This document shows, in pieces, positions 1 through 40,615 of a DNA stretch of 40,615 bases. The stretch is from Trueperaceae bacterium (GTDB lineage: Bacteria > Deinococcota > Deinococci > Deinococcales > Trueperaceae). Location: positions 53,253 through 93,867 of the forward strand of contig JBBDRK010000056.1 of NCBI GenBank assembly GCA_040905465.1. The letters are read 5' to 3'. The notes beneath the pieces are model-generated. The model was not told where the DNA came from and searched no databases. It was given only the letters and a program-made list of their open reading frames with translations. The position numbers and the translations under genes were made by a program. Every line of letters begins with the position of its first letter. Position 1 is the first letter of the stretch.

Positions 1-803
1 ATGCCGGCCACCGACATGGGCGCCTCGAGGTAGTCGCGCGTGGTGCCGGGAGTATCGCTCACCAGCGAGCGCTCGTAGCCCAGGAGGGCGTTTAGCAGGC
101 TCGACTTGCCGGCGTTCGGTCTCCCCACCAATGCCAGGCGGGCTCCCCGGACGGCGATCTCTCCGGCCCTGGCCGTGGCGAGCAGACCGTCGATCTCCGC
201 GAGCGCCTGATCCAGCGGCTCGCGACGCTCGCTCTCGGGAACCCCCTCGTCGGGGTAGTCGAACACGGCCTGCAGGTTGCCGAAGACAGCGGTGACTCGA
301 CTCTGAATGCCCTCGAGGCGGTCGCTGAGGGCGCGCGACAGCCCGAATGCCGCCTGGCGGCGGGCTGTCTCGGACTGAGCATTGACGAGTCCCAGGACGC
401 TCTCGGCCTGGACCAGGTCGATTCGACCCGACAGGTAGGCACGCAGGGTGAACTCCCCCGGCTTGGCCAGCCGCGCACCTCTTCGCAGACACAGCTCGAG
501 CACCTCACGGAGGACCGCCGGTCCCCCGTGGGTCTGCAGTTCGATAGCGTCCTGCCCGGTGTAGGAGTGGGGCGCGCGGAAGTTGAGCAGGAGAGCCTCG
601 TCGAGCAACCTCTCCTGGTCTCGTATCGTCCCGAACGTCACGCGCCCGGCTGGGAGCCCGGATGGCAGGCTCCCAGCGGCAGGCTCGAACACCCGATCGG
701 CCAGGTCGAAGCACTCCGGGCCGGACACGCGTACTATCCCGACCGCTCCGATCCCCGGGGCGGTAGCGATTGCGGCAATCGTGTCGTTCGACGGTGGTAG
801 CAC
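1..803 (-). CDS. mnmE: tRNA modification GTPase MnmE (5' part; runs off the window)
   Basis: Manual translation from GTG at 803 gives [16 protein letters not shown]...; later [34 protein letters not shown] and the G1 motif [14 protein letters not shown]. Not in the ORF track because no stop lies in the window. Confidence 0.93.
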
Positions 804-805
804 TC

Positions 806-2098
806 TCAGCCCGCGCTCTCCCGCAACGCCTCGCCTGCCGCCGAAGCGATGGCCTCGATATCCTGTGGCGTATGCGCGTAGCTCAGGAACGTCGCTTCGA
901 ACTGGCTGGCCGGCCAGTAAACGCCCCTGTCCAACAGCCCGTGGAAGAAGCGACGGAAGGCACCCTGGTTGCTGGCCGCGGCTGTTTCATGGTCAATGAC
1001 CGGTCCCGGGTTGAAAAAGAGAGTGAGCATGGATCCGACCCGGTTCACCACGGCCGGTACCGACGCCGCCCGGCACCCTTCGAGCAGGAGCCGTTCCAGC
1101 CGTTCACCATGAGTCTCGAGGACCTGATAGAGGTCGGCCGTTTCGGTGATCGCCCGCAGCGTGGCTATGCCGGCGGCCATGGCCAGCGGATTTCCGGAAA
1201 GGGTGCCGGCCTGGTACACGGGACCCAGGGGTGAGATCTGGTCCATCAGCGACGCCGGCCCGCCGTAAGCTCCGACCGGTAGTCCACCGCCGATGATCTT
1301 GCCCCAACAGACCAGGTCGGGCTGGAGGTCGAAGCGCTCGATGGCGCCGCCCGGCGCCAGCCTGAAGCCGGTCATGACCTCGTCGACTACCAGCAGGGTG
1401 CCGTGCTCGCGCGTCAGCTCGCGCAGGCCGTAGATGAACTCGGGGGTGGGCGCCACTACTCCCATGTTTCCCGCCACCGGTTCGAGGATGACCGCCGCGA
1501 TGCCATCAGGGTTTTGCCGAAACAGTTCCCGTACCGACTCGAGATCGTTGTAGTTCGCCACCAGGGTGGTGCCGGCGGTTGCCGCCGGCACACCTGCCGA
1601 CGAGGGTACGCCGGTGGTCATCGCCCCCGAACCCGCGGCCACCAGCAACGAGTCGGCATGGCCGTGATAGTTGCCGGCGAACTTCATCAGCAGGTCGCGG
1701 CCGGTTGCCCCGCGGGCCAGTCGCAGTGCGCTCATCGTTGCTTCGGTCCCGGAGTTGACGAAGCGCAGCCGTTCGCAGGACGGGTATAAAGACAGCACCA
1801 GCTCGGCAAGCTCGACCTCGAGGCTGGTAGGCGCGCCGAACGAAACGCCCTTTTCGATCGCAGCTCGCAGAGCAGCGACGACCGAAGGGTGGCCGTGCCC
1901 GAGGATCATCGGGCCCCACGACCCCACCAGGTCGATGTACTCGTTGCCGTCGGCATCCCAGATGTGGCTGCCCTGTGCCCGGTCGATGAAGCGCGGGGTT
2001 CCGCCGACGGCGCCGAAGCCCCTGACGGGCGAGTTGACGCCACCCGGAATGGCCGAACTGGCGCGTGCGAATAACTCCTGCGAGAGTCGCGTTTCCAT
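806..2098 (-). CDS. hemL: Glutamate-1-semialdehyde 2,1-aminomutase
   Basis: [59 protein letters not shown]. Confidence 0.97.
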
Positions 2099-2167
2099 TC
2101 GCTCATGCTCGCACGCTCACGACGGCCGGGCAACGGCCTGGCATACCCGCTCCAGAACGGCGTTCGC

Positions 2168-2176
2168 TGCTACAAT
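2168..2176 (+). promoter_or_regulatory. Extended -10 element (TGcTACAAT) upstream of truA
   Basis: TGn + TACAAT about 40 nt before the truA start, in the divergent hemL/truA gap. Confidence 0.55.
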
Positions 2177-2214
2177 GCTGCGGGCGGCGGGCCGGAAGGC
2201 AGCACGGTGATAGC

Positions 2215-3021
2215 TTGCGGCGCATTCGATTGACGTTGGAGTTCGACGGCACCGATTTTTTCGGTTGGCAGCGGCAGGCCCGTACAAACGAACGGACGGT
2301 CCAGGCGGTGGTCGAGAACGCGGTCGCCAGGCTGCCGGGCCGTTACGGGCCGGTGATCGCTGCCGGCCGAACAGACGCCGGCGTTCATGCGGTGGCGATG
2401 GTCGCTCACATCGATATCGACAACGAGATCCCGGACGAGAAGCTGAGGCTTGCCCTCAACGCTCACCTGCCCCGCGACGTCGCCGTTCTTTCGGTCGCTA
2501 CCGCCGATCCCGATTTCCAGGCTCAGTTCGATTGCCGCTACCGGCGCTACCTGTTCCGGCTGCGAGTCGTCCGTGACGAACCGCGGGGGACGGCGCTCGA
2601 CCGCAACCGCGTGCTGGCGGTCTACCGTCACCTCGACGTTCCGGCCATGCAGGCCGCCTGCGCCGCGTTCGTCGGTCGTCACGATTTCGCGTCTCTTGCC
2701 ACGCAGGAGACGCGAAGCACCGTGCGCACCGTCTATCTGTGCGAGCTGCGCGAAGAGGCCGGCGAACTGCGTTTGCATATCGCCGCCGAGGGGTTTCTGC
2801 GAAACATGGTTCGGACCATCGTCGGGACGCTGATTTGGGTCGGCCAGGGGAGGTTGCGTCCGGACGACGTTTCCCTGCTCATCGCGGCGCGCGACCGGGC
2901 CAGGGCGGGCCAGAACGTGCCCGCCCACGGACTCTACTTCGTCGAGGCGGGCTACAGCGATTGGCAGGCCGAGGTCTCCGAGGCGTGGCTGCGTGGTCTG
3001 CTGGTCGGACGCTCCGTATAA
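2215..3021 (+). CDS. truA: tRNA pseudouridine(38-40) synthase
   Basis: RIRLTLEFDGTDFFGWQRQ, AGRTDAGVHA, GFLRNMVRTIVG, PAHGLYF; TTG start chosen at 2215. Confidence 0.95.
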   Translation: MRRIRLTLEFDGTDFFGWQRQARTNERTVQAVVENAVARLPGRYGPVIAAGRTDAGVHAVAMVAHIDIDNEIPDEKLRLALNAHLPRDVAVLSVATADPDFQAQFDCRYRRYLFRLRVVRDEPRGTALDRNRVLAVYRHLDVPAMQAACAAFVGRHDFASLATQETRSTVRTVYLCELREEAGELRLHIAAEGFLRNMVRTIVGTLIWVGQGRLRPDDVSLLIAARDRARAGQNVPAHGLYFVEAGYSDWQAEVSEAWLRGLLVGRSV

Positions 3022-3479
3022 TGTCCGGTGTGTCCCCGCTGGTACGGCCGCTGAGCACGGACGACGTCGACGCCTTGCAACCGCTCGACGGGAACTACGC
3101 CCGCCGAAACGGTTGCGAGGAGATCGTCGACGACTCGTCGCTGTCGTTCTATGCCCGTAGTGGCCACGCGTTCGTGCTCGAAAGGAGCGGCGAGGTCCGC
3201 GGTTTCCTGCTGGGTCAGGCAGTGTGGGATGGGCGCCGGCCCACGTTGCTGGTTCGAAGGGTAGTGGCCTCCGACCAGGTTGAACGAGAGGCGCTGCTGG
3301 AGGCGGTCACCAAAAGCGCCTTCGATGCCGGCGTATACGACCTGCTCGTGGAGTTGCCGGACGCAGACAGTGCCTGCGAGTCTGCGCTCGCCTCGTGCGG
3401 CTACGCTCCTCGTGGCAGCCGGCTCTTCGGGCGGGTTCTCGGCACACGGTCCCGGCTCGATGCGAAGACGGCCGAGTGA
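3021..3479 (+). CDS. DUF1999-like GNAT-fold protein (Deinococcus/Thermus family)
   Basis: ATG overlaps the truA stop (TAATG); FYARSGHAFV...GFLLGQAVWDGRRP resembles DUF1999 proteins. Confidence 0.7.
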   Translation: MSGVSPLVRPLSTDDVDALQPLDGNYARRNGCEEIVDDSSLSFYARSGHAFVLERSGEVRGFLLGQAVWDGRRPTLLVRRVVASDQVEREALLEAVTKSAFDAGVYDLLVELPDADSACESALASCGYAPRGSRLFGRVLGTRSRLDAKTAE

Positions 3480-3570
3480 GAGAACGATCAGACCTGACGT
3501 ATGGTCTGGGAGAGACTGGCATCGGTGGCCGGGGCCTTGAACGTGGCCTCGGGAGGGGCGAAGGGAGACG

Positions 3571-3780
3571 ATGACTCGAATTCTGTTGGGAGTGCGCGGC
3601 ATGGACACCCCTGCCGCCGCTGAACGCGTGAGGCGAACCCTGGCTCTCGTGACGGGGGTGGCGTCGGTAGAAGCGAACGCAGATGGCCAAGCGACCGTGG
3701 AGTACGACGACTCGGAAACGACGGTCATGGACCTGATTCGTTCGCTGCGGCGAATCGGTTTCCTGGCTGGCATGGAGTAA
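3571..3780 (+). CDS. HMA/CopZ-fold small protein lacking CxxC
   Basis: LGVRGM...VTGVASVEAN...ATVEYD...DLIRSLRRIGF; SD GGGAG upstream. Confidence 0.75.
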   Translation: MTRILLGVRGMDTPAAAERVRRTLALVTGVASVEANADGQATVEYDDSETTVMDLIRSLRRIGFLAGME

Positions 3781-3781
3781 C

Positions 3782-4096
3782 GTGACCGCGGGCGGCCCCG
3801 TGTACGTCGGTGTTCTTCTCGTCGAACTGTCGACGCCATGGGCTCACAGCCTCAAGGAGAAGCGAGCGTTGGTGCTCCCTGTCACCGAGAGGCTCAAGTC
3901 TCGCTTCCCGGTGTCGGTGGCGCGACTCGCCGGACTCGATGCCTACGACTGGGAGCTGATCGGAGTGAGCTCGCTCAGTCATGATCGTGTCTGGCTGCAG
4001 GGGATGCTGGGCAAGGCACTCGGGTTCGTGGAGGCGAGAGGATTGGGCGTGACGCGCTCCCAGCTCGATGTCGAGCCGTGGGACTTCGAGCCGTGA
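3782..4096 (+). CDS. DUF503 family protein
   Basis: VGVLLVEL...HSLKEKRALV...LKSRFPVSVARL. Confidence 0.85.
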   Translation: MTAGGPVYVGVLLVELSTPWAHSLKEKRALVLPVTERLKSRFPVSVARLAGLDAYDWELIGVSSLSHDRVWLQGMLGKALGFVEARGLGVTRSQLDVEPWDFEP

Positions 4097-4190
4097 GGGT
4101 TAGAGACGTGAGGGTTCGAGCCGAGAAGCCGCGAGCCGTGGGAGTTCGAACCGTGAAGCCTCGAGCCGTGGGAACAAGAGCCGGGGGAGC
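4071..4190 (+). repeat. Degenerate tandem repeat, 8 x 15 bp (consensus ~TCGAGCCGTGRGRNN)
   Basis: Units: tcgagccgtgggact / tcgagccgtgagggt / tagagacgtgagggt / tcgagccgagaagcc / gcgagccgtgggagt / tcgaaccgtgaagcc / tcgagccgtgggaac / aagagccgggggagc. Confidence 0.85.
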
Positions 4191-4335
4191 CTGCCGGCCA
4201 ATCGCAAGCCGAGCCACGGCGAAACCGGGCGGAACGGTATCATGCTCGCGACATGCAACGCGGAAGATGGCGTCCATCGTATTCGGCCTCGGGCGACGGG
4301 CAGCTCTTCCGAATCCGAGTAACGAAGGAGCGATA

Positions 4336-4713
4336 GTGGTCGAACGACCAAAGGCAGGCACCGGAGCGCCGGTGCCCCGTGATCGGGTGGTGGTCACCGA
4401 CGCGGCGCTGGCAACGATAATCGGACTGGCGGCGCACGAAGTGCCGGGGGTAGTGGGAATGGCGCCGGCATCGATCCGAGAAGGACTCAACCGGATGCTG
4501 GGCGCATCGCGTGCCGACGAAGGAGTCGAGGTCGACCGTGACGACGATGAGTCACGGGCCTCGATCGAACTCCATGTCGTGGTCGCCTACGGCGTCAACA
4601 TCCCGGTGGTCGCTTCGTCGGTACGGGAACGCGTTCGTTACGCGGCGCAGGCGTTCGCCGGTGTGAAGGTGACCGAGGTCAAGGTCCATATCGCAGGTGT
4701 CAGCCGTGGCTGA
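4336..4713 (+). CDS. Asp23/Gls24 family envelope stress protein (YloU-like)
   Basis: SD GAAGGAG then GTG; LATIIGLAAHEVPGVVGMA...LHVVVAYGVNIPVV...VKVHIAGV; directly upstream of the DAK2 gene. Confidence 0.88.
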   Translation: MVERPKAGTGAPVPRDRVVVTDAALATIIGLAAHEVPGVVGMAPASIREGLNRMLGASRADEGVEVDRDDDESRASIELHVVVAYGVNIPVVASSVRERVRYAAQAFAGVKVTEVKVHIAGVSRG

Positions 4714-6304
4714 GACCGCCGTCCGGGAACCGCGAGCGATCTCGGCAGGACAACTCTGCCGGGCGTTCGTGTTCGCTACGGACTGGGTCGGGGTGTTCGT
4801 CGAAGAAGTAAACGCCCTCAACGTCTATCCGGTACCCGATGGTGACACCGGAACCAACATGCACCTCACCATGCAGTCGGTGCGTCGCCAGATCCAGACC
4901 GAAAACCCTCAGGGCATGGCGGAACTGGCCCATGCGCTGTCCTATGGATCGCTGCTGGGCGCCCGCGGCAACTCCGGAGTCATACTCTCGCAGGTCCTGA
5001 AGGGGTTTGCCGAGGTGGCGAAGAGCTACCGTGAGCTCGACGGCGAGGCGCTCGGAATTGCACTGCAAGGCGCATCGAAAAGCGCGTATGCGGCGGTGAT
5101 GAAGCCGGTCGAGGGCACTATCCTGACGGTCGTGCGGAGCGCAGCCGAGGCGGCGAGCAAGGGCGGCGCACCGCTGGACGTTCTGCGCCTGGCGAAAGAG
5201 GCGAGCGAGGTTGCGTTGGAGAAGACTCCGGAGCAGCTACCGCTGCTCAAGCAGGCCGGTGTTGTCGACGCCGGCGGGCTCGGCTTCGTACACCTGCTCG
5301 AGGGGTTGCTGGCGTTTTTCGAGGGGCGCGACCTGCCGCCGCCGCCCAAGGTGGAAAAGCGTGCGCAGCACCAGTTCGAAGAGGAGGAGTTCGGCTTCTG
5401 CACCGAGTTCCTGCTCTCCGAGGTGCGCGTGCCGACCAGGGAGATCCAGGTCATGGTCGAGCCGTTCGGCGACTCGCTGCTCGTCGTGGGCGCCGAAGGT
5501 TTCGTGAAGGGGCACATCCATACCGAGGAGCCGGAGCGGTTGCTGGCGACGGTGGCGCAGTACGGCACGATGGTGCGATCCAAGGTCGAGGACATGAGTG
5601 AACAGCACTCCGAGATCCTGGCGTCGGTGGACATGGATGAGGCGGAACCGGCCCTCAGTGCGATGGTCGCCGTGAGCGACGGTTACGGCATCACCAAGGC
5701 GTTTCGCAGCCTCGGCGCGCGAGTGGTGGGCGGCGGCCAGACCAACAACCCGAGCGTGGAGGACATAGCGGATGCTGTGCGCAGCGTCGGCGCCCGCCAA
5801 GTGGTGATCCTGCCGAACAACAAGAACATCCAGATGGCTGCGCAGCGCGTTGCCGAGATCGTTGGCGACAAGGAGATCGAGGTTCTGCCCACCCGGACGA
5901 TGGGCGCAGGACTCGCCGCGGCAGTCGTATTCCAGGAGGGAAGCCCCCTCAGCGAGCTCGTTCCCGCCATGCAGAAAGCTGCGGACGACTCCCTCACGCT
6001 CGAGGTGACCACAGCGAACCGCACGGTGACGGTGGAAGACGTCGAGGTGAGCGAGGGCGAGTTCATCGGTCTCGCGGACGACCGGCTCGAGGTGAGTGCC
6101 GGCAGCGCCGGCGACTGCCTGCTGCAACTGTTGGAACTGCATGCGGGAGAGTGGGAGATCGCCACCCTGTTCCATAACGCCTCGGTAGAGCCGGAGGCGG
6201 TGGACAGGCTGGCGGAGACGGTAGGTGAGAGGTTCCCGGATCTGGAACTGGAGGTACGCGCCGGCGCTCCCGACCTGTACCCCTTTGTCATGGCGTTGGA
6301 GTGA
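4706..6304 (+). CDS. DAK2 domain protein, fatty acid kinase FakA/YloV-like
   Basis: NALNVYPVPDGDTGTNMHLT, GARGNSGVILSQ, PVEGTILTV, GVVDAGG, FGFCTEF, GGQTNNPS, ILPNNKNI. Confidence 0.93.
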   Translation: MAETAVREPRAISAGQLCRAFVFATDWVGVFVEEVNALNVYPVPDGDTGTNMHLTMQSVRRQIQTENPQGMAELAHALSYGSLLGARGNSGVILSQVLKGFAEVAKSYRELDGEALGIALQGASKSAYAAVMKPVEGTILTVVRSAAEAASKGGAPLDVLRLAKEASEVALEKTPEQLPLLKQAGVVDAGGLGFVHLLEGLLAFFEGRDLPPPPKVEKRAQHQFEEEEFGFCTEFLLSEVRVPTREIQVMVEPFGDSLLVVGAEGFVKGHIHTEEPERLLATVAQYGTMVRSKVEDMSEQHSEILASVDMDEAEPALSAMVAVSDGYGITKAFRSLGARVVGGGQTNNPSVEDIADAVRSVGARQVVILPNNKNIQMAAQRVAEIVGDKEIEVLPTRTMGAGLAAAVVFQEGSPLSELVPAMQKAADDSLTLEVTTANRTVTVEDVEVSEGEFIGLADDRLEVSAGSAGDCLLQLLELHAGEWEIATLFHNASVEPEAVDRLAETVGERFPDLELEVRAGAPDLYPFVMALE

Positions 6305-6309
6305 TCCGC

Positions 6310-6785
6310 CGTCGCCGCGCGCTCGGCCGGCACGGAATACGGCCGCCGGCTTCGTAACCGTTCGATCATCAGGAGCCGCACTACGGTCGCTGTCAGTATC
6401 GTTCCGGCCAACGCCCATGCTGCGGGCAGGCTTCCGATGAACCCCGCCGAATCCGGCCAGGGACTCCAGCGAGAGCATGGTCGAGCGGCGCTGTGCCGGC
6501 ACCTCTGGGTTCAGAAGCGTGGCCAGCGGGGAGACTGCGCTTCCTCTCGCCAGATAGGTCAGCCAGAAGAACCCGCCGGCGCCGGCCAGTGGCTGGCGTG
6601 TGGCCAGCAGCACGATCGCCAGCACTTGTAGAAACTCGAACAGGCCGGCCACCAGCGCGTGACGCGACCCATCCAGCGACTGATCGGAAGCGAAGTCGGG
6701 TTCCCCACCATGGCGAACCCGAACGCTACGCTGAAGAGCACGCCCAGGATCAGAGTGTTGCCCCCGTACAGCTCGAGACGTTCGG
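6310..6785 (-). pseudogene. Frameshifted C-terminal remnant of an MFS-type membrane transporter
   Basis: Three consecutive frames give TM-like segments: NTLILGVLFSVAFGFAMVG / GLFEFLQVLAIVLLA...LLNPEVPAQRRSTMLSLESLAG / LAGTILTATVVRLLMI; no start and no intact frame. Confidence 0.55.
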
Positions 6786-6819
6786 CGGCCCCCCGAACCG
6801 AGTGCTCTCGCGGCTCCAT

Positions 6820-7128
6820 ACGGGGAGGACCATCAAAATCTACTTTTCGAGCACGACGCCTACATGGTCCTCCGTTCACCACGATCGAGGAAGCCTTCTA
6901 CTCCGGCTACCAAGTGAACGCGCGACGACGGCGAGGAACATGGCCAGGCGCTTCAAGTCGCGAGGTTGGGGCGGCTACCGCCTCTATCGCAACAGGTACG
7001 GCGAAACTTGGCTCGGGGGAGCGCCGGACGACACGGGCATCGTCGATCTCGACGACCCCGACTGGCATATGGGGCTCGACTTTATGCTCGATGTTCGCCT
7101 CAGTCAGGCGGAGGCCAAGGAGCTCTAG
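6820..7128 (+). pseudogene. Degraded hypothetical gene (only the C-terminal frame is intact)
   Basis: GGGGAGG SD followed by ATC rather than ATG; coding-like codons hop between frames and end in ARRFKSRGWGGYRLYRNRYGETWLGG...EAKEL*. Confidence 0.35.
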
Positions 7129-7378
7129 GCCCGCCTCGCAGGGTTCCTGCGGGAGTTCCGGCTAAAGCCGGCGGAAGCGGGCACGCACATGCTGAGGTGG
7201 GTTTCGCTTCGATCGAGGGAGGCGAGTCGGACTGGCGCGCCCGCGGCTAGCGGCTGGGGTACCGGGTGGCCGCCTGGTTATGCCACGTTCCAGACTGCAT
7301 TGCCGGCCCCGAGCATTAGTGAACAATGAACGTATTGGGGTGAAACGCATACTTTGCGCGGTCATCGACCGGCTACCC

Positions 7379-7540
7379 TCGGCGAAAGGAGGCCGTGTGT
7401 AAACAACCCACGGTTAAAGCCGGGGGCTTTTGGAAGGAAAATCATGGTTGACTTGACTGACATCCAAATTGAGGGCTGGTTTACGGCAGCCCGTGCCCAG
7501 CGAGCCTGCTCTTTGGGCAATGTTGGCGCTGGCGTTAAGG
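7379..7540 (-). ncRNA. Predicted TnpB omega/reRNA overlapping the tnpB 3' end and right end; guide ACACGGCCUCCUUUCGCCGA from the flank
   Basis: Established TnpB architecture; the 3' scaffold boundary is the TTAC at 7399-7402; the 5' boundary is a guess. Confidence 0.55.
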
Positions 7541-8660
7541 TCGGCGTTGGTTTGAAAACCGCACTTAACGCAACGGAACAGCGCTTGGGTCTTGCGGTTG
7601 GCACGGTCACAGTAACCGCAGCGATTACACGTCTTGGAGGTGTTCCGGGCGTCCACGAAGACGAGGTTAACGCCCTTCAAGGCGGCCTTGTAGGTCACGA
7701 ACTGCCGCAGCTTCCAGTAGGGCCAGAGGTTGTGCAGGTGCCGGGCTGCCTTCCCCTTTCGCCTGGTGTTTGCCCGCAGGCCGGTCAAGTCCTCGAAGGC
7801 CAGCGTGTCACCGGGCTCGACGCTGTTAACGAGCTGGCGACTGACCAGGTGCATGGCGTGCCTGACGTTCCGTCGCTCTTTACCACTGAGCCTTACCCAC
7901 AGGCGTTTGACGCCGGCGCTGCGTTCGGTATCGAGCTTGGAGCGAACTTCAGCACGTTTTTGCAGGTACTGGCGGCGAGTCTGTTTAAGCTGCCCACCGC
8001 CGTGTTTGCGGCCGTGACTTGTGGTCGCCAGAACCTTTTGCCCGAGATCGACGCCGATAACCCGCCCTCCATCAGCTACTGTGGGTACATCGGTACGGAT
8101 GGAGAAGTGAAGGTACCAGTCGCCCCGCCGCGACTTCACCAGTTGCCCGCCTTGGATGCTCTTGGCGTTGGAGAGGAGATGCCGTTGGTAATTACCGATA
8201 GACAGGGGAACTTTGATACGCTCACTCGTGGTCGTGAGGCTCACCACCTCACCTTTGAGGCTGAGGGTGCGCCGGTCGTAACCGACCGAGCCCCGCTTGA
8301 AACTGCCCGTATACGTACCCTTGCGCCTAGCCACCCTGCGGATCGCCTGCACAACGAGGTTGGCGGAGAGGCGGTAACGCTCTCTGATGGGGTGGTAGAC
8401 GAGGTGATGCAGGTCGGAGCGTCGCCAGGTGCTCGTCTCCCTGGCCGTCTCCAGGATGTCGTTACAGGCGTCCGTGAAAACGTCAACAGTCTTCTGAAAT
8501 GCAACAACGTCATTCATGCCGGGTTGCAACTTGCACTTGACGGTAAGCACACAACCATCAGCCATAACGCACCATACAAGAAAGGAGCCGGACGAACGTC
8601 CGGGGCTAAGCTTTTACCCATGCCTAAGGCCAGGGGTATCGGCTTTGCCTACTGCATCTA
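7399..8660 (-). mobile_element. IS200/IS605-family non-autonomous (tnpB-only, IS1341-like) element
   Basis: Minus-strand right end AAAG-CCCCCGGCTTTAACCGTGGG-TTGT-TTAC and left end TCAT|TAGATGCAGTAGGCAAAGCC-GATA-CCCCTGGCCTTAGGCATGGG. Guide/cleavage tetramers fit the IS608-type rule at both ends. No tnpA; visibly lower GC than the flanks. Confidence 0.9.
7414..8565 (-). CDS. tnpB: RNA-guided endonuclease TnpB
   Basis: RuvC-I VIGVDLG, RuvC-II AFEDL, zinc ribbon CNRC...CVKC, RuvC-III NADLNASANI; the stop codon lies inside the right-end hairpin. Confidence 0.95.
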   Translation of the reverse strand: MADGCVLTVKCKLQPGMNDVVAFQKTVDVFTDACNDILETARETSTWRRSDLHHLVYHPIRERYRLSANLVVQAIRRVARRKGTYTGSFKRGSVGYDRRTLSLKGEVVSLTTTSERIKVPLSIGNYQRHLLSNAKSIQGGQLVKSRRGDWYLHFSIRTDVPTVADGGRVIGVDLGQKVLATTSHGRKHGGGQLKQTRRQYLQKRAEVRSKLDTERSAGVKRLWVRLSGKERRNVRHAMHLVSRQLVNSVEPGDTLAFEDLTGLRANTRRKGKAARHLHNLWPYWKLRQFVTYKAALKGVNLVFVDARNTSKTCNRCGYCDRANRKTQALFRCVKCGFQTNADLNASANIAQRAGSLGTGCRKPALNLDVSQVNHDFPSKSPRL

Positions 8661-8682
8661 ATGAGCCTACTGCATCTAATGA
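8647..8682 (+). repeat. Perfect 18-bp tandem duplication GCCTACTGCATCTAATGA x2 at the IS left junction
   Basis: 8647-8664 is identical to 8665-8682. Confidence 0.95.
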
Positions 8683-9608
8683 ATCGTGGACTTTCATCAA
8701 TCGTCGTCTTCGCGTCCTTGATCTTGCTGGCCGGATGCACAATCTCCGCAGGCGGTGGTGGCGGTGGTGGTGATACCGACGATCCCTTCCCAGGGGAGAC
8801 CGTCGAGACTGTATCCGTGCAAGGCAGCTTCACATCCGATCCCGTCAGAACCGGTGTAAGCCTTGCTGCTGGTGACTCGAGAGTCTATCGGGCAGACATC
8901 AGCTCCACCGTGGCGCAGAATAATGACGTCGTCTACTTCGAAGCCGTGCCGAGTAGCGAGGGACAGGTCAGTGGCGCGATAGAGGTCACCGCCTATAACG
9001 TGTCGGGAAGCACGGCGACCGCGATACTGAGGAGCACCACCAGCTCGTGGTTCGGCTTGCCTAACGATCCAGGTCTGGCCGGCTTGGGACTCGGTGACGA
9101 CTTCGCCGCCAGCGGGATCGGCAACAACGCACCTCGCTGCGGCGGTCCCTGCGTAGTCGTGCCAACTCCTGCGAGCGCCGGCAGCGCCTACATTCGGGTG
9201 CGGGCTCTCGAAAACACCGATTTCGATCTCTATGTCGTTGCTACCGACTACTTCGACACCGGGGAGCCCAATAACGGGACCTCGTCCGAGGCCGTAACGG
9301 TTACGCCGGATACGGACGGTTTCCTCACCGACTCCGGGACTATCGAGACGGTGGGCGACAAGGACTGGTATGTACCCGACCGCGATGTAGGACAGGTGTC
9401 ATTCGTTGCGGCGACAAGCGGCAATCCGGTTGCCTTGGTAGCCCGGATTTACACCGAGGACGGAAGCTTCGACGATAGCATTGGCCCGGGTGAGACCTAC
9501 GTACTACCTTTCAATGAGCCTCTGCAGCGGTTCAAGGTGGAGGTTCGGTCGAGCGAGAGCCGTGCTGCCGGCGCCGGTACCGCGGCGTACACCTTGACGT
9601 TCGAATAG
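8679..9608 (+). CDS. Lipoprotein with Gly linker and probable PPC-like beta domains
   Basis: Signal peptide with lipobox LAGC, Gly7, DTGEPNN and GTIETVGDKDWY motifs; alternative in-frame ATG at 8661. Confidence 0.8.
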   Translation: MNRGLSSIVVFASLILLAGCTISAGGGGGGGDTDDPFPGETVETVSVQGSFTSDPVRTGVSLAAGDSRVYRADISSTVAQNNDVVYFEAVPSSEGQVSGAIEVTAYNVSGSTATAILRSTTSSWFGLPNDPGLAGLGLGDDFAASGIGNNAPRCGGPCVVVPTPASAGSAYIRVRALENTDFDLYVVATDYFDTGEPNNGTSSEAVTVTPDTDGFLTDSGTIETVGDKDWYVPDRDVGQVSFVAATSGNPVALVARIYTEDGSFDDSIGPGETYVLPFNEPLQRFKVEVRSSESRAAGAGTAAYTLTFE

Positions 9609-9627
9609 GCAGGAAGCTCTACAGCTG

Positions 9628-9680
9628 AAGTGGAGCGCAAGCCGGAGCGGATCACCGTCTCCTCATTGCGCTCCACTTTT
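9628..9680 (+). terminator. Stem-loop / probable terminator after the lipoprotein gene
   Basis: AAGTGGAGCGCAA (9628-9640) is the exact inverted repeat of TTGCGCTCCACTT (9666-9678), with a nested inner stem and a T4 tail. Confidence 0.6.
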
Positions 9681-9698
9681 GGCGAGCTAACCTGAGTC

Positions 9699-10613
9699 AT
9701 GCGTTCAATCGTTCTGATCGCCGTCGCGATCCTGCTGCCGGGGGCATTCGCCCTGAGCTGCGAATCCGAATTGCGCGAAAACGTGAACCTGCTTCCGGCC
9801 GACACGCCGCCGGGAGTCCTTTCCGCCGAGCTTCTGGCGGCCGCGGTTCACTGGGTCGAGCCGGCGCTGCCGGCGCTCGTGTGGTCGGCGGAGGTGCCGT
9901 TGGAGCCCGGTGACGCCGGCTACGACGCCGTGCGTTATCTCGCGGAACGCGGGTTGCTGCCGAGCGGCTGGCGCGCCGACGAGCTCTCGGCCGAGACTTG
10001 GGGCGCCATGCTTTCGCGGTTCCTCGGCTGGTACGGGCTGTCCGCCAGACAGGTGAGGGCCGATCCCGGCCGCGAGCAACTGGTCACCGACCTCGCCTCC
10101 GCGCTCGGCGCGGTCGGTGAGAGCGTCAGGCCACTCGCTCTCATAGCGTCGTCCGAGGAGGACAGATCGCAGATCGCATTCCTGGGCGTAGTCTGGAACT
10201 GGACTGTCTACCCGCGGTTGATCATCATGCGACCAAAAATCGACCAGGATCTGGCCGGCGGGCTGCGTCCGCTACTCGACGAGCTCGGCAACTGCGTGGT
10301 GCGGTTGGAGCATTACGTCTATGCCCCCGAAGACACCGCGCGCAACCTGTTCCTCACAAACGGCGATGCGCGCATGTATGTCGTCGGCAGCGAGCCGGAG
10401 CTGCAGGCGTGGCCGCTATTGGTACCGGACGGGCAGGAGGACGACTATTTCTCCTTCCTGGCGCCGCAGGTGAGCGAGCTGGTCGCTTACGCCGCCGCCT
10501 TCGACGGCAGCCGCCTGGGCGTCCGCTCGCTGATGGCGCTGATGCCTCGGTTGCGAACGAACCTGCCGCCGACCCGAATCCCGGGCATGCTGCGAACGCC
10601 TTTCGCACAGTAG
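9699..10613 (+). CDS. Secreted hypothetical protein (possible SLH-like segment)
   Basis: Signal peptide MRSIVLIAVAILLPGAFA; GYDAVRYLAERGLL weakly resembles SLH; GC3-rich codons. Confidence 0.65.
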   Translation: MRSIVLIAVAILLPGAFALSCESELRENVNLLPADTPPGVLSAELLAAAVHWVEPALPALVWSAEVPLEPGDAGYDAVRYLAERGLLPSGWRADELSAETWGAMLSRFLGWYGLSARQVRADPGREQLVTDLASALGAVGESVRPLALIASSEEDRSQIAFLGVVWNWTVYPRLIIMRPKIDQDLAGGLRPLLDELGNCVVRLEHYVYAPEDTARNLFLTNGDARMYVVGSEPELQAWPLLVPDGQEDDYFSFLAPQVSELVAYAAAFDGSRLGVRSLMALMPRLRTNLPPTRIPGMLRTPFAQ

Positions 10614-10619
10614 CGGGAA

Positions 10620-10661
10620 CAGCGAAACGGGGGCCTGTTCCGACAGGTCCCCGTTTCGCTG
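10620..10661. terminator. Hairpin between convergent genes (bidirectional terminator-like)
   Basis: CAGCGAAACGGG-GGCCTGT-tccg-ACAGGTC-CCCGTTTCGCTG. Confidence 0.75.
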
Positions 10662-10687
10662 ATGTGACGATCGAGTCGAGCGCGAGC

Positions 10688-11347
10688 TTACGGATTACCC
10701 CACGGCTGGCTTGCCAGGTAGGCGATGACGGCGTCCGTGTCCTCGGCGCTCAGGGCGCTGGCCACGACATGCATCGCGTTGGGCAGTGGCGCGCCGAAGT
10801 CCGGAACCTGCGCGAACTCCGCAAGGATTCCTTTCAGGTAGCCGGGGGCCTGACCGGTGATGCGAGGCACGCCCAGGGAAGCCACGCCGTCGCCGGCGGG
10901 CCCGTGGCACACTGCACATGCGATCAGCCCTCCTTCGACGTCGCCCTCGGCGAAGAGCTCTCCTCCGCGTTCGACCAGTGCCGGATCCTGCCCGGGCCAC
11001 GGCGCACCGGCCGGATCCTGACCCGAGAAGTAGGCGGCGAGGTCGGCGATCTCCTGATAGCTCAGGGTAGAGGCGATCGGATTCATGATGGCGCTCGGGC
11101 GCCGTCCCTCCTTGAGAACGAAGAGCTGCACCGCGAGATACGGCTGGACCTGACCGGCGAGGCGCGGAAAGGTGGGAACGGTCGAGTTGCCGTTTGCACC
11201 GTGGCAGGCTGCGCAGGTCTCGTTGGCGATTGCGGCGCCGCGCTCGGCGTCCCCCGTCAACAGGAGCGGGGGTGGGGGATTTTCCTGGGCGAACCCTGCT
11301 ACGAACCCTACGACGACGAATGCAAATAGAACCCTGGTAATACGCAC
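10688..11347 (-). CDS. Di-haem cytochrome c4-type
   Basis: Signal peptide, two CxxCH motifs (CAACH, CAVCH), PRLAGQ and PRITGQ, distal Met in each domain. Confidence 0.92.
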   Translation of the reverse strand: MRITRVLFAFVVVGFVAGFAQENPPPPLLLTGDAERGAAIANETCAACHGANGNSTVPTFPRLAGQVQPYLAVQLFVLKEGRRPSAIMNPIASTLSYQEIADLAAYFSGQDPAGAPWPGQDPALVERGGELFAEGDVEGGLIACAVCHGPAGDGVASLGVPRITGQAPGYLKGILAEFAQVPDFGAPLPNAMHVVASALSAEDTDAVIAYLASQPWGNP

Positions 11348-11454
11348 GGCGATCCTCCAGTTCAGATTTGCGCCGACTGTATCACGAGTCGTGCGATCGG
11401 AACCGCTGGATCTGCTGATGGTTCAGGGGACAGTGCCACGTGAGTAGCGTCGGA

Positions 11455-12371
11455 TCAACCAGTTGCAGTCCGAGCGGAGACCGCTTCATTCAGTTCGTCA
11501 CGCATCGCGATGACCGCTTGCTGTGATCGTTCCGCGAAATCGTCCTGATCGGTCAGGTAGGTCAGCGACCGGGAAGCGCTGACGACGGCGCTGCCACCGG
11601 CGTCGAACGCGGCCGCGGCCCCAGGTGCCCCGCCACCCTGCTCCCCGAAGCCGGGGACCAGGAGCAGGCTGAGTGGCATGAGTCGCCGGATCTCCGCCAG
11701 CTCCTCCGGAAAGGTGGCGCCAACCACGGCGCCGATCAGAGAACGACCGTGAGGGTCGAGCGATGCCGACGCTAGATCGTGCAGCTGAGCGGCCAGGTGC
11801 TCCCACACCCGTTTGCCGTTCTCGAGGCGTTGGTCCTGCAGGTCGGCAGAGCCGGGATTCGACGTCTTCAGCACTACCAGCAACCCCCGCCCGGAGCGGG
11901 CGGCTGCCGCGATCAAGGGTCGCAAGGTGTCGAGTCCCAGGTACGCATTGACGGTGAGCGCGTCGGCCGCGAATACGCCGTCGGCGAGGTAGGCTTCGGC
12001 ATAGGCAGCGGCCGTGCTGTCGATATCGCCGCGCTTGCCGTCGAGTATCACCGGAACTCCGGAATCGCGCAGGTCGGCCAGCAGTTGTGCCAAGGCGATC
12101 ATGCCGGGGATACCCATGGCCTCGAAAAAGGCGCTTTGCAGCTTGTAGCAGGCCACCAGCTCAGACGTACTCGAAACGATCGCCTGGAAGTAGTGGACGA
12201 CGCCCCGGGCAGTCTTGGCCGGATCGCCTGAGAAGCGATCCGGGTGGGTGAGCGGATGCAATGCCGGCCGCGGATCGATTCCCAGGCACACCCTCGAGTT
12301 CAGGCGTTGAGATCGCTCGGCGATCCGTCCTGCGAAGGATTCGGCGACCGCCGCTGCCTCACTCTCCTCGC

Positions 12372-12375
<4 letters not shown>
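11455..12375 (-). CDS. pyrF: Orotidine-5'-phosphate decarboxylase
   Basis: CLGIDP, YKLQSAFFE, ILDGKRGDIDST, KTSNPGS, GAVVGAT, LLVPGFGEQGG, SASRS; TTG overlaps the secA stop. Confidence 0.95.
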
Positions 12376-15164
<2,789 letters not shown>

Positions 15165-15429
15165 TCCCGACCTTTCTCGGAATGATCTTACCGAGATTCG
15201 CTTTTGGCGCTTCTGGCACGCCGTACATTGTGACGGCACCGGGGCCGCCTGGGGCTGCAATCGCGGCGCTGACACGCGCCAGACACATCTGGTAAGTCTA
15301 CCACGCACTGTCCACTTTCCCTTGACCGCACTTTGCGTTTGCCCACGCTAATGAGCCACACCGTGCGCGAGGGCGCCGCAAAGCGGCGGGTCGACGTCGG
15401 CGCCACATGCGCGGTCACCGAGAGCGCCC

Positions 15430-15981
15430 CTAGTCGACCGCCGGAGCCCCTGCCGAGGTTTGATCCGTTGCGGCCGCGTCGACCATGGTCAGGGAGTTCG
15501 AGCCGTAACGCTTGAGCCGCCCGGGGATCGAAAGTTCCAGGTTGCTCGGATGCTGGAAGACGTACAGCCCGCCGCTTCGGGCGGGGCCCGCCGTGAGGAT
15601 CGCAGTGAAGATCTCCTCCAGGTCGAGCGGATAGGGCGGTGCGGCGAAGACCACTTCGAAACCATCGCGATTTCCCGCGAACGCGAGCGCGTCGCCGCGC
15701 ACGACCTCGACCTGCAGCCCCAGGTTCCGTGCGTTGCGGGCGATCACTGCGGCCGCCTCGCGACTTAGGTCGACGCAGGTGGCTTGCCAGCCGCGGCTGG
15801 CAGCCTCCAGGCCGATCGCCCCGGAGCCGCTGTAGAGGTCGAGGAACGGACCGGGTTCGTGGAACGCCAGAATGTCGAAGAGCGCCTCACGCAGTCGGCT
15901 GGGTGATGGCCTGGTGCCGCGGCGAGGGGTGTCGATGGGGCGAGCGTGGGCGGTGCCGCCGATGATGCGGGGTTTGGGCAT
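15430..15981 (-). CDS. rsmD: RsmD-family RNA methyltransferase
   Basis: PRIIGGTA...TRPSPSRLREALFDIL, FLDLYSGSGAIGLEAASRG, FAAPPY, KRYGSNSL. Confidence 0.88.
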   Translation of the reverse strand: MPKPRIIGGTAHARPIDTPRRGTRPSPSRLREALFDILAFHEPGPFLDLYSGSGAIGLEAASRGWQATCVDLSREAAAVIARNARNLGLQVEVVRGDALAFAGNRDGFEVVFAAPPYPLDLEEIFTAILTAGPARSGGLYVFQHPSNLELSIPGRLKRYGSNSLTMVDAAATDQTSAGAPAVD

Positions 15982-16159
15982 GCTCGGCCATTGTCGGGTT
16001 ATTTCGCCTGGAACGCAAGCAGCAGACGCCCTATAGGTCATGCGTCCGATCAAGGGAAGCCGCTGATTGCGCCGCTGCTCATCGAAGGCTGGGCAAGTGC
16101 CGGCCGGTACTTGCGCCTTTATCCCTTCGCGTTTGACGCCGCGCGTTATAGCGTCTATC

Positions 16160-16416
16160 ATGATCAGGAGTTTTCGAGAGCCAGAAATGAGCGAGTCTTC
16201 AACCGGGAGCGGTCTCGAAAACTGCCCTACGAGATTCAGCAGCTGGCGTACAGGAAGTTGCGAATGCTCAATAACGCGAAGAGACTGTCAGATATGGAAC
16301 TTCCGCCGGGCAACCGGTTGGAGCGACTAAAGGGAGAACGGTCGGAACAGCACAGCATTCGCATTAACAGGCGGTGGCGGATTTGCTTCGAGTGGCGCGA
16401 GGGAGGAGGGGGATGA
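16160..16416 (+). pseudogene. higB: HigB/RelE-family toxin pseudogene (1-nt deletion near 16188; C-terminus truncated)
   Basis: MIRSFREPE in one frame joins ERVFNRERSRKLP...PPGNRLERLKGERSEQHSIRINRRWRICFEW in another; ends REGGGG* without the usual VEIVDYH tail. Confidence 0.85.
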
Positions 16417-16718
16417 AGGAAGTGGATCGACTGAACCCCGTTCATCCCGGTGAGATTCTTTTGGAAGAGTTCCTCAAACCGATGAATATCAGCCAGAACC
16501 AGCTTGCGCTGAGTGTGAGGGTCCCAGCGCGCCGGATAAACGAGATAGTTTTGGGCAGGCGTCGCATCACCGCGGACACCGCACTTCGATTAGCCAAATT
16601 CTTTGGTACTTCAGCGGAGTTCTGGCTGGGCCTTCAGACGGATTACGACCTCGACGTGGCACGCGATGCCCTAGGCGACAGCCTGGACCGCGATGTCCTG
16701 CCGGCCGGTAGTCGCTAG
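16413..16718 (+). CDS. higA: HigA-family antitoxin (XRE HTH)
   Basis: PVHPGEILLEEFLKP...SQNQLA...RINEIVLGRRRITADTALRLAKFFGTSAEFWLGLQTDYDL. Confidence 0.95.
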   Translation: MKEVDRLNPVHPGEILLEEFLKPMNISQNQLALSVRVPARRINEIVLGRRRITADTALRLAKFFGTSAEFWLGLQTDYDLDVARDALGDSLDRDVLPAGSR

Positions 16719-17017
16719 GTTGGATTGTCCCAGACGCGACGTCTGCTAAGCTCCGCCTTCTCGGTAAACGTCTTCTCGAGGTCGATATCGAGCAAGTTCG
16801 CGAAATCGCACAGGTTCCGCACAGGTCGTAGATCTCGTGGCCGGCGTTGCGGTGCGCCTCCGCGTGGTCGTCGTTCTTCCACTGGAGCCTGAGAAGCTCC
16901 CTGCTGAGCTCGTCCACCTCCGAAACGAGACAGCGAAACCGCTGATAGGGATTGCGGTCCTTGAAGGTGCTTCGCGCATAGCTCTCTTGCGTTTTGCTGG
17001 ATCTCTGCGATCGTCGT
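16715..17017 (-). pseudogene. MazG-like NTP pyrophosphohydrolase pseudogene (two frameshifts, no start)
   Basis: Three frames join to TIAEIQQNARELCAKH / FKDRNPYQRFRCLVSEVDELSRELL...AGHEIYDL / NLCDFANLLDIDLEKTFTEKAELSRRRVWDNPT*; MazG-like ExxE...ExxD and ANxxxIDL pattern. Confidence 0.7.
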
Positions 17018-17109
17018 ACGCCAGCCTACCCAGTGGTCTCAGGGGCTCGAGGAAACCTGCTCCTGGGCGCAAGGCGCTACTGGAATGGCAACTGGTACTC
17101 CGCCCACGC

Positions 17110-17115
17110 TATACT
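17110..17115 (+). promoter_or_regulatory. -10 TATACT, leaderless promoter
   Basis: 7 nt upstream of ATG 17123; no SD. Confidence 0.6.
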
Positions 17116-17122
17116 CGCGCCG

Positions 17123-17485
17123 ATGAACCTGTTGCTCCGTTTAGCGCTCAACGCCGTGGCCCTCTGGGTGACAGCCGAACTGGCGCTGGGAATCAGCTTC
17201 TCTCGCTCCGGTCTCGGGCCGATCCTGCTGACCGCCCTGGTTCTCGGCCTCGTGAACACCATCGTGCGGCCGGTGATGATAATCCTGACCCTGCCGCTCA
17301 CTGTCGCCACCATGGGACTGTTCCTGCTGGTTGTCAACGGCATAGCCCTGTGGCTGGTGGCCACCATCACGCCACTCCAGGTTCACGGATTCGGCGGCGC
17401 CATCCTCGGCGCCCTGGTGCTCACCGTGATCAGCTGGGCCCTTGCCCGACTCTCGGGCGGTCGAAGCAAACGGCTCTGGGTTTAG
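17123..17485 (+). CDS. YvlD-like 4-TM membrane protein (phage holin family 4)
   Basis: ALVLGLVNTIVRPVMIILTLPLTVATMGLFLLVVNG...GFGGAILGALV. Confidence 0.9.
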   Translation: MNLLLRLALNAVALWVTAELALGISFSRSGLGPILLTALVLGLVNTIVRPVMIILTLPLTVATMGLFLLVVNGIALWLVATITPLQVHGFGGAILGALVLTVISWALARLSGGRSKRLWV

Positions 17486-17562
17486 CCGAGTTTTCGACTC
17501 GCCGGCGGTACTTCCAGTGGTGCAGGCGCGGGGGCAAGGCTTCGAAGTTAGCCGCCGGCAAT

Positions 17563-18159
17563 TCAGCCGCGCGGGAGGTACTTTTCCCAGATCGGATCGA
17601 TGTTCGGCAACAGGCCGTAGGCGGCGGAGAAGATGAAGCGCGGCGCCACCGGCTTGCGGTTGAGGTTCATCTTCGCCTCGTCCGGAGTACGGTCGCGCTT
17701 CTTGGCATTGCACTTCCGGCAACAGGCGACCACGTTGACCCAACTGGTCGGGCCGCCACGGCTGCGGGGCAGTACGTGATCCAGCGTCAGATCGTTCGAG
17801 TGGATGCCGCAGTACTGGCAGGCGTGGTCGTCCCGTCGGAAGACGTTCTTGCGGTTGAACGCGACTCTCTGACGGTGCGGCCTGCGAATGTAACGGCGCA
17901 GCCGGATGACGCTGGGAACCGGAAAGACGCTGGTGGGCGCACGCAGTACCTGGCCGCCGTCCTCGACCCGTTCCGCCGCATCATGCATGAGCAGCGAAAC
18001 CGCTCGCTTTACCGAACAGACGTGCAGCGGTTCGTATGAAGCATTGAGGATGAGCACCCGCGCCGCGTTGAGGTTGCGGATCGGCTGACCGACCGCGCCG
18101 GCCGGCGGGGTGGGCGTTATCCTGTTTTCCAGTTCCTTGCTGGCGGCGTCGACCTCCAA
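17563..18159 (-). CDS. HNH endonuclease (McrA-like, widespread housekeeping type)
   Basis: VLILNASYEPL, PSVIRL, RDDHACQYCG, LTLDHVLPRSRGG...NVVACCRKCNAKK; TATAAT at 18174-18179 (minus strand). Confidence 0.9.
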   Translation of the reverse strand: MEVDAASKELENRITPTPPAGAVGQPIRNLNAARVLILNASYEPLHVCSVKRAVSLLMHDAAERVEDGGQVLRAPTSVFPVPSVIRLRRYIRRPHRQRVAFNRKNVFRRDDHACQYCGIHSNDLTLDHVLPRSRGGPTSWVNVVACCRKCNAKKRDRTPDEAKMNLNRKPVAPRFIFSAAYGLLPNIDPIWEKYLPRG

Positions 18160-18212
18160 GACGATCTGGCCGAATTATAGCCTGTGGTCGATGCCGGCGG
18201 GAGTAGGGCGGG

Positions 18213-19241
18213 TCACCTGCGCTCCAGCGCAAGGTCCACCAGCCGCCGAACCAGCTCGCGGTAGTCCACCCCGGCAGCTTCCCACAGCTTTGGATACATC
18301 GAGGTCGAGGTGAACCCCGGCATCGTGTTGATCTCGTTCAGCAGGAGTGTGTCCTCTTCCTCCAGGTAAAAGAAGTCCACGCGGGCCAGGCCGGCCGCGT
18401 CGATCGCCAGGAAGGCGCGGCGCGCGAGATCGCGGCAGCGCCGCGCCACGCCTGCCGGCACCTCCGCCGGGATCAGCATGCGTGAGCGGCCCTCGGTGTA
18501 TTTGGCCCCGTAGTCGTAGAAGTCGCTGTCGAAGCGTATCTCGCCGACCGGGCTGATCTCGGGTCGATCGTTGCCGAGAACGCCGACTTCCAGTTCGCGG
18601 GCCGCCACCACGCCTTGCTCGACGATCACCCGACGGTCGTATCGAAGCGCCTGCTCGACTGCCTGTTCCAGCTCCGTCGGGTCGCGTGCCCGGCCGATGC
18701 CGACGCTCGAGCCCAGGTTCGCCGGCTTCACGAACAGCGGATAGGGAAGATCGATCCCCTCCACAACCTCGCGCCGCTCATCACGCCAGGCGGCCCGGGT
18801 TATCCCCCGATAGGGAACCTGTGGCAACCCGGCAGCGGCGAACACGCTCTTCATCATCAGCTTGTCCATGCCCACCGCGCTGCTCAGGACCCCTGACCCC
18901 ACGAATGGAATGCCGAGCAGCCGAAGAAGCCCCTGGACGGTACCGTCTTCACCGTTAGGCCCGTGCAGCAGAGGGAAGACGACATCGAAGCCCGCGCCAT
19001 CGTCACCCATCGTCGGCAGCCTCGCCAGCTCCCCGGTTCCCGCTCCGGTCTCGGCCGCACCCGAGGTAAGGGCCCGCTCGGAGGCTTCGCCGGAGAGCAG
19101 CTTGCCCCCCTTGTCTATGACCAGCGGTGTCACCGCGAAGCTGCCGGCGAGAGCGTGAAGGACCGAGCGCGCCGAGGCCAGCGAGACCTCGTGCTCGCCA
19201 GACTCGCCACCGCACAGGAGCAGGACCCGAGGCTTCGTCAC
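18213..19241 (-). CDS. ddl: D-alanine--D-alanine ligase
   Basis: GGESGEHEVS, FPLLHGPNGEDG, FVKPANLGSSVGI, FYDYGAKY, NEINTMPGFT. Confidence 0.97.
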   Translation of the reverse strand: MTKPRVLLLCGGESGEHEVSLASARSVLHALAGSFAVTPLVIDKGGKLLSGEASERALTSGAAETGAGTGELARLPTMGDDGAGFDVVFPLLHGPNGEDGTVQGLLRLLGIPFVGSGVLSSAVGMDKLMMKSVFAAAGLPQVPYRGITRAAWRDERREVVEGIDLPYPLFVKPANLGSSVGIGRARDPTELEQAVEQALRYDRRVIVEQGVVAARELEVGVLGNDRPEISPVGEIRFDSDFYDYGAKYTEGRSRMLIPAEVPAGVARRCRDLARRAFLAIDAAGLARVDFFYLEEEDTLLLNEINTMPGFTSTSMYPKLWEAAGVDYRELVRRLVDLALERR

Positions 19242-19304
19242 GATGGGTGGACGATCGATTGGACGTCGTGCGTGTGTAGGTTACACATCGTGCACATGAT
19301 ACTG

Positions 19305-20108
19305 TTAGTCATCCCGCTGGTCAAGTTCACCGTGCGCCTGCCAAGCCGGCGCGCGCTTCTCGAGGAACGCCGCTACCCCTTCGCGCAGCTCCTCGCTGGA
19401 ACGGGCGCGTGCGTTGACGGTGGCGGCCAACTCGAGGGCCTCGGTCAGCGGCAGCCCCGACGTTCTCACGAGGAGCCGTTTGGTCTCCGAAACTGCCTCC
19501 GGCGCGTTTTCGGCCATGGACCGTGCCCGCTCCATGGCCCGCCCCAGCACCTCGCCGGCCGGGAGCGCTTCGCTTGCCAGGCCGCGAGCGACCGCCTCGC
19601 GAGCATCGATCAGCCGCGCCTCCAGCAGCAGCTCCCGGGTGACACGCTCACCGGCGAGCCGGGACAGGAACACGCTCACCAGGGCGGCAACGAATCCGAT
19701 TCGGACCTCGCTGTAACCGAGCCTGGCGCCTTCGCTCACCACCACGATGTCGCATAGCGAGGCGAGCCCCGCCCCTCCCGCCACTGCGTGGCCGTTTACC
19801 GCCGCCACCAGTGGTTTGGGAAACGCGAACACCCGCAGGAACAACTCGCCCAGCTCACGCGAGTCCGCCAGATGTTCTTCAAAACTGCCATTCAGGACGG
19901 AGCCGAGCTCGTCGAGGTCCATTCCGGCGCAAAAGGCGCTCCCACTGCCGGTCATAACTACCGCCCTCACCCGTCGGTCGCCGGCCGCTTCGTCGAGCGC
20001 CTCTGCCAGGCGCCGTCTCAGTTCCAGACTGAGCGCATTTCGTACCTCGGGCCTGTTGAGCGTGAGGACGCGGACAGCTCCATCGTCTTTGCTCAGGATG
20101 ACGGACAT
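19305..20108 (-). CDS. Enoyl-CoA hydratase/isomerase (methylglutaconyl-CoA hydratase-like)
   Basis: LTLNRPEVRNAL, AFCAGMDL, AAVNGHAVAGGAGL, EGVAAFLEKRAP; TACAAT 5 nt upstream (leaderless). Confidence 0.9.
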   Translation of the reverse strand: MSVILSKDDGAVRVLTLNRPEVRNALSLELRRRLAEALDEAAGDRRVRAVVMTGSGSAFCAGMDLDELGSVLNGSFEEHLADSRELGELFLRVFAFPKPLVAAVNGHAVAGGAGLASLCDIVVVSEGARLGYSEVRIGFVAALVSVFLSRLAGERVTRELLLEARLIDAREAVARGLASEALPAGEVLGRAMERARSMAENAPEAVSETKRLLVRTSGLPLTEALELAATVNARARSSEELREGVAAFLEKRAPAWQAHGELDQRDD

Positions 20109-20254
20109 GGCCGATTGTACCCATCGAAAAGCGCGTGCCGGGCGCGCCGGTTCGGCCCGTGACCCAACGCCAGTCCGACCGTTCGCGACGACTCGGCCGG
20201 CGTCAGTGCAGGACTGCGCAGCGCCGGCGGCGGGTGGAGGCATATAACCTCTCT

Positions 20255-21130
20255 ATGAAACGTTACCTGCTGCTCGTCCTGCCGTTACTGCTCGCCGCCT
20301 GCGCTCCCGGTGTCTCGTCCGTGATCGCTCCGCCTACCTTTCGCGTCGTGGAGTCGGAGACTGCCCTCGTGCGGCTGGAGCCGGCCGGCGTCGGCTCGGG
20401 CAGTGCACTGATCCATCTGGAGCTGGAAGCAGTCAACTCGAACCCGTTCGCCATGGAGCTCGCCGGTCTCGACGGCGACCTCTACCTGGGCGGCCAACGG
20501 GTGGCCGGCAGCACGTTCGAGGGCGGCCTCGTCCTCCCTTCCCGCGGCACCTCCAGGCTCGGACTCGACATCGAGGTACCGGTACAGGGAGCGCCGCAGC
20601 TCCTGTCCCAGCTTGCCCGGTTGGTCGCCGGCGATTCGGTGGCCTATCGCATGGACGCTACTGCCACAGTCAATGTGCTGGGCGCCCCCCAGCGCTTCCC
20701 GTCGCTGACCGTGGCGCAGGGCGACCTGCGTGCGCCTGGCGGCTTGCGCCCTCCCACGGTTCGCCTGGACCCCGCCGCCAGCGAGGTTCGCTTCAGCGGA
20801 CTCGGCGTCCAGGTGGACGTGGGGCTTGTCCTCGATAACCCGTTGCCGATCGGCTATTTCGTGCGAGGGCCGCAGTTGACCCTCCAGGTCGATGGCCGTT
20901 CGGTCGGTCGGGCCTCACTGCCACGGGTGCCGGTGCCGGCCGCGAGCTCATCGACGGCGTTGCTGCGCTTCGACCTGAGCCTTGCCGATGTAGGCGCTGC
21001 CATGATGGCCCGCCTTCGAGGTGGAACGAGCGGCCTGCGGCTGGCGCTGAGCGGCGAGCTGGCGCTGGAGATTCCGGGGATCGCGTCGCTCAGTCGGCCC
21101 TTGGGTGAGGTACGAGGCGTGCTGCCCTAA
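20255..21130 (+). CDS. Lipoprotein with tandem LEA_2/WHy domains
   Basis: Lipobox LAAC; two WHy-like repeats (LEAVNSNPFAMELAGLDGDLYLGG and LVLDNPLPIG...LQVDG). Confidence 0.8.
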   Translation: MKRYLLLVLPLLLAACAPGVSSVIAPPTFRVVESETALVRLEPAGVGSGSALIHLELEAVNSNPFAMELAGLDGDLYLGGQRVAGSTFEGGLVLPSRGTSRLGLDIEVPVQGAPQLLSQLARLVAGDSVAYRMDATATVNVLGAPQRFPSLTVAQGDLRAPGGLRPPTVRLDPAASEVRFSGLGVQVDVGLVLDNPLPIGYFVRGPQLTLQVDGRSVGRASLPRVPVPAASSSTALLRFDLSLADVGAAMMARLRGGTSGLRLALSGELALEIPGIASLSRPLGEVRGVLP

Positions 21131-21145
21131 CTGAGGGTTGCCGGT

Positions 21146-23386
21146 TCAGTCGTGGCTCAGGCCGACGCGGTCGGCCAGCCGTGCCATCGGCCGTGGCAGC
21201 CACCAGTTCCAGCGGCCCGCCAGGAACATCATGGCGGGCACCAGCGCCAGACGCACCAGGGTGGCGTCGAGCAGCACCGCCAGCGCCAGCCCCAATCCAA
21301 GCGTCTTTATGAGCACGACTTCGGAGAAGATGAAACTGGAGAACACCACCAGCATTACCGCGGCCGCCGAGGTGATCACCCCGCCGGTCGCGCTGATAGC
21401 GGCCACCACGGCGTCGCGGTCCGAAAGCCCCTGGCGGTGCGCTTCGTAGATTCGGGCGACCAGGAACACCTCGTAATCCATCGACAACCCGAACACGATC
21501 GCGAAGATGAACAGCGGGGCGCTGGAGTCCACGTATCCCAGGCCACCCGGCACCCCGAACAGCCCCGCCAACCAGCCTTCCTGGAAGATCAGCGTGATCA
21601 CGCCGTAGGCGGTCGCCACCGTGAGAGTGTTGAGGAGAATCGACTTCAGGGGAATCAGCAGCGAGCGAAACGCCAGGCCCAACACCACGAGAATTCCCAG
21701 GTAGACCAGTGCCACCGCGTACGGGAACGACTTGTAGAGCAGCCTGGTCCACTCTGCTTCGAAGATGGTGGCTCCACCGACCAGCGCCTTCACTCCCACC
21801 TGATCGATCGCCTCGCTCACGCTGGCACGCAAAGCAGCAACCTGATGGGGAGCCAGATTGCCGAGCGGAAACACGCTGACCAGGGCGTAGCGGCCGCCCT
21901 CACTGACGGTAGTGGTCACCAGGTCTCTCAGTTCGCTGTTGAGGGCAACCTGCGGCGTGGCGTAGTACTGGTAGAGCATCAGCGTCGGCAGGTTTTCCAC
22001 CGCCATCGCCGAGTTGACGGCGCCCACCTCCGGGATCTCCTGCAGCAGGCGGCCAAGCCGGGACACACGCCGCTGACTCGACGGATTGTAGAAGCCGCCG
22101 TCACCGAAGTCGACCAGTATCTCGATCGGCTTCAGCAACCCCTCGAGCCCTACACCCTCCAGGGCCGCCACGACCTTGCGGGCGTCGGTAGCCGGGCTCA
22201 GTCCGCGCGCGCCGGGATCGGCAACCTGCATGCTCAGTGCCGGGATGCTCAGGACTACCAGCGCCCCTGCACCGGCCAGCGCCCAGGCCCACGGGTGGCG
22301 CAAGATTAGCAGCGCTCGCCGTCGCCAGAAGGAACGGCTGCGCAGGCCGGGTTCGCGGCGCGTGATCCTGACCGCGTTCACTCGGTGTCCCAGCAGTGCC
22401 AGCAGCGCCGGCAGCGCCGTGGTGCTCACCAGGATGCTGAGCCCCAGCACCACTATCGTGCCTACGCCCAACGAACGGATGAACGCCAGCGGCGGAACCA
22501 GCAGCGCCGACAGGGCGATCAGTACCGTGACTCCGCTGAAGGTGACGGCCTTGCCGGAAGTCCGGGCGGTAAGTTCGGCGGCCGCTTTCGGAGCGTGTCC
22601 GTTGCGCAGTTCTTCCCGGAAACGGTTCACCATCAGCAGGGCGTAATCTATGCCGGTCGCGAGGCCGAGCATCGTCACGATGCTCTGGGTGAAAACGGCG
22701 AACTGCATGAACTGGCCGAGGCCGTATAACGCCGCGAACGAGAGCGTTATCGACACCAGCGCCACCAGCAGCGGCAGGCCAGAAGCCACCAGCGCGCCGA
22801 AGGCGAACACCAGGACCACCAGCGACAGCGGCAGTCCGTAGAGCTCAGCGCGGCGAGTGTCCCGCTCGCTTATCTCCTCGAGCTCCCTCACCGAGGCCGG
22901 ACCACCGGCCAGGCTGAACGACAGGCTCGGCTCCTGTTCCACAGCGGTCCGTATGGCCTCGCTCGTTTCCTGCGCCTCGATCGCGGTATCGGCGCGAATG
23001 CCGACCAGAGACAGCAGGTAGCGTCCGTCGTCGCCCACCAGCTGCAGCCCACGTGAACGCCGATAGTCACGAACCCCGGTGACACCCGGGATGCCTTCCA
23101 CGGCAGCGACGGCTCGAAGGTAGGCCCGATCGAAGGCCGGTTCGCCCAAACGGGAATCGCTGCTTCGGCTAAGCAGGATCACGCTGTAGTCGTTGCTCTG
23201 CCGGAAGTCGTCGGCGAGGATTCGCCGCACCTGTTCGGGGACGCTCGACTCGGGTACGTTCGGTTGCGCGGTCAGGACTTCGCCGACTCGGGCCGCGAAT
23301 GGTACCGACGCCAGCACCACGACCACCCAGACTGCCAATACCAGACGGGGACGATGGCTGACGAGTTTGGCAAGTCGTGAAGGCAT
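21146..23386 (-). CDS. MMPL (RND superfamily) transporter
   Basis: MLGLATGIDYALLMVNRFREE, FGLSMDYEVFLVARIYE, DATLVRLALVPA...GRWNWWLP; alternative TTG start at 23404. Confidence 0.95.
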   Translation of the reverse strand: MPSRLAKLVSHRPRLVLAVWVVVVLASVPFAARVGEVLTAQPNVPESSVPEQVRRILADDFRQSNDYSVILLSRSSDSRLGEPAFDRAYLRAVAAVEGIPGVTGVRDYRRSRGLQLVGDDGRYLLSLVGIRADTAIEAQETSEAIRTAVEQEPSLSFSLAGGPASVRELEEISERDTRRAELYGLPLSLVVLVFAFGALVASGLPLLVALVSITLSFAALYGLGQFMQFAVFTQSIVTMLGLATGIDYALLMVNRFREELRNGHAPKAAAELTARTSGKAVTFSGVTVLIALSALLVPPLAFIRSLGVGTIVVLGLSILVSTTALPALLALLGHRVNAVRITRREPGLRSRSFWRRRALLILRHPWAWALAGAGALVVLSIPALSMQVADPGARGLSPATDARKVVAALEGVGLEGLLKPIEILVDFGDGGFYNPSSQRRVSRLGRLLQEIPEVGAVNSAMAVENLPTLMLYQYYATPQVALNSELRDLVTTTVSEGGRYALVSVFPLGNLAPHQVAALRASVSEAIDQVGVKALVGGATIFEAEWTRLLYKSFPYAVALVYLGILVVLGLAFRSLLIPLKSILLNTLTVATAYGVITLIFQEGWLAGLFGVPGGLGYVDSSAPLFIFAIVFGLSMDYEVFLVARIYEAHRQGLSDRDAVVAAISATGGVITSAAAVMLVVFSSFIFSEVVLIKTLGLGLALAVLLDATLVRLALVPAMMFLAGRWNWWLPRPMARLADRVGLSHD

Positions 23387-23431
23387 TTCCCGCCAGCTTA
23401 CCAACAGGCTCTGAGGGAGAGTGAGGGCGGG

Positions 23432-24172
23432 TTAGACGCCCACGAAGGTCTCGATCACCGACCGAGCGTGGGGATCGCGGGTGCCCACCGCTCCGGAGAG
23501 CCGGCCGTCTCGCAGGAACAAGATAGTATCGGCGTTCAGGGCGGCCTTCGGGTCGTGGGTGACCATCACTACCGTCCAGCCTCGGTCATCGACGCCGGCG
23601 CGCAGCAGGTTCAGAACCTCCTGGCCGGTCTCGCTGTCGAGGTTGCCGGTGGGTTCGTCGGCCAGGACGACGACCGGGTCGTTGATCAGGGCCCGGGCAA
23701 GTGAGACTCGCTGGCGCTGACCACCCGAGAGCTGCTTGGGCCGGTGGCCCAGCCGATCGGCGATGCCCAGGGCGTCTGCCAGTTCCCGCAACCGTGCCTC
23801 CCCGGCCGAGCGTCGGCCCGCCACTTCCGCCGGCAGCAGTATGTTCTCGCGCGCGTCGAGGTTCGGTATCAGCTCGAACGTCTGGAAGACGAAACCCAGC
23901 CGCTCGCGGCGCAGCCTGGTGAGTTCGTCGTCATCGAGCCCCTTGGTGGCTACGCCGCCGACGTAGACCTCGCCCTCGTCGGGCACGTCCAGAAGGCCGA
24001 GCAGATGCAGCAGCGTGCTCTTGCCGCTCCCGGACGGTCCCATCACGCTCACGAACGAGCCGGGCTCCACCGCCATGTCTATGCCGGAGAGCGCGGTTAT
24101 GGTCTGCTCGCCGAGTCGATAGGTCTTGCCGAGGCGTCGCGCCTCGATGGCGTAACGATTTTCTGATTCCAT
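23432..24172 (-). CDS. ABC transporter ATP-binding protein (LolD/MacB type)
   Basis: GPSGSGKST, LSGGQRQRV, LADEPTGNLD, VTHD. Confidence 0.96.
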   Translation of the reverse strand: MESENRYAIEARRLGKTYRLGEQTITALSGIDMAVEPGSFVSVMGPSGSGKSTLLHLLGLLDVPDEGEVYVGGVATKGLDDDELTRLRRERLGFVFQTFELIPNLDARENILLPAEVAGRRSAGEARLRELADALGIADRLGHRPKQLSGGQRQRVSLARALINDPVVVLADEPTGNLDSETGQEVLNLLRAGVDDRGWTVVMVTHDPKAALNADTILFLRDGRLSGAVGTRDPHARSVIETFVGV

Positions 24173-24175
24173 TTG

Positions 24176-26740
24176 TTACTCCGAAGCGCCCAGCGCCAGG
24201 ATCGGCGGCAGCCGGGATGCCCGGCGGGCAGGGAAGTACGAGGCCAGCAGCCCCACCAGGGGAGATGCCACGAGCGCTGCGACGATTATGAGCCACGGAT
24301 AGCGTGGAGTGATGGCGAAACCTGTTATGGCGGCGGCGCCGGCAGTGATCACGTGGGCCAGCAGCAGCCCTGAGGCGATTCCCAGTATCGTTCCCACCAG
24401 CAGAACCACCAGGCCCTCGGCGATCACCACCCTGCCGACTCCCGCGCGGGTCAGACCGAAGGTGCGCAGGACGGCGAGCTCGTGCTTTCGGTTCGAGAGG
24501 TTCATGCCGAGCGTGTTGGCGACTCCCAGAGCGGCGATGAAGATCGCCAGTGCCAGCAGCGCGTTGGTGGTAACGAACGAACGCCGGGTGAGCGCCATTA
24601 TCGCTTCGCGGTACTCCCGGTTGAGGGTGACGTCGAGGTAGAGCCCGGGAAACGCCTCCAGCAGGCGGTCGCGTGCCAGGGCGACGTCGGCGTCCGGATC
24701 GACCGTCATGACGTACAGGTCCGGGGTTCCGCCGCCGAACAGCTCCAAGTCTTCGATCGACGCTATCACCGCCTCGCCACCGCCGGTAAAGTCCACGATC
24801 ACGCCACCCACCTCGAATTCGCGAAAGCCCTCGTCGGTGCGCAACTCGACCCGGTCGCCCTGTCCGAGATCGAAGCGGTCGCGCAAGGTGTTGGCGATCA
24901 GCACCTCACCGCCGGCGGTCAGTGAGCGGTAGCCCTCCTCGTCGTTGCCGTGTCCGGGGATGTACTGAAAACGCCCGAACCCTGAGTCCGGCGCGAAACG
25001 GGCGGGGTCGACCAACACCAGGGCGATGCTGCGAGCCCGGGCATCGCCGGCCGGCTGAAAACGGACGATCCGGATGCCTACCCCCGATACCGCGTCGACG
25101 CCGGGCACGACCTCGGGGACCGCTGTCTCGAAGTCGGCGGGGAAGCTCACCGGTGAGGTGACGAAGAGGTCGCCCACGATGGTCGTATCTACCCAGTCCG
25201 CGATGGCCTGATTGATGCCGGCCACCATTGCGCCAACACCGATGGTGAGTCCCATCCCGACGACCACGGAACCGATTGCTACGCCGTTTCGCGCAGCGTT
25301 GCGGCGCGCGAACGACGCGCCCAGCCGGCCGGCAGGCCCCATCGTCCTCGTCAGCACCGGTCCGAGCAAAAGCACCGCCGGCGCGAGCAGCGTGGGCGTG
25401 GCAAGGGTGAATCCCAGGAAGAGCAGAGCCATCGCAATGCCTGCCGCGGCCAACGCCCAGGCCCCGCTCCAGGGCAGCAACGCCATGGTTACGCCGGCAG
25501 CGACAGCCAGCCAACCCGCCAGGCTCCGCAGCCAACTGCCGTCCGTGTCCTCCGCTTGGCGCAACGCCGCCAACGGCGGCGTTGATGACGCCGTCCGGGC
25601 CGGCAGGGACCCGGCCAGCAGCGCAACCAGCACGCCCACGCCGGCCGCCGGGAGCACGCTTTCGAGTGGCAGCACCAGTGTCCGGAACTCGATGCCGAGA
25701 CTGTAGGCGTTGATTCGGGTGATGGTGTAGGCCAGTACGATGCCCAGCAGGAGGCCGGCCACGACGCCGAGCACGCTCACTATCGCCGCCTCTAGGAGAG
25801 CCAGCCGCCGCACCTGCTGCTTGGTCAGGCACAGCGTTCGCAGGAGCGCGTACTCGCGACGCCTCTCCACCACGGCGGCCATGAAGGTGTTGTAGGCCAT
25901 GAAACCGCCGAGGGCCAGCAGCGTGGCTGCCAGGATGCTCAGCCCCGACTGGATGGTGTCGACTATGCCGGTTGCGATATTGCCGCTCGCGGCAGGGAAG
26001 GTAACGGTGTACTCGTCTCCCAGCCGGTCGCCCAACCGCGTTCGTGCCGCGCTCGCGTCGGCAGCGTCGTCCAGGTGCAACTCGAGGAAGCTGGCGCGTC
26101 CCTCGAGGTGAAGCACCGACTGCAGGTCCGCGAGCGCCATGACGGCCACCCTTCCACCGTTGGTCGAGGCGTAACCGTATGAGTCGTCGAGCAAGCCTGT
26201 CACGCGGAGCTCGAAGCTGCCCAGCTGCCCGGCGAAGCCCACTGTCTGCCCGACCTCGATTCCGCGCTGGGCGGCGAAGTTCTCGGCGATCGCCACTCCC
26301 TGGCTGCCCGCTTGGGGAAGCGATCCAGTGGCCGTCCTCACCGGCAGGTCGACACCCGCGCTGGTGATGCGGCCGGATATCTGGAAGCCGGTGTCGAGGC
26401 CCGGGATCACCGAACGGTCGATGTCCAGGCGATCTCGAATCGGCTCGGCTCGGGTGTTGAGGACCGGGTAAGTCCGCTCCACGACCGGGTCGCTTTCCAG
26501 CTCGTCGCTCACCTGTGCGTAGGCGAATACCGCCCGCCCCTCCACGCCGGGGGTCACCAGCAGGTCGGCGGTGCCGGCCGCGGCGGCCAGGGTGCTGGCA
26601 ACGTTGGCCTCGACGTTGTCACCCACCGACAAGGTCGCCAGAACGGCAGCGATTCCGATCGCCACCCCCAGAACGGTCGCCGCGGTACGCCAGGCGTGAC
26701 GAAGTAGATTGCGCAGCGCCAGCCGCACCAGCATCGGCAT
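24176..26740 (-). CDS. ABC transporter permease with duplicated MacB_PCD/FtsX domains
   Basis: LALRNLLRHAWRTAATVLGVAIG, NTFMAAVVERRREYALLR, NTLGMN...ELAVLRTFG, PARRASRLPP. Confidence 0.92.
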   Translation of the reverse strand: MPMLVRLALRNLLRHAWRTAATVLGVAIGIAAVLATLSVGDNVEANVASTLAAAAGTADLLVTPGVEGRAVFAYAQVSDELESDPVVERTYPVLNTRAEPIRDRLDIDRSVIPGLDTGFQISGRITSAGVDLPVRTATGSLPQAGSQGVAIAENFAAQRGIEVGQTVGFAGQLGSFELRVTGLLDDSYGYASTNGGRVAVMALADLQSVLHLEGRASFLELHLDDAADASAARTRLGDRLGDEYTVTFPAASGNIATGIVDTIQSGLSILAATLLALGGFMAYNTFMAAVVERRREYALLRTLCLTKQQVRRLALLEAAIVSVLGVVAGLLLGIVLAYTITRINAYSLGIEFRTLVLPLESVLPAAGVGVLVALLAGSLPARTASSTPPLAALRQAEDTDGSWLRSLAGWLAVAAGVTMALLPWSGAWALAAAGIAMALLFLGFTLATPTLLAPAVLLLGPVLTRTMGPAGRLGASFARRNAARNGVAIGSVVVGMGLTIGVGAMVAGINQAIADWVDTTIVGDLFVTSPVSFPADFETAVPEVVPGVDAVSGVGIRIVRFQPAGDARARSIALVLVDPARFAPDSGFGRFQYIPGHGNDEEGYRSLTAGGEVLIANTLRDRFDLGQGDRVELRTDEGFREFEVGGVIVDFTGGGEAVIASIEDLELFGGGTPDLYVMTVDPDADVALARDRLLEAFPGLYLDVTLNREYREAIMALTRRSFVTTNALLALAIFIAALGVANTLGMNLSNRKHELAVLRTFGLTRAGVGRVVIAEGLVVLLVGTILGIASGLLLAHVITAGAAAITGFAITPRYPWLIIVAALVASPLVGLLASYFPARRASRLPPILALGASE

Positions 26741-26747
26741 CGGTTCC

Positions 26748-26753
26748 AGTGTA
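26748..26753 (-). promoter_or_regulatory. -10 TACACT, leaderless internal promoter for the ABC-MMPL module
   Basis: 7 nt upstream of ATG 26740. Confidence 0.55.
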
Positions 26754-26771
26754 GCCGAGCGGCCCTCGGTG

Positions 26772-27776
26772 CTAGTCGTTTTCCCTCACGGCAGCCGGGT
26801 TGCGGCCCGTCGCCAGTGCCAGGCCCCCTATGAGAGGACCGACCAGGAAGTAGATGTAGTGCTGGTATAGCCGCCACAGGATTACGGCCGCGGCGAGCGA
26901 TCGCCCGCCTACATGACCCTTGAGGGCGTAGGTTATGGCCGCCTCCTGGTAGCCGCTTGCGCCGGGTGTGGGGACCACGAAGGCAAACGCGTGCAGGACC
27001 ACCTGTGCCGCGTATACCACCAGGTGTTCGGCGCTCACCAGCAACCCCACCAGGACCAGGTTCAGCACCGCGAAGTAGGGGAGGCGGGCGCCGCTCGAGA
27101 GCAGGTGGAAGCGCACGTGCCAGTGCCACGGCCGCCGGGAGTACCGCTCCCCGGCCAGTGCCAGGTCGCGCAGGAACGGGTCGATCCTGCCGTGGAAGCG
27201 TTGCAGGAGCGGAAGAGCGGAAAGTCGTCGAAGCAGGCTGATCGCCATCGGAAGGCGGAACACCAACAGATAGCTGACCACCAGCGCCAGTGCCGACAGC
27301 AAGGCGACCAGCAGACCGAACTGCTCCAGGGGCACGGTTATGCGGGCCAGGCGCAGCGCCAGGTAGCCCGTCGGCGCCGCCCAACCGAAGAAGGCCAGGT
27401 CGCCGACCAGGCACATCACGGCAACCGACACGGCGCGGTCGGTGGGGAGCCCGAAGCGGTTGAGGAGGAATACGATCCCGATCGAGTTGCCGCCGCCGGC
27501 CGGCGTCGCCACCGCGCTGAACGTCCCGAGCACGTGGGTCTGGATGCCTTGCCAGAGACTCGTCGGATGACTCGTACCGCGCGTGAGAAAGACGATCCGC
27601 CAACCGGACAGCAGCCACCACAGCAGCATCGGCACCGCGATGCCGGCCAGCGACAGGGCGTCGAGGCGACGAATCACGCCGAGTGCGTCGGCGGCCAGGC
27701 CGTCCGGTGCCACCAGGTAGATGCTGGTGACCCCCAGCACGAGTGATACTACGAACGCAACGAGCAGGCGGGTCAC
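26772..27776 (-). CDS. Lysylphosphatidylglycerol-synthase TM / UPF0104 flippase-like membrane protein
   Basis: GWRIVFL, TFSAVATPAGGG, VPTPGASGYQE, ILWRLYQHY; GTG overlaps the upstream TGA. Confidence 0.85.
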   Translation of the reverse strand: MTRLLVAFVVSLVLGVTSIYLVAPDGLAADALGVIRRLDALSLAGIAVPMLLWWLLSGWRIVFLTRGTSHPTSLWQGIQTHVLGTFSAVATPAGGGNSIGIVFLLNRFGLPTDRAVSVAVMCLVGDLAFFGWAAPTGYLALRLARITVPLEQFGLLVALLSALALVVSYLLVFRLPMAISLLRRLSALPLLQRFHGRIDPFLRDLALAGERYSRRPWHWHVRFHLLSSGARLPYFAVLNLVLVGLLVSAEHLVVYAAQVVLHAFAFVVPTPGASGYQEAAITYALKGHVGGRSLAAAVILWRLYQHYIYFLVGPLIGGLALATGRNPAAVREND

Positions 27777-28990
27777 TTGGCTCCGGTCAACGGTTCGAGG
27801 CCGGGGCCGCAGGCGTCTTCCGCCGGCTGCCCTGTTCGAGCGTAGTGACCGAGGTAGCGTCCCAGCCGGGCCGCCATTCCCGGGAAGTCCAGGCGGACGG
27901 CGGCGAGGCGCACTCGCTCCAGCCGATCGGGGTCGCTCCGGTAGTTGCACACCTCGCGCCGCAGTTCGGCCGGCGTCAGTACCAGCCGTCCCAGTCCGTG
28001 TCGCTCGAGCAGCCCGATCATCTTGTTCTCCGCGGTGCCGAATCGCATCGGAGCAAGCAGCGGCCGGCCCACCGCGAGGGTCTCGTACACGGTTGCCGGG
28101 CCGCTTTTTCCGATCACGACATCACAGGCCGCCACGTAATCGGCCAACTCCTCCACGAAGCCGAGTACACGCAGATTGGGGAGGCGCTCCTCGAATCCGG
28201 CCAGGCGCCGGCGTAACGCCTCGTTGCGGCCCGTCACGACCACAACCTGAGTCGTCGGGTCGTCGCTCAGTGCTTCCAGCACCGCCTCCGGTGTCCCCCC
28301 GACCCCCTCTCCTCCCAAGGTCACCAGGCAGGTAAAGGCCTCGTCCAGTGCCAGGCGCCGCCTTGCCTCGGTCTTGCCGGGTGCGCACAGGAACTGCTGC
28401 CGAACCGGATAGCCGACCACGTCGATACGTGATCCCGGAACGCCGAAGCGCATCAGTCTGCGCCTGGAGACCGGCGACGCCACCACGAACCGCTCGGCCA
28501 GCGGTTCCGCCCACAGCGCGTTGGCGTTCAGAGTCGAGGTTTCGAAGGTGAGGACCGGGGCTTCCAGGCCGAACTGCCGCTGCGCGAGTGTCATGGCCAC
28601 CGTAAGCCAGCCGTGGTTTACGACCACCAGCGCCGGGCGGGTCTCGTTGAGCTCCTGAGCCGCCCGCTCCGCGAAGTCGTGCAGCAGGCGCCGGTGGAAC
28701 GCCGCCGTCGCGGCAGGCAGGGCGTCGATCAGCCGCTGGCCCCAGACTATGGTCCAGGGGTGGCGCAACGCGCGCCGCCATCCCTCTTTATGACGCCGGT
28801 CGAGCTCATCGAAGCCGAAGTCGACCATCGGCTCCGTCACCCTAGTGTCGAAGGTTACCGGGTAGGCCTGCTCGAGCGCCTGACTCATCGCCTCGGCCGT
28901 GCTGACGTGCGACCCTCCGGCCGCTATCGTGGCAAAGAGTACCGAGCCCTGACGGGCAGTGGTCGGCAACGGCGAGAAGTCGATTTCCAT
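27773..28990 (-). CDS. GT28 MGDG-synthase/UgtP-like glycosyltransferase (paralog 2)
   Basis: ATIAAGGSHVSTA, GYPVR, VVTGRN, LGFVEELADYVAACDVVIGKSGPATVYE. Confidence 0.9.
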   Translation of the reverse strand: MEIDFSPLPTTARQGSVLFATIAAGGSHVSTAEAMSQALEQAYPVTFDTRVTEPMVDFGFDELDRRHKEGWRRALRHPWTIVWGQRLIDALPAATAAFHRRLLHDFAERAAQELNETRPALVVVNHGWLTVAMTLAQRQFGLEAPVLTFETSTLNANALWAEPLAERFVVASPVSRRRLMRFGVPGSRIDVVGYPVRQQFLCAPGKTEARRRLALDEAFTCLVTLGGEGVGGTPEAVLEALSDDPTTQVVVVTGRNEALRRRLAGFEERLPNLRVLGFVEELADYVAACDVVIGKSGPATVYETLAVGRPLLAPMRFGTAENKMIGLLERHGLGRLVLTPAELRREVCNYRSDPDRLERVRLAAVRLDFPGMAARLGRYLGHYARTGQPAEDACGPGLEPLTGAK

Positions 28991-29021
28991 GGGCGATTCG
29001 ACCGCCTCAGTCTAGCCTGAT

Positions 29022-30191
29022 TCAGTGCAGGCCCTCGGTGATGAAACTTCGTTCGGGTCTGCCGCCTCGCGCGTAACTGGCGATGTAGCGTGCCAGTCGC
29101 TCGCTCATGCCCGGAAGGTCGAGTCCAGCGGCGGCGGTGGCCACCTGCTCGAGTCGGTCCGGGTCGCGGCGGTACCGGTCGACCTCCTGCCTTATGGCCT
29201 CCGGCGAGCGCACCAGCGCCCCGAGACGCCGCCGGACCAGGAAGCGTACGACCTCCAGTTCGTTCAGCCCGGCATATCCGGTAGCGATGAACGGTCGGCC
29301 GACCGCCAGCGTCTCGAAGACCGATGCCGGCCCGGCCTTTCCGACCACCACATCGGCGGCGGCCAGGAAAGTAGCCACCCGATCGGTGAATGCCTCGAGG
29401 CGCAGACTCGCCCAACGCTCGGCCAACGGGGCGAGACTGCGCCGGAGAACGGGGTTTCGCCCGGTCAGCACGACCAGCTGAAGGCCATCCTCGAGGAGGC
29501 CCCTTACCCAGGGGCGGGGGTCTTCGCCGACAGCCTCCCCGCCGAGCGAGACCAGGCAGTGAAAACCCGCGCCCAGGCCAAGCTCACTCCGGGCCCACTC
29601 CTTGGTTGGAGCATGGAGGAAGTCGTCCCGCACCGGATAGCCGATGACATCGACCTTTTCAGGTCGTACGCCCAGCCGCACCAGATCCGATTTGGCGGCG
29701 GCCGATGGAACTACGAACTGCTCGGCCGCGGGTTCGGCCCATAGCGCGCTGGCGTCGAGCGGCTCGGTGGCGAACGAGAGGACCGGCGTTCTCAGCGCGT
29801 GCCGTTGCTGTGCCCTGGTAAGCCCGACGGTGAGCCAACCGTGGTTCGCCACTATCAGGTCGACCGGCCTGGCTCGCAGCTCGTCGGCGGCAGCACGGGA
29901 GAAACGGCGCAGCATGAGGCGGTGGTAGCGCCGTGTCAGGGTAGGAGCCGCGTCGAGAATCCTCTGCCCGGTGCGAACGAGCTGCGGGCGGGCCAGCGCC
30001 CAGCGCCACAGCTCCTTGTGCTGTCGGTCTTCGCGAAGCAGCCCGAGGTCGAACATGAAGTCCGATACTCGTGTCTCGAACTCGCCCGGCAGATGCCGGG
30101 CGAGAGCCTCCGCCATGGCAAGCGCGGTCGCGACGTGGCCTCCACCGGCTGCGATGGTGGCGAACAGGACTCGTCTCGGCGCCGGCGTCAC
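29022..30191 (-). CDS. GT28 MGDG-synthase/UgtP-like glycosyltransferase (paralog 1)
   Basis: ATIAAGGGHVATA, GYPVR, VLTGRN, AADVVVGKAGPASVFE. Confidence 0.9.
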   Translation of the reverse strand: MTPAPRRVLFATIAAGGGHVATALAMAEALARHLPGEFETRVSDFMFDLGLLREDRQHKELWRWALARPQLVRTGQRILDAAPTLTRRYHRLMLRRFSRAAADELRARPVDLIVANHGWLTVGLTRAQQRHALRTPVLSFATEPLDASALWAEPAAEQFVVPSAAAKSDLVRLGVRPEKVDVIGYPVRDDFLHAPTKEWARSELGLGAGFHCLVSLGGEAVGEDPRPWVRGLLEDGLQLVVLTGRNPVLRRSLAPLAERWASLRLEAFTDRVATFLAAADVVVGKAGPASVFETLAVGRPFIATGYAGLNELEVVRFLVRRRLGALVRSPEAIRQEVDRYRRDPDRLEQVATAAAGLDLPGMSERLARYIASYARGGRPERSFITEGLH

Positions 30192-31198
30192 GATACTCGG
30201 GCCTCCCCATCGGGCCGCAGGAGCGGGTCCTGGGACACGGTGACCGCCATTCCGGCACGCCAGGAGAGCTCGGGCCGGTAGCCGAGATGGCGTTCCGCTG
30301 CGATGAGCGAAAAGTGCACGTCGCGCAGCATGAGCGTCGCCCGGTAACGTGTGAGAGGCGGTTCAGCTTTCGGGGCGAATGTTCGCCATAACGCCTCCAC
30401 GCCGGTGGCCACGGGTAGCACCAGCTCCCCGGGTAGGCGTAATCGCGGGGGCCGGGCGCCGATCAGCCGGGCGAACTCGGCCAGCGCTTCACGCCAGGTA
30501 GGTGCTCCGTCGTCGGCGATCACAAACACCCTGCCACCTTGTTTCGGTGTGACGGCGGCCAGTTCCAGACCCAGCGTCAGATTGCCCACGTAGGCGGTAT
30601 TCAGCACCCGGCCACCGTCTCCCAGCAACGGCAGCCGCCCACCCTTCAAGGCGGCTGCAACACGGCGCGTCTGGGGATCTCGCGGCCCGAACGGCCAAAG
30701 CCCGGGCCTGACCACCACGCCCTCACCGGGCCAGGCAAGGACCAGGTCCTCGGCGGCGATCTTCGACCGAGCGTACGGCATCGTCCCGTTGTCGCGCGGT
30801 AGCCTCTCGGGATCGGCGTTGCGAAAACCGCGGAACCTGTGAACGGCAACGCTCGAGACCAGCACGAAACGGCGGGTGCCGGATGCCGTTGCCGCGTCGA
30901 GCAAGTTGCGGGTGCCGCCGGCATTGGTTTCCATGAGCGGTTGCGGAGGTCCCCAGTCTGCAAGCCGGGCTGCCGAGTGAATCACCGCGTCTACGTCGTC
31001 GCAGATGCCCCGCAGGCTTTCGGGATCGGTAATGTCGGCCCTGACTATCTCGGCGTTCGGGTGCGTCTGGACCGTCCGCAGGTTGCCGATCACCCCCCAC
31101 GGGCTCACCAGTGCGCGAACCGCGTGGCCGCCCGCAAGCAGCCGCTCGCAAAGGTGACTGCCGATGAATCCGTGAGCGCCGCTGACCAGGATCCTCAT
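30188..31198 (-). CDS. Extended SDR, NAD(P)-dependent epimerase/3-beta-HSD-like; candidate 3-keto-sphingoid/ceramide reductase
   Basis: SGAHGFIG, VSS, YARSK (YxxxK), FGPRD; role inferred from context. Confidence 0.85.
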   Translation of the reverse strand: MRILVSGAHGFIGSHLCERLLAGGHAVRALVSPWGVIGNLRTVQTHPNAEIVRADITDPESLRGICDDVDAVIHSAARLADWGPPQPLMETNAGGTRNLLDAATASGTRRFVLVSSVAVHRFRGFRNADPERLPRDNGTMPYARSKIAAEDLVLAWPGEGVVVRPGLWPFGPRDPQTRRVAAALKGGRLPLLGDGGRVLNTAYVGNLTLGLELAAVTPKQGGRVFVIADDGAPTWREALAEFARLIGARPPRLRLPGELVLPVATGVEALWRTFAPKAEPPLTRYRATLMLRDVHFSLIAAERHLGYRPELSWRAGMAVTVSQDPLLRPDGEARVS

Positions 31199-31908
31199 GT
31201 TCGAACCAGGATGAACAGGTCGGTCACCAGACCGAGCGCCAGGTGAATGGCCACGACGTAGTACAACGAACGGGTTCGCAGGGCAACCAGACCGAAAAGA
31301 AGTCCGGCCGGGAACGCCGCCACGGTTTCCACCAGCGGTTTCCCCAGGTGCAGCAAGGTGGAAGCCAACGTCTGAATCCAGAGCGCCCCGTAGCGCCCGA
31401 ACGTCGGCTGCAGTCCACGGAGGAGGAACCCCCGGAAGAAGAACTCGTACGACAGGTAGTAGAGCGAGTAGATGACCGCCCAGGAGGCGAACGCCAGGAT
31501 GCCGCTACCTGCCCAGGCGCCGGGCCACGGGTAGGCGAGTCGGATCGCTGGGTCGCCCGAGGCGAACCAGCCGAGGGGAATCACCAGCAGCAAGCCCAGC
31601 AACAGCGCCTGCCGTCCCGCCGCCGGGTCCCCTCGGCGCAGGCCCAGGCGCTTCGGTAGCAGGCCGAGCGGTCGCGCCAGCAGGAGTGGCAACAGGCCGA
31701 GCAACAGCACGGCCCACAGGACCGAACGCAGGGCGTGCGCAGGGTCGCGCGGCGTCGCCGGACCGGGCGCCCCGAAGTACCAGTAGGCGATCTGCAGCAG
31801 CAAGGCCACTGCCAGCAAGGCGGAGCCGCTGCTCTTCGGCGGGAACATCCCGGCCAGATCCGTCGCCAGTCCGGTGAGAAGTCCCGGTGCCCGTGACTCT
31901 TGCCTCAC
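31195..31908 (-). CDS. CPBP (CAAX/Abi) intramembrane glutamic endopeptidase-like protein
   Basis: YEFFFRGFL, TLLHLGKP...E, AIHLALG; GTG overlaps the upstream TGA. Confidence 0.85.
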   Translation of the reverse strand: MRQESRAPGLLTGLATDLAGMFPPKSSGSALLAVALLLQIAYWYFGAPGPATPRDPAHALRSVLWAVLLLGLLPLLLARPLGLLPKRLGLRRGDPAAGRQALLLGLLLVIPLGWFASGDPAIRLAYPWPGAWAGSGILAFASWAVIYSLYYLSYEFFFRGFLLRGLQPTFGRYGALWIQTLASTLLHLGKPLVETVAAFPAGLLFGLVALRTRSLYYVVAIHLALGLVTDLFILVRT

Positions 31909-33014
31909 ATCGTCTTCTGATATAGCCGGTAGGTCTTGTAGAGCCGCCCGCCCGACGCCTCGATGCCACGAATCATTGCGTTGTTGGTCTCCAGTACCCA
32001 GGAACACTCGCCTTGCCGCAGGCCGCGCCTGGCACCGCGTTTGGCGATCTCGTCTATTAGCACCAGCTCCAGCCCGCGATTCCGGTACTCCGGCATGACG
32101 CCGAGAATAGGCAATCGGGCACGGTCTATCAGCCGGTTGCGGTTCAGCAGTTTCAGGATACCGAACGGCAGCAGGCGCCCGCGAAGTCCCAAGAGCACCT
32201 GGTTCACGTCTGGAACGGCGATGGCTATCGCCGCAATGTCCCCATCGATTTCGAGGAAGAGCGCCAGCTCCGGATCGAGGATCAGTTTCAATTCGTCGAC
32301 CAGATGATCGAACTCGGCATCTGTGTACTTCACGAAACCCCAGTTCCGCTCCCACGCCTCGTTGTACACCCGTTTTAGAATTCCCGCCTCCCGCTGCAGA
32401 CGCTTCATGTTTACCGGCCTGACCTCCAGCCGCTCGCGGCGCCTGACACGGTCGGCGAGCCGGCTGAGACGCTCGCTCGGACCCTGTTCGACGTTGAAGT
32501 GCCAGGCGTAGAGGTCCATGGCCTTGCCGTAGCCGGCCGATTCGACGAACGCAGGATATTCGGACGGATTCTGCGGCATCATCAGGTACGGCACCGTGTC
32601 GAAGGCGTCGATCTGAAAACCGGAGCCGTCGTTCATCGAAGGATTGGCGGGACCCCTGACGACATCCCGACCCAGTTGCCTGGCGCGCCCCTCCACCGTC
32701 GCCAGCAGTTCGTTGGCGACAGTCTGGTCCTCGGCTTCGAAGAATCCGAAGAACAGGAGGTTGTCGCCGTGGGTTCGGTTGTGGTTGTCGTCATCTATCG
32801 CCGCGATCCTGCCAACGAGTCGGCCCTCCCGGTAGGCGAGATAAAGGTCGATACGTGCGTGATGGAAAAACGGGTTGCGCTTGGGATCGAACTTCTCCCA
32901 CTCCGAAATCAGGAGGGGCGGGACCCACAGCGGGTCGGCCCGGTACTTCCGGTATGGATACTCGATGAAGCGGCGCAGATCACGCCGGCCGGTTACGTTC
33001 TCGATCCGAATCAT
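31905..33014 (-). CDS. GNAT N-acyltransferase, bacterial ceramide synthase (bCerS)/YghO-like
   Basis: FIEYPYRKYRADPLWVPPL...KRNPFF...GRIAAI...FFGFFE...GPANPS...YNEAWERNWGF...PDVNQ...GVMPEYRNRG...SWVLETN...YKTYRLY; immediately downstream of spt. Confidence 0.82.
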   Translation of the reverse strand: MIRIENVTGRRDLRRFIEYPYRKYRADPLWVPPLLISEWEKFDPKRNPFFHHARIDLYLAYREGRLVGRIAAIDDDNHNRTHGDNLLFFGFFEAEDQTVANELLATVEGRARQLGRDVVRGPANPSMNDGSGFQIDAFDTVPYLMMPQNPSEYPAFVESAGYGKAMDLYAWHFNVEQGPSERLSRLADRVRRRERLEVRPVNMKRLQREAGILKRVYNEAWERNWGFVKYTDAEFDHLVDELKLILDPELALFLEIDGDIAAIAIAVPDVNQVLLGLRGRLLPFGILKLLNRNRLIDRARLPILGVMPEYRNRGLELVLIDEIAKRGARRGLRQGECSWVLETNNAMIRGIEASGGRLYKTYRLYQKTM

Positions 33015-33052
33015 GCCGTCGGTCGTAACCGCAGGGATGGGAAACTGAGCAT
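33011..33052 (-). CDS. 13-aa uORF (MLSFPSLRLRPTA) translationally coupled to the bCerS-like gene
   Basis: SD GAGGAG (33060-33065) 7 nt before ATG; its TGA overlaps the bCerS ATG (ATGA). Confidence 0.5.
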   Translation of the reverse strand: MLSFPSLRLRPTA

Positions 33053-33109
33053 GGGGGCTCTCCTCGCACTCTCCGGCAGGGCGGCGCAGTTGTCACCCCG
33101 CCAGGAGGC

Positions 33110-34384
33110 CTAGCCGATTATGTCGAAGCGCCTTCCCACCACCTCGAAGGCGGCGAGCAGCGCATCGAGCTGCTCTATCGTGTGATTAGCGTTTACGCTC
33201 GTGCGAATTATCGCCTGACCGCTCGGTACCCCCGGCGGGAGCGCGGGCGTGGTGAAGATCCCTTCCTCCCACAGCCCTTTCCAGAAGAGCATGGTCAGGT
33301 CGTCGGGCCCAATGAGGACCGGCACGATGGGGGTCTCGGAACCGAGTGTGTCGAATCCCAGCGAGCGCAGTCCGCCGTGAAGACGTTCGACGTTGCGCCA
33401 CAACTTTATGCGGTGTTCGGGCTCATTCTCGATGATCTCGAGAGCCTTCAGAGCGGCAGCCATCTGCATCGCCGGCAGTGCAGCGGTAAAGATGAACGGG
33501 CGCGCCTTGTGCTTGACGTAGTTGACCACCTGACGAGGGCCCGCCAGGAAGCCGCCCACCGAGCCGAACGACTTAGAGAACGTTCCGACTATCAGGTCGA
33601 TCTGATCGTCGAGACCAAAATACTCCGCGCTGCCGCGACCGCTCGCGCCGAGGACTCCGGTGGCGTGGGCGTCGTCGACGATTACCCGGGCGCCGAAACG
33701 GCGCGCGATCTTCACGATTTCCGGCAGGCGAGCAACGTGCCCGCTCATCGAAAAGACCCCGTCGGTGACGATCAGCCGGCCCCCGGGCCGATCGCTGTCT
33801 TTGGCCAAAAGCCGTTCGAGGTGCGCCAGATCGTTGTGCTCGTACTTGCGCAGGGTTCCGAACGCAAGCCGGGCACCGTCGTAGAGGCACGCATGGTTCT
33901 CACGGTCGAAATAGAGGATGTCGTGTCGCCCGGTGAGCGCGCTGATGACCGAAAGGCAGCCCAGGTAACCGGCGCTGAACGTCAAAGCGGCTTCCTTGCG
34001 AAGGAATGAAGCCAGCCGTTCTTCGAGCAGTTCGTGGAGCGTAAGCGTTCCGGTAAGGAATCTCGAGCCGGTGCAACTGGTGCCGAAGTCGTCGAGCGCG
34101 TTCCTGGCCGCCTCTTTCAAGCGCTGATCCTGAGTGAGACCCAGGTAGTCGTTGGAACCGGTGATGACCATGTCCCTGCCGTTGACCGTGACGGTGCCGC
34201 CGTGCTGCCTCGCTATCGGCTTGAAATACGGGTGCATCCCCGCTGCGACCGCCTCGTCCGCCCGAGTGAAGGCGAATGCCTTGTCGAACACGTCGGTCAC
34301 CCGGCTGGACGGAGAGTCGAGCACCCCGGTGCTGCTCTCGAGACGATTCTGGTGCTTCTGAGTGGGGTTGGATTGTTCGGACAA
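33110..34384 (-). CDS. spt: Serine palmitoyltransferase-like alpha-oxoamine synthase
   Basis: HPYFKPI, GSNDYLGLT, GTSCTGSRFLTGTL, DRENHAC, DGVFSMSG, DDAH, PLP-lysine motif GTFSKSFG; SD GGAGG before TTG. Confidence 0.83.
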   Translation of the reverse strand: MSEQSNPTQKHQNRLESSTGVLDSPSSRVTDVFDKAFAFTRADEAVAAGMHPYFKPIARQHGGTVTVNGRDMVITGSNDYLGLTQDQRLKEAARNALDDFGTSCTGSRFLTGTLTLHELLEERLASFLRKEAALTFSAGYLGCLSVISALTGRHDILYFDRENHACLYDGARLAFGTLRKYEHNDLAHLERLLAKDSDRPGGRLIVTDGVFSMSGHVARLPEIVKIARRFGARVIVDDAHATGVLGASGRGSAEYFGLDDQIDLIVGTFSKSFGSVGGFLAGPRQVVNYVKHKARPFIFTAALPAMQMAAALKALEIIENEPEHRIKLWRNVERLHGGLRSLGFDTLGSETPIVPVLIGPDDLTMLFWKGLWEEGIFTTPALPPGVPSGQAIIRTSVNANHTIEQLDALLAAFEVVGRRFDIIG

Positions 34385-34423
34385 AAGACCCTCCGTGCGG
34401 GCGTGGCACGACGCAACGCGGTT

Positions 34424-34432
34424 ACTATAGCA
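34424..34432 (-). promoter_or_regulatory. Extended -10 (TGcTATAGT) for the spt operon
   Basis: About 40 nt upstream of the spt start, in the divergent gap. Confidence 0.55.
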
Positions 34433-34593
34433 CGCGTCTTCCGCTTCCCCGTATGCGGAACTTCGCCGCTTCCCACGGGCATCCGGGCGTCTCGACGAAC
34501 GGTTCGGCGGTCGACGTCGTGAGGGGTCCCCGGCCGGTGCCGGCCGTCGACCGACTGTGACCGGGGGCAGGCGTTCGAGTCGGCACCGCCCGG

Positions 34594-34599
34594 TATAAT
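34594..34599 (+). promoter_or_regulatory. -10 TATAAT, leaderless promoter
   Basis: 6 nt before GTG 34606. Confidence 0.65.
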
Positions 34600-34605
34600 G
34601 AAGCC

Positions 34606-35163
34606 GTGAGCACTCAACGTGATGGGGGTGAGGGCGCCCAGCTGACGTCGCTTGGCGCGGCCACGCGTCCCGCCGACGTACGTGACGCCCCCCTGGTACA
34701 TGCCATCTACCTGGAGACTCCGGGTTACTTCGACATCATTTCGATACCGGTTCCCACTTTGGCCGAGGTCGAGACCGAGTTACAGACGGCCGGCCGCGAC
34801 GCGCGGCGCCAGGTCGAACTCGTGTTCGCGCCGGCCGATCTGCCGCTCGCCGGCTGGCACCTCCGTGACCCGCATCAGGGGCGGCCGGTAGTCGGCTACC
34901 TGGACTACAAACTGGACTATCCGGAGGCCGGCGACGCCACCGTCAATCTTATGCTGGTACATGGTGGCCTTCAGAGCAAGGGCGTCGGTAAGTCGTGCGC
35001 AGCCGATCTGGAGGTTCGGCTGAGGCAAAGGGGTACGGTCCGGCGGGTACTGGCCAGCATTTATGGGCAGAATCCGCGCGCGGAACGGTTCTGGCGATCG
35101 CTGGGCTACAGATTCGCCATCGACGCCAAGCCGATTCTGGACTGGTACGCCAAGGAGCTCTGA
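34606..35163 (+). CDS. GNAT family acetyltransferase
   Basis: VNLMLVHGGLQSKGVGK...NPRAERFWRSLGY. Confidence 0.85.
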   Translation: MSTQRDGGEGAQLTSLGAATRPADVRDAPLVHAIYLETPGYFDIISIPVPTLAEVETELQTAGRDARRQVELVFAPADLPLAGWHLRDPHQGRPVVGYLDYKLDYPEAGDATVNLMLVHGGLQSKGVGKSCAADLEVRLRQRGTVRRVLASIYGQNPRAERFWRSLGYRFAIDAKPILDWYAKEL

Positions 35164-35309
35164 GCGCTTCCGTTGCGTCGGTGGGCCCTCACCGCCCGCC
35201 CGGCGGCGTTCCGTGGCACCAATTGAGGGTGGTACGCTATCCTGCGGCAGAATGGTTGCAGACGCAGGAACCTGGCCTGCGAGCTGTTCTGAGTCATCGG
35301 AGGCAGGTA

Positions 35310-35867
35310 ATGATCAGTGTCACGGACCTACGAAATGGTACGAAGGTCGAAGTTGACGGGGCGCTCTGGGAGTGCCTCGAGTACCAGCACCAGAAGATCG
35401 GGCGCGGCGGCGCCAAGGTGGTTGCCAAGTTTCGCAATCTCGACACCGGTTCGATCGTCGAACGCACGTTCAACTCGGGTGAGAAGTTGCAGGACATTTT
35501 CATCGATTACCGAACGATGCAGTACCTCTTCAGCGACGGCGAGACGTACACCTTCATGGACACCGAGACTTACGAGCAGCCGATTCTGTCCAGGAAGCAG
35601 ATAGGCGACGGAGCTCGTTACCTCAAGGAGAACCTCGAGGTAACGGTCGACTACTTCCAGGGACGCCCGCTCAAGGTCACCCTTCCAAACGTTGTCGAGC
35701 TGAAGATCGTGGAAACCGATCCGGGCATGAAGGGCGACACGGTTTCCGGTGGATCCAAACCGGCAAGGCTGGAGTCGGGAACGAGTGTTCAGGTGCCCCT
35801 GTTCATCGACCAGGGCGAGAGCATTCGCGTGGACACCCGCACCGGCGAATACCTGGGACGGGCCTAG
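35310..35867 (+). CDS. efp: Elongation factor P
   Basis: MISVTDLRNGTKV, HQKIGRGGA, YLFSDG, KGDTVSGGSKPA, VPLFI, DTRTGEYLGRA. Confidence 0.97.
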   Translation: MISVTDLRNGTKVEVDGALWECLEYQHQKIGRGGAKVVAKFRNLDTGSIVERTFNSGEKLQDIFIDYRTMQYLFSDGETYTFMDTETYEQPILSRKQIGDGARYLKENLEVTVDYFQGRPLKVTLPNVVELKIVETDPGMKGDTVSGGSKPARLESGTSVQVPLFIDQGESIRVDTRTGEYLGRA

Positions 35868-36356
35868 ATGGACGTCAAGGAGATAAGGAAGCTGCTCGAC
35901 GCGCTGGCCAGTACCGACGTCAACGAGCTCACGCTGGAGACCGGCGAATACAAGCTGACGGTTCGCCGCGGCAGCGATGGGGCCGTGTACGCACAGCACC
36001 CGCAAACCGCCGTTCAGCAAGGCCCGGTCCAGCAGCCGCAGCCGGCCGCCCCGGCGCCGTCGACCCCCGAGCCCTCGGCGCCTCGCAGCCAGCCTTCGGC
36101 CGATACCTCAGCGCACCTGACAGAGGTGAACGCACCGATCGTCGGGACTTTCTACGCGGCGCCGTCGCCAGATGCCGACGACTACGTGAAAGTCGGCGAC
36201 AGGGTCGAGCGCGGCGCCGTTCTCTGCATCATCGAGGCTATGAAGCTCATGAACGAGATCGAGGCGGAGACCGCCGGAGTAATCAAGGAGATCCTGGTGC
36301 GCAACGAGGAGCCTGTCGAGTACGGCCAGGTCCTCTTCCGTATCGATCCTCGGTAG
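35868..36356 (+). CDS. accB: Acetyl-CoA carboxylase biotin carboxyl carrier protein
   Basis: APIVGTFYAAPSP, IIEAMKLMNEIEAE. Confidence 0.97.
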   Translation: MDVKEIRKLLDALASTDVNELTLETGEYKLTVRRGSDGAVYAQHPQTAVQQGPVQQPQPAAPAPSTPEPSAPRSQPSADTSAHLTEVNAPIVGTFYAAPSPDADDYVKVGDRVERGAVLCIIEAMKLMNEIEAETAGVIKEILVRNEEPVEYGQVLFRIDPR

Positions 36357-36368
36357 TCGGCGACAGCC

Positions 36369-37706
36369 ATGTTCAAGAAGATCCTCATCGCCAATCGGGG
36401 CGAAATCGCCCTCCGCGTACTGCGGGCCGCCCGGGAACTCGGTATCCAGACCGTCGTAGCCTATTCCGACGTGGACGAGGCGTCGCTGCCGGTACTTCTG
36501 GCGGACGAGTCTATCTGCATCGGACCGGGTCCGGCCTCGAGGTCGTATCTGAACGTTCGCAACCTGCTCTCGGCCGCGATAGTCACCGGCGCCGAGGCGA
36601 TTCATCCGGGCTACGGATTTCTGGCAGAGAATGCCGAGTTCGCGCAAAAGTGCGAGGAACACAACCTGGTTTTCATCGGGCCGCGGCCGGGCAACATCAG
36701 CCTGATCGGCGACAAGGCCAGCGCCAGGCGGCTGGCGGCCGAGGCCGGTGTGCCGCTCACACCCGGCTCCGATGCGCTGGACGGTGTCGAACGCGCCAAG
36801 GCGGTGGCCGACGAGATCGGTTATCCGGTAATCCTCAAGGCTTCCGCCGGAGGTGGAGGAAAGGGGATGCGTGTCGTCCAGACGCCTGACGTGTTGCAGC
36901 GGAACTTCGTGGCGGCGCAGGAGGAGGCGCGTGCCGCATTCGGTAACTCTGAGATGTACATGGAGAAGTACCTCGAGGAACCGCGCCACGTGGAGATTCA
37001 GGTCTTCGGCGACGGGGAGGGGAACATTGTGCACTTCTTCGACCGGGACTGCTCGATCCAGCGCCGCTACCAGAAGGTGCTGGAGGAGGCGCCCTCTCTT
37101 CTCGACCCGGACCTGCGCATCGCGATCGCCGAGTCGGCGGTCCGCCTGGCACGGCACATCGACTACCGGGGAGCGGGCACATGCGAGTTCCTGGTCGACC
37201 GCGAGGGGAACTACTTCTTTTCGGAGATGAATACGCGTATCCAGGTAGAGCACCCGGTCACCGAGATGATCACCCGGTTCGACCTGGTGCAGGAGCAGTT
37301 CAGGGTCGCCGCCGGAGAGGGACTCAGCGTGACGCAGGAGCAGGTGGTCGTCGAAGGGCACTCGATCGAGGTCCGGATCAACGCCGAAGATCCGGAACAC
37401 GATTTCCGGCCTGCCGCGGGGACGGTAACCGACGTGCACTGGCCGGGCGGGCCAGGCATCCGGGTGGACTCGCACGTGTATGCCGGCTACCGCATCCCGC
37501 CGAACTACGACAGTCTGATCGCCAAGATAATAGCCTGGGCCCCGACGCGGATGGAGGCGATCAGCCGCATGCAGCGGGCGTTGCGGGAGACCGTGATCGA
37601 GGGGATCAAGACTACGATACCGTTCCATCTGCGGGTGTTGGACAATGCCTTCTACCGGCGCGGGGCCGTCTACACCGACTTCATCGCGCGGAGGATGAAT
37701 GAGTGA
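36369..37706 (+). CDS. accC: Biotin carboxylase
   Basis: KILIANRGEIA, IHPGYGFLAEN, GGGGKGMR, EMNTRIQVEHPVTE, YDSLIAK. Confidence 0.97.
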   Translation: MFKKILIANRGEIALRVLRAARELGIQTVVAYSDVDEASLPVLLADESICIGPGPASRSYLNVRNLLSAAIVTGAEAIHPGYGFLAENAEFAQKCEEHNLVFIGPRPGNISLIGDKASARRLAAEAGVPLTPGSDALDGVERAKAVADEIGYPVILKASAGGGGKGMRVVQTPDVLQRNFVAAQEEARAAFGNSEMYMEKYLEEPRHVEIQVFGDGEGNIVHFFDRDCSIQRRYQKVLEEAPSLLDPDLRIAIAESAVRLARHIDYRGAGTCEFLVDREGNYFFSEMNTRIQVEHPVTEMITRFDLVQEQFRVAAGEGLSVTQEQVVVEGHSIEVRINAEDPEHDFRPAAGTVTDVHWPGGPGIRVDSHVYAGYRIPPNYDSLIAKIIAWAPTRMEAISRMQRALRETVIEGIKTTIPFHLRVLDNAFYRRGAVYTDFIARRMNE

Positions 37707-38043
37707 GAATCGAGACCTGGCCATTTCGCCGGATGTCCTCTACGGTATCGCTCAGCTGGCGCTCGAGGATATCGAAGGCTTGACGCCCGCCACCCCGCCC
37801 GCGCGTGTCGGCGAGATTCTGAGCGGACGCCGGGCCAAGGGAATTCGGGTGGAGCGTGCAGGCGACGTCGTGAGGGTCATGCTCAACGTCAGCGTCACCT
37901 ACGGCAAGCCGATTCCGGAGGTGGCGGTTCGGGCGCAGAAGGCGGTCAGGGAGGCGGTCGCGTCGATGACCGGCCTCGAGGTGGAGACCGTGGAAGTCCA
38001 TGTCGACGCCATCGACCTGCCGGCGGAGTTGCCGGGTGGCTAG
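37699..38043 (+). CDS. Asp23/Gls24 family protein (YqhY-like)
   Basis: ISPDVLYGIA...VSVTYGKPIPEVA...VASMTGLEV; conserved accC-asp23-nusB order. Confidence 0.9.
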   Translation: MSENRDLAISPDVLYGIAQLALEDIEGLTPATPPARVGEILSGRRAKGIRVERAGDVVRVMLNVSVTYGKPIPEVAVRAQKAVREAVASMTGLEVETVEVHVDAIDLPAELPGG

Positions 38044-38491
38044 ACGAAGGGCGCGCGAGCTGGCTTTTCGAACGCTCTTCCAGGCGGAGCGCGGCGGAAC
38101 GCCGGTTCTGGACGTGTGGCGCCAGGTACGGCAGGACGTCTCCGAGTCAGACGAGGAGGACGACGCCTATGGCGATTCGCTAGACCGGGAAGGGCTGGCG
38201 TTCGCAGAGCGGTTGGTTCGGTCCTATCACGAGCACGGTGAGGAGATCGACGGCCGGTTGCGGGCGGTGGTAGAGGGTTGGAGCTTCGGTCAGATGAACC
38301 AGACCGATCTCAACGTGCTGCGGCTGGCGGCGACCGAGATGCTGTACGAGGCGGGTGTTCCCGGCAAGGTGACCATCGAGATGGCGGTACGAACTGCCAA
38401 GAAGTTCGGCGGCGAGGAGTCCGGTCGCTTCGTGAACGGTGTTCTGGCCAAGCTCTACCGGGAGCTCGGAGCCGCCGAGGCGGGCGGTTGA
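38036..38491 (+). CDS. nusB: Transcription antitermination factor NusB
   Basis: RRRARELAFRTLF, DLNVLRLA, AKKFGGEESGRFVNGVL. Confidence 0.95.
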   Translation: MARRRARELAFRTLFQAERGGTPVLDVWRQVRQDVSESDEEDDAYGDSLDREGLAFAERLVRSYHEHGEEIDGRLRAVVEGWSFGQMNQTDLNVLRLAATEMLYEAGVPGKVTIEMAVRTAKKFGGEESGRFVNGVLAKLYRELGAAEAGG

Positions 38492-39339
38492 CGGTGGCTG
38501 CCACCGTTCTGGACGGGCGTGGGGCCGCTCGTGCGCTGACCGCGGAGGTTTTCGGGCAGATCAGCGAACTGAGTTATACGCCGCGACTGGTGTTCATACG
38601 GGCAGGGGACGACCCGGCGAGTGGCGCCTACGTCCGTTCCAAATCGCGAATGGCCGAGCGTGCCGGAATCCGGGCCGAGACCAGGCTCCTGGACAGCGGG
38701 ACCGAACAGGTCGAGCTGATGAGGCTGATCTCCGAACTGAACGATGATCGGGACGTCGACGGCATCCTGGTCCAGTTGCCGTTGTACCCCCATCTGGACA
38801 GCCGGCCGGTACTGGCCGCGGTCGATCCGGCGAAGGATGTCGACGGGTTCAATCCGATAAACGTCGGTCGCTTGTGGTCCGGCGAACCGGGGTTGTTCCC
38901 GGCCACGCCGATGGGACTGATCCGGCTCCTCGATCATTACCGGATTCCCATCACCGGCCGTCATGTGGTCATCGTCGGGCGGTCCAATCTGGTCGGCAAA
39001 CCGGCGGCCGGCCTGTTTCTCCGGCGCGACGCTACTGTCAGCCTGGCGCATTCGCGTACCCGCGATCTGACCTCGCTCACCGCGGCAGCCGACATTGTGG
39101 TTGCCGCGGCGGGCGTGCCGGCGATGATCACGGCCTCGATGGTGAAACCGGGAGCGGTGGTGCTGGATGTCGGGCAATCGCCGGTCGACGGCACGTTGCG
39201 AGGAGACGTCGCCCCGGACGTTGCGGACGTGGCGTCTGCACTCACGCCGACCCCGGGCGGTACCGGACCGATGACGGTAGCCATGGTCATCGCCAATACC
39301 TTGAGCGCTGCCCGGTCGCGGCGGTCCACAGATGGCTGA
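38488..39339 (+). CDS. folD: Methylenetetrahydrofolate dehydrogenase/cyclohydrolase
   Basis: DPASGAYV, DGILVQLPL, KDVDGF, GRSNLVGKP, TPTPGGTGPMT. Confidence 0.96.
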   Translation: MTVAATVLDGRGAARALTAEVFGQISELSYTPRLVFIRAGDDPASGAYVRSKSRMAERAGIRAETRLLDSGTEQVELMRLISELNDDRDVDGILVQLPLYPHLDSRPVLAAVDPAKDVDGFNPINVGRLWSGEPGLFPATPMGLIRLLDHYRIPITGRHVVIVGRSNLVGKPAAGLFLRRDATVSLAHSRTRDLTSLTAAADIVVAAAGVPAMITASMVKPGAVVLDVGQSPVDGTLRGDVAPDVADVASALTPTPGGTGPMTVAMVIANTLSAARSRRSTDG

Positions 39340-39775
39340 ACTGCTTCTGAACACGCCGCTCATGGCGGCCATGCTGGCAACCGTGATGGCGCAGACGCTA
39401 AAGGTGCTGCTGGTTCTGGTCACGGAGCGGAGGATGGCGTTCGTCCGGCTTTTGGAGACGGGCGGGATGCCTTCCTCGCACTCCGCCGCCGTGGCCGCGC
39501 TCGCCACCAGCACCGGGATAATCTACGGTTGGTCGAGCCCGTACTTCGCGCTGGCCGCTGTTTTCGGTTCGATCGTAATGTACGACGCTACCGGAATCCG
39601 CCGCGCCGCGGGCATGCAGGCCGAGATGATAAACGATCTAGTGAACGAACTCGCTCACCTTTTCGACGAAGGTTTTCAGCCGCAGGCACTCAAGACGCTG
39701 CTCGGGCACACCTACCCGCAGGTGTTGGTGGGTGCGCTTCTGGGGATCACCAGCGGCGTTGCCGTCAGCTTCTGA
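39332..39775 (+). CDS. Divergent PAP2 family protein (DUF212)
   Basis: ETGGMPSSHSA, VMYDATGIRRAAG, LLGHTYPQV. Confidence 0.93.
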   Translation: MAELLLNTPLMAAMLATVMAQTLKVLLVLVTERRMAFVRLLETGGMPSSHSAAVAALATSTGIIYGWSSPYFALAAVFGSIVMYDATGIRRAAGMQAEMINDLVNELAHLFDEGFQPQALKTLLGHTYPQVLVGALLGITSGVAVSF

Positions 39776-40415
39776 CACCCCCGGGCCGACCGTCCCTTAC
39801 GGCCGCTCGGTCTTGAGGTGACGGCGCCAGTGCGACCACGGCGAACAGGACAGAGCGGACACCGGCCGACTCCAGTGCCGCACGGCATGCTGCAAGGGTA
39901 GCGCCGGTGGTCAGGACGTCATCGATCAGCAGCACCACAGAGGGCTGGACACCGACGGTTCGGAACGCGCCACTGATGTTTCGCCGTCGATCGCGAGCAC
40001 TCAGCCGTGCTTGCTGTGGTGTGTCGCGCGTTCGTTCGAGAGCTCGGTCGAACGGGAGTCGCAGCCGCCCGGCCACGTCGCCAGCCAGGAGTCGTGCCTG
40101 GTCGAAACCGCGGCTTCTGACTCGCCGGCGGTGAAGCGGCACGTGACTCACGACGTCCGGCGTCCAGCGGCGTTCCCGGATCACAGAGGCGAGCGCTTCT
40201 GCGAATAAGGGCGCCAGGCGCCGGCTGCCCTGGAACTTGTACGCGAGAAGGGCCTGTCGCAGGTCCCCCCGATAGAAGCCGAGAGCTGTCAAGGCGTGAA
40301 GGCGGATGGGCCGGAACAACCCGGAGCGGCAACGGCCACAGCAGCCGGCCGCGCCCGACCAGTCCCGGCGACAGATCGGACACAGGAGCAAGCCGTTGAG
40401 TGGGTCCACCGGCAT
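39765..40415 (-). CDS. comF: ComF family phosphoribosyltransferase-like protein
   Basis: CPIC...CGRC, VPLHRRR...RGFDQA, LLIDDVLTTGATL. Confidence 0.92.
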   Translation of the reverse strand: MPVDPLNGLLLCPICRRDWSGAAGCCGRCRSGLFRPIRLHALTALGFYRGDLRQALLAYKFQGSRRLAPLFAEALASVIRERRWTPDVVSHVPLHRRRVRSRGFDQARLLAGDVAGRLRLPFDRALERTRDTPQQARLSARDRRRNISGAFRTVGVQPSVVLLIDDVLTTGATLAACRAALESAGVRSVLFAVVALAPSPQDRAAVRDGRPGGVRS

Positions 40416-40506
40416 GAGCGATCTTGTGCCGCTAGGTCCGGCCGGCAGGTTGACCGCCGAGCAGTTGCCCAAATGTCTTGGGCGACGGCCCGGCGAAACC
40501 GCTGAA

Positions 40507-40615
40507 TCAGCTCCGGCGGGTTGCGAGCGACTGCAGTAGGAGCAGGAGATCGTCCAGCGCTCCGGCCTCAGGCCAGGCAGCGGGACCGTCAGGCGCCGGC
40601 TCGCATGCCGACGTA
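40507..40615 (-). CDS. Possible 3' end of a gene entering from the right edge
   Basis: Open frame ...WPEAGALDDLLLLLQSLATRRS*; too short to assign. Confidence 0.3.
   Translation of the reverse strand, partial: TSACEPAPDGPAAWPEAGALDDLLLLLQSLATRRS

Follow-up and report, generated by a model that had tools for sequence, protein, structure and literature searches.

The main result of this work is the identification of a ten-gene locus, in a 40,615-nucleotide stretch of DNA from a Trueperaceae bacterium (the whole stretch analysed, hereafter the window), that probably encodes a lineage-specific form of the bacterial ceramide (dihydroceramide-type) pathway of the Caulobacter and Sphingomonas kind, a reading to which we assign a probability of about 0.68. 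As homology and phylogeny suggest, the Spt-like enzyme would form a 3-keto long-chain base (3-ketosphinganine in the case of serine) from an acyl thioester and either serine or a closely similar amino acid, and the tandem-GNAT protein, a family member of the ceramide synthase bCerS, would N-acylate this base. The extended SDR, by its position and co-variation, may reduce the 3-keto group; one or two GT28/UgtP-like enzymes would then probably transfer hexose onto the ceramide, an MprF-type flippase-like protein might translocate the lipid through the inner membrane, and an MMPL transporter might pass it outward.

Organization of the locus

The ten tightly packed ORFs all lie in one orientation on the minus strand, between positions 21146 and 34384, and carry the domains named by the initial annotation. 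Their GC3 values are of the coding type (0.77-0.83). The intergenic spacing of -4 to 95 nt makes the locus operon-like, and four of the junctions show a 4-nt overlap between the stop codon of one gene and the start codon of the next. The closest named homologues come from Trueperaceae MAGs, which fits the Deinococcota-like genome recognised earlier. Domain calls with Pfam and NCBIfam gave the following features:

33110..34384, minus strand: Spt-like alpha-oxoamine synthase (AOS), 424 aa; Pfam Aminotran_1_2, 200 bits
31905..33014, minus strand: bCerS-type tandem-GNAT N-acyltransferase of the YghO/CC_1154 family, 369 aa; weak Acetyltransf_1, 24 bits
31195..31908, minus strand: CPBP (Rce1-like) intramembrane protein, ~217-237 aa; Pfam Rce1-like, 46 bits
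30188..31198, minus strand: extended SDR, candidate 3-keto reductase, 336 aa; Pfam Epimerase/3Beta_HSD
29022..30191, minus strand: GTa, GT28-like lipid glycosyltransferase, 389 aa; Glyco_tran_28_C and MGDG_synth
27773..28990, minus strand: GTb, GT28-like lipid glycosyltransferase, 405 aa; Glyco_tran_28_C and MGDG_synth
26772..27776, minus strand: LPG_synthase_TM/flippase-like membrane protein, ~334 aa; PF03706, 63 bits
24176..26740, minus strand: duplicated MacB/FtsX-type ABC permease, 854 aa; two MacB_PCD and two FtsX domains
23432..24172, minus strand: ABC ATPase, partner of the FtsX permease, LolD/MacB-like, 246 aa; ABC_tran, 106 bits
21146..23404, minus strand: MMPL-family RND transporter, candidate lipid exporter, 752 aa; PF03176, 275 bits

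The CPBP ORF as first called (31195-32355) overlaps the GNAT gene out of frame by 450 nt, and its start is likely GTG 31908 (237 aa) or ATG 31848 (217 aa). Likewise, the flippase gene likely begins at GTG 27776 (334 aa), which overlaps the stop of the upstream glycosyltransferase gene by 4 nt, instead of following the called ORF 26772-27950. The AOS gene starts with TTG, with GGAGG upstream. No gene for an ACP or an acyl-ACP synthetase was found in the locus, nor were LptFG paralogues; since the first two are missing and the acceptor of the glycosyltransferases is only proposed, describing the locus as complete, as had been done, is not justified.

The Spt-like and GNAT proteins

The phylogenetic check proposed with the initial annotation upheld the Spt-like character of the AOS. 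In a tree of 80 rows, the window protein falls in a 67-member clade of GNAT-adjacent enzymes (SH-aLRT 98) together with the crystallised Sphingomonas serine palmitoyltransferase (the protein used scores 907 bits against PDB 2jg2) and the SPT of the E. coli yghO cluster; E. coli Kbl and BioF, five Deinococcaceae/Thermaceae AOS and four non-adjacent paralogues are placed outside it. In plain sequence identity, on the other hand, the window AOS is closer to the Thermaceae AOS from the BioF/Kbl side of the tree (44%) than to the Sphingomonas SPT (37%). Its motif GTFSKS, with the PLP lysine K271, is common to SPTs, and the residue preceding this lysine is G in Kbl and BioF.

The 369-aa GNAT shows 35% identity to E. 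coli YghO across 100% of its length and 32% (E 1e-66) to its counterpart from the spt cluster of Sphingomonas, and its predicted structure is a tandem-GNAT fold (pLDDT 93.4). By this full-length homology, which agrees with the earlier bCerS-like call, the protein belongs to the YghO/CC_1154 family, that of the Caulobacter ceramide N-acyltransferase: in the available text of PMC9386255, yghO is equated with CC_1154 (Fig. 9 legend), and CC_1154 is needed for dihydroceramide synthesis. Natural fusions join such GNATs to an AOS (P0197, P0219) or to an AMP-binding enzyme of the acyl-AMP-ligase type (P0199).

Both proteins are also co-conserved, as had been anticipated. Among 301 genomes of the phylum (tallies including one unpublished genome, G251), Spt was counted at E<=1e-120 in 80 of the 102 Trueperaceae and in 9 of the 10 members of one sister family, and the GNAT in 87/102 and 10/10, respectively; both score 0/188 in the remaining families. 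Every Spt-positive genome listed in this survey has the GNAT. Spt adjoins the GNAT gene in 16/20 related loci, the other four having Spt elsewhere in the genome. The two genes are likewise neighbours in 53 of the 80 loci compared from other phyla, so that the arrangement is not due to chance.

Reductase, glycosyltransferases and transport candidates

The candidate reductase of the pathway is an extended SDR, but it is not the orthologue of the proteobacterial CerR. The locus SDR and the CerR-type SDRs form separate clades, and a Sphingomonas CerR-like protein used as query has another protein as its best match in the genome; for both reasons orthology was rejected. The SDR thus looks like a non-orthologous reductase, and we regard it as an analogous candidate. 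Its top NCBIfam model is OleD (140 bits, far under the cut-off), and a CerR-type profile rates another SDR of the genome, one in a sugar context, equally high (185 vs 179 bits). Orthologues of the locus SDR (48-64% identity) occur in 13/20 related loci, and no match at orthologue level was found in five Spt/GNAT-negative genomes of the family (at least 95% complete), the best being 40% identical, in G139. This genome retains a diverged SDR-like and GT-like pair, which hints that an SDR-GT module can act on another lipid. The CPBP gene lies between GNAT and SDR in 14/20 related loci and in none of the 80 loci from other phyla.

The two glycosyltransferases combine an N-terminal MGDG_synth domain with Glyco_tran_28_C (31.8 bits in GTa, cut-off 22; 38.1 bits in GTb), an architecture shared with the GT28 enzymes of the UgtP/YpfP and MGDG-synthase type. 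On the diglucosyl-DAG synthase model, with its equivalog cut-off of 500, GTa scores 63.6 bits, far below, and GTb 97 bits, also below, and the ceramide acceptor is proposed from context. The initial annotation had the pathway adding two sugars; two glycosyltransferases are present in the window and in a locus of the same genus (L033), the only ones with both GTa and GTb among the 20 related loci compared, but 11 of the 12 loci that bear a GT gene have a single one. The adjacent LPG_synthase_TM protein carries a flippase-like domain (TIGR00374, 54.9 bits, above the cut-off of 43.2).

The MMPL gene is found in 10/20 related 17-kb loci, and its orthologue in none of the same five negative genomes, one of which has a 35% identity fragment; it co-varies with Spt/GNAT. 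With 286 bits on the MmpL3 model, whose cut-off is 1400, the protein is not an MmpL3 orthologue. It does share with MmpL3 and HpnN, membrane-lipid exporters encoded beside the genes that make their cargo, the MMPL family, two MMPL domains and a gene position beside lipid-synthesis genes. To our knowledge, a sphingolipid cargo is undescribed for any MMPL. The inclusion of the FtsX permease and ABC ATPase in the system was weakened. Orthologues of the permease (40-61% identity) occur in 5/5 Spt/GNAT-negative genomes searched, and in 4/4 of those whose neighbourhood was read the ATPase is still beside it and both genes occupy the same LEA...EF-P surroundings. As a dedicated part of the lipid system the pair was rejected, since its position is kept without Spt/GNAT and it does not co-vary with them; membership of both genes is doubtful, and they are most likely resident, pre-existing neighbours with another or broader job.

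These genes could instead form two independent modules within one operon, in which Spt-GNAT(-SDR) makes a ceramide-type lipid and the GT28, flippase, FtsX/ABC and MMPL genes serve the synthesis and export of a glycosyl-diacylglycerol or other envelope glycolipid, with no action on ceramide. The characterised members of the matched GT28 family are DAG glycosyltransferases, which makes diacylglycerol a possible acceptor of the sugars, and the enzymes match both the DAG glycosyltransferase and the MGDG synthase models; the FtsX/ABC pair persists without Spt/GNAT, as does the pair in G139, and a homologous GT stands beside Spt-GNAT in just 1/80 loci from other phyla. Nevertheless, the GT gene directly follows the SDR gene in 12/20 related loci, the GTa and SDR genes of the window overlap by 4 nt and the MMPL gene is missing from all five negative genomes. 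Moreover, a UgtP/YpfP-type enzyme reportedly accepts ceramide in vitro. We consider the two-module arrangement rather unlikely, and a single ceramide-type pathway the better account.

Amino-acid substrate and relation to known systems

A lower probability still attaches to the use of alanine, glycine or cysteate by the AOS, which would yield 1-deoxy-ceramide-like or capnine/sulfonolipid-like N-acyl amino-lipids and not true sphingolipids. The enzyme stays under every NCBIfam Spt equivalog cut-off (431 vs 640 for its top model, SerpalmtaseCFB, 382 vs 500 and 300 vs 670), and it has Leu at the position of Sphingomonas R378, which we take to bind the serine carboxylate. In the PDB, a cysteate-C-fatty acyltransferase is a respectable match (258 bits), but the top match, the Sphingobacterium SPT, is clearly higher (365 bits; Thermus BioF/Kbl, 292), and a cysteate synthase-like gene was not found in the locus. 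1-Deoxyceramides are ascribed to bacteria with "Spt-like" proteins in the available part of PMC11334938. However, the SPT of the E. coli yghO cluster has Leu at this position too, and the SPT of E. coli BL21 makes 3-oxo-sphinganine, as stated in PMC9386255. That the AOS serves this bacterium as BioF or Kbl, lying beside lipid genes incidentally, is hardly credible: although it is the single AOS of a 95% complete genome, so that a Kbl-type side role is possible, and its bioF and Kbl scores (379 and 357 bits) come near those of the Spt models, the tree sets it apart from both enzymes, the genome has no BioB homologue and encodes a BioY transporter, which makes a BioF role unlikely, the AOS of Deinococcaceae/Thermaceae belong to a different clade with 0/174 genomes holding an orthologue, and AOS and GNAT strictly co-occur.

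The favoured ceramide-type pathway has its nearest described counterpart in the Caulobacter crescentus/Sphingomonas/E. coli B cluster (spt, acpR, aasR, cerR = epi, bcerS = aca = CC_1154 = yghO, and LptF/G paralogues). Common to both are an Spt from the same AOS clade, a YghO/CC_1154-family N-acyltransferase, an NAD(P)-dependent extended SDR and lipid-transport genes beside the synthesis genes. The Trueperaceae locus differs by the missing dedicated ACP and acyl-ACP synthetase, the clade of its SDR, the inserted CPBP gene and its GT28-like head-group enzymes. Its transport candidates are an MprF-type flippase and an MMPL/RND protein, whereas in Caulobacter lipid transport is attributed to LptF2/G2/C2 paralogues (bioRxiv 10.64898/2026.04.12.717747, available text). 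The closest relatives outside the phylum are Rubrobacteraceae Spt-GNAT-SDR clusters, from Rubrobacter radiotolerans plasmid 1 (NZ_CP007515.1) and a Rubrobacteraceae MAG (L036). The window GNAT is 61% identical to that of R. radiotolerans and the window Spt 72% to that of the MAG, which forms one clade with the Trueperaceae Spt (SH-aLRT 100). Unlike the Trueperaceae locus, the Rubrobacter clusters have a CerR-type SDR, and after the plasmid-borne cluster of R. radiotolerans comes an LTA-synthase-family gene in place of the GT28, flippase and MMPL genes.

The initial annotation overstated the rarity of such pathways, since homologues of Spt, bCerS and CerR are known from 9 phyla and, counting Spt-like proteins, the potential producers amount to 40 phyla, according to the text available of PMC11334938. 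It was right in knowing of no characterised pathway in Deinococcota: the searchable literature yielded no description of a ceramide or sphingolipid pathway there, and the sole description of Truepera lipids found mentions, in its accessible part, glycolipids, phospholipids and possible 1,2-diols (PMC3072082). The pathway itself is already known; the Trueperaceae are a lineage without prior description of it and, judging from sequence, one that probably makes sphingolipids.

The Spt and GNAT genes and their conservation

At 21146-34384 lies a genuine, conserved locus built around a bacterial ceramide-synthesis pair of known families, an Spt-like alpha-oxoamine synthase (AOS) and a GNAT of the type of the bacterial ceramide N-acyltransferase (bCerS). 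In the window (40,615 bp, contig C56, positions 53253-93867, GC content of about 0.66), which comes from a genome that is 95% complete, this interval is filled by ten minus-strand ORFs, each with a coding-type third-position GC. The initial annotation had described a ten-gene block with named domains, and the searches in Pfam and NCBIfam bore this out, from the AOS-family aminotransferase through to the MMPL protein.

Domains of the ten-gene block (Pfam/NCBIfam)
21146-34384, minus strand: AOS-family aminotransferase; weak GNAT; CPBP/Rce1-like protein; extended SDR
21146-34384 (same block), minus strand: two glycosyltransferases with Glyco_tran_28_C and MGDG_synth; LPG_synthase_TM flippase-like protein
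21146-34384 (same block), minus strand: duplicated MacB_PCD/FtsX permease; ABC ATPase; MMPL protein

The CPBP gene probably starts at the GTG at 31908, giving a protein of 237 aa, and the initial 150 residues of the long CPBP ORF are the GNAT gene read out of frame; the flippase-like gene probably starts at the GTG at 27776. Once the starts are corrected, neighbouring genes of the locus either share 4 nt, as the SDR gene does with its neighbours, or lie no more than 95 nt apart. On both sides the locus is bordered by plus-strand genes unrelated to it: upstream are a small GNAT, EF-P and AccB/AccC, and downstream is a LEA_2 protein. No ACP gene was found at the locus, and an 82-aa ORF upstream of the Spt gene (34780-35028, minus strand) was rejected as an ACP, having no Pfam match and overlapping the plus-strand GNAT gene. 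The scan for promoters and terminators gave nothing above shuffles that is relevant to operon structure. Elsewhere in the window, housekeeping genes enclose a plus-strand membrane protein of the Phage_holin_4_2 family and, next to it, an HNH endonuclease on the minus strand (16994-18159).

Within the phylum, surveyed in 301 sampled genomes (the tallies include one unpublished genome, G251), the GNAT was present in 87 of 102 Trueperaceae genomes and in 10/10 of one sister family, and it was not found in the remaining three families (0/112, 0/62 and 0/14). Spt orthologues (E<=1e-120) were detected in 80/102 Trueperaceae and 9/10 sister-family genomes and in 0/188 genomes of the other families, and every Spt-positive genome listed also carried the GNAT, whose named closest homologues were from Trueperaceae MAGs. 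Among 20 related loci of 17 kb, Spt adjoined the GNAT in 16, while CPBP was found in 14, the orthologous SDR in 13, one or more glycosyltransferases in 12 and MMPL in 10; for the four loci lacking the adjacency, an Spt orthologue (57-72% identity) was encoded elsewhere in the genome. This distribution, together with the adjacency, upholds the co-conservation of Spt and GNAT. Seven Trueperaceae genomes carried a GNAT only: five had a divergent paralogue alone (32-37% identity; four of genus g17, and G223) and the other two, G268 and G295, are 91% and 80% complete, respectively; the single genome of this kind in the sister family, G259, is 82% complete. The divergent paralogue (25-38% identity) was seen in G183, G235, G246 and G267, all of genus g17, and in G223, with second copies in G249, G279 and G185, and no Spt orthologue stood alongside it in genus g17. 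In another genome, G202, the GNAT orthologue (contig C8, 2890-3981) can be read only through 10 in-frame stops (6 TGA, 1 TAG and 3 TAA) and is a probable pseudogene; an intact Spt lies on a different contig of that genome.

Sequence relationships of the two core enzymes

The AOS of the window, the sole AOS found in its genome, matches Aminotran_1_2 at 200 bits and has the PLP-dependent AOS fold. Its K271 aligns with the PLP lysine of Sphingomonas, and H164, D237, H240 and R394 are conserved, with the Sphingomonas SPT reference numbered as in the literature. The GTFSKS motif is common to this protein and to SPTs, whereas in Kbl and BioF a Gly precedes the lysine. Its PDB matches were Sphingobacterium SPT (365 bits), Thermus BioF/Kbl (292 bits), Sphingomonas SPT (271 bits), cysteate acyltransferase (258 bits), Kbl (~240 bits) and BioF (~200 bits). 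The top NCBIfam model was an Spt model, below its cut-off, and the protein scored under every curated Spt equivalog cut-off (431/640, 382/500 and 300/670 bits for NF047600, NF047599 and NF047603, respectively); these cut-offs are lineage-narrow, since the Caulobacter control itself fails NF047603.

In a quick tree search without bootstraps, with 80 rows picked by GNAT adjacency, 67 GNAT-adjacent proteins formed one clade (SH-aLRT 98) that includes the window AOS together with the SPTs of Sphingomonas and of the E. coli B-type yghO cluster. Outside this clade fell Kbl, BioF, five AOS of Deinococcaceae/Thermaceae and four non-adjacent paralogues, drawn from Myxococcota, Cytophagia and other genomes. 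The tree omits three duplicates and four rows containing internal stops, and its references do not include HemA, CqsA or CapB. The SPT reference was the AOS on a Sphingomonas parapaucimobilis replicon, which scores 907 bits to PDB 2jg2 (crystallised SPT), and the other references were an E. coli record with the yghO cluster and the BioF and Kbl of E. coli K-12. A tblastn search with the E. coli protein found no BioB homologue in the genome, and a BioY biotin transporter is encoded on contig C72 (locus L135, 9900-10511), so that the organism is probably a biotin auxotroph. Given the tree, the GTFSKS motif and the presence of BioY with no BioB found, the enzyme does not group with BioF or Kbl. 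The assignment to Spt-like AOS holds, at the level of sequence, through its clade with characterised SPT, and the enzyme is predicted to condense L-serine with a long-chain acyl thioester.

With regard to the GNAT, CC_1154, which corresponds to CCNA_01212, is the Caulobacter bCerS. The link to proteobacterial references was made through PLSDB records of Sphingomonas and E. coli and through PMC9386255, whose Fig. 9 legend names CC_1154, yghO (ECD_02850) and others as aca, needed for dihydroceramide synthesis. In tblastn searches of PLSDB, the window GNAT showed 35% identity to E. coli YghO over 100% of the query, and it shared 32% identity with a Sphingomonas 'N-acetyltransferase' (E 1e-66, 369/383 aa). 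The cluster that holds the Sphingomonas homologue also encodes an NAD(P)H-binding SDR, ACP, SPT, LptF/G paralogues and a desaturase, and the neighbours of yghO are an acyl-AMP ligase, SDR, ACP, AOS and LptF/G paralogues. This full-length homology, with yghO grouped with CC_1154 in that legend, supports the GNAT as bCerS-like, and the protein is predicted to N-acylate 3-ketosphinganine or sphinganine. Its AlphaFold model (pLDDT 93.4) has a tandem-GNAT fold and, among solved structures, most resembles MshD-like and glucosamine N-acetyltransferase-like proteins; no solved bCerS structure was among the structure matches of this model.

The family of these proteins of ~370 aa is very large (1214 clusters at 50% identity, E<=1e-30). 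Natural fusions of AOS and GNAT were found among the homologous proteins (P0197 and P0219: 780 aa; a 648-aa fragment), as was a GNAT fused to an AMP-binding acyl-activating enzyme (P0199, 940 aa); a tandem double GNAT (P0121, 784 aa) was also observed. In 80 loci from ~20 named phyla, gathered with a 10-row alignment, an Spt-clade AOS adjoins the GNAT in 53, and an extended SDR was found in 40 by tblastn with the window SDR (coverage of at least 50%) and in 51 once CerR-type reference queries were added, CerR being the bacterial ceramide reductase. A strong GNAT homologue (E ~1e-30 to 1e-170) occurred in 301/301 sampled genomes (G301-G605) of the class of a Hyphomicrobiales-labelled MAG, the source of locus L110, and the family is universal in that class as sampled.

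Candidate reductase, head-group and transport genes

The window SDR is an NAD(P)-binding extended SDR inside the cluster, with Epimerase, 3Beta_HSD and NAD_binding_10 domains, and its best curated models, OleD and HpnA, are both far under their cut-offs. When the genome was searched with a Sphingomonas CerR-like query, the best match was an SDR on contig C72 (E 2e-14), ahead of the window SDR (E 2e-7); the neighbours of the C72 gene are a GFO/IDH/MocA oxidoreductase and a GT1 gene, i.e., a sugar context. For each of the 51 SDR regions from the other-phyla loci, one or more of the SDR queries from Sphingomonas, E. coli and Rubrobacter gave a higher score than the window SDR did. A CerR-type profile, made from the 45 cluster SDRs that were long and strong enough plus 3 references, gave no separation between the window SDR (178.6 bits) and the sugar-context SDR of contig C72 (185.4 bits), and because it failed to tell them apart a tree of SDRs was needed. 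In that tree, the 14 SDRs from Trueperaceae loci group by themselves (SH-aLRT 98), and a split with a support of 95 parts them from the CerR-type SDRs as well as from seven more paralogues encoded in the genome of the window. The claim of orthology to CerR fails on the query ranking, the 51-region comparison and the tree. What stands of the proposed reductase is an in-cluster extended SDR that co-varies with Spt/GNAT in the related loci and in negative genomes: in the phyletic tests, made with five Spt/GNAT-negative Trueperaceae genomes that are each at least 95% complete, no orthologue-level SDR match was found, the best being of 40% identity in G139. From its position, we infer that the SDR is a non-orthologous 3-keto reductase.

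Both glycosyltransferases are GT28/UgtP/MGDG-synthase-like, with Glyco_tran_28_C at 31.8 and 38.1 bits (Pfam cut-off 22) and MGDG_synth at 21 and 24.4 bits, slightly below the cut-off of 25. The two occur together only in the window and in a locus of the same genus (L033), and the other 11 loci with a glycosyltransferase have one each. Ceramide is proposed, by gene context, as the putative acceptor of these enzymes. Alternatively, the SDR-glycosyltransferase part may serve another lipid, and the best evidence for this is that G139, itself Spt/GNAT-negative, keeps a diverged SDR-like and glycosyltransferase-like pair. In G139 (contig C11, 11949-13897, locus L141), the SDR-like (40% identity) and GT28-like (38%) genes lie beside FtsX/ABC at the same chromosomal site, and could be either remnants or a glycolipid module of their own.

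As for transport, the MMPL protein matches PF03176 at 274.8 bits over two stretches, with two MMPL domains above the cut-off, and MMPL orthologues were found in 0/5 of the negative genomes. The FtsX permease was present in 5/5 of them (40-61% identity), and the four of their neighbourhoods that were examined share the frame LEA, ABC, FtsX, further genes, small GNAT and EF-P, with the sphingolipid genes missing. Because the same frame persists without those genes, the FtsX/ABC pair is a resident of the chromosomal site, and in the window it is flanked by the Spt-to-flippase block on one side and the MMPL gene on the other. Membership of the ABC transporter in the system is therefore not supported, since it is kept in Spt/GNAT-negative genomes, although it may yet contribute. 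The Caulobacter model, as given in PMC11087976, places Spt and bCerS in the cytoplasm and CerR in the periplasm, with transporters unknown, and a preprint reports that sphingolipid transport in this bacterium needs LptF2/G2/C2 (bioRxiv 10.64898/2026.04.12.717747); the route of sphingolipids across the envelope is still being debated in the field. In contrast to the LptF2/LptG2-type ABC transporter, the window permease belongs to the MacB/FtsX type and also occurs in genomes lacking Spt, and no LptF/LptG-family match was obtained among the ten locus proteins in Pfam/NCBIfam.

Outside the window, on contig C4 of the same genome (30774-34360), there is a lipid A gene cluster with lpxA over the cut-off (237.5 bits), an lpxC-like gene of 163 bits, below the cut-off of 187, and a second LpxA/LpxD-like match. 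In the Deinococcus radiodurans and Thermus thermophilus controls, lpxC gave no match, and this Trueperaceae genome may make LPS, unlike its better-known relatives. A sphingolipid that replaces LPS, as in Sphingomonas, was dropped given the lpxA and lpxC-like genes, and by analogy with Caulobacter the coexistence of both would be more likely.

Relation to Rubrobacteraceae and meaning of the proposed pathway

The Spt of Trueperaceae and that of a Rubrobacteraceae MAG (locus L036, 72% identical) form one clade (SH-aLRT 100), and the window GNAT shares 61% identity with its counterpart in Rubrobacter radiotolerans. On plasmid 1 of R. radiotolerans (L134, NZ_CP007515.1, 191 kb), an AOS, a GNAT, a CerR-type SDR and an LTA-synthase-family gene occupy 12707-18299 and adjoin CRISPR-Cas genes; this cultured actinobacterium would carry a ceramide cluster on a plasmid. 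The shared Spt clade, the GNAT identity and the plasmid copy point to horizontal exchange between Trueperaceae and Rubrobacteraceae, in either direction.

Glycolipids, phosphoglycolipids and diol lipids are the polar lipids described for Deinococcota. For Truepera, PMC3072082 reports a mixture of uncharacterised glycolipids and phospholipids, possibly including 1,2-diols. Homologues of Spt, bCerS and CerR are known in 9 phyla, and Spt-like proteins of MAGs from 38 phyla raise the potential producer phyla to 40, according to PMC11334938, whose main text does not name Deinococcota. Full-text searches of the literature found no description of sphingolipid synthesis genes in Deinococcota or Trueperaceae, and supplementary tables of surveys may list Deinococcota. 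The broad distribution of Spt and bCerS among bacteria has been published before, and the gain here is incremental, not conceptual. The novelty is moderate and lies in a lineage undescribed as a sphingolipid producer, the non-orthologous reductase, the CPBP insert, the GT28 enzymes and the co-varying MMPL transport candidate.

The proposal of a complete glycosphingolipid synthesis-and-export system goes further than the evidence. Put together, a tentative reading, to which we give a probability of about 0.3, is that Trueperaceae and the sister family make hexosyl-ceramide by a re-wired pathway, in which a bCerS-type N-acylation would be combined with an OleD/HpnA-like SDR that replaces CerR without orthology to it and with a GT28 head-group enzyme, export would run through an MprF-type flippase and an MMPL/RND pump and not through LptFG paralogues, and horizontal transfer, perhaps by way of plasmids, would have exchanged the core with the radiation-tolerant Rubrobacteraceae. 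If this hexosyl-ceramide reading is true, the pump would be the first sphingolipid exporter of the RND type. The prediction is cheap to test because cultured relatives exist, namely Truepera radiovictrix and R. radiotolerans with its plasmid copy. If limited to Trueperaceae and the sister family, a ceramide pathway would give the phylum a further class of lipid and a marker for chemotaxonomy, and it would be a natural case in which the reductase and transport steps are solved otherwise than in Caulobacter.

Follow-up and report, generated by a model that had tools for sequence, protein, structure and literature searches.

The DNA analysed here, hereafter the window, is a stretch of 40,615 nucleotides from a Trueperaceae bacterium. 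Its positions 31905-34384 hold exactly two open reading frames by translation, both on the minus strand. The first (33110..34384, minus strand) encodes an Spt-like alpha-oxoamine synthase (AOS) of 424 aa, which has a TTG start with GGAGGG upstream and matches Pfam Aminotran_1_2 (7e-59). The second (31905..33014, minus strand) encodes a tandem-GNAT N-acyltransferase of 369 aa that falls into the YghO/CerS (bCerS) family. The original prediction recognized the pair by short motifs, and all of these are present in the translations: HPYF, GSNDYLGL, GSRFLTGT and GTFSKS in the AOS, and WVPPL, NPFF, GRIAA, FGFFE, NWGF and SWVLETN in the GNAT. In a family alignment of 32 sequences, the GNAT motifs lie on invariant or near-invariant columns (G68, R69, F89, G90, W225, E336, W339, L341, E342 and N344) and are thus not chance occurrences.

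The pair is part of a run of ten coupled genes on the minus strand with overlaps or short gaps throughout. The GNAT is followed by a CPBP/Rce1-like intramembrane protease family protein (31195..31908, minus strand; Pfam Rce1-like, 7e-12). Its start codon, a GTG at 31908, overlaps the stop codon of the GNAT gene (an ATG at 31848 is the alternative), and its stop overlaps the start of the next gene; a CPBP gene also follows the GNAT in the Trueperaceae loci L002-L004, L007, L023, L027, L030, L031 and L059. Next comes an extended, HpnA/OleD-like SDR (30188..31198, minus strand; Pfam Epimerase, 5e-28), a candidate for 3-keto reduction (the CerR role) or for nucleotide-sugar epimerization. Two tandem GT28/MGDG-synthase-like lipid glycosyltransferases stand behind it. 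Glycosyltransferase 1 (29022..30191, minus strand; Pfam Glyco_tran_28_C and MGDG_synth) is related among solved structures to plant MGD1 with 60.9 bits and, with 52.7 bits, to a processive diacylglycerol glucosyltransferase, and glycosyltransferase 2 (27773..28990, minus strand; assigned by Pfam) is its paralogue with 50% identity (E 8e-123). The remaining genes encode an LPG_synthase_TM membrane protein that resembles the MprF flippase domain (26772..27776, minus strand; PF03706, 3.6e-17) and whose GTG start at 27776 overlaps the stop of glycosyltransferase 2, a MacB/FtsX-type double permease (24176..26740, minus strand; two FtsX and two MacB_PCD domains in Pfam), an ABC transporter ATPase (23432..24172, minus strand; ABC_tran, 2.7e-30) and an MMPL/RND-type lipid transporter (21146..23404, minus strand; MMPL, 1e-81). 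A promoter scan returned one promoter-like site against a shuffled mean of 1.1, which is no excess. The 13 terminator-like sites compare with a shuffled mean of 7.0, and none could be placed with confidence.

The original prediction that the GNAT is of the bCerS/YghO family is supported, as its alignment with E. coli K-12 YghO spans the entire protein at 35% identity (E 2e-74, 374 aligned columns). To our knowledge, there is no published enzyme assay for YghO itself; the Caulobacter protein CC_1154/CCNA_01212 is genetically validated. The window GNAT is connected to the Caulobacter protein through E. coli YghO: the legend of a figure in PMC9386255 lists 'aca: CC_1154, yghO ECD_02850' and thereby groups yghO with CC_1154 as N-acyltransferase gene. 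In E. coli R12, yghO adjoins genes for a fatty acyl-AMP ligase, an epimerase-family SDR, an ACP and spt, a neighbourhood that matches the aasR-cerR-acpR-spt-cerS set of Caulobacter. The AlphaFold model of the GNAT (pLDDT 90.2) finds tandem GNATs as top folds, such as MAB_4324, a glucosamine N-acetyltransferase and MshD (E 1e-14, TM 0.6-0.7). The Pfam match to Acetyltransf_1 is weak with 24.1 bits, the sequence search against solved structures gave no matches, and the ESM Atlas returned generic GNAT cluster names only.

For the AOS, the best solved match is the Spt of Sphingobacterium multivorum with 365 bits (PDB 3a2b, 8guh). A Thermus BioF/Kbl enzyme follows with 292, a cysteate acyltransferase with 258, Kbl with 243 and BioF with 204 bits, and the remaining members of a comparator set of BioF, Kbl, ALAS, CqsA and cysteate acyltransferase reach 180 and 120 bits. 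The top NCBIfam model is the CFB-type Spt model NF047600 with 430.8 bits. No Spt equivalog cut-off is reached, neither that of NF047600 (640) nor those of NF047599 (381.9 vs 500) and NF047603 (299.8 vs 670), the last of which stays below its own cut-off in all 14 control genomes, Caulobacter among them. The NCBIfam cut-offs for BioF (379.3 vs 426.45 bits) and Kbl (356.5 vs 460 bits) are missed as well. In the tree, E. coli Spt, whose branch is long, and 18 of the 19 GNAT-adjacent AOS share a clade with the window AOS (support 96/92); E. coli BioF, E. coli Kbl and seven Deinococcota AOS from the second-copy and GNAT-lacking groups fall outside. Solved structures, top model and tree clade thus agree with the original prediction in favoring Spt over BioF/Kbl. 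The AOS is 39% identical to E. coli Spt, which has been assayed as SPT (PMC9386255), and judged by sequence it is nearer to Bacteroidetes-type than to proteobacterial Spt.

In the alignment, the catalytic set of the AOS is complete (N78, H164, S212, D237, H240, T268, S270, K271 and R394). With residue roles in S. multivorum numbering taken from PMC10196870, the PLP and carboxylate contacts are kept: Asn52, Gly80-Ser81, His138, Ser185, Asp210, His213, Thr241, Ser243, Lys244 and Ala274 are all shared, and the Spt-like Gly-Ser-x-Phe loop is found as Gly106-Ser107 and Phe109. The serine-side pocket gives a mixed picture, with Asn52, Gly80-Ser81, Phe83 and Ala274 retained and Asn117 and Ser140 exchanged. 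The window enzyme differs by about 30 additional N-terminal residues and by four exchanges, Asn117 to Cys143, Ser140 to Cys166, Phe114 to Tyr140 and Met271 to Ile298. At the position of Asn117, the aligned rows from Trueperaceae, family f3 and Rubrobacteraceae show C, S, V or M, and all aligned AOS outside this clade have Asn with the single exception of a Gly in locus L039. Cys166 is also Cys in the cysteate enzyme. The pocket of the cysteate acyltransferase contains Ala82 and Lys280, where the window AOS has Ser107 and Ala301 by an inferred numbering offset.

The linkage of the two genes is widespread: of 160 related GNAT loci, which come from many phyla, 123 have an AOS within 300 bp. We surveyed 364 Deinococcota genomes, among them those of families f1 (n=127), f3 (n=19) and f2, f4 and f5 (together n=216). 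The GNAT is present in 104/127 f1 and 19/19 f3 genomes and in 0/216 of f2, f4 and f5, and a Spt-type AOS of at least 57% identity in 98/127 f1 and 18/19 f3 genomes and in none of f2, f4 and f5. Both genes occur in 97 f1 genomes by hand count from the tables, about three quarters of the family, and the pair is missing from all 216 genomes of the three sister families. Many relatives carry a second, Kbl/BioF-like AOS copy besides the Spt-type one. The core and order of Spt, GNAT, SDR, glycosyltransferase and LPG_synthase_TM recur in Rubrobacteraceae, a different phylum, where LPG_synthase_TM also follows the glycosyltransferase in locus L019. The MacB-type permease is kept after the cluster in loci L003, L004, L005 and L007.

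The families to which the two genes belong, their linkage, their co-occurrence and the lack of partner genes for other roles lead us to conclude that, in bacterial ceramide synthesis, the pair quite probably acts as Spt and as CerS/bCerS. For the operon as a whole, we infer a ceramide-type backbone that is probably glycosylated and exported. The PLP enzyme would carry out the condensation that yields a 3-keto long-chain base; its substrates would be a long-chain acyl thioester and an amino acid, with L-serine as the most likely candidate. The acyl thioester is probably acyl-CoA or a housekeeping acyl-ACP, because dedicated ACP and acyl-ACP synthetase are missing from the genome. The original prediction that there is no dedicated ACP nearby is supported: the single PP-binding/ACP gene lies on another contig, and there is no AasR-like neighbour. 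This situation agrees with what PMC9386255 describes for the Bacteroidetes/delta-proteobacterial subgroup of Spt. The tandem-GNAT enzyme would then N-acylate the 3-keto long-chain base, and the co-transcribed SDR would probably reduce the 3-keto group; with a Rossmann motif that begins at residue 7, it would do so in the cytoplasm. The two MGDG-synthase-like glycosyltransferases would probably add one or two hexoses, to ceramide instead of diacylglycerol, and the flippase-like protein, the MacB/ABC pump and the MMPL protein would probably move the lipid outward.

The identity of the AOS has to be weighed against two other readings. That it is the cell's BioF or Kbl, serving biotin or threonine metabolism with the GNAT next to it by accident, is hardly credible. 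It is the sole AOS of the genome, its BioF and Kbl scores (379 and 356 bits) are not far under that for Spt, and among solved structures the Thermus BioF/Kbl enzyme comes second; however, the partners of such a role are lacking. The original prediction had noted no bio genes, threonine dehydrogenase (Tdh), cysteate synthase or ACP nearby, and Pfam finds none in the 35 ORFs of the window. This extends to the genome, which is 95% complete: tblastn gives no match for BioB or BioD, the best Tdh score is 240.9 bits at a cut-off of 458, and the best cysteate synthase score is 77.6 bits at a cut-off of 324.9. Besides the missed BioF and Kbl cut-offs, the tree sets the window AOS apart from BioF, Kbl and the Thermus/Deinococcus-type AOS, the adjacency to the GNAT is kept across phyla, and the relatives with an extra Kbl/BioF-like copy also speak against this role. 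Somewhat more plausible, but still unlikely, is that the pair makes no canonical ceramide and instead an N-acylated long-chain amino lipid from alanine or glycine (1-deoxy-type bases), cysteate (a sulfonolipid) or another amino acid. The loss of the conserved Asn117 throughout the clade, the Cys that the window AOS shares with the cysteate enzyme in place of Ser140 and the unreached Spt equivalog cut-offs would be in line with this, and Spt is able to use Ala and Gly as well (PMC10196870). On the other hand, Gly106-Ser107, Phe109, Asn78 and Ala301 are as in the serine enzyme and unlike the cysteate enzyme. For cysteate-C-fatty acyltransferase (CFAT/SulA/CapB), the score of 258 vs 365 bits for Spt, the differing pocket residues and a cysteate synthase model below its cut-off in the genome all argue against membership. 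The original prediction had further reasoned that the downstream glycosyltransferases require a C1-OH, which would speak against a capnine or sulfonolipid product. We find that these lipid glycosyltransferases indeed suit a hydroxylated head group, but the argument is not airtight, because a C3-OH exists too after reduction.

A third reading concerns the genes downstream of the pair and is doubtful, though it carries more weight than the two above. Here, a ceramide-type backbone is made, and the glycosyltransferases, flippase-like protein and pumps are merely co-located, serving glycoglycerolipids or another envelope product, with the SDR as sugar-nucleotide epimerase. Among solved structures, the enzymes closest to the glycosyltransferases do act on diacylglycerol, the SDR matches sugar epimerase/dehydratase families as well, and in locus L005 the pair is directly followed by LPG_synthase_TM, MacB and ABC genes without SDR or glycosyltransferase. 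The coupling of all ten genes and the recurrence of the gene order in the other phylum favor a joint function of the operon. By sequence comparison, the SDR is not a clear orthologue of CerR (CC_1164, E. coli ECD_02852). Its NCBIfam scores for OleD (140 bits) and HpnA (127 bits) are both under cut-off, and it shares 28% identity with the E. coli CerR-like protein (E 3e-14), which likewise scores top on HpnA and OleD. The two are not reciprocal best matches, as E. coli CerR finds a paralogue on contig C72 with 77.8 bits before the window SDR with 60 bits. In other phyla, the SDRs that adjoin the GNAT resemble E. coli CerR more closely than they do the window SDR.

The bacterial ceramide pathway of Spt, CerS and CerR was reportedly described by Stankeviciute et al. 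in 2022. The core chemistry proposed here is already known. In Caulobacter crescentus and E. coli B, the genes for Spt, CerS (bCerS; CC_1154 = CCNA_01212; E. coli YghO) and CerR are clustered (PMC9386255, PMC11324152, PMC11087976), and the window shares with them the Spt-like AOS next to a YghO-family GNAT, the epimerase-family SDR in the operon and the clustering itself. In contrast to the Trueperaceae cluster, the known pathway has a dedicated ACP (AcpR) and an acyl-ACP synthetase (AasR). Caulobacter CerR is periplasmic (PMC11087976), whereas the window SDR has no obvious signal peptide. The putative head-group genes of the window are GT28-type, and transport would involve MacB/ABC and MMPL instead of LptF2/LptG2. 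Clusters of Spt, bCerS and CerR have been predicted across many phyla (PMC11334938) with the same core pair and often an adjacent SDR. The main text of that paper does not name the Deinococcota.

In the literature searched, we found no report of sphingolipids or Spt in Trueperaceae or Rubrobacteraceae, and the pair would extend the known ceramide pathway to this bacterial group. If the prediction is true, ceramide-type lipids, probably glycosylated, are to be expected in about three quarters of the sampled Trueperaceae genomes, in a sister family and in Rubrobacteraceae. The flippases and transporters that move bacterial sphingolipids are named as two open points in PMC11087976; the operon offers candidates for both and adds a GT28-type enzyme as possible ceramide glycosyltransferase. 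There is also a small chance that the Spt clade without the conserved Asn takes an amino acid other than serine, in which case the product of the operon would be a glycosylated N-acyl long-chain amino-alcohol lipid of a class not described before. With dedicated MacB/MMPL export, it would be part of the uncharacterised glycolipids of the radiation- and desiccation-tolerant Trueperaceae and Rubrobacteraceae lineages. [quoted passage not shown] The 80 + 80 matches listed include no cultured carrier from Deinococcota or Rubrobacteria, where all are MAGs; the only cultured carriers among the matches listed are more distant Conexibacter strains.

The interval 31905-34384 contains exactly two open reading frames, both on the minus strand. 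The alpha-oxoamine synthase gene (AOS, 33110-34384, 424 aa) starts with TTG and has GGAGGG just before it. The N-acyltransferase gene of the YghO/CerS family (GNAT, 31905-33014, 369 aa) lies 95 bases downstream, and all AOS and GNAT motifs quoted in the original prediction are found in the two translations. Both genes head a ten-gene minus-strand run with starts and stops that overlap or are at most about 30 bases apart. They are followed by a CPBP/Rce1-like membrane protein (31195-31908, minus strand), an extended SDR, two MGDG-synthase/GT28-like glycosyltransferases with a mutual identity of 50%, an LPG_synthase_TM protein, a MacB/FtsX double permease, an ABC ATPase and, as tenth gene, an MMPL transporter. 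The host assembly is 3.53 Mb in size and 95% complete. Among the matches listed, the closest named relatives are Trueperaceae-labelled MAGs with 77% identity for GNAT and 87% for AOS.

In Pfam, AOS matches Aminotran_1_2 (7e-59). Its top NCBIfam model is the CFB-type serine palmitoyltransferase with 430.8 bits, followed by beta-proteobacterial Spt (381.9), the BioF/Kbl subfamily (379.8), BioF (379.3) and Kbl (356.5), and none of these models reaches its curated cut-off. Among solved structures, the Spt of Sphingobacterium multivorum scores highest with 365 bits, ahead of Thermus BioF/Kbl (292), Sphingomonas Spt (271), cysteate-C-fatty acyltransferase (258), Kbl (243) and BioF (204). A tree of 33 AOS calculated with IQ-TREE contains a clade with support 96/92 that joins the window AOS, 18 of 19 GNAT-adjacent AOS of other phyla and E. 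coli Spt, the long branch of the latter being a caveat on this clade. E. coli Spt was shown to form 3-oxo-sphinganine in PMC9386255. Three Deinococcota AOS with a GNAT elsewhere in the genome also fall into the clade, and L056 is the single GNAT-adjacent AOS outside of it. E. coli BioF, E. coli Kbl and seven Deinococcota AOS of other types are outside as well; four of the seven belong to f2, f4 and f5, families without GNAT, and the other three are of a second-copy type from Trueperaceae genomes. Structure scores, top NCBIfam model and clade membership with E. coli Spt thus all bear out the original prediction that AOS is nearer to Spt than to BioF or Kbl.

The pocket residues described for S. 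multivorum Spt in PMC10196870 were placed on AOS via the structure-search alignment. Asn52, Gly80-Ser81, Phe83, His138 and Ser185 are retained as N78, G106-S107, F109, H164 and S212, Asp210, Ala212, His213 and Thr241 as D237, A239, H240 and T268, and Ser243, Lys244, Phe272 and Ala274 as S270, K271, F299 and A301. Among the departures, Asn117 is replaced by Cys143 and Ser140 by Cys166. Because of these changes, an amino acid other than serine is a possible substrate of AOS. In the case of cysteate, however, the remaining pocket argues for Spt. The cysteate enzyme is described with Ala82 and Lys280 at the positions of Spt Ser81 and Ala274 (PMC13692747; the numbering offset is our assignment), and in the alignment AOS carries the Spt residues at both of these distinguishing positions. 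The Asn117 column holds C, S, V or M in the AOS rows of Trueperaceae, family f3 and Rubrobacteraceae, and outside of this group it is Asn in all rows but one (Gly in Gemmatimonadota L039).

The absence of partner genes further separates the Spt assignment from the other AOS roles. The window AOS is the sole alpha-oxoamine synthase of the host genome. E. coli BioB and BioD queries find no match in this genome, the best match to the Tdh model has 240.9 bits with a cut-off of 458, and the best match to cysteate synthase 77.6 bits with a cut-off of 324.9. These searches remove the partners required by the BioF, Kbl and sulfonolipid routes. A single PP-binding gene is found in the genome, on contig C43. 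At these cut-offs, the lack of bio genes, threonine dehydrogenase, cysteate synthase and a dedicated ACP, noted for the neighbourhood, extends to the entire 95%-complete genome. With E. coli queries, AcpR has no match in the host genome and AasR has only weak matches to general ligases on other contigs. This fits the division in PMC9386255, in which a Bacteroidetes/delta-proteobacterial Spt subgroup is described as distinct from the proteobacterial subgroup that needs AcpR and AasR.

For GNAT, the only Pfam match is a weak one to Acetyltransf_1 (24.1 bits), and we could not detect a match in NCBIfam or in a sequence search of solved structures. It aligns over its full length with E. coli K-12 YghO (35% identity, E 2e-74), and the quoted motifs are common to both. 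PMC9386255 lists the N-acyltransferase gene needed for dihydroceramide as 'aca: CC_1154, yghO ECD_02850 ...', and CC_1154 is named cerS in PMC11324152. The label bCerS/YghO is therefore correct at the family level, with GNAT tied to CC_1154 through YghO and literature naming. The AlphaFold model of GNAT, built with 32 sequences, has a mean pLDDT of 90.2 and matches tandem GNATs that N-acylate amines, namely MAB_4324, the clavulanate tandem GNAT, glucosamine N-acetyltransferase and mycothiol synthase (E down to 1e-14, TM 0.55-0.70). A solved bCerS is not among these structure matches. In E. coli R12 (L180, 10999-16596), the divergent neighbours of yghO code for a fatty acyl-AMP ligase, an SDR of the NAD-dependent epimerase family, an ACP and a PGAP-named serine palmitoyltransferase; a second lptG and lptF are located beyond this cluster. 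In E. coli K-12 (L179, 11044-13341), an IS5 element directly follows yghO, and yghQ comes next, so K-12 is without the rest of the cluster. DNA of yghO is present in 4549 of 5426 complete E. coli genomes.

The GNAT family occurs in at least 596 stretches of one-genome-per-species contigs. AOS lies within 300 bp of GNAT in 123 of 160 loci, at least six of which are the same contig counted twice, and within 10 kb in five more. It is missing from the flank examined in 32 loci, and in 11 of these the flank on one side is shorter than 1300 bp. We counted GNAT (E <= 1e-20) and Spt-type AOS (at least 57% identity) in 364 Deinococcota genomes, which include the unpublished genome G357 and are related, hence not independent samples. 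GNAT is found in 104 of 127 Trueperaceae genomes (f1), 19 of 19 in f3 and 1 of 1 in f6, and Spt-type AOS in 98, 18 and 1 of these, respectively. Families f2, f4 and f5 have neither (GNAT 0/125, 0/23 and 0/68), and their best AOS reaches no more than 45% identity with the window AOS. A hand count from both tables gives 97 of the 127 Trueperaceae genomes with both genes, two with GNAT alone (G359, G391), one with AOS alone (G308, at a contig end) and 27 with neither; in five of the latter (G327, G353-G356), the sole GNAT match is a distant paralogue with 32-37% identity. The two genes still co-occur, without being linked, in f3 and in one Trueperaceae genus (G297-G299). In genome G369, a GNAT match with 10 in-frame stops (C8, 2890-3981) is possibly a decaying copy; its Spt-type AOS is intact on another contig.

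The AOS of Trueperaceae, f3 and Rubrobacteraceae form a 100/100 clade, which points to a gene transfer between the two phyla at some time. AOS of Acidobacteriota-labelled MAGs (L266-L269, L271, L273, L275, L276) are 54-59% identical to the window AOS and, among the matches listed, closer to it than those of most other phyla. They may represent either a further transfer of this clade or mislabelled bins. Conexibacter strains, which are cultured, also have the AOS-GNAT pair in a divergent form. On a Rubrobacteraceae chromosome (L019), AOS, GNAT, SDR, glycosyltransferase and LPG_synthase_TM genes are consecutive, so that this five-gene core is common to two phyla. The gene of the CPBP/Rce1-like intramembrane protease family, wedged between GNAT and SDR with both start and stop overlapping, has the same place in nine Trueperaceae-type loci and is missing from this place in Rubrobacteraceae.

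The top NCBIfam models of the SDR are OleD (2-alkyl-3-oxoalkanoate reductase) with 140 bits and HpnA with 127 bits, each far under its cut-off. These are likewise the best models of the E. coli CerR-like protein, to which the SDR is 28% identical (E 3e-14). With E. coli CerR as query, however, a paralogue on contig C72 of the host genome scores 77.8 bits and the operon SDR 60 bits, and the GNAT-adjacent SDRs of Rubrobacteraceae and most other phyla are nearer to CerR (80-139 bits) than to the operon SDR. The window-type SDR follows the CPBP gene in Trueperaceae loci. Its function as 3-keto reductase is therefore suggested by position, and it may be a sugar-nucleotide epimerase. Among solved structures, the glycosyltransferases come closest to plant MGDG synthase and a processive diacylglycerol glucosyltransferase. 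Both enzymes act on a lipid hydroxyl.

In the most likely pathway, Spt would join serine with an acyl group, from acyl-CoA or the housekeeping acyl-ACP, to form a 3-keto long-chain base, which would be N-acylated by the tandem GNAT. Acylation ahead of reduction is proposed for Caulobacter in PMC11087976. The SDR would then reduce the keto group, putatively in the cytoplasm because its Rossmann motif starts at residue 7, unlike Caulobacter CerR, which is described as periplasmic. The two paralogous glycosyltransferases would add hexoses, and the flippase-like protein, the MacB/ABC pump and MMPL would carry the lipid outward. The analysis establishes family membership, gene linkage and the lack of partners for rival roles; the chemistry is inferred. 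Gene clusters of Spt, bCerS and CerR have already been described (PMC9386255, PMC11324152, PMC11087976), and PMC11334938 reports their extension by homology from 9 to 40 phyla; 'deinococc' has zero occurrences in its main text. Among the best 20 and the best 12 of about 280 papers, we found none that connects Trueperaceae, Truepera, Deinococcota or Rubrobacter with sphingolipids or Spt. The AOS-GNAT pair is of an already known kind of gene cluster. The head-group and export genes represent a variant of it that merits lipid analysis.

Elsewhere in the window, five open reading frames (211, 435, 315, 304 and 400 aa) at 6493-10613 and 16837-18039, plus strand, are without a Pfam family at E <= 0.001. 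A small ordinary GNAT acetyltransferase of 185 aa (34606-35163, plus strand) is divergent from AOS. Further genes related to lipids or the envelope code for Asp23 and a FakA-like fatty acid kinase (4078-6304, plus strand), an enoyl-CoA hydratase (19305-20243, minus strand) and a LEA_2 protein (20135-21130, plus strand) immediately downstream of the MMPL gene.
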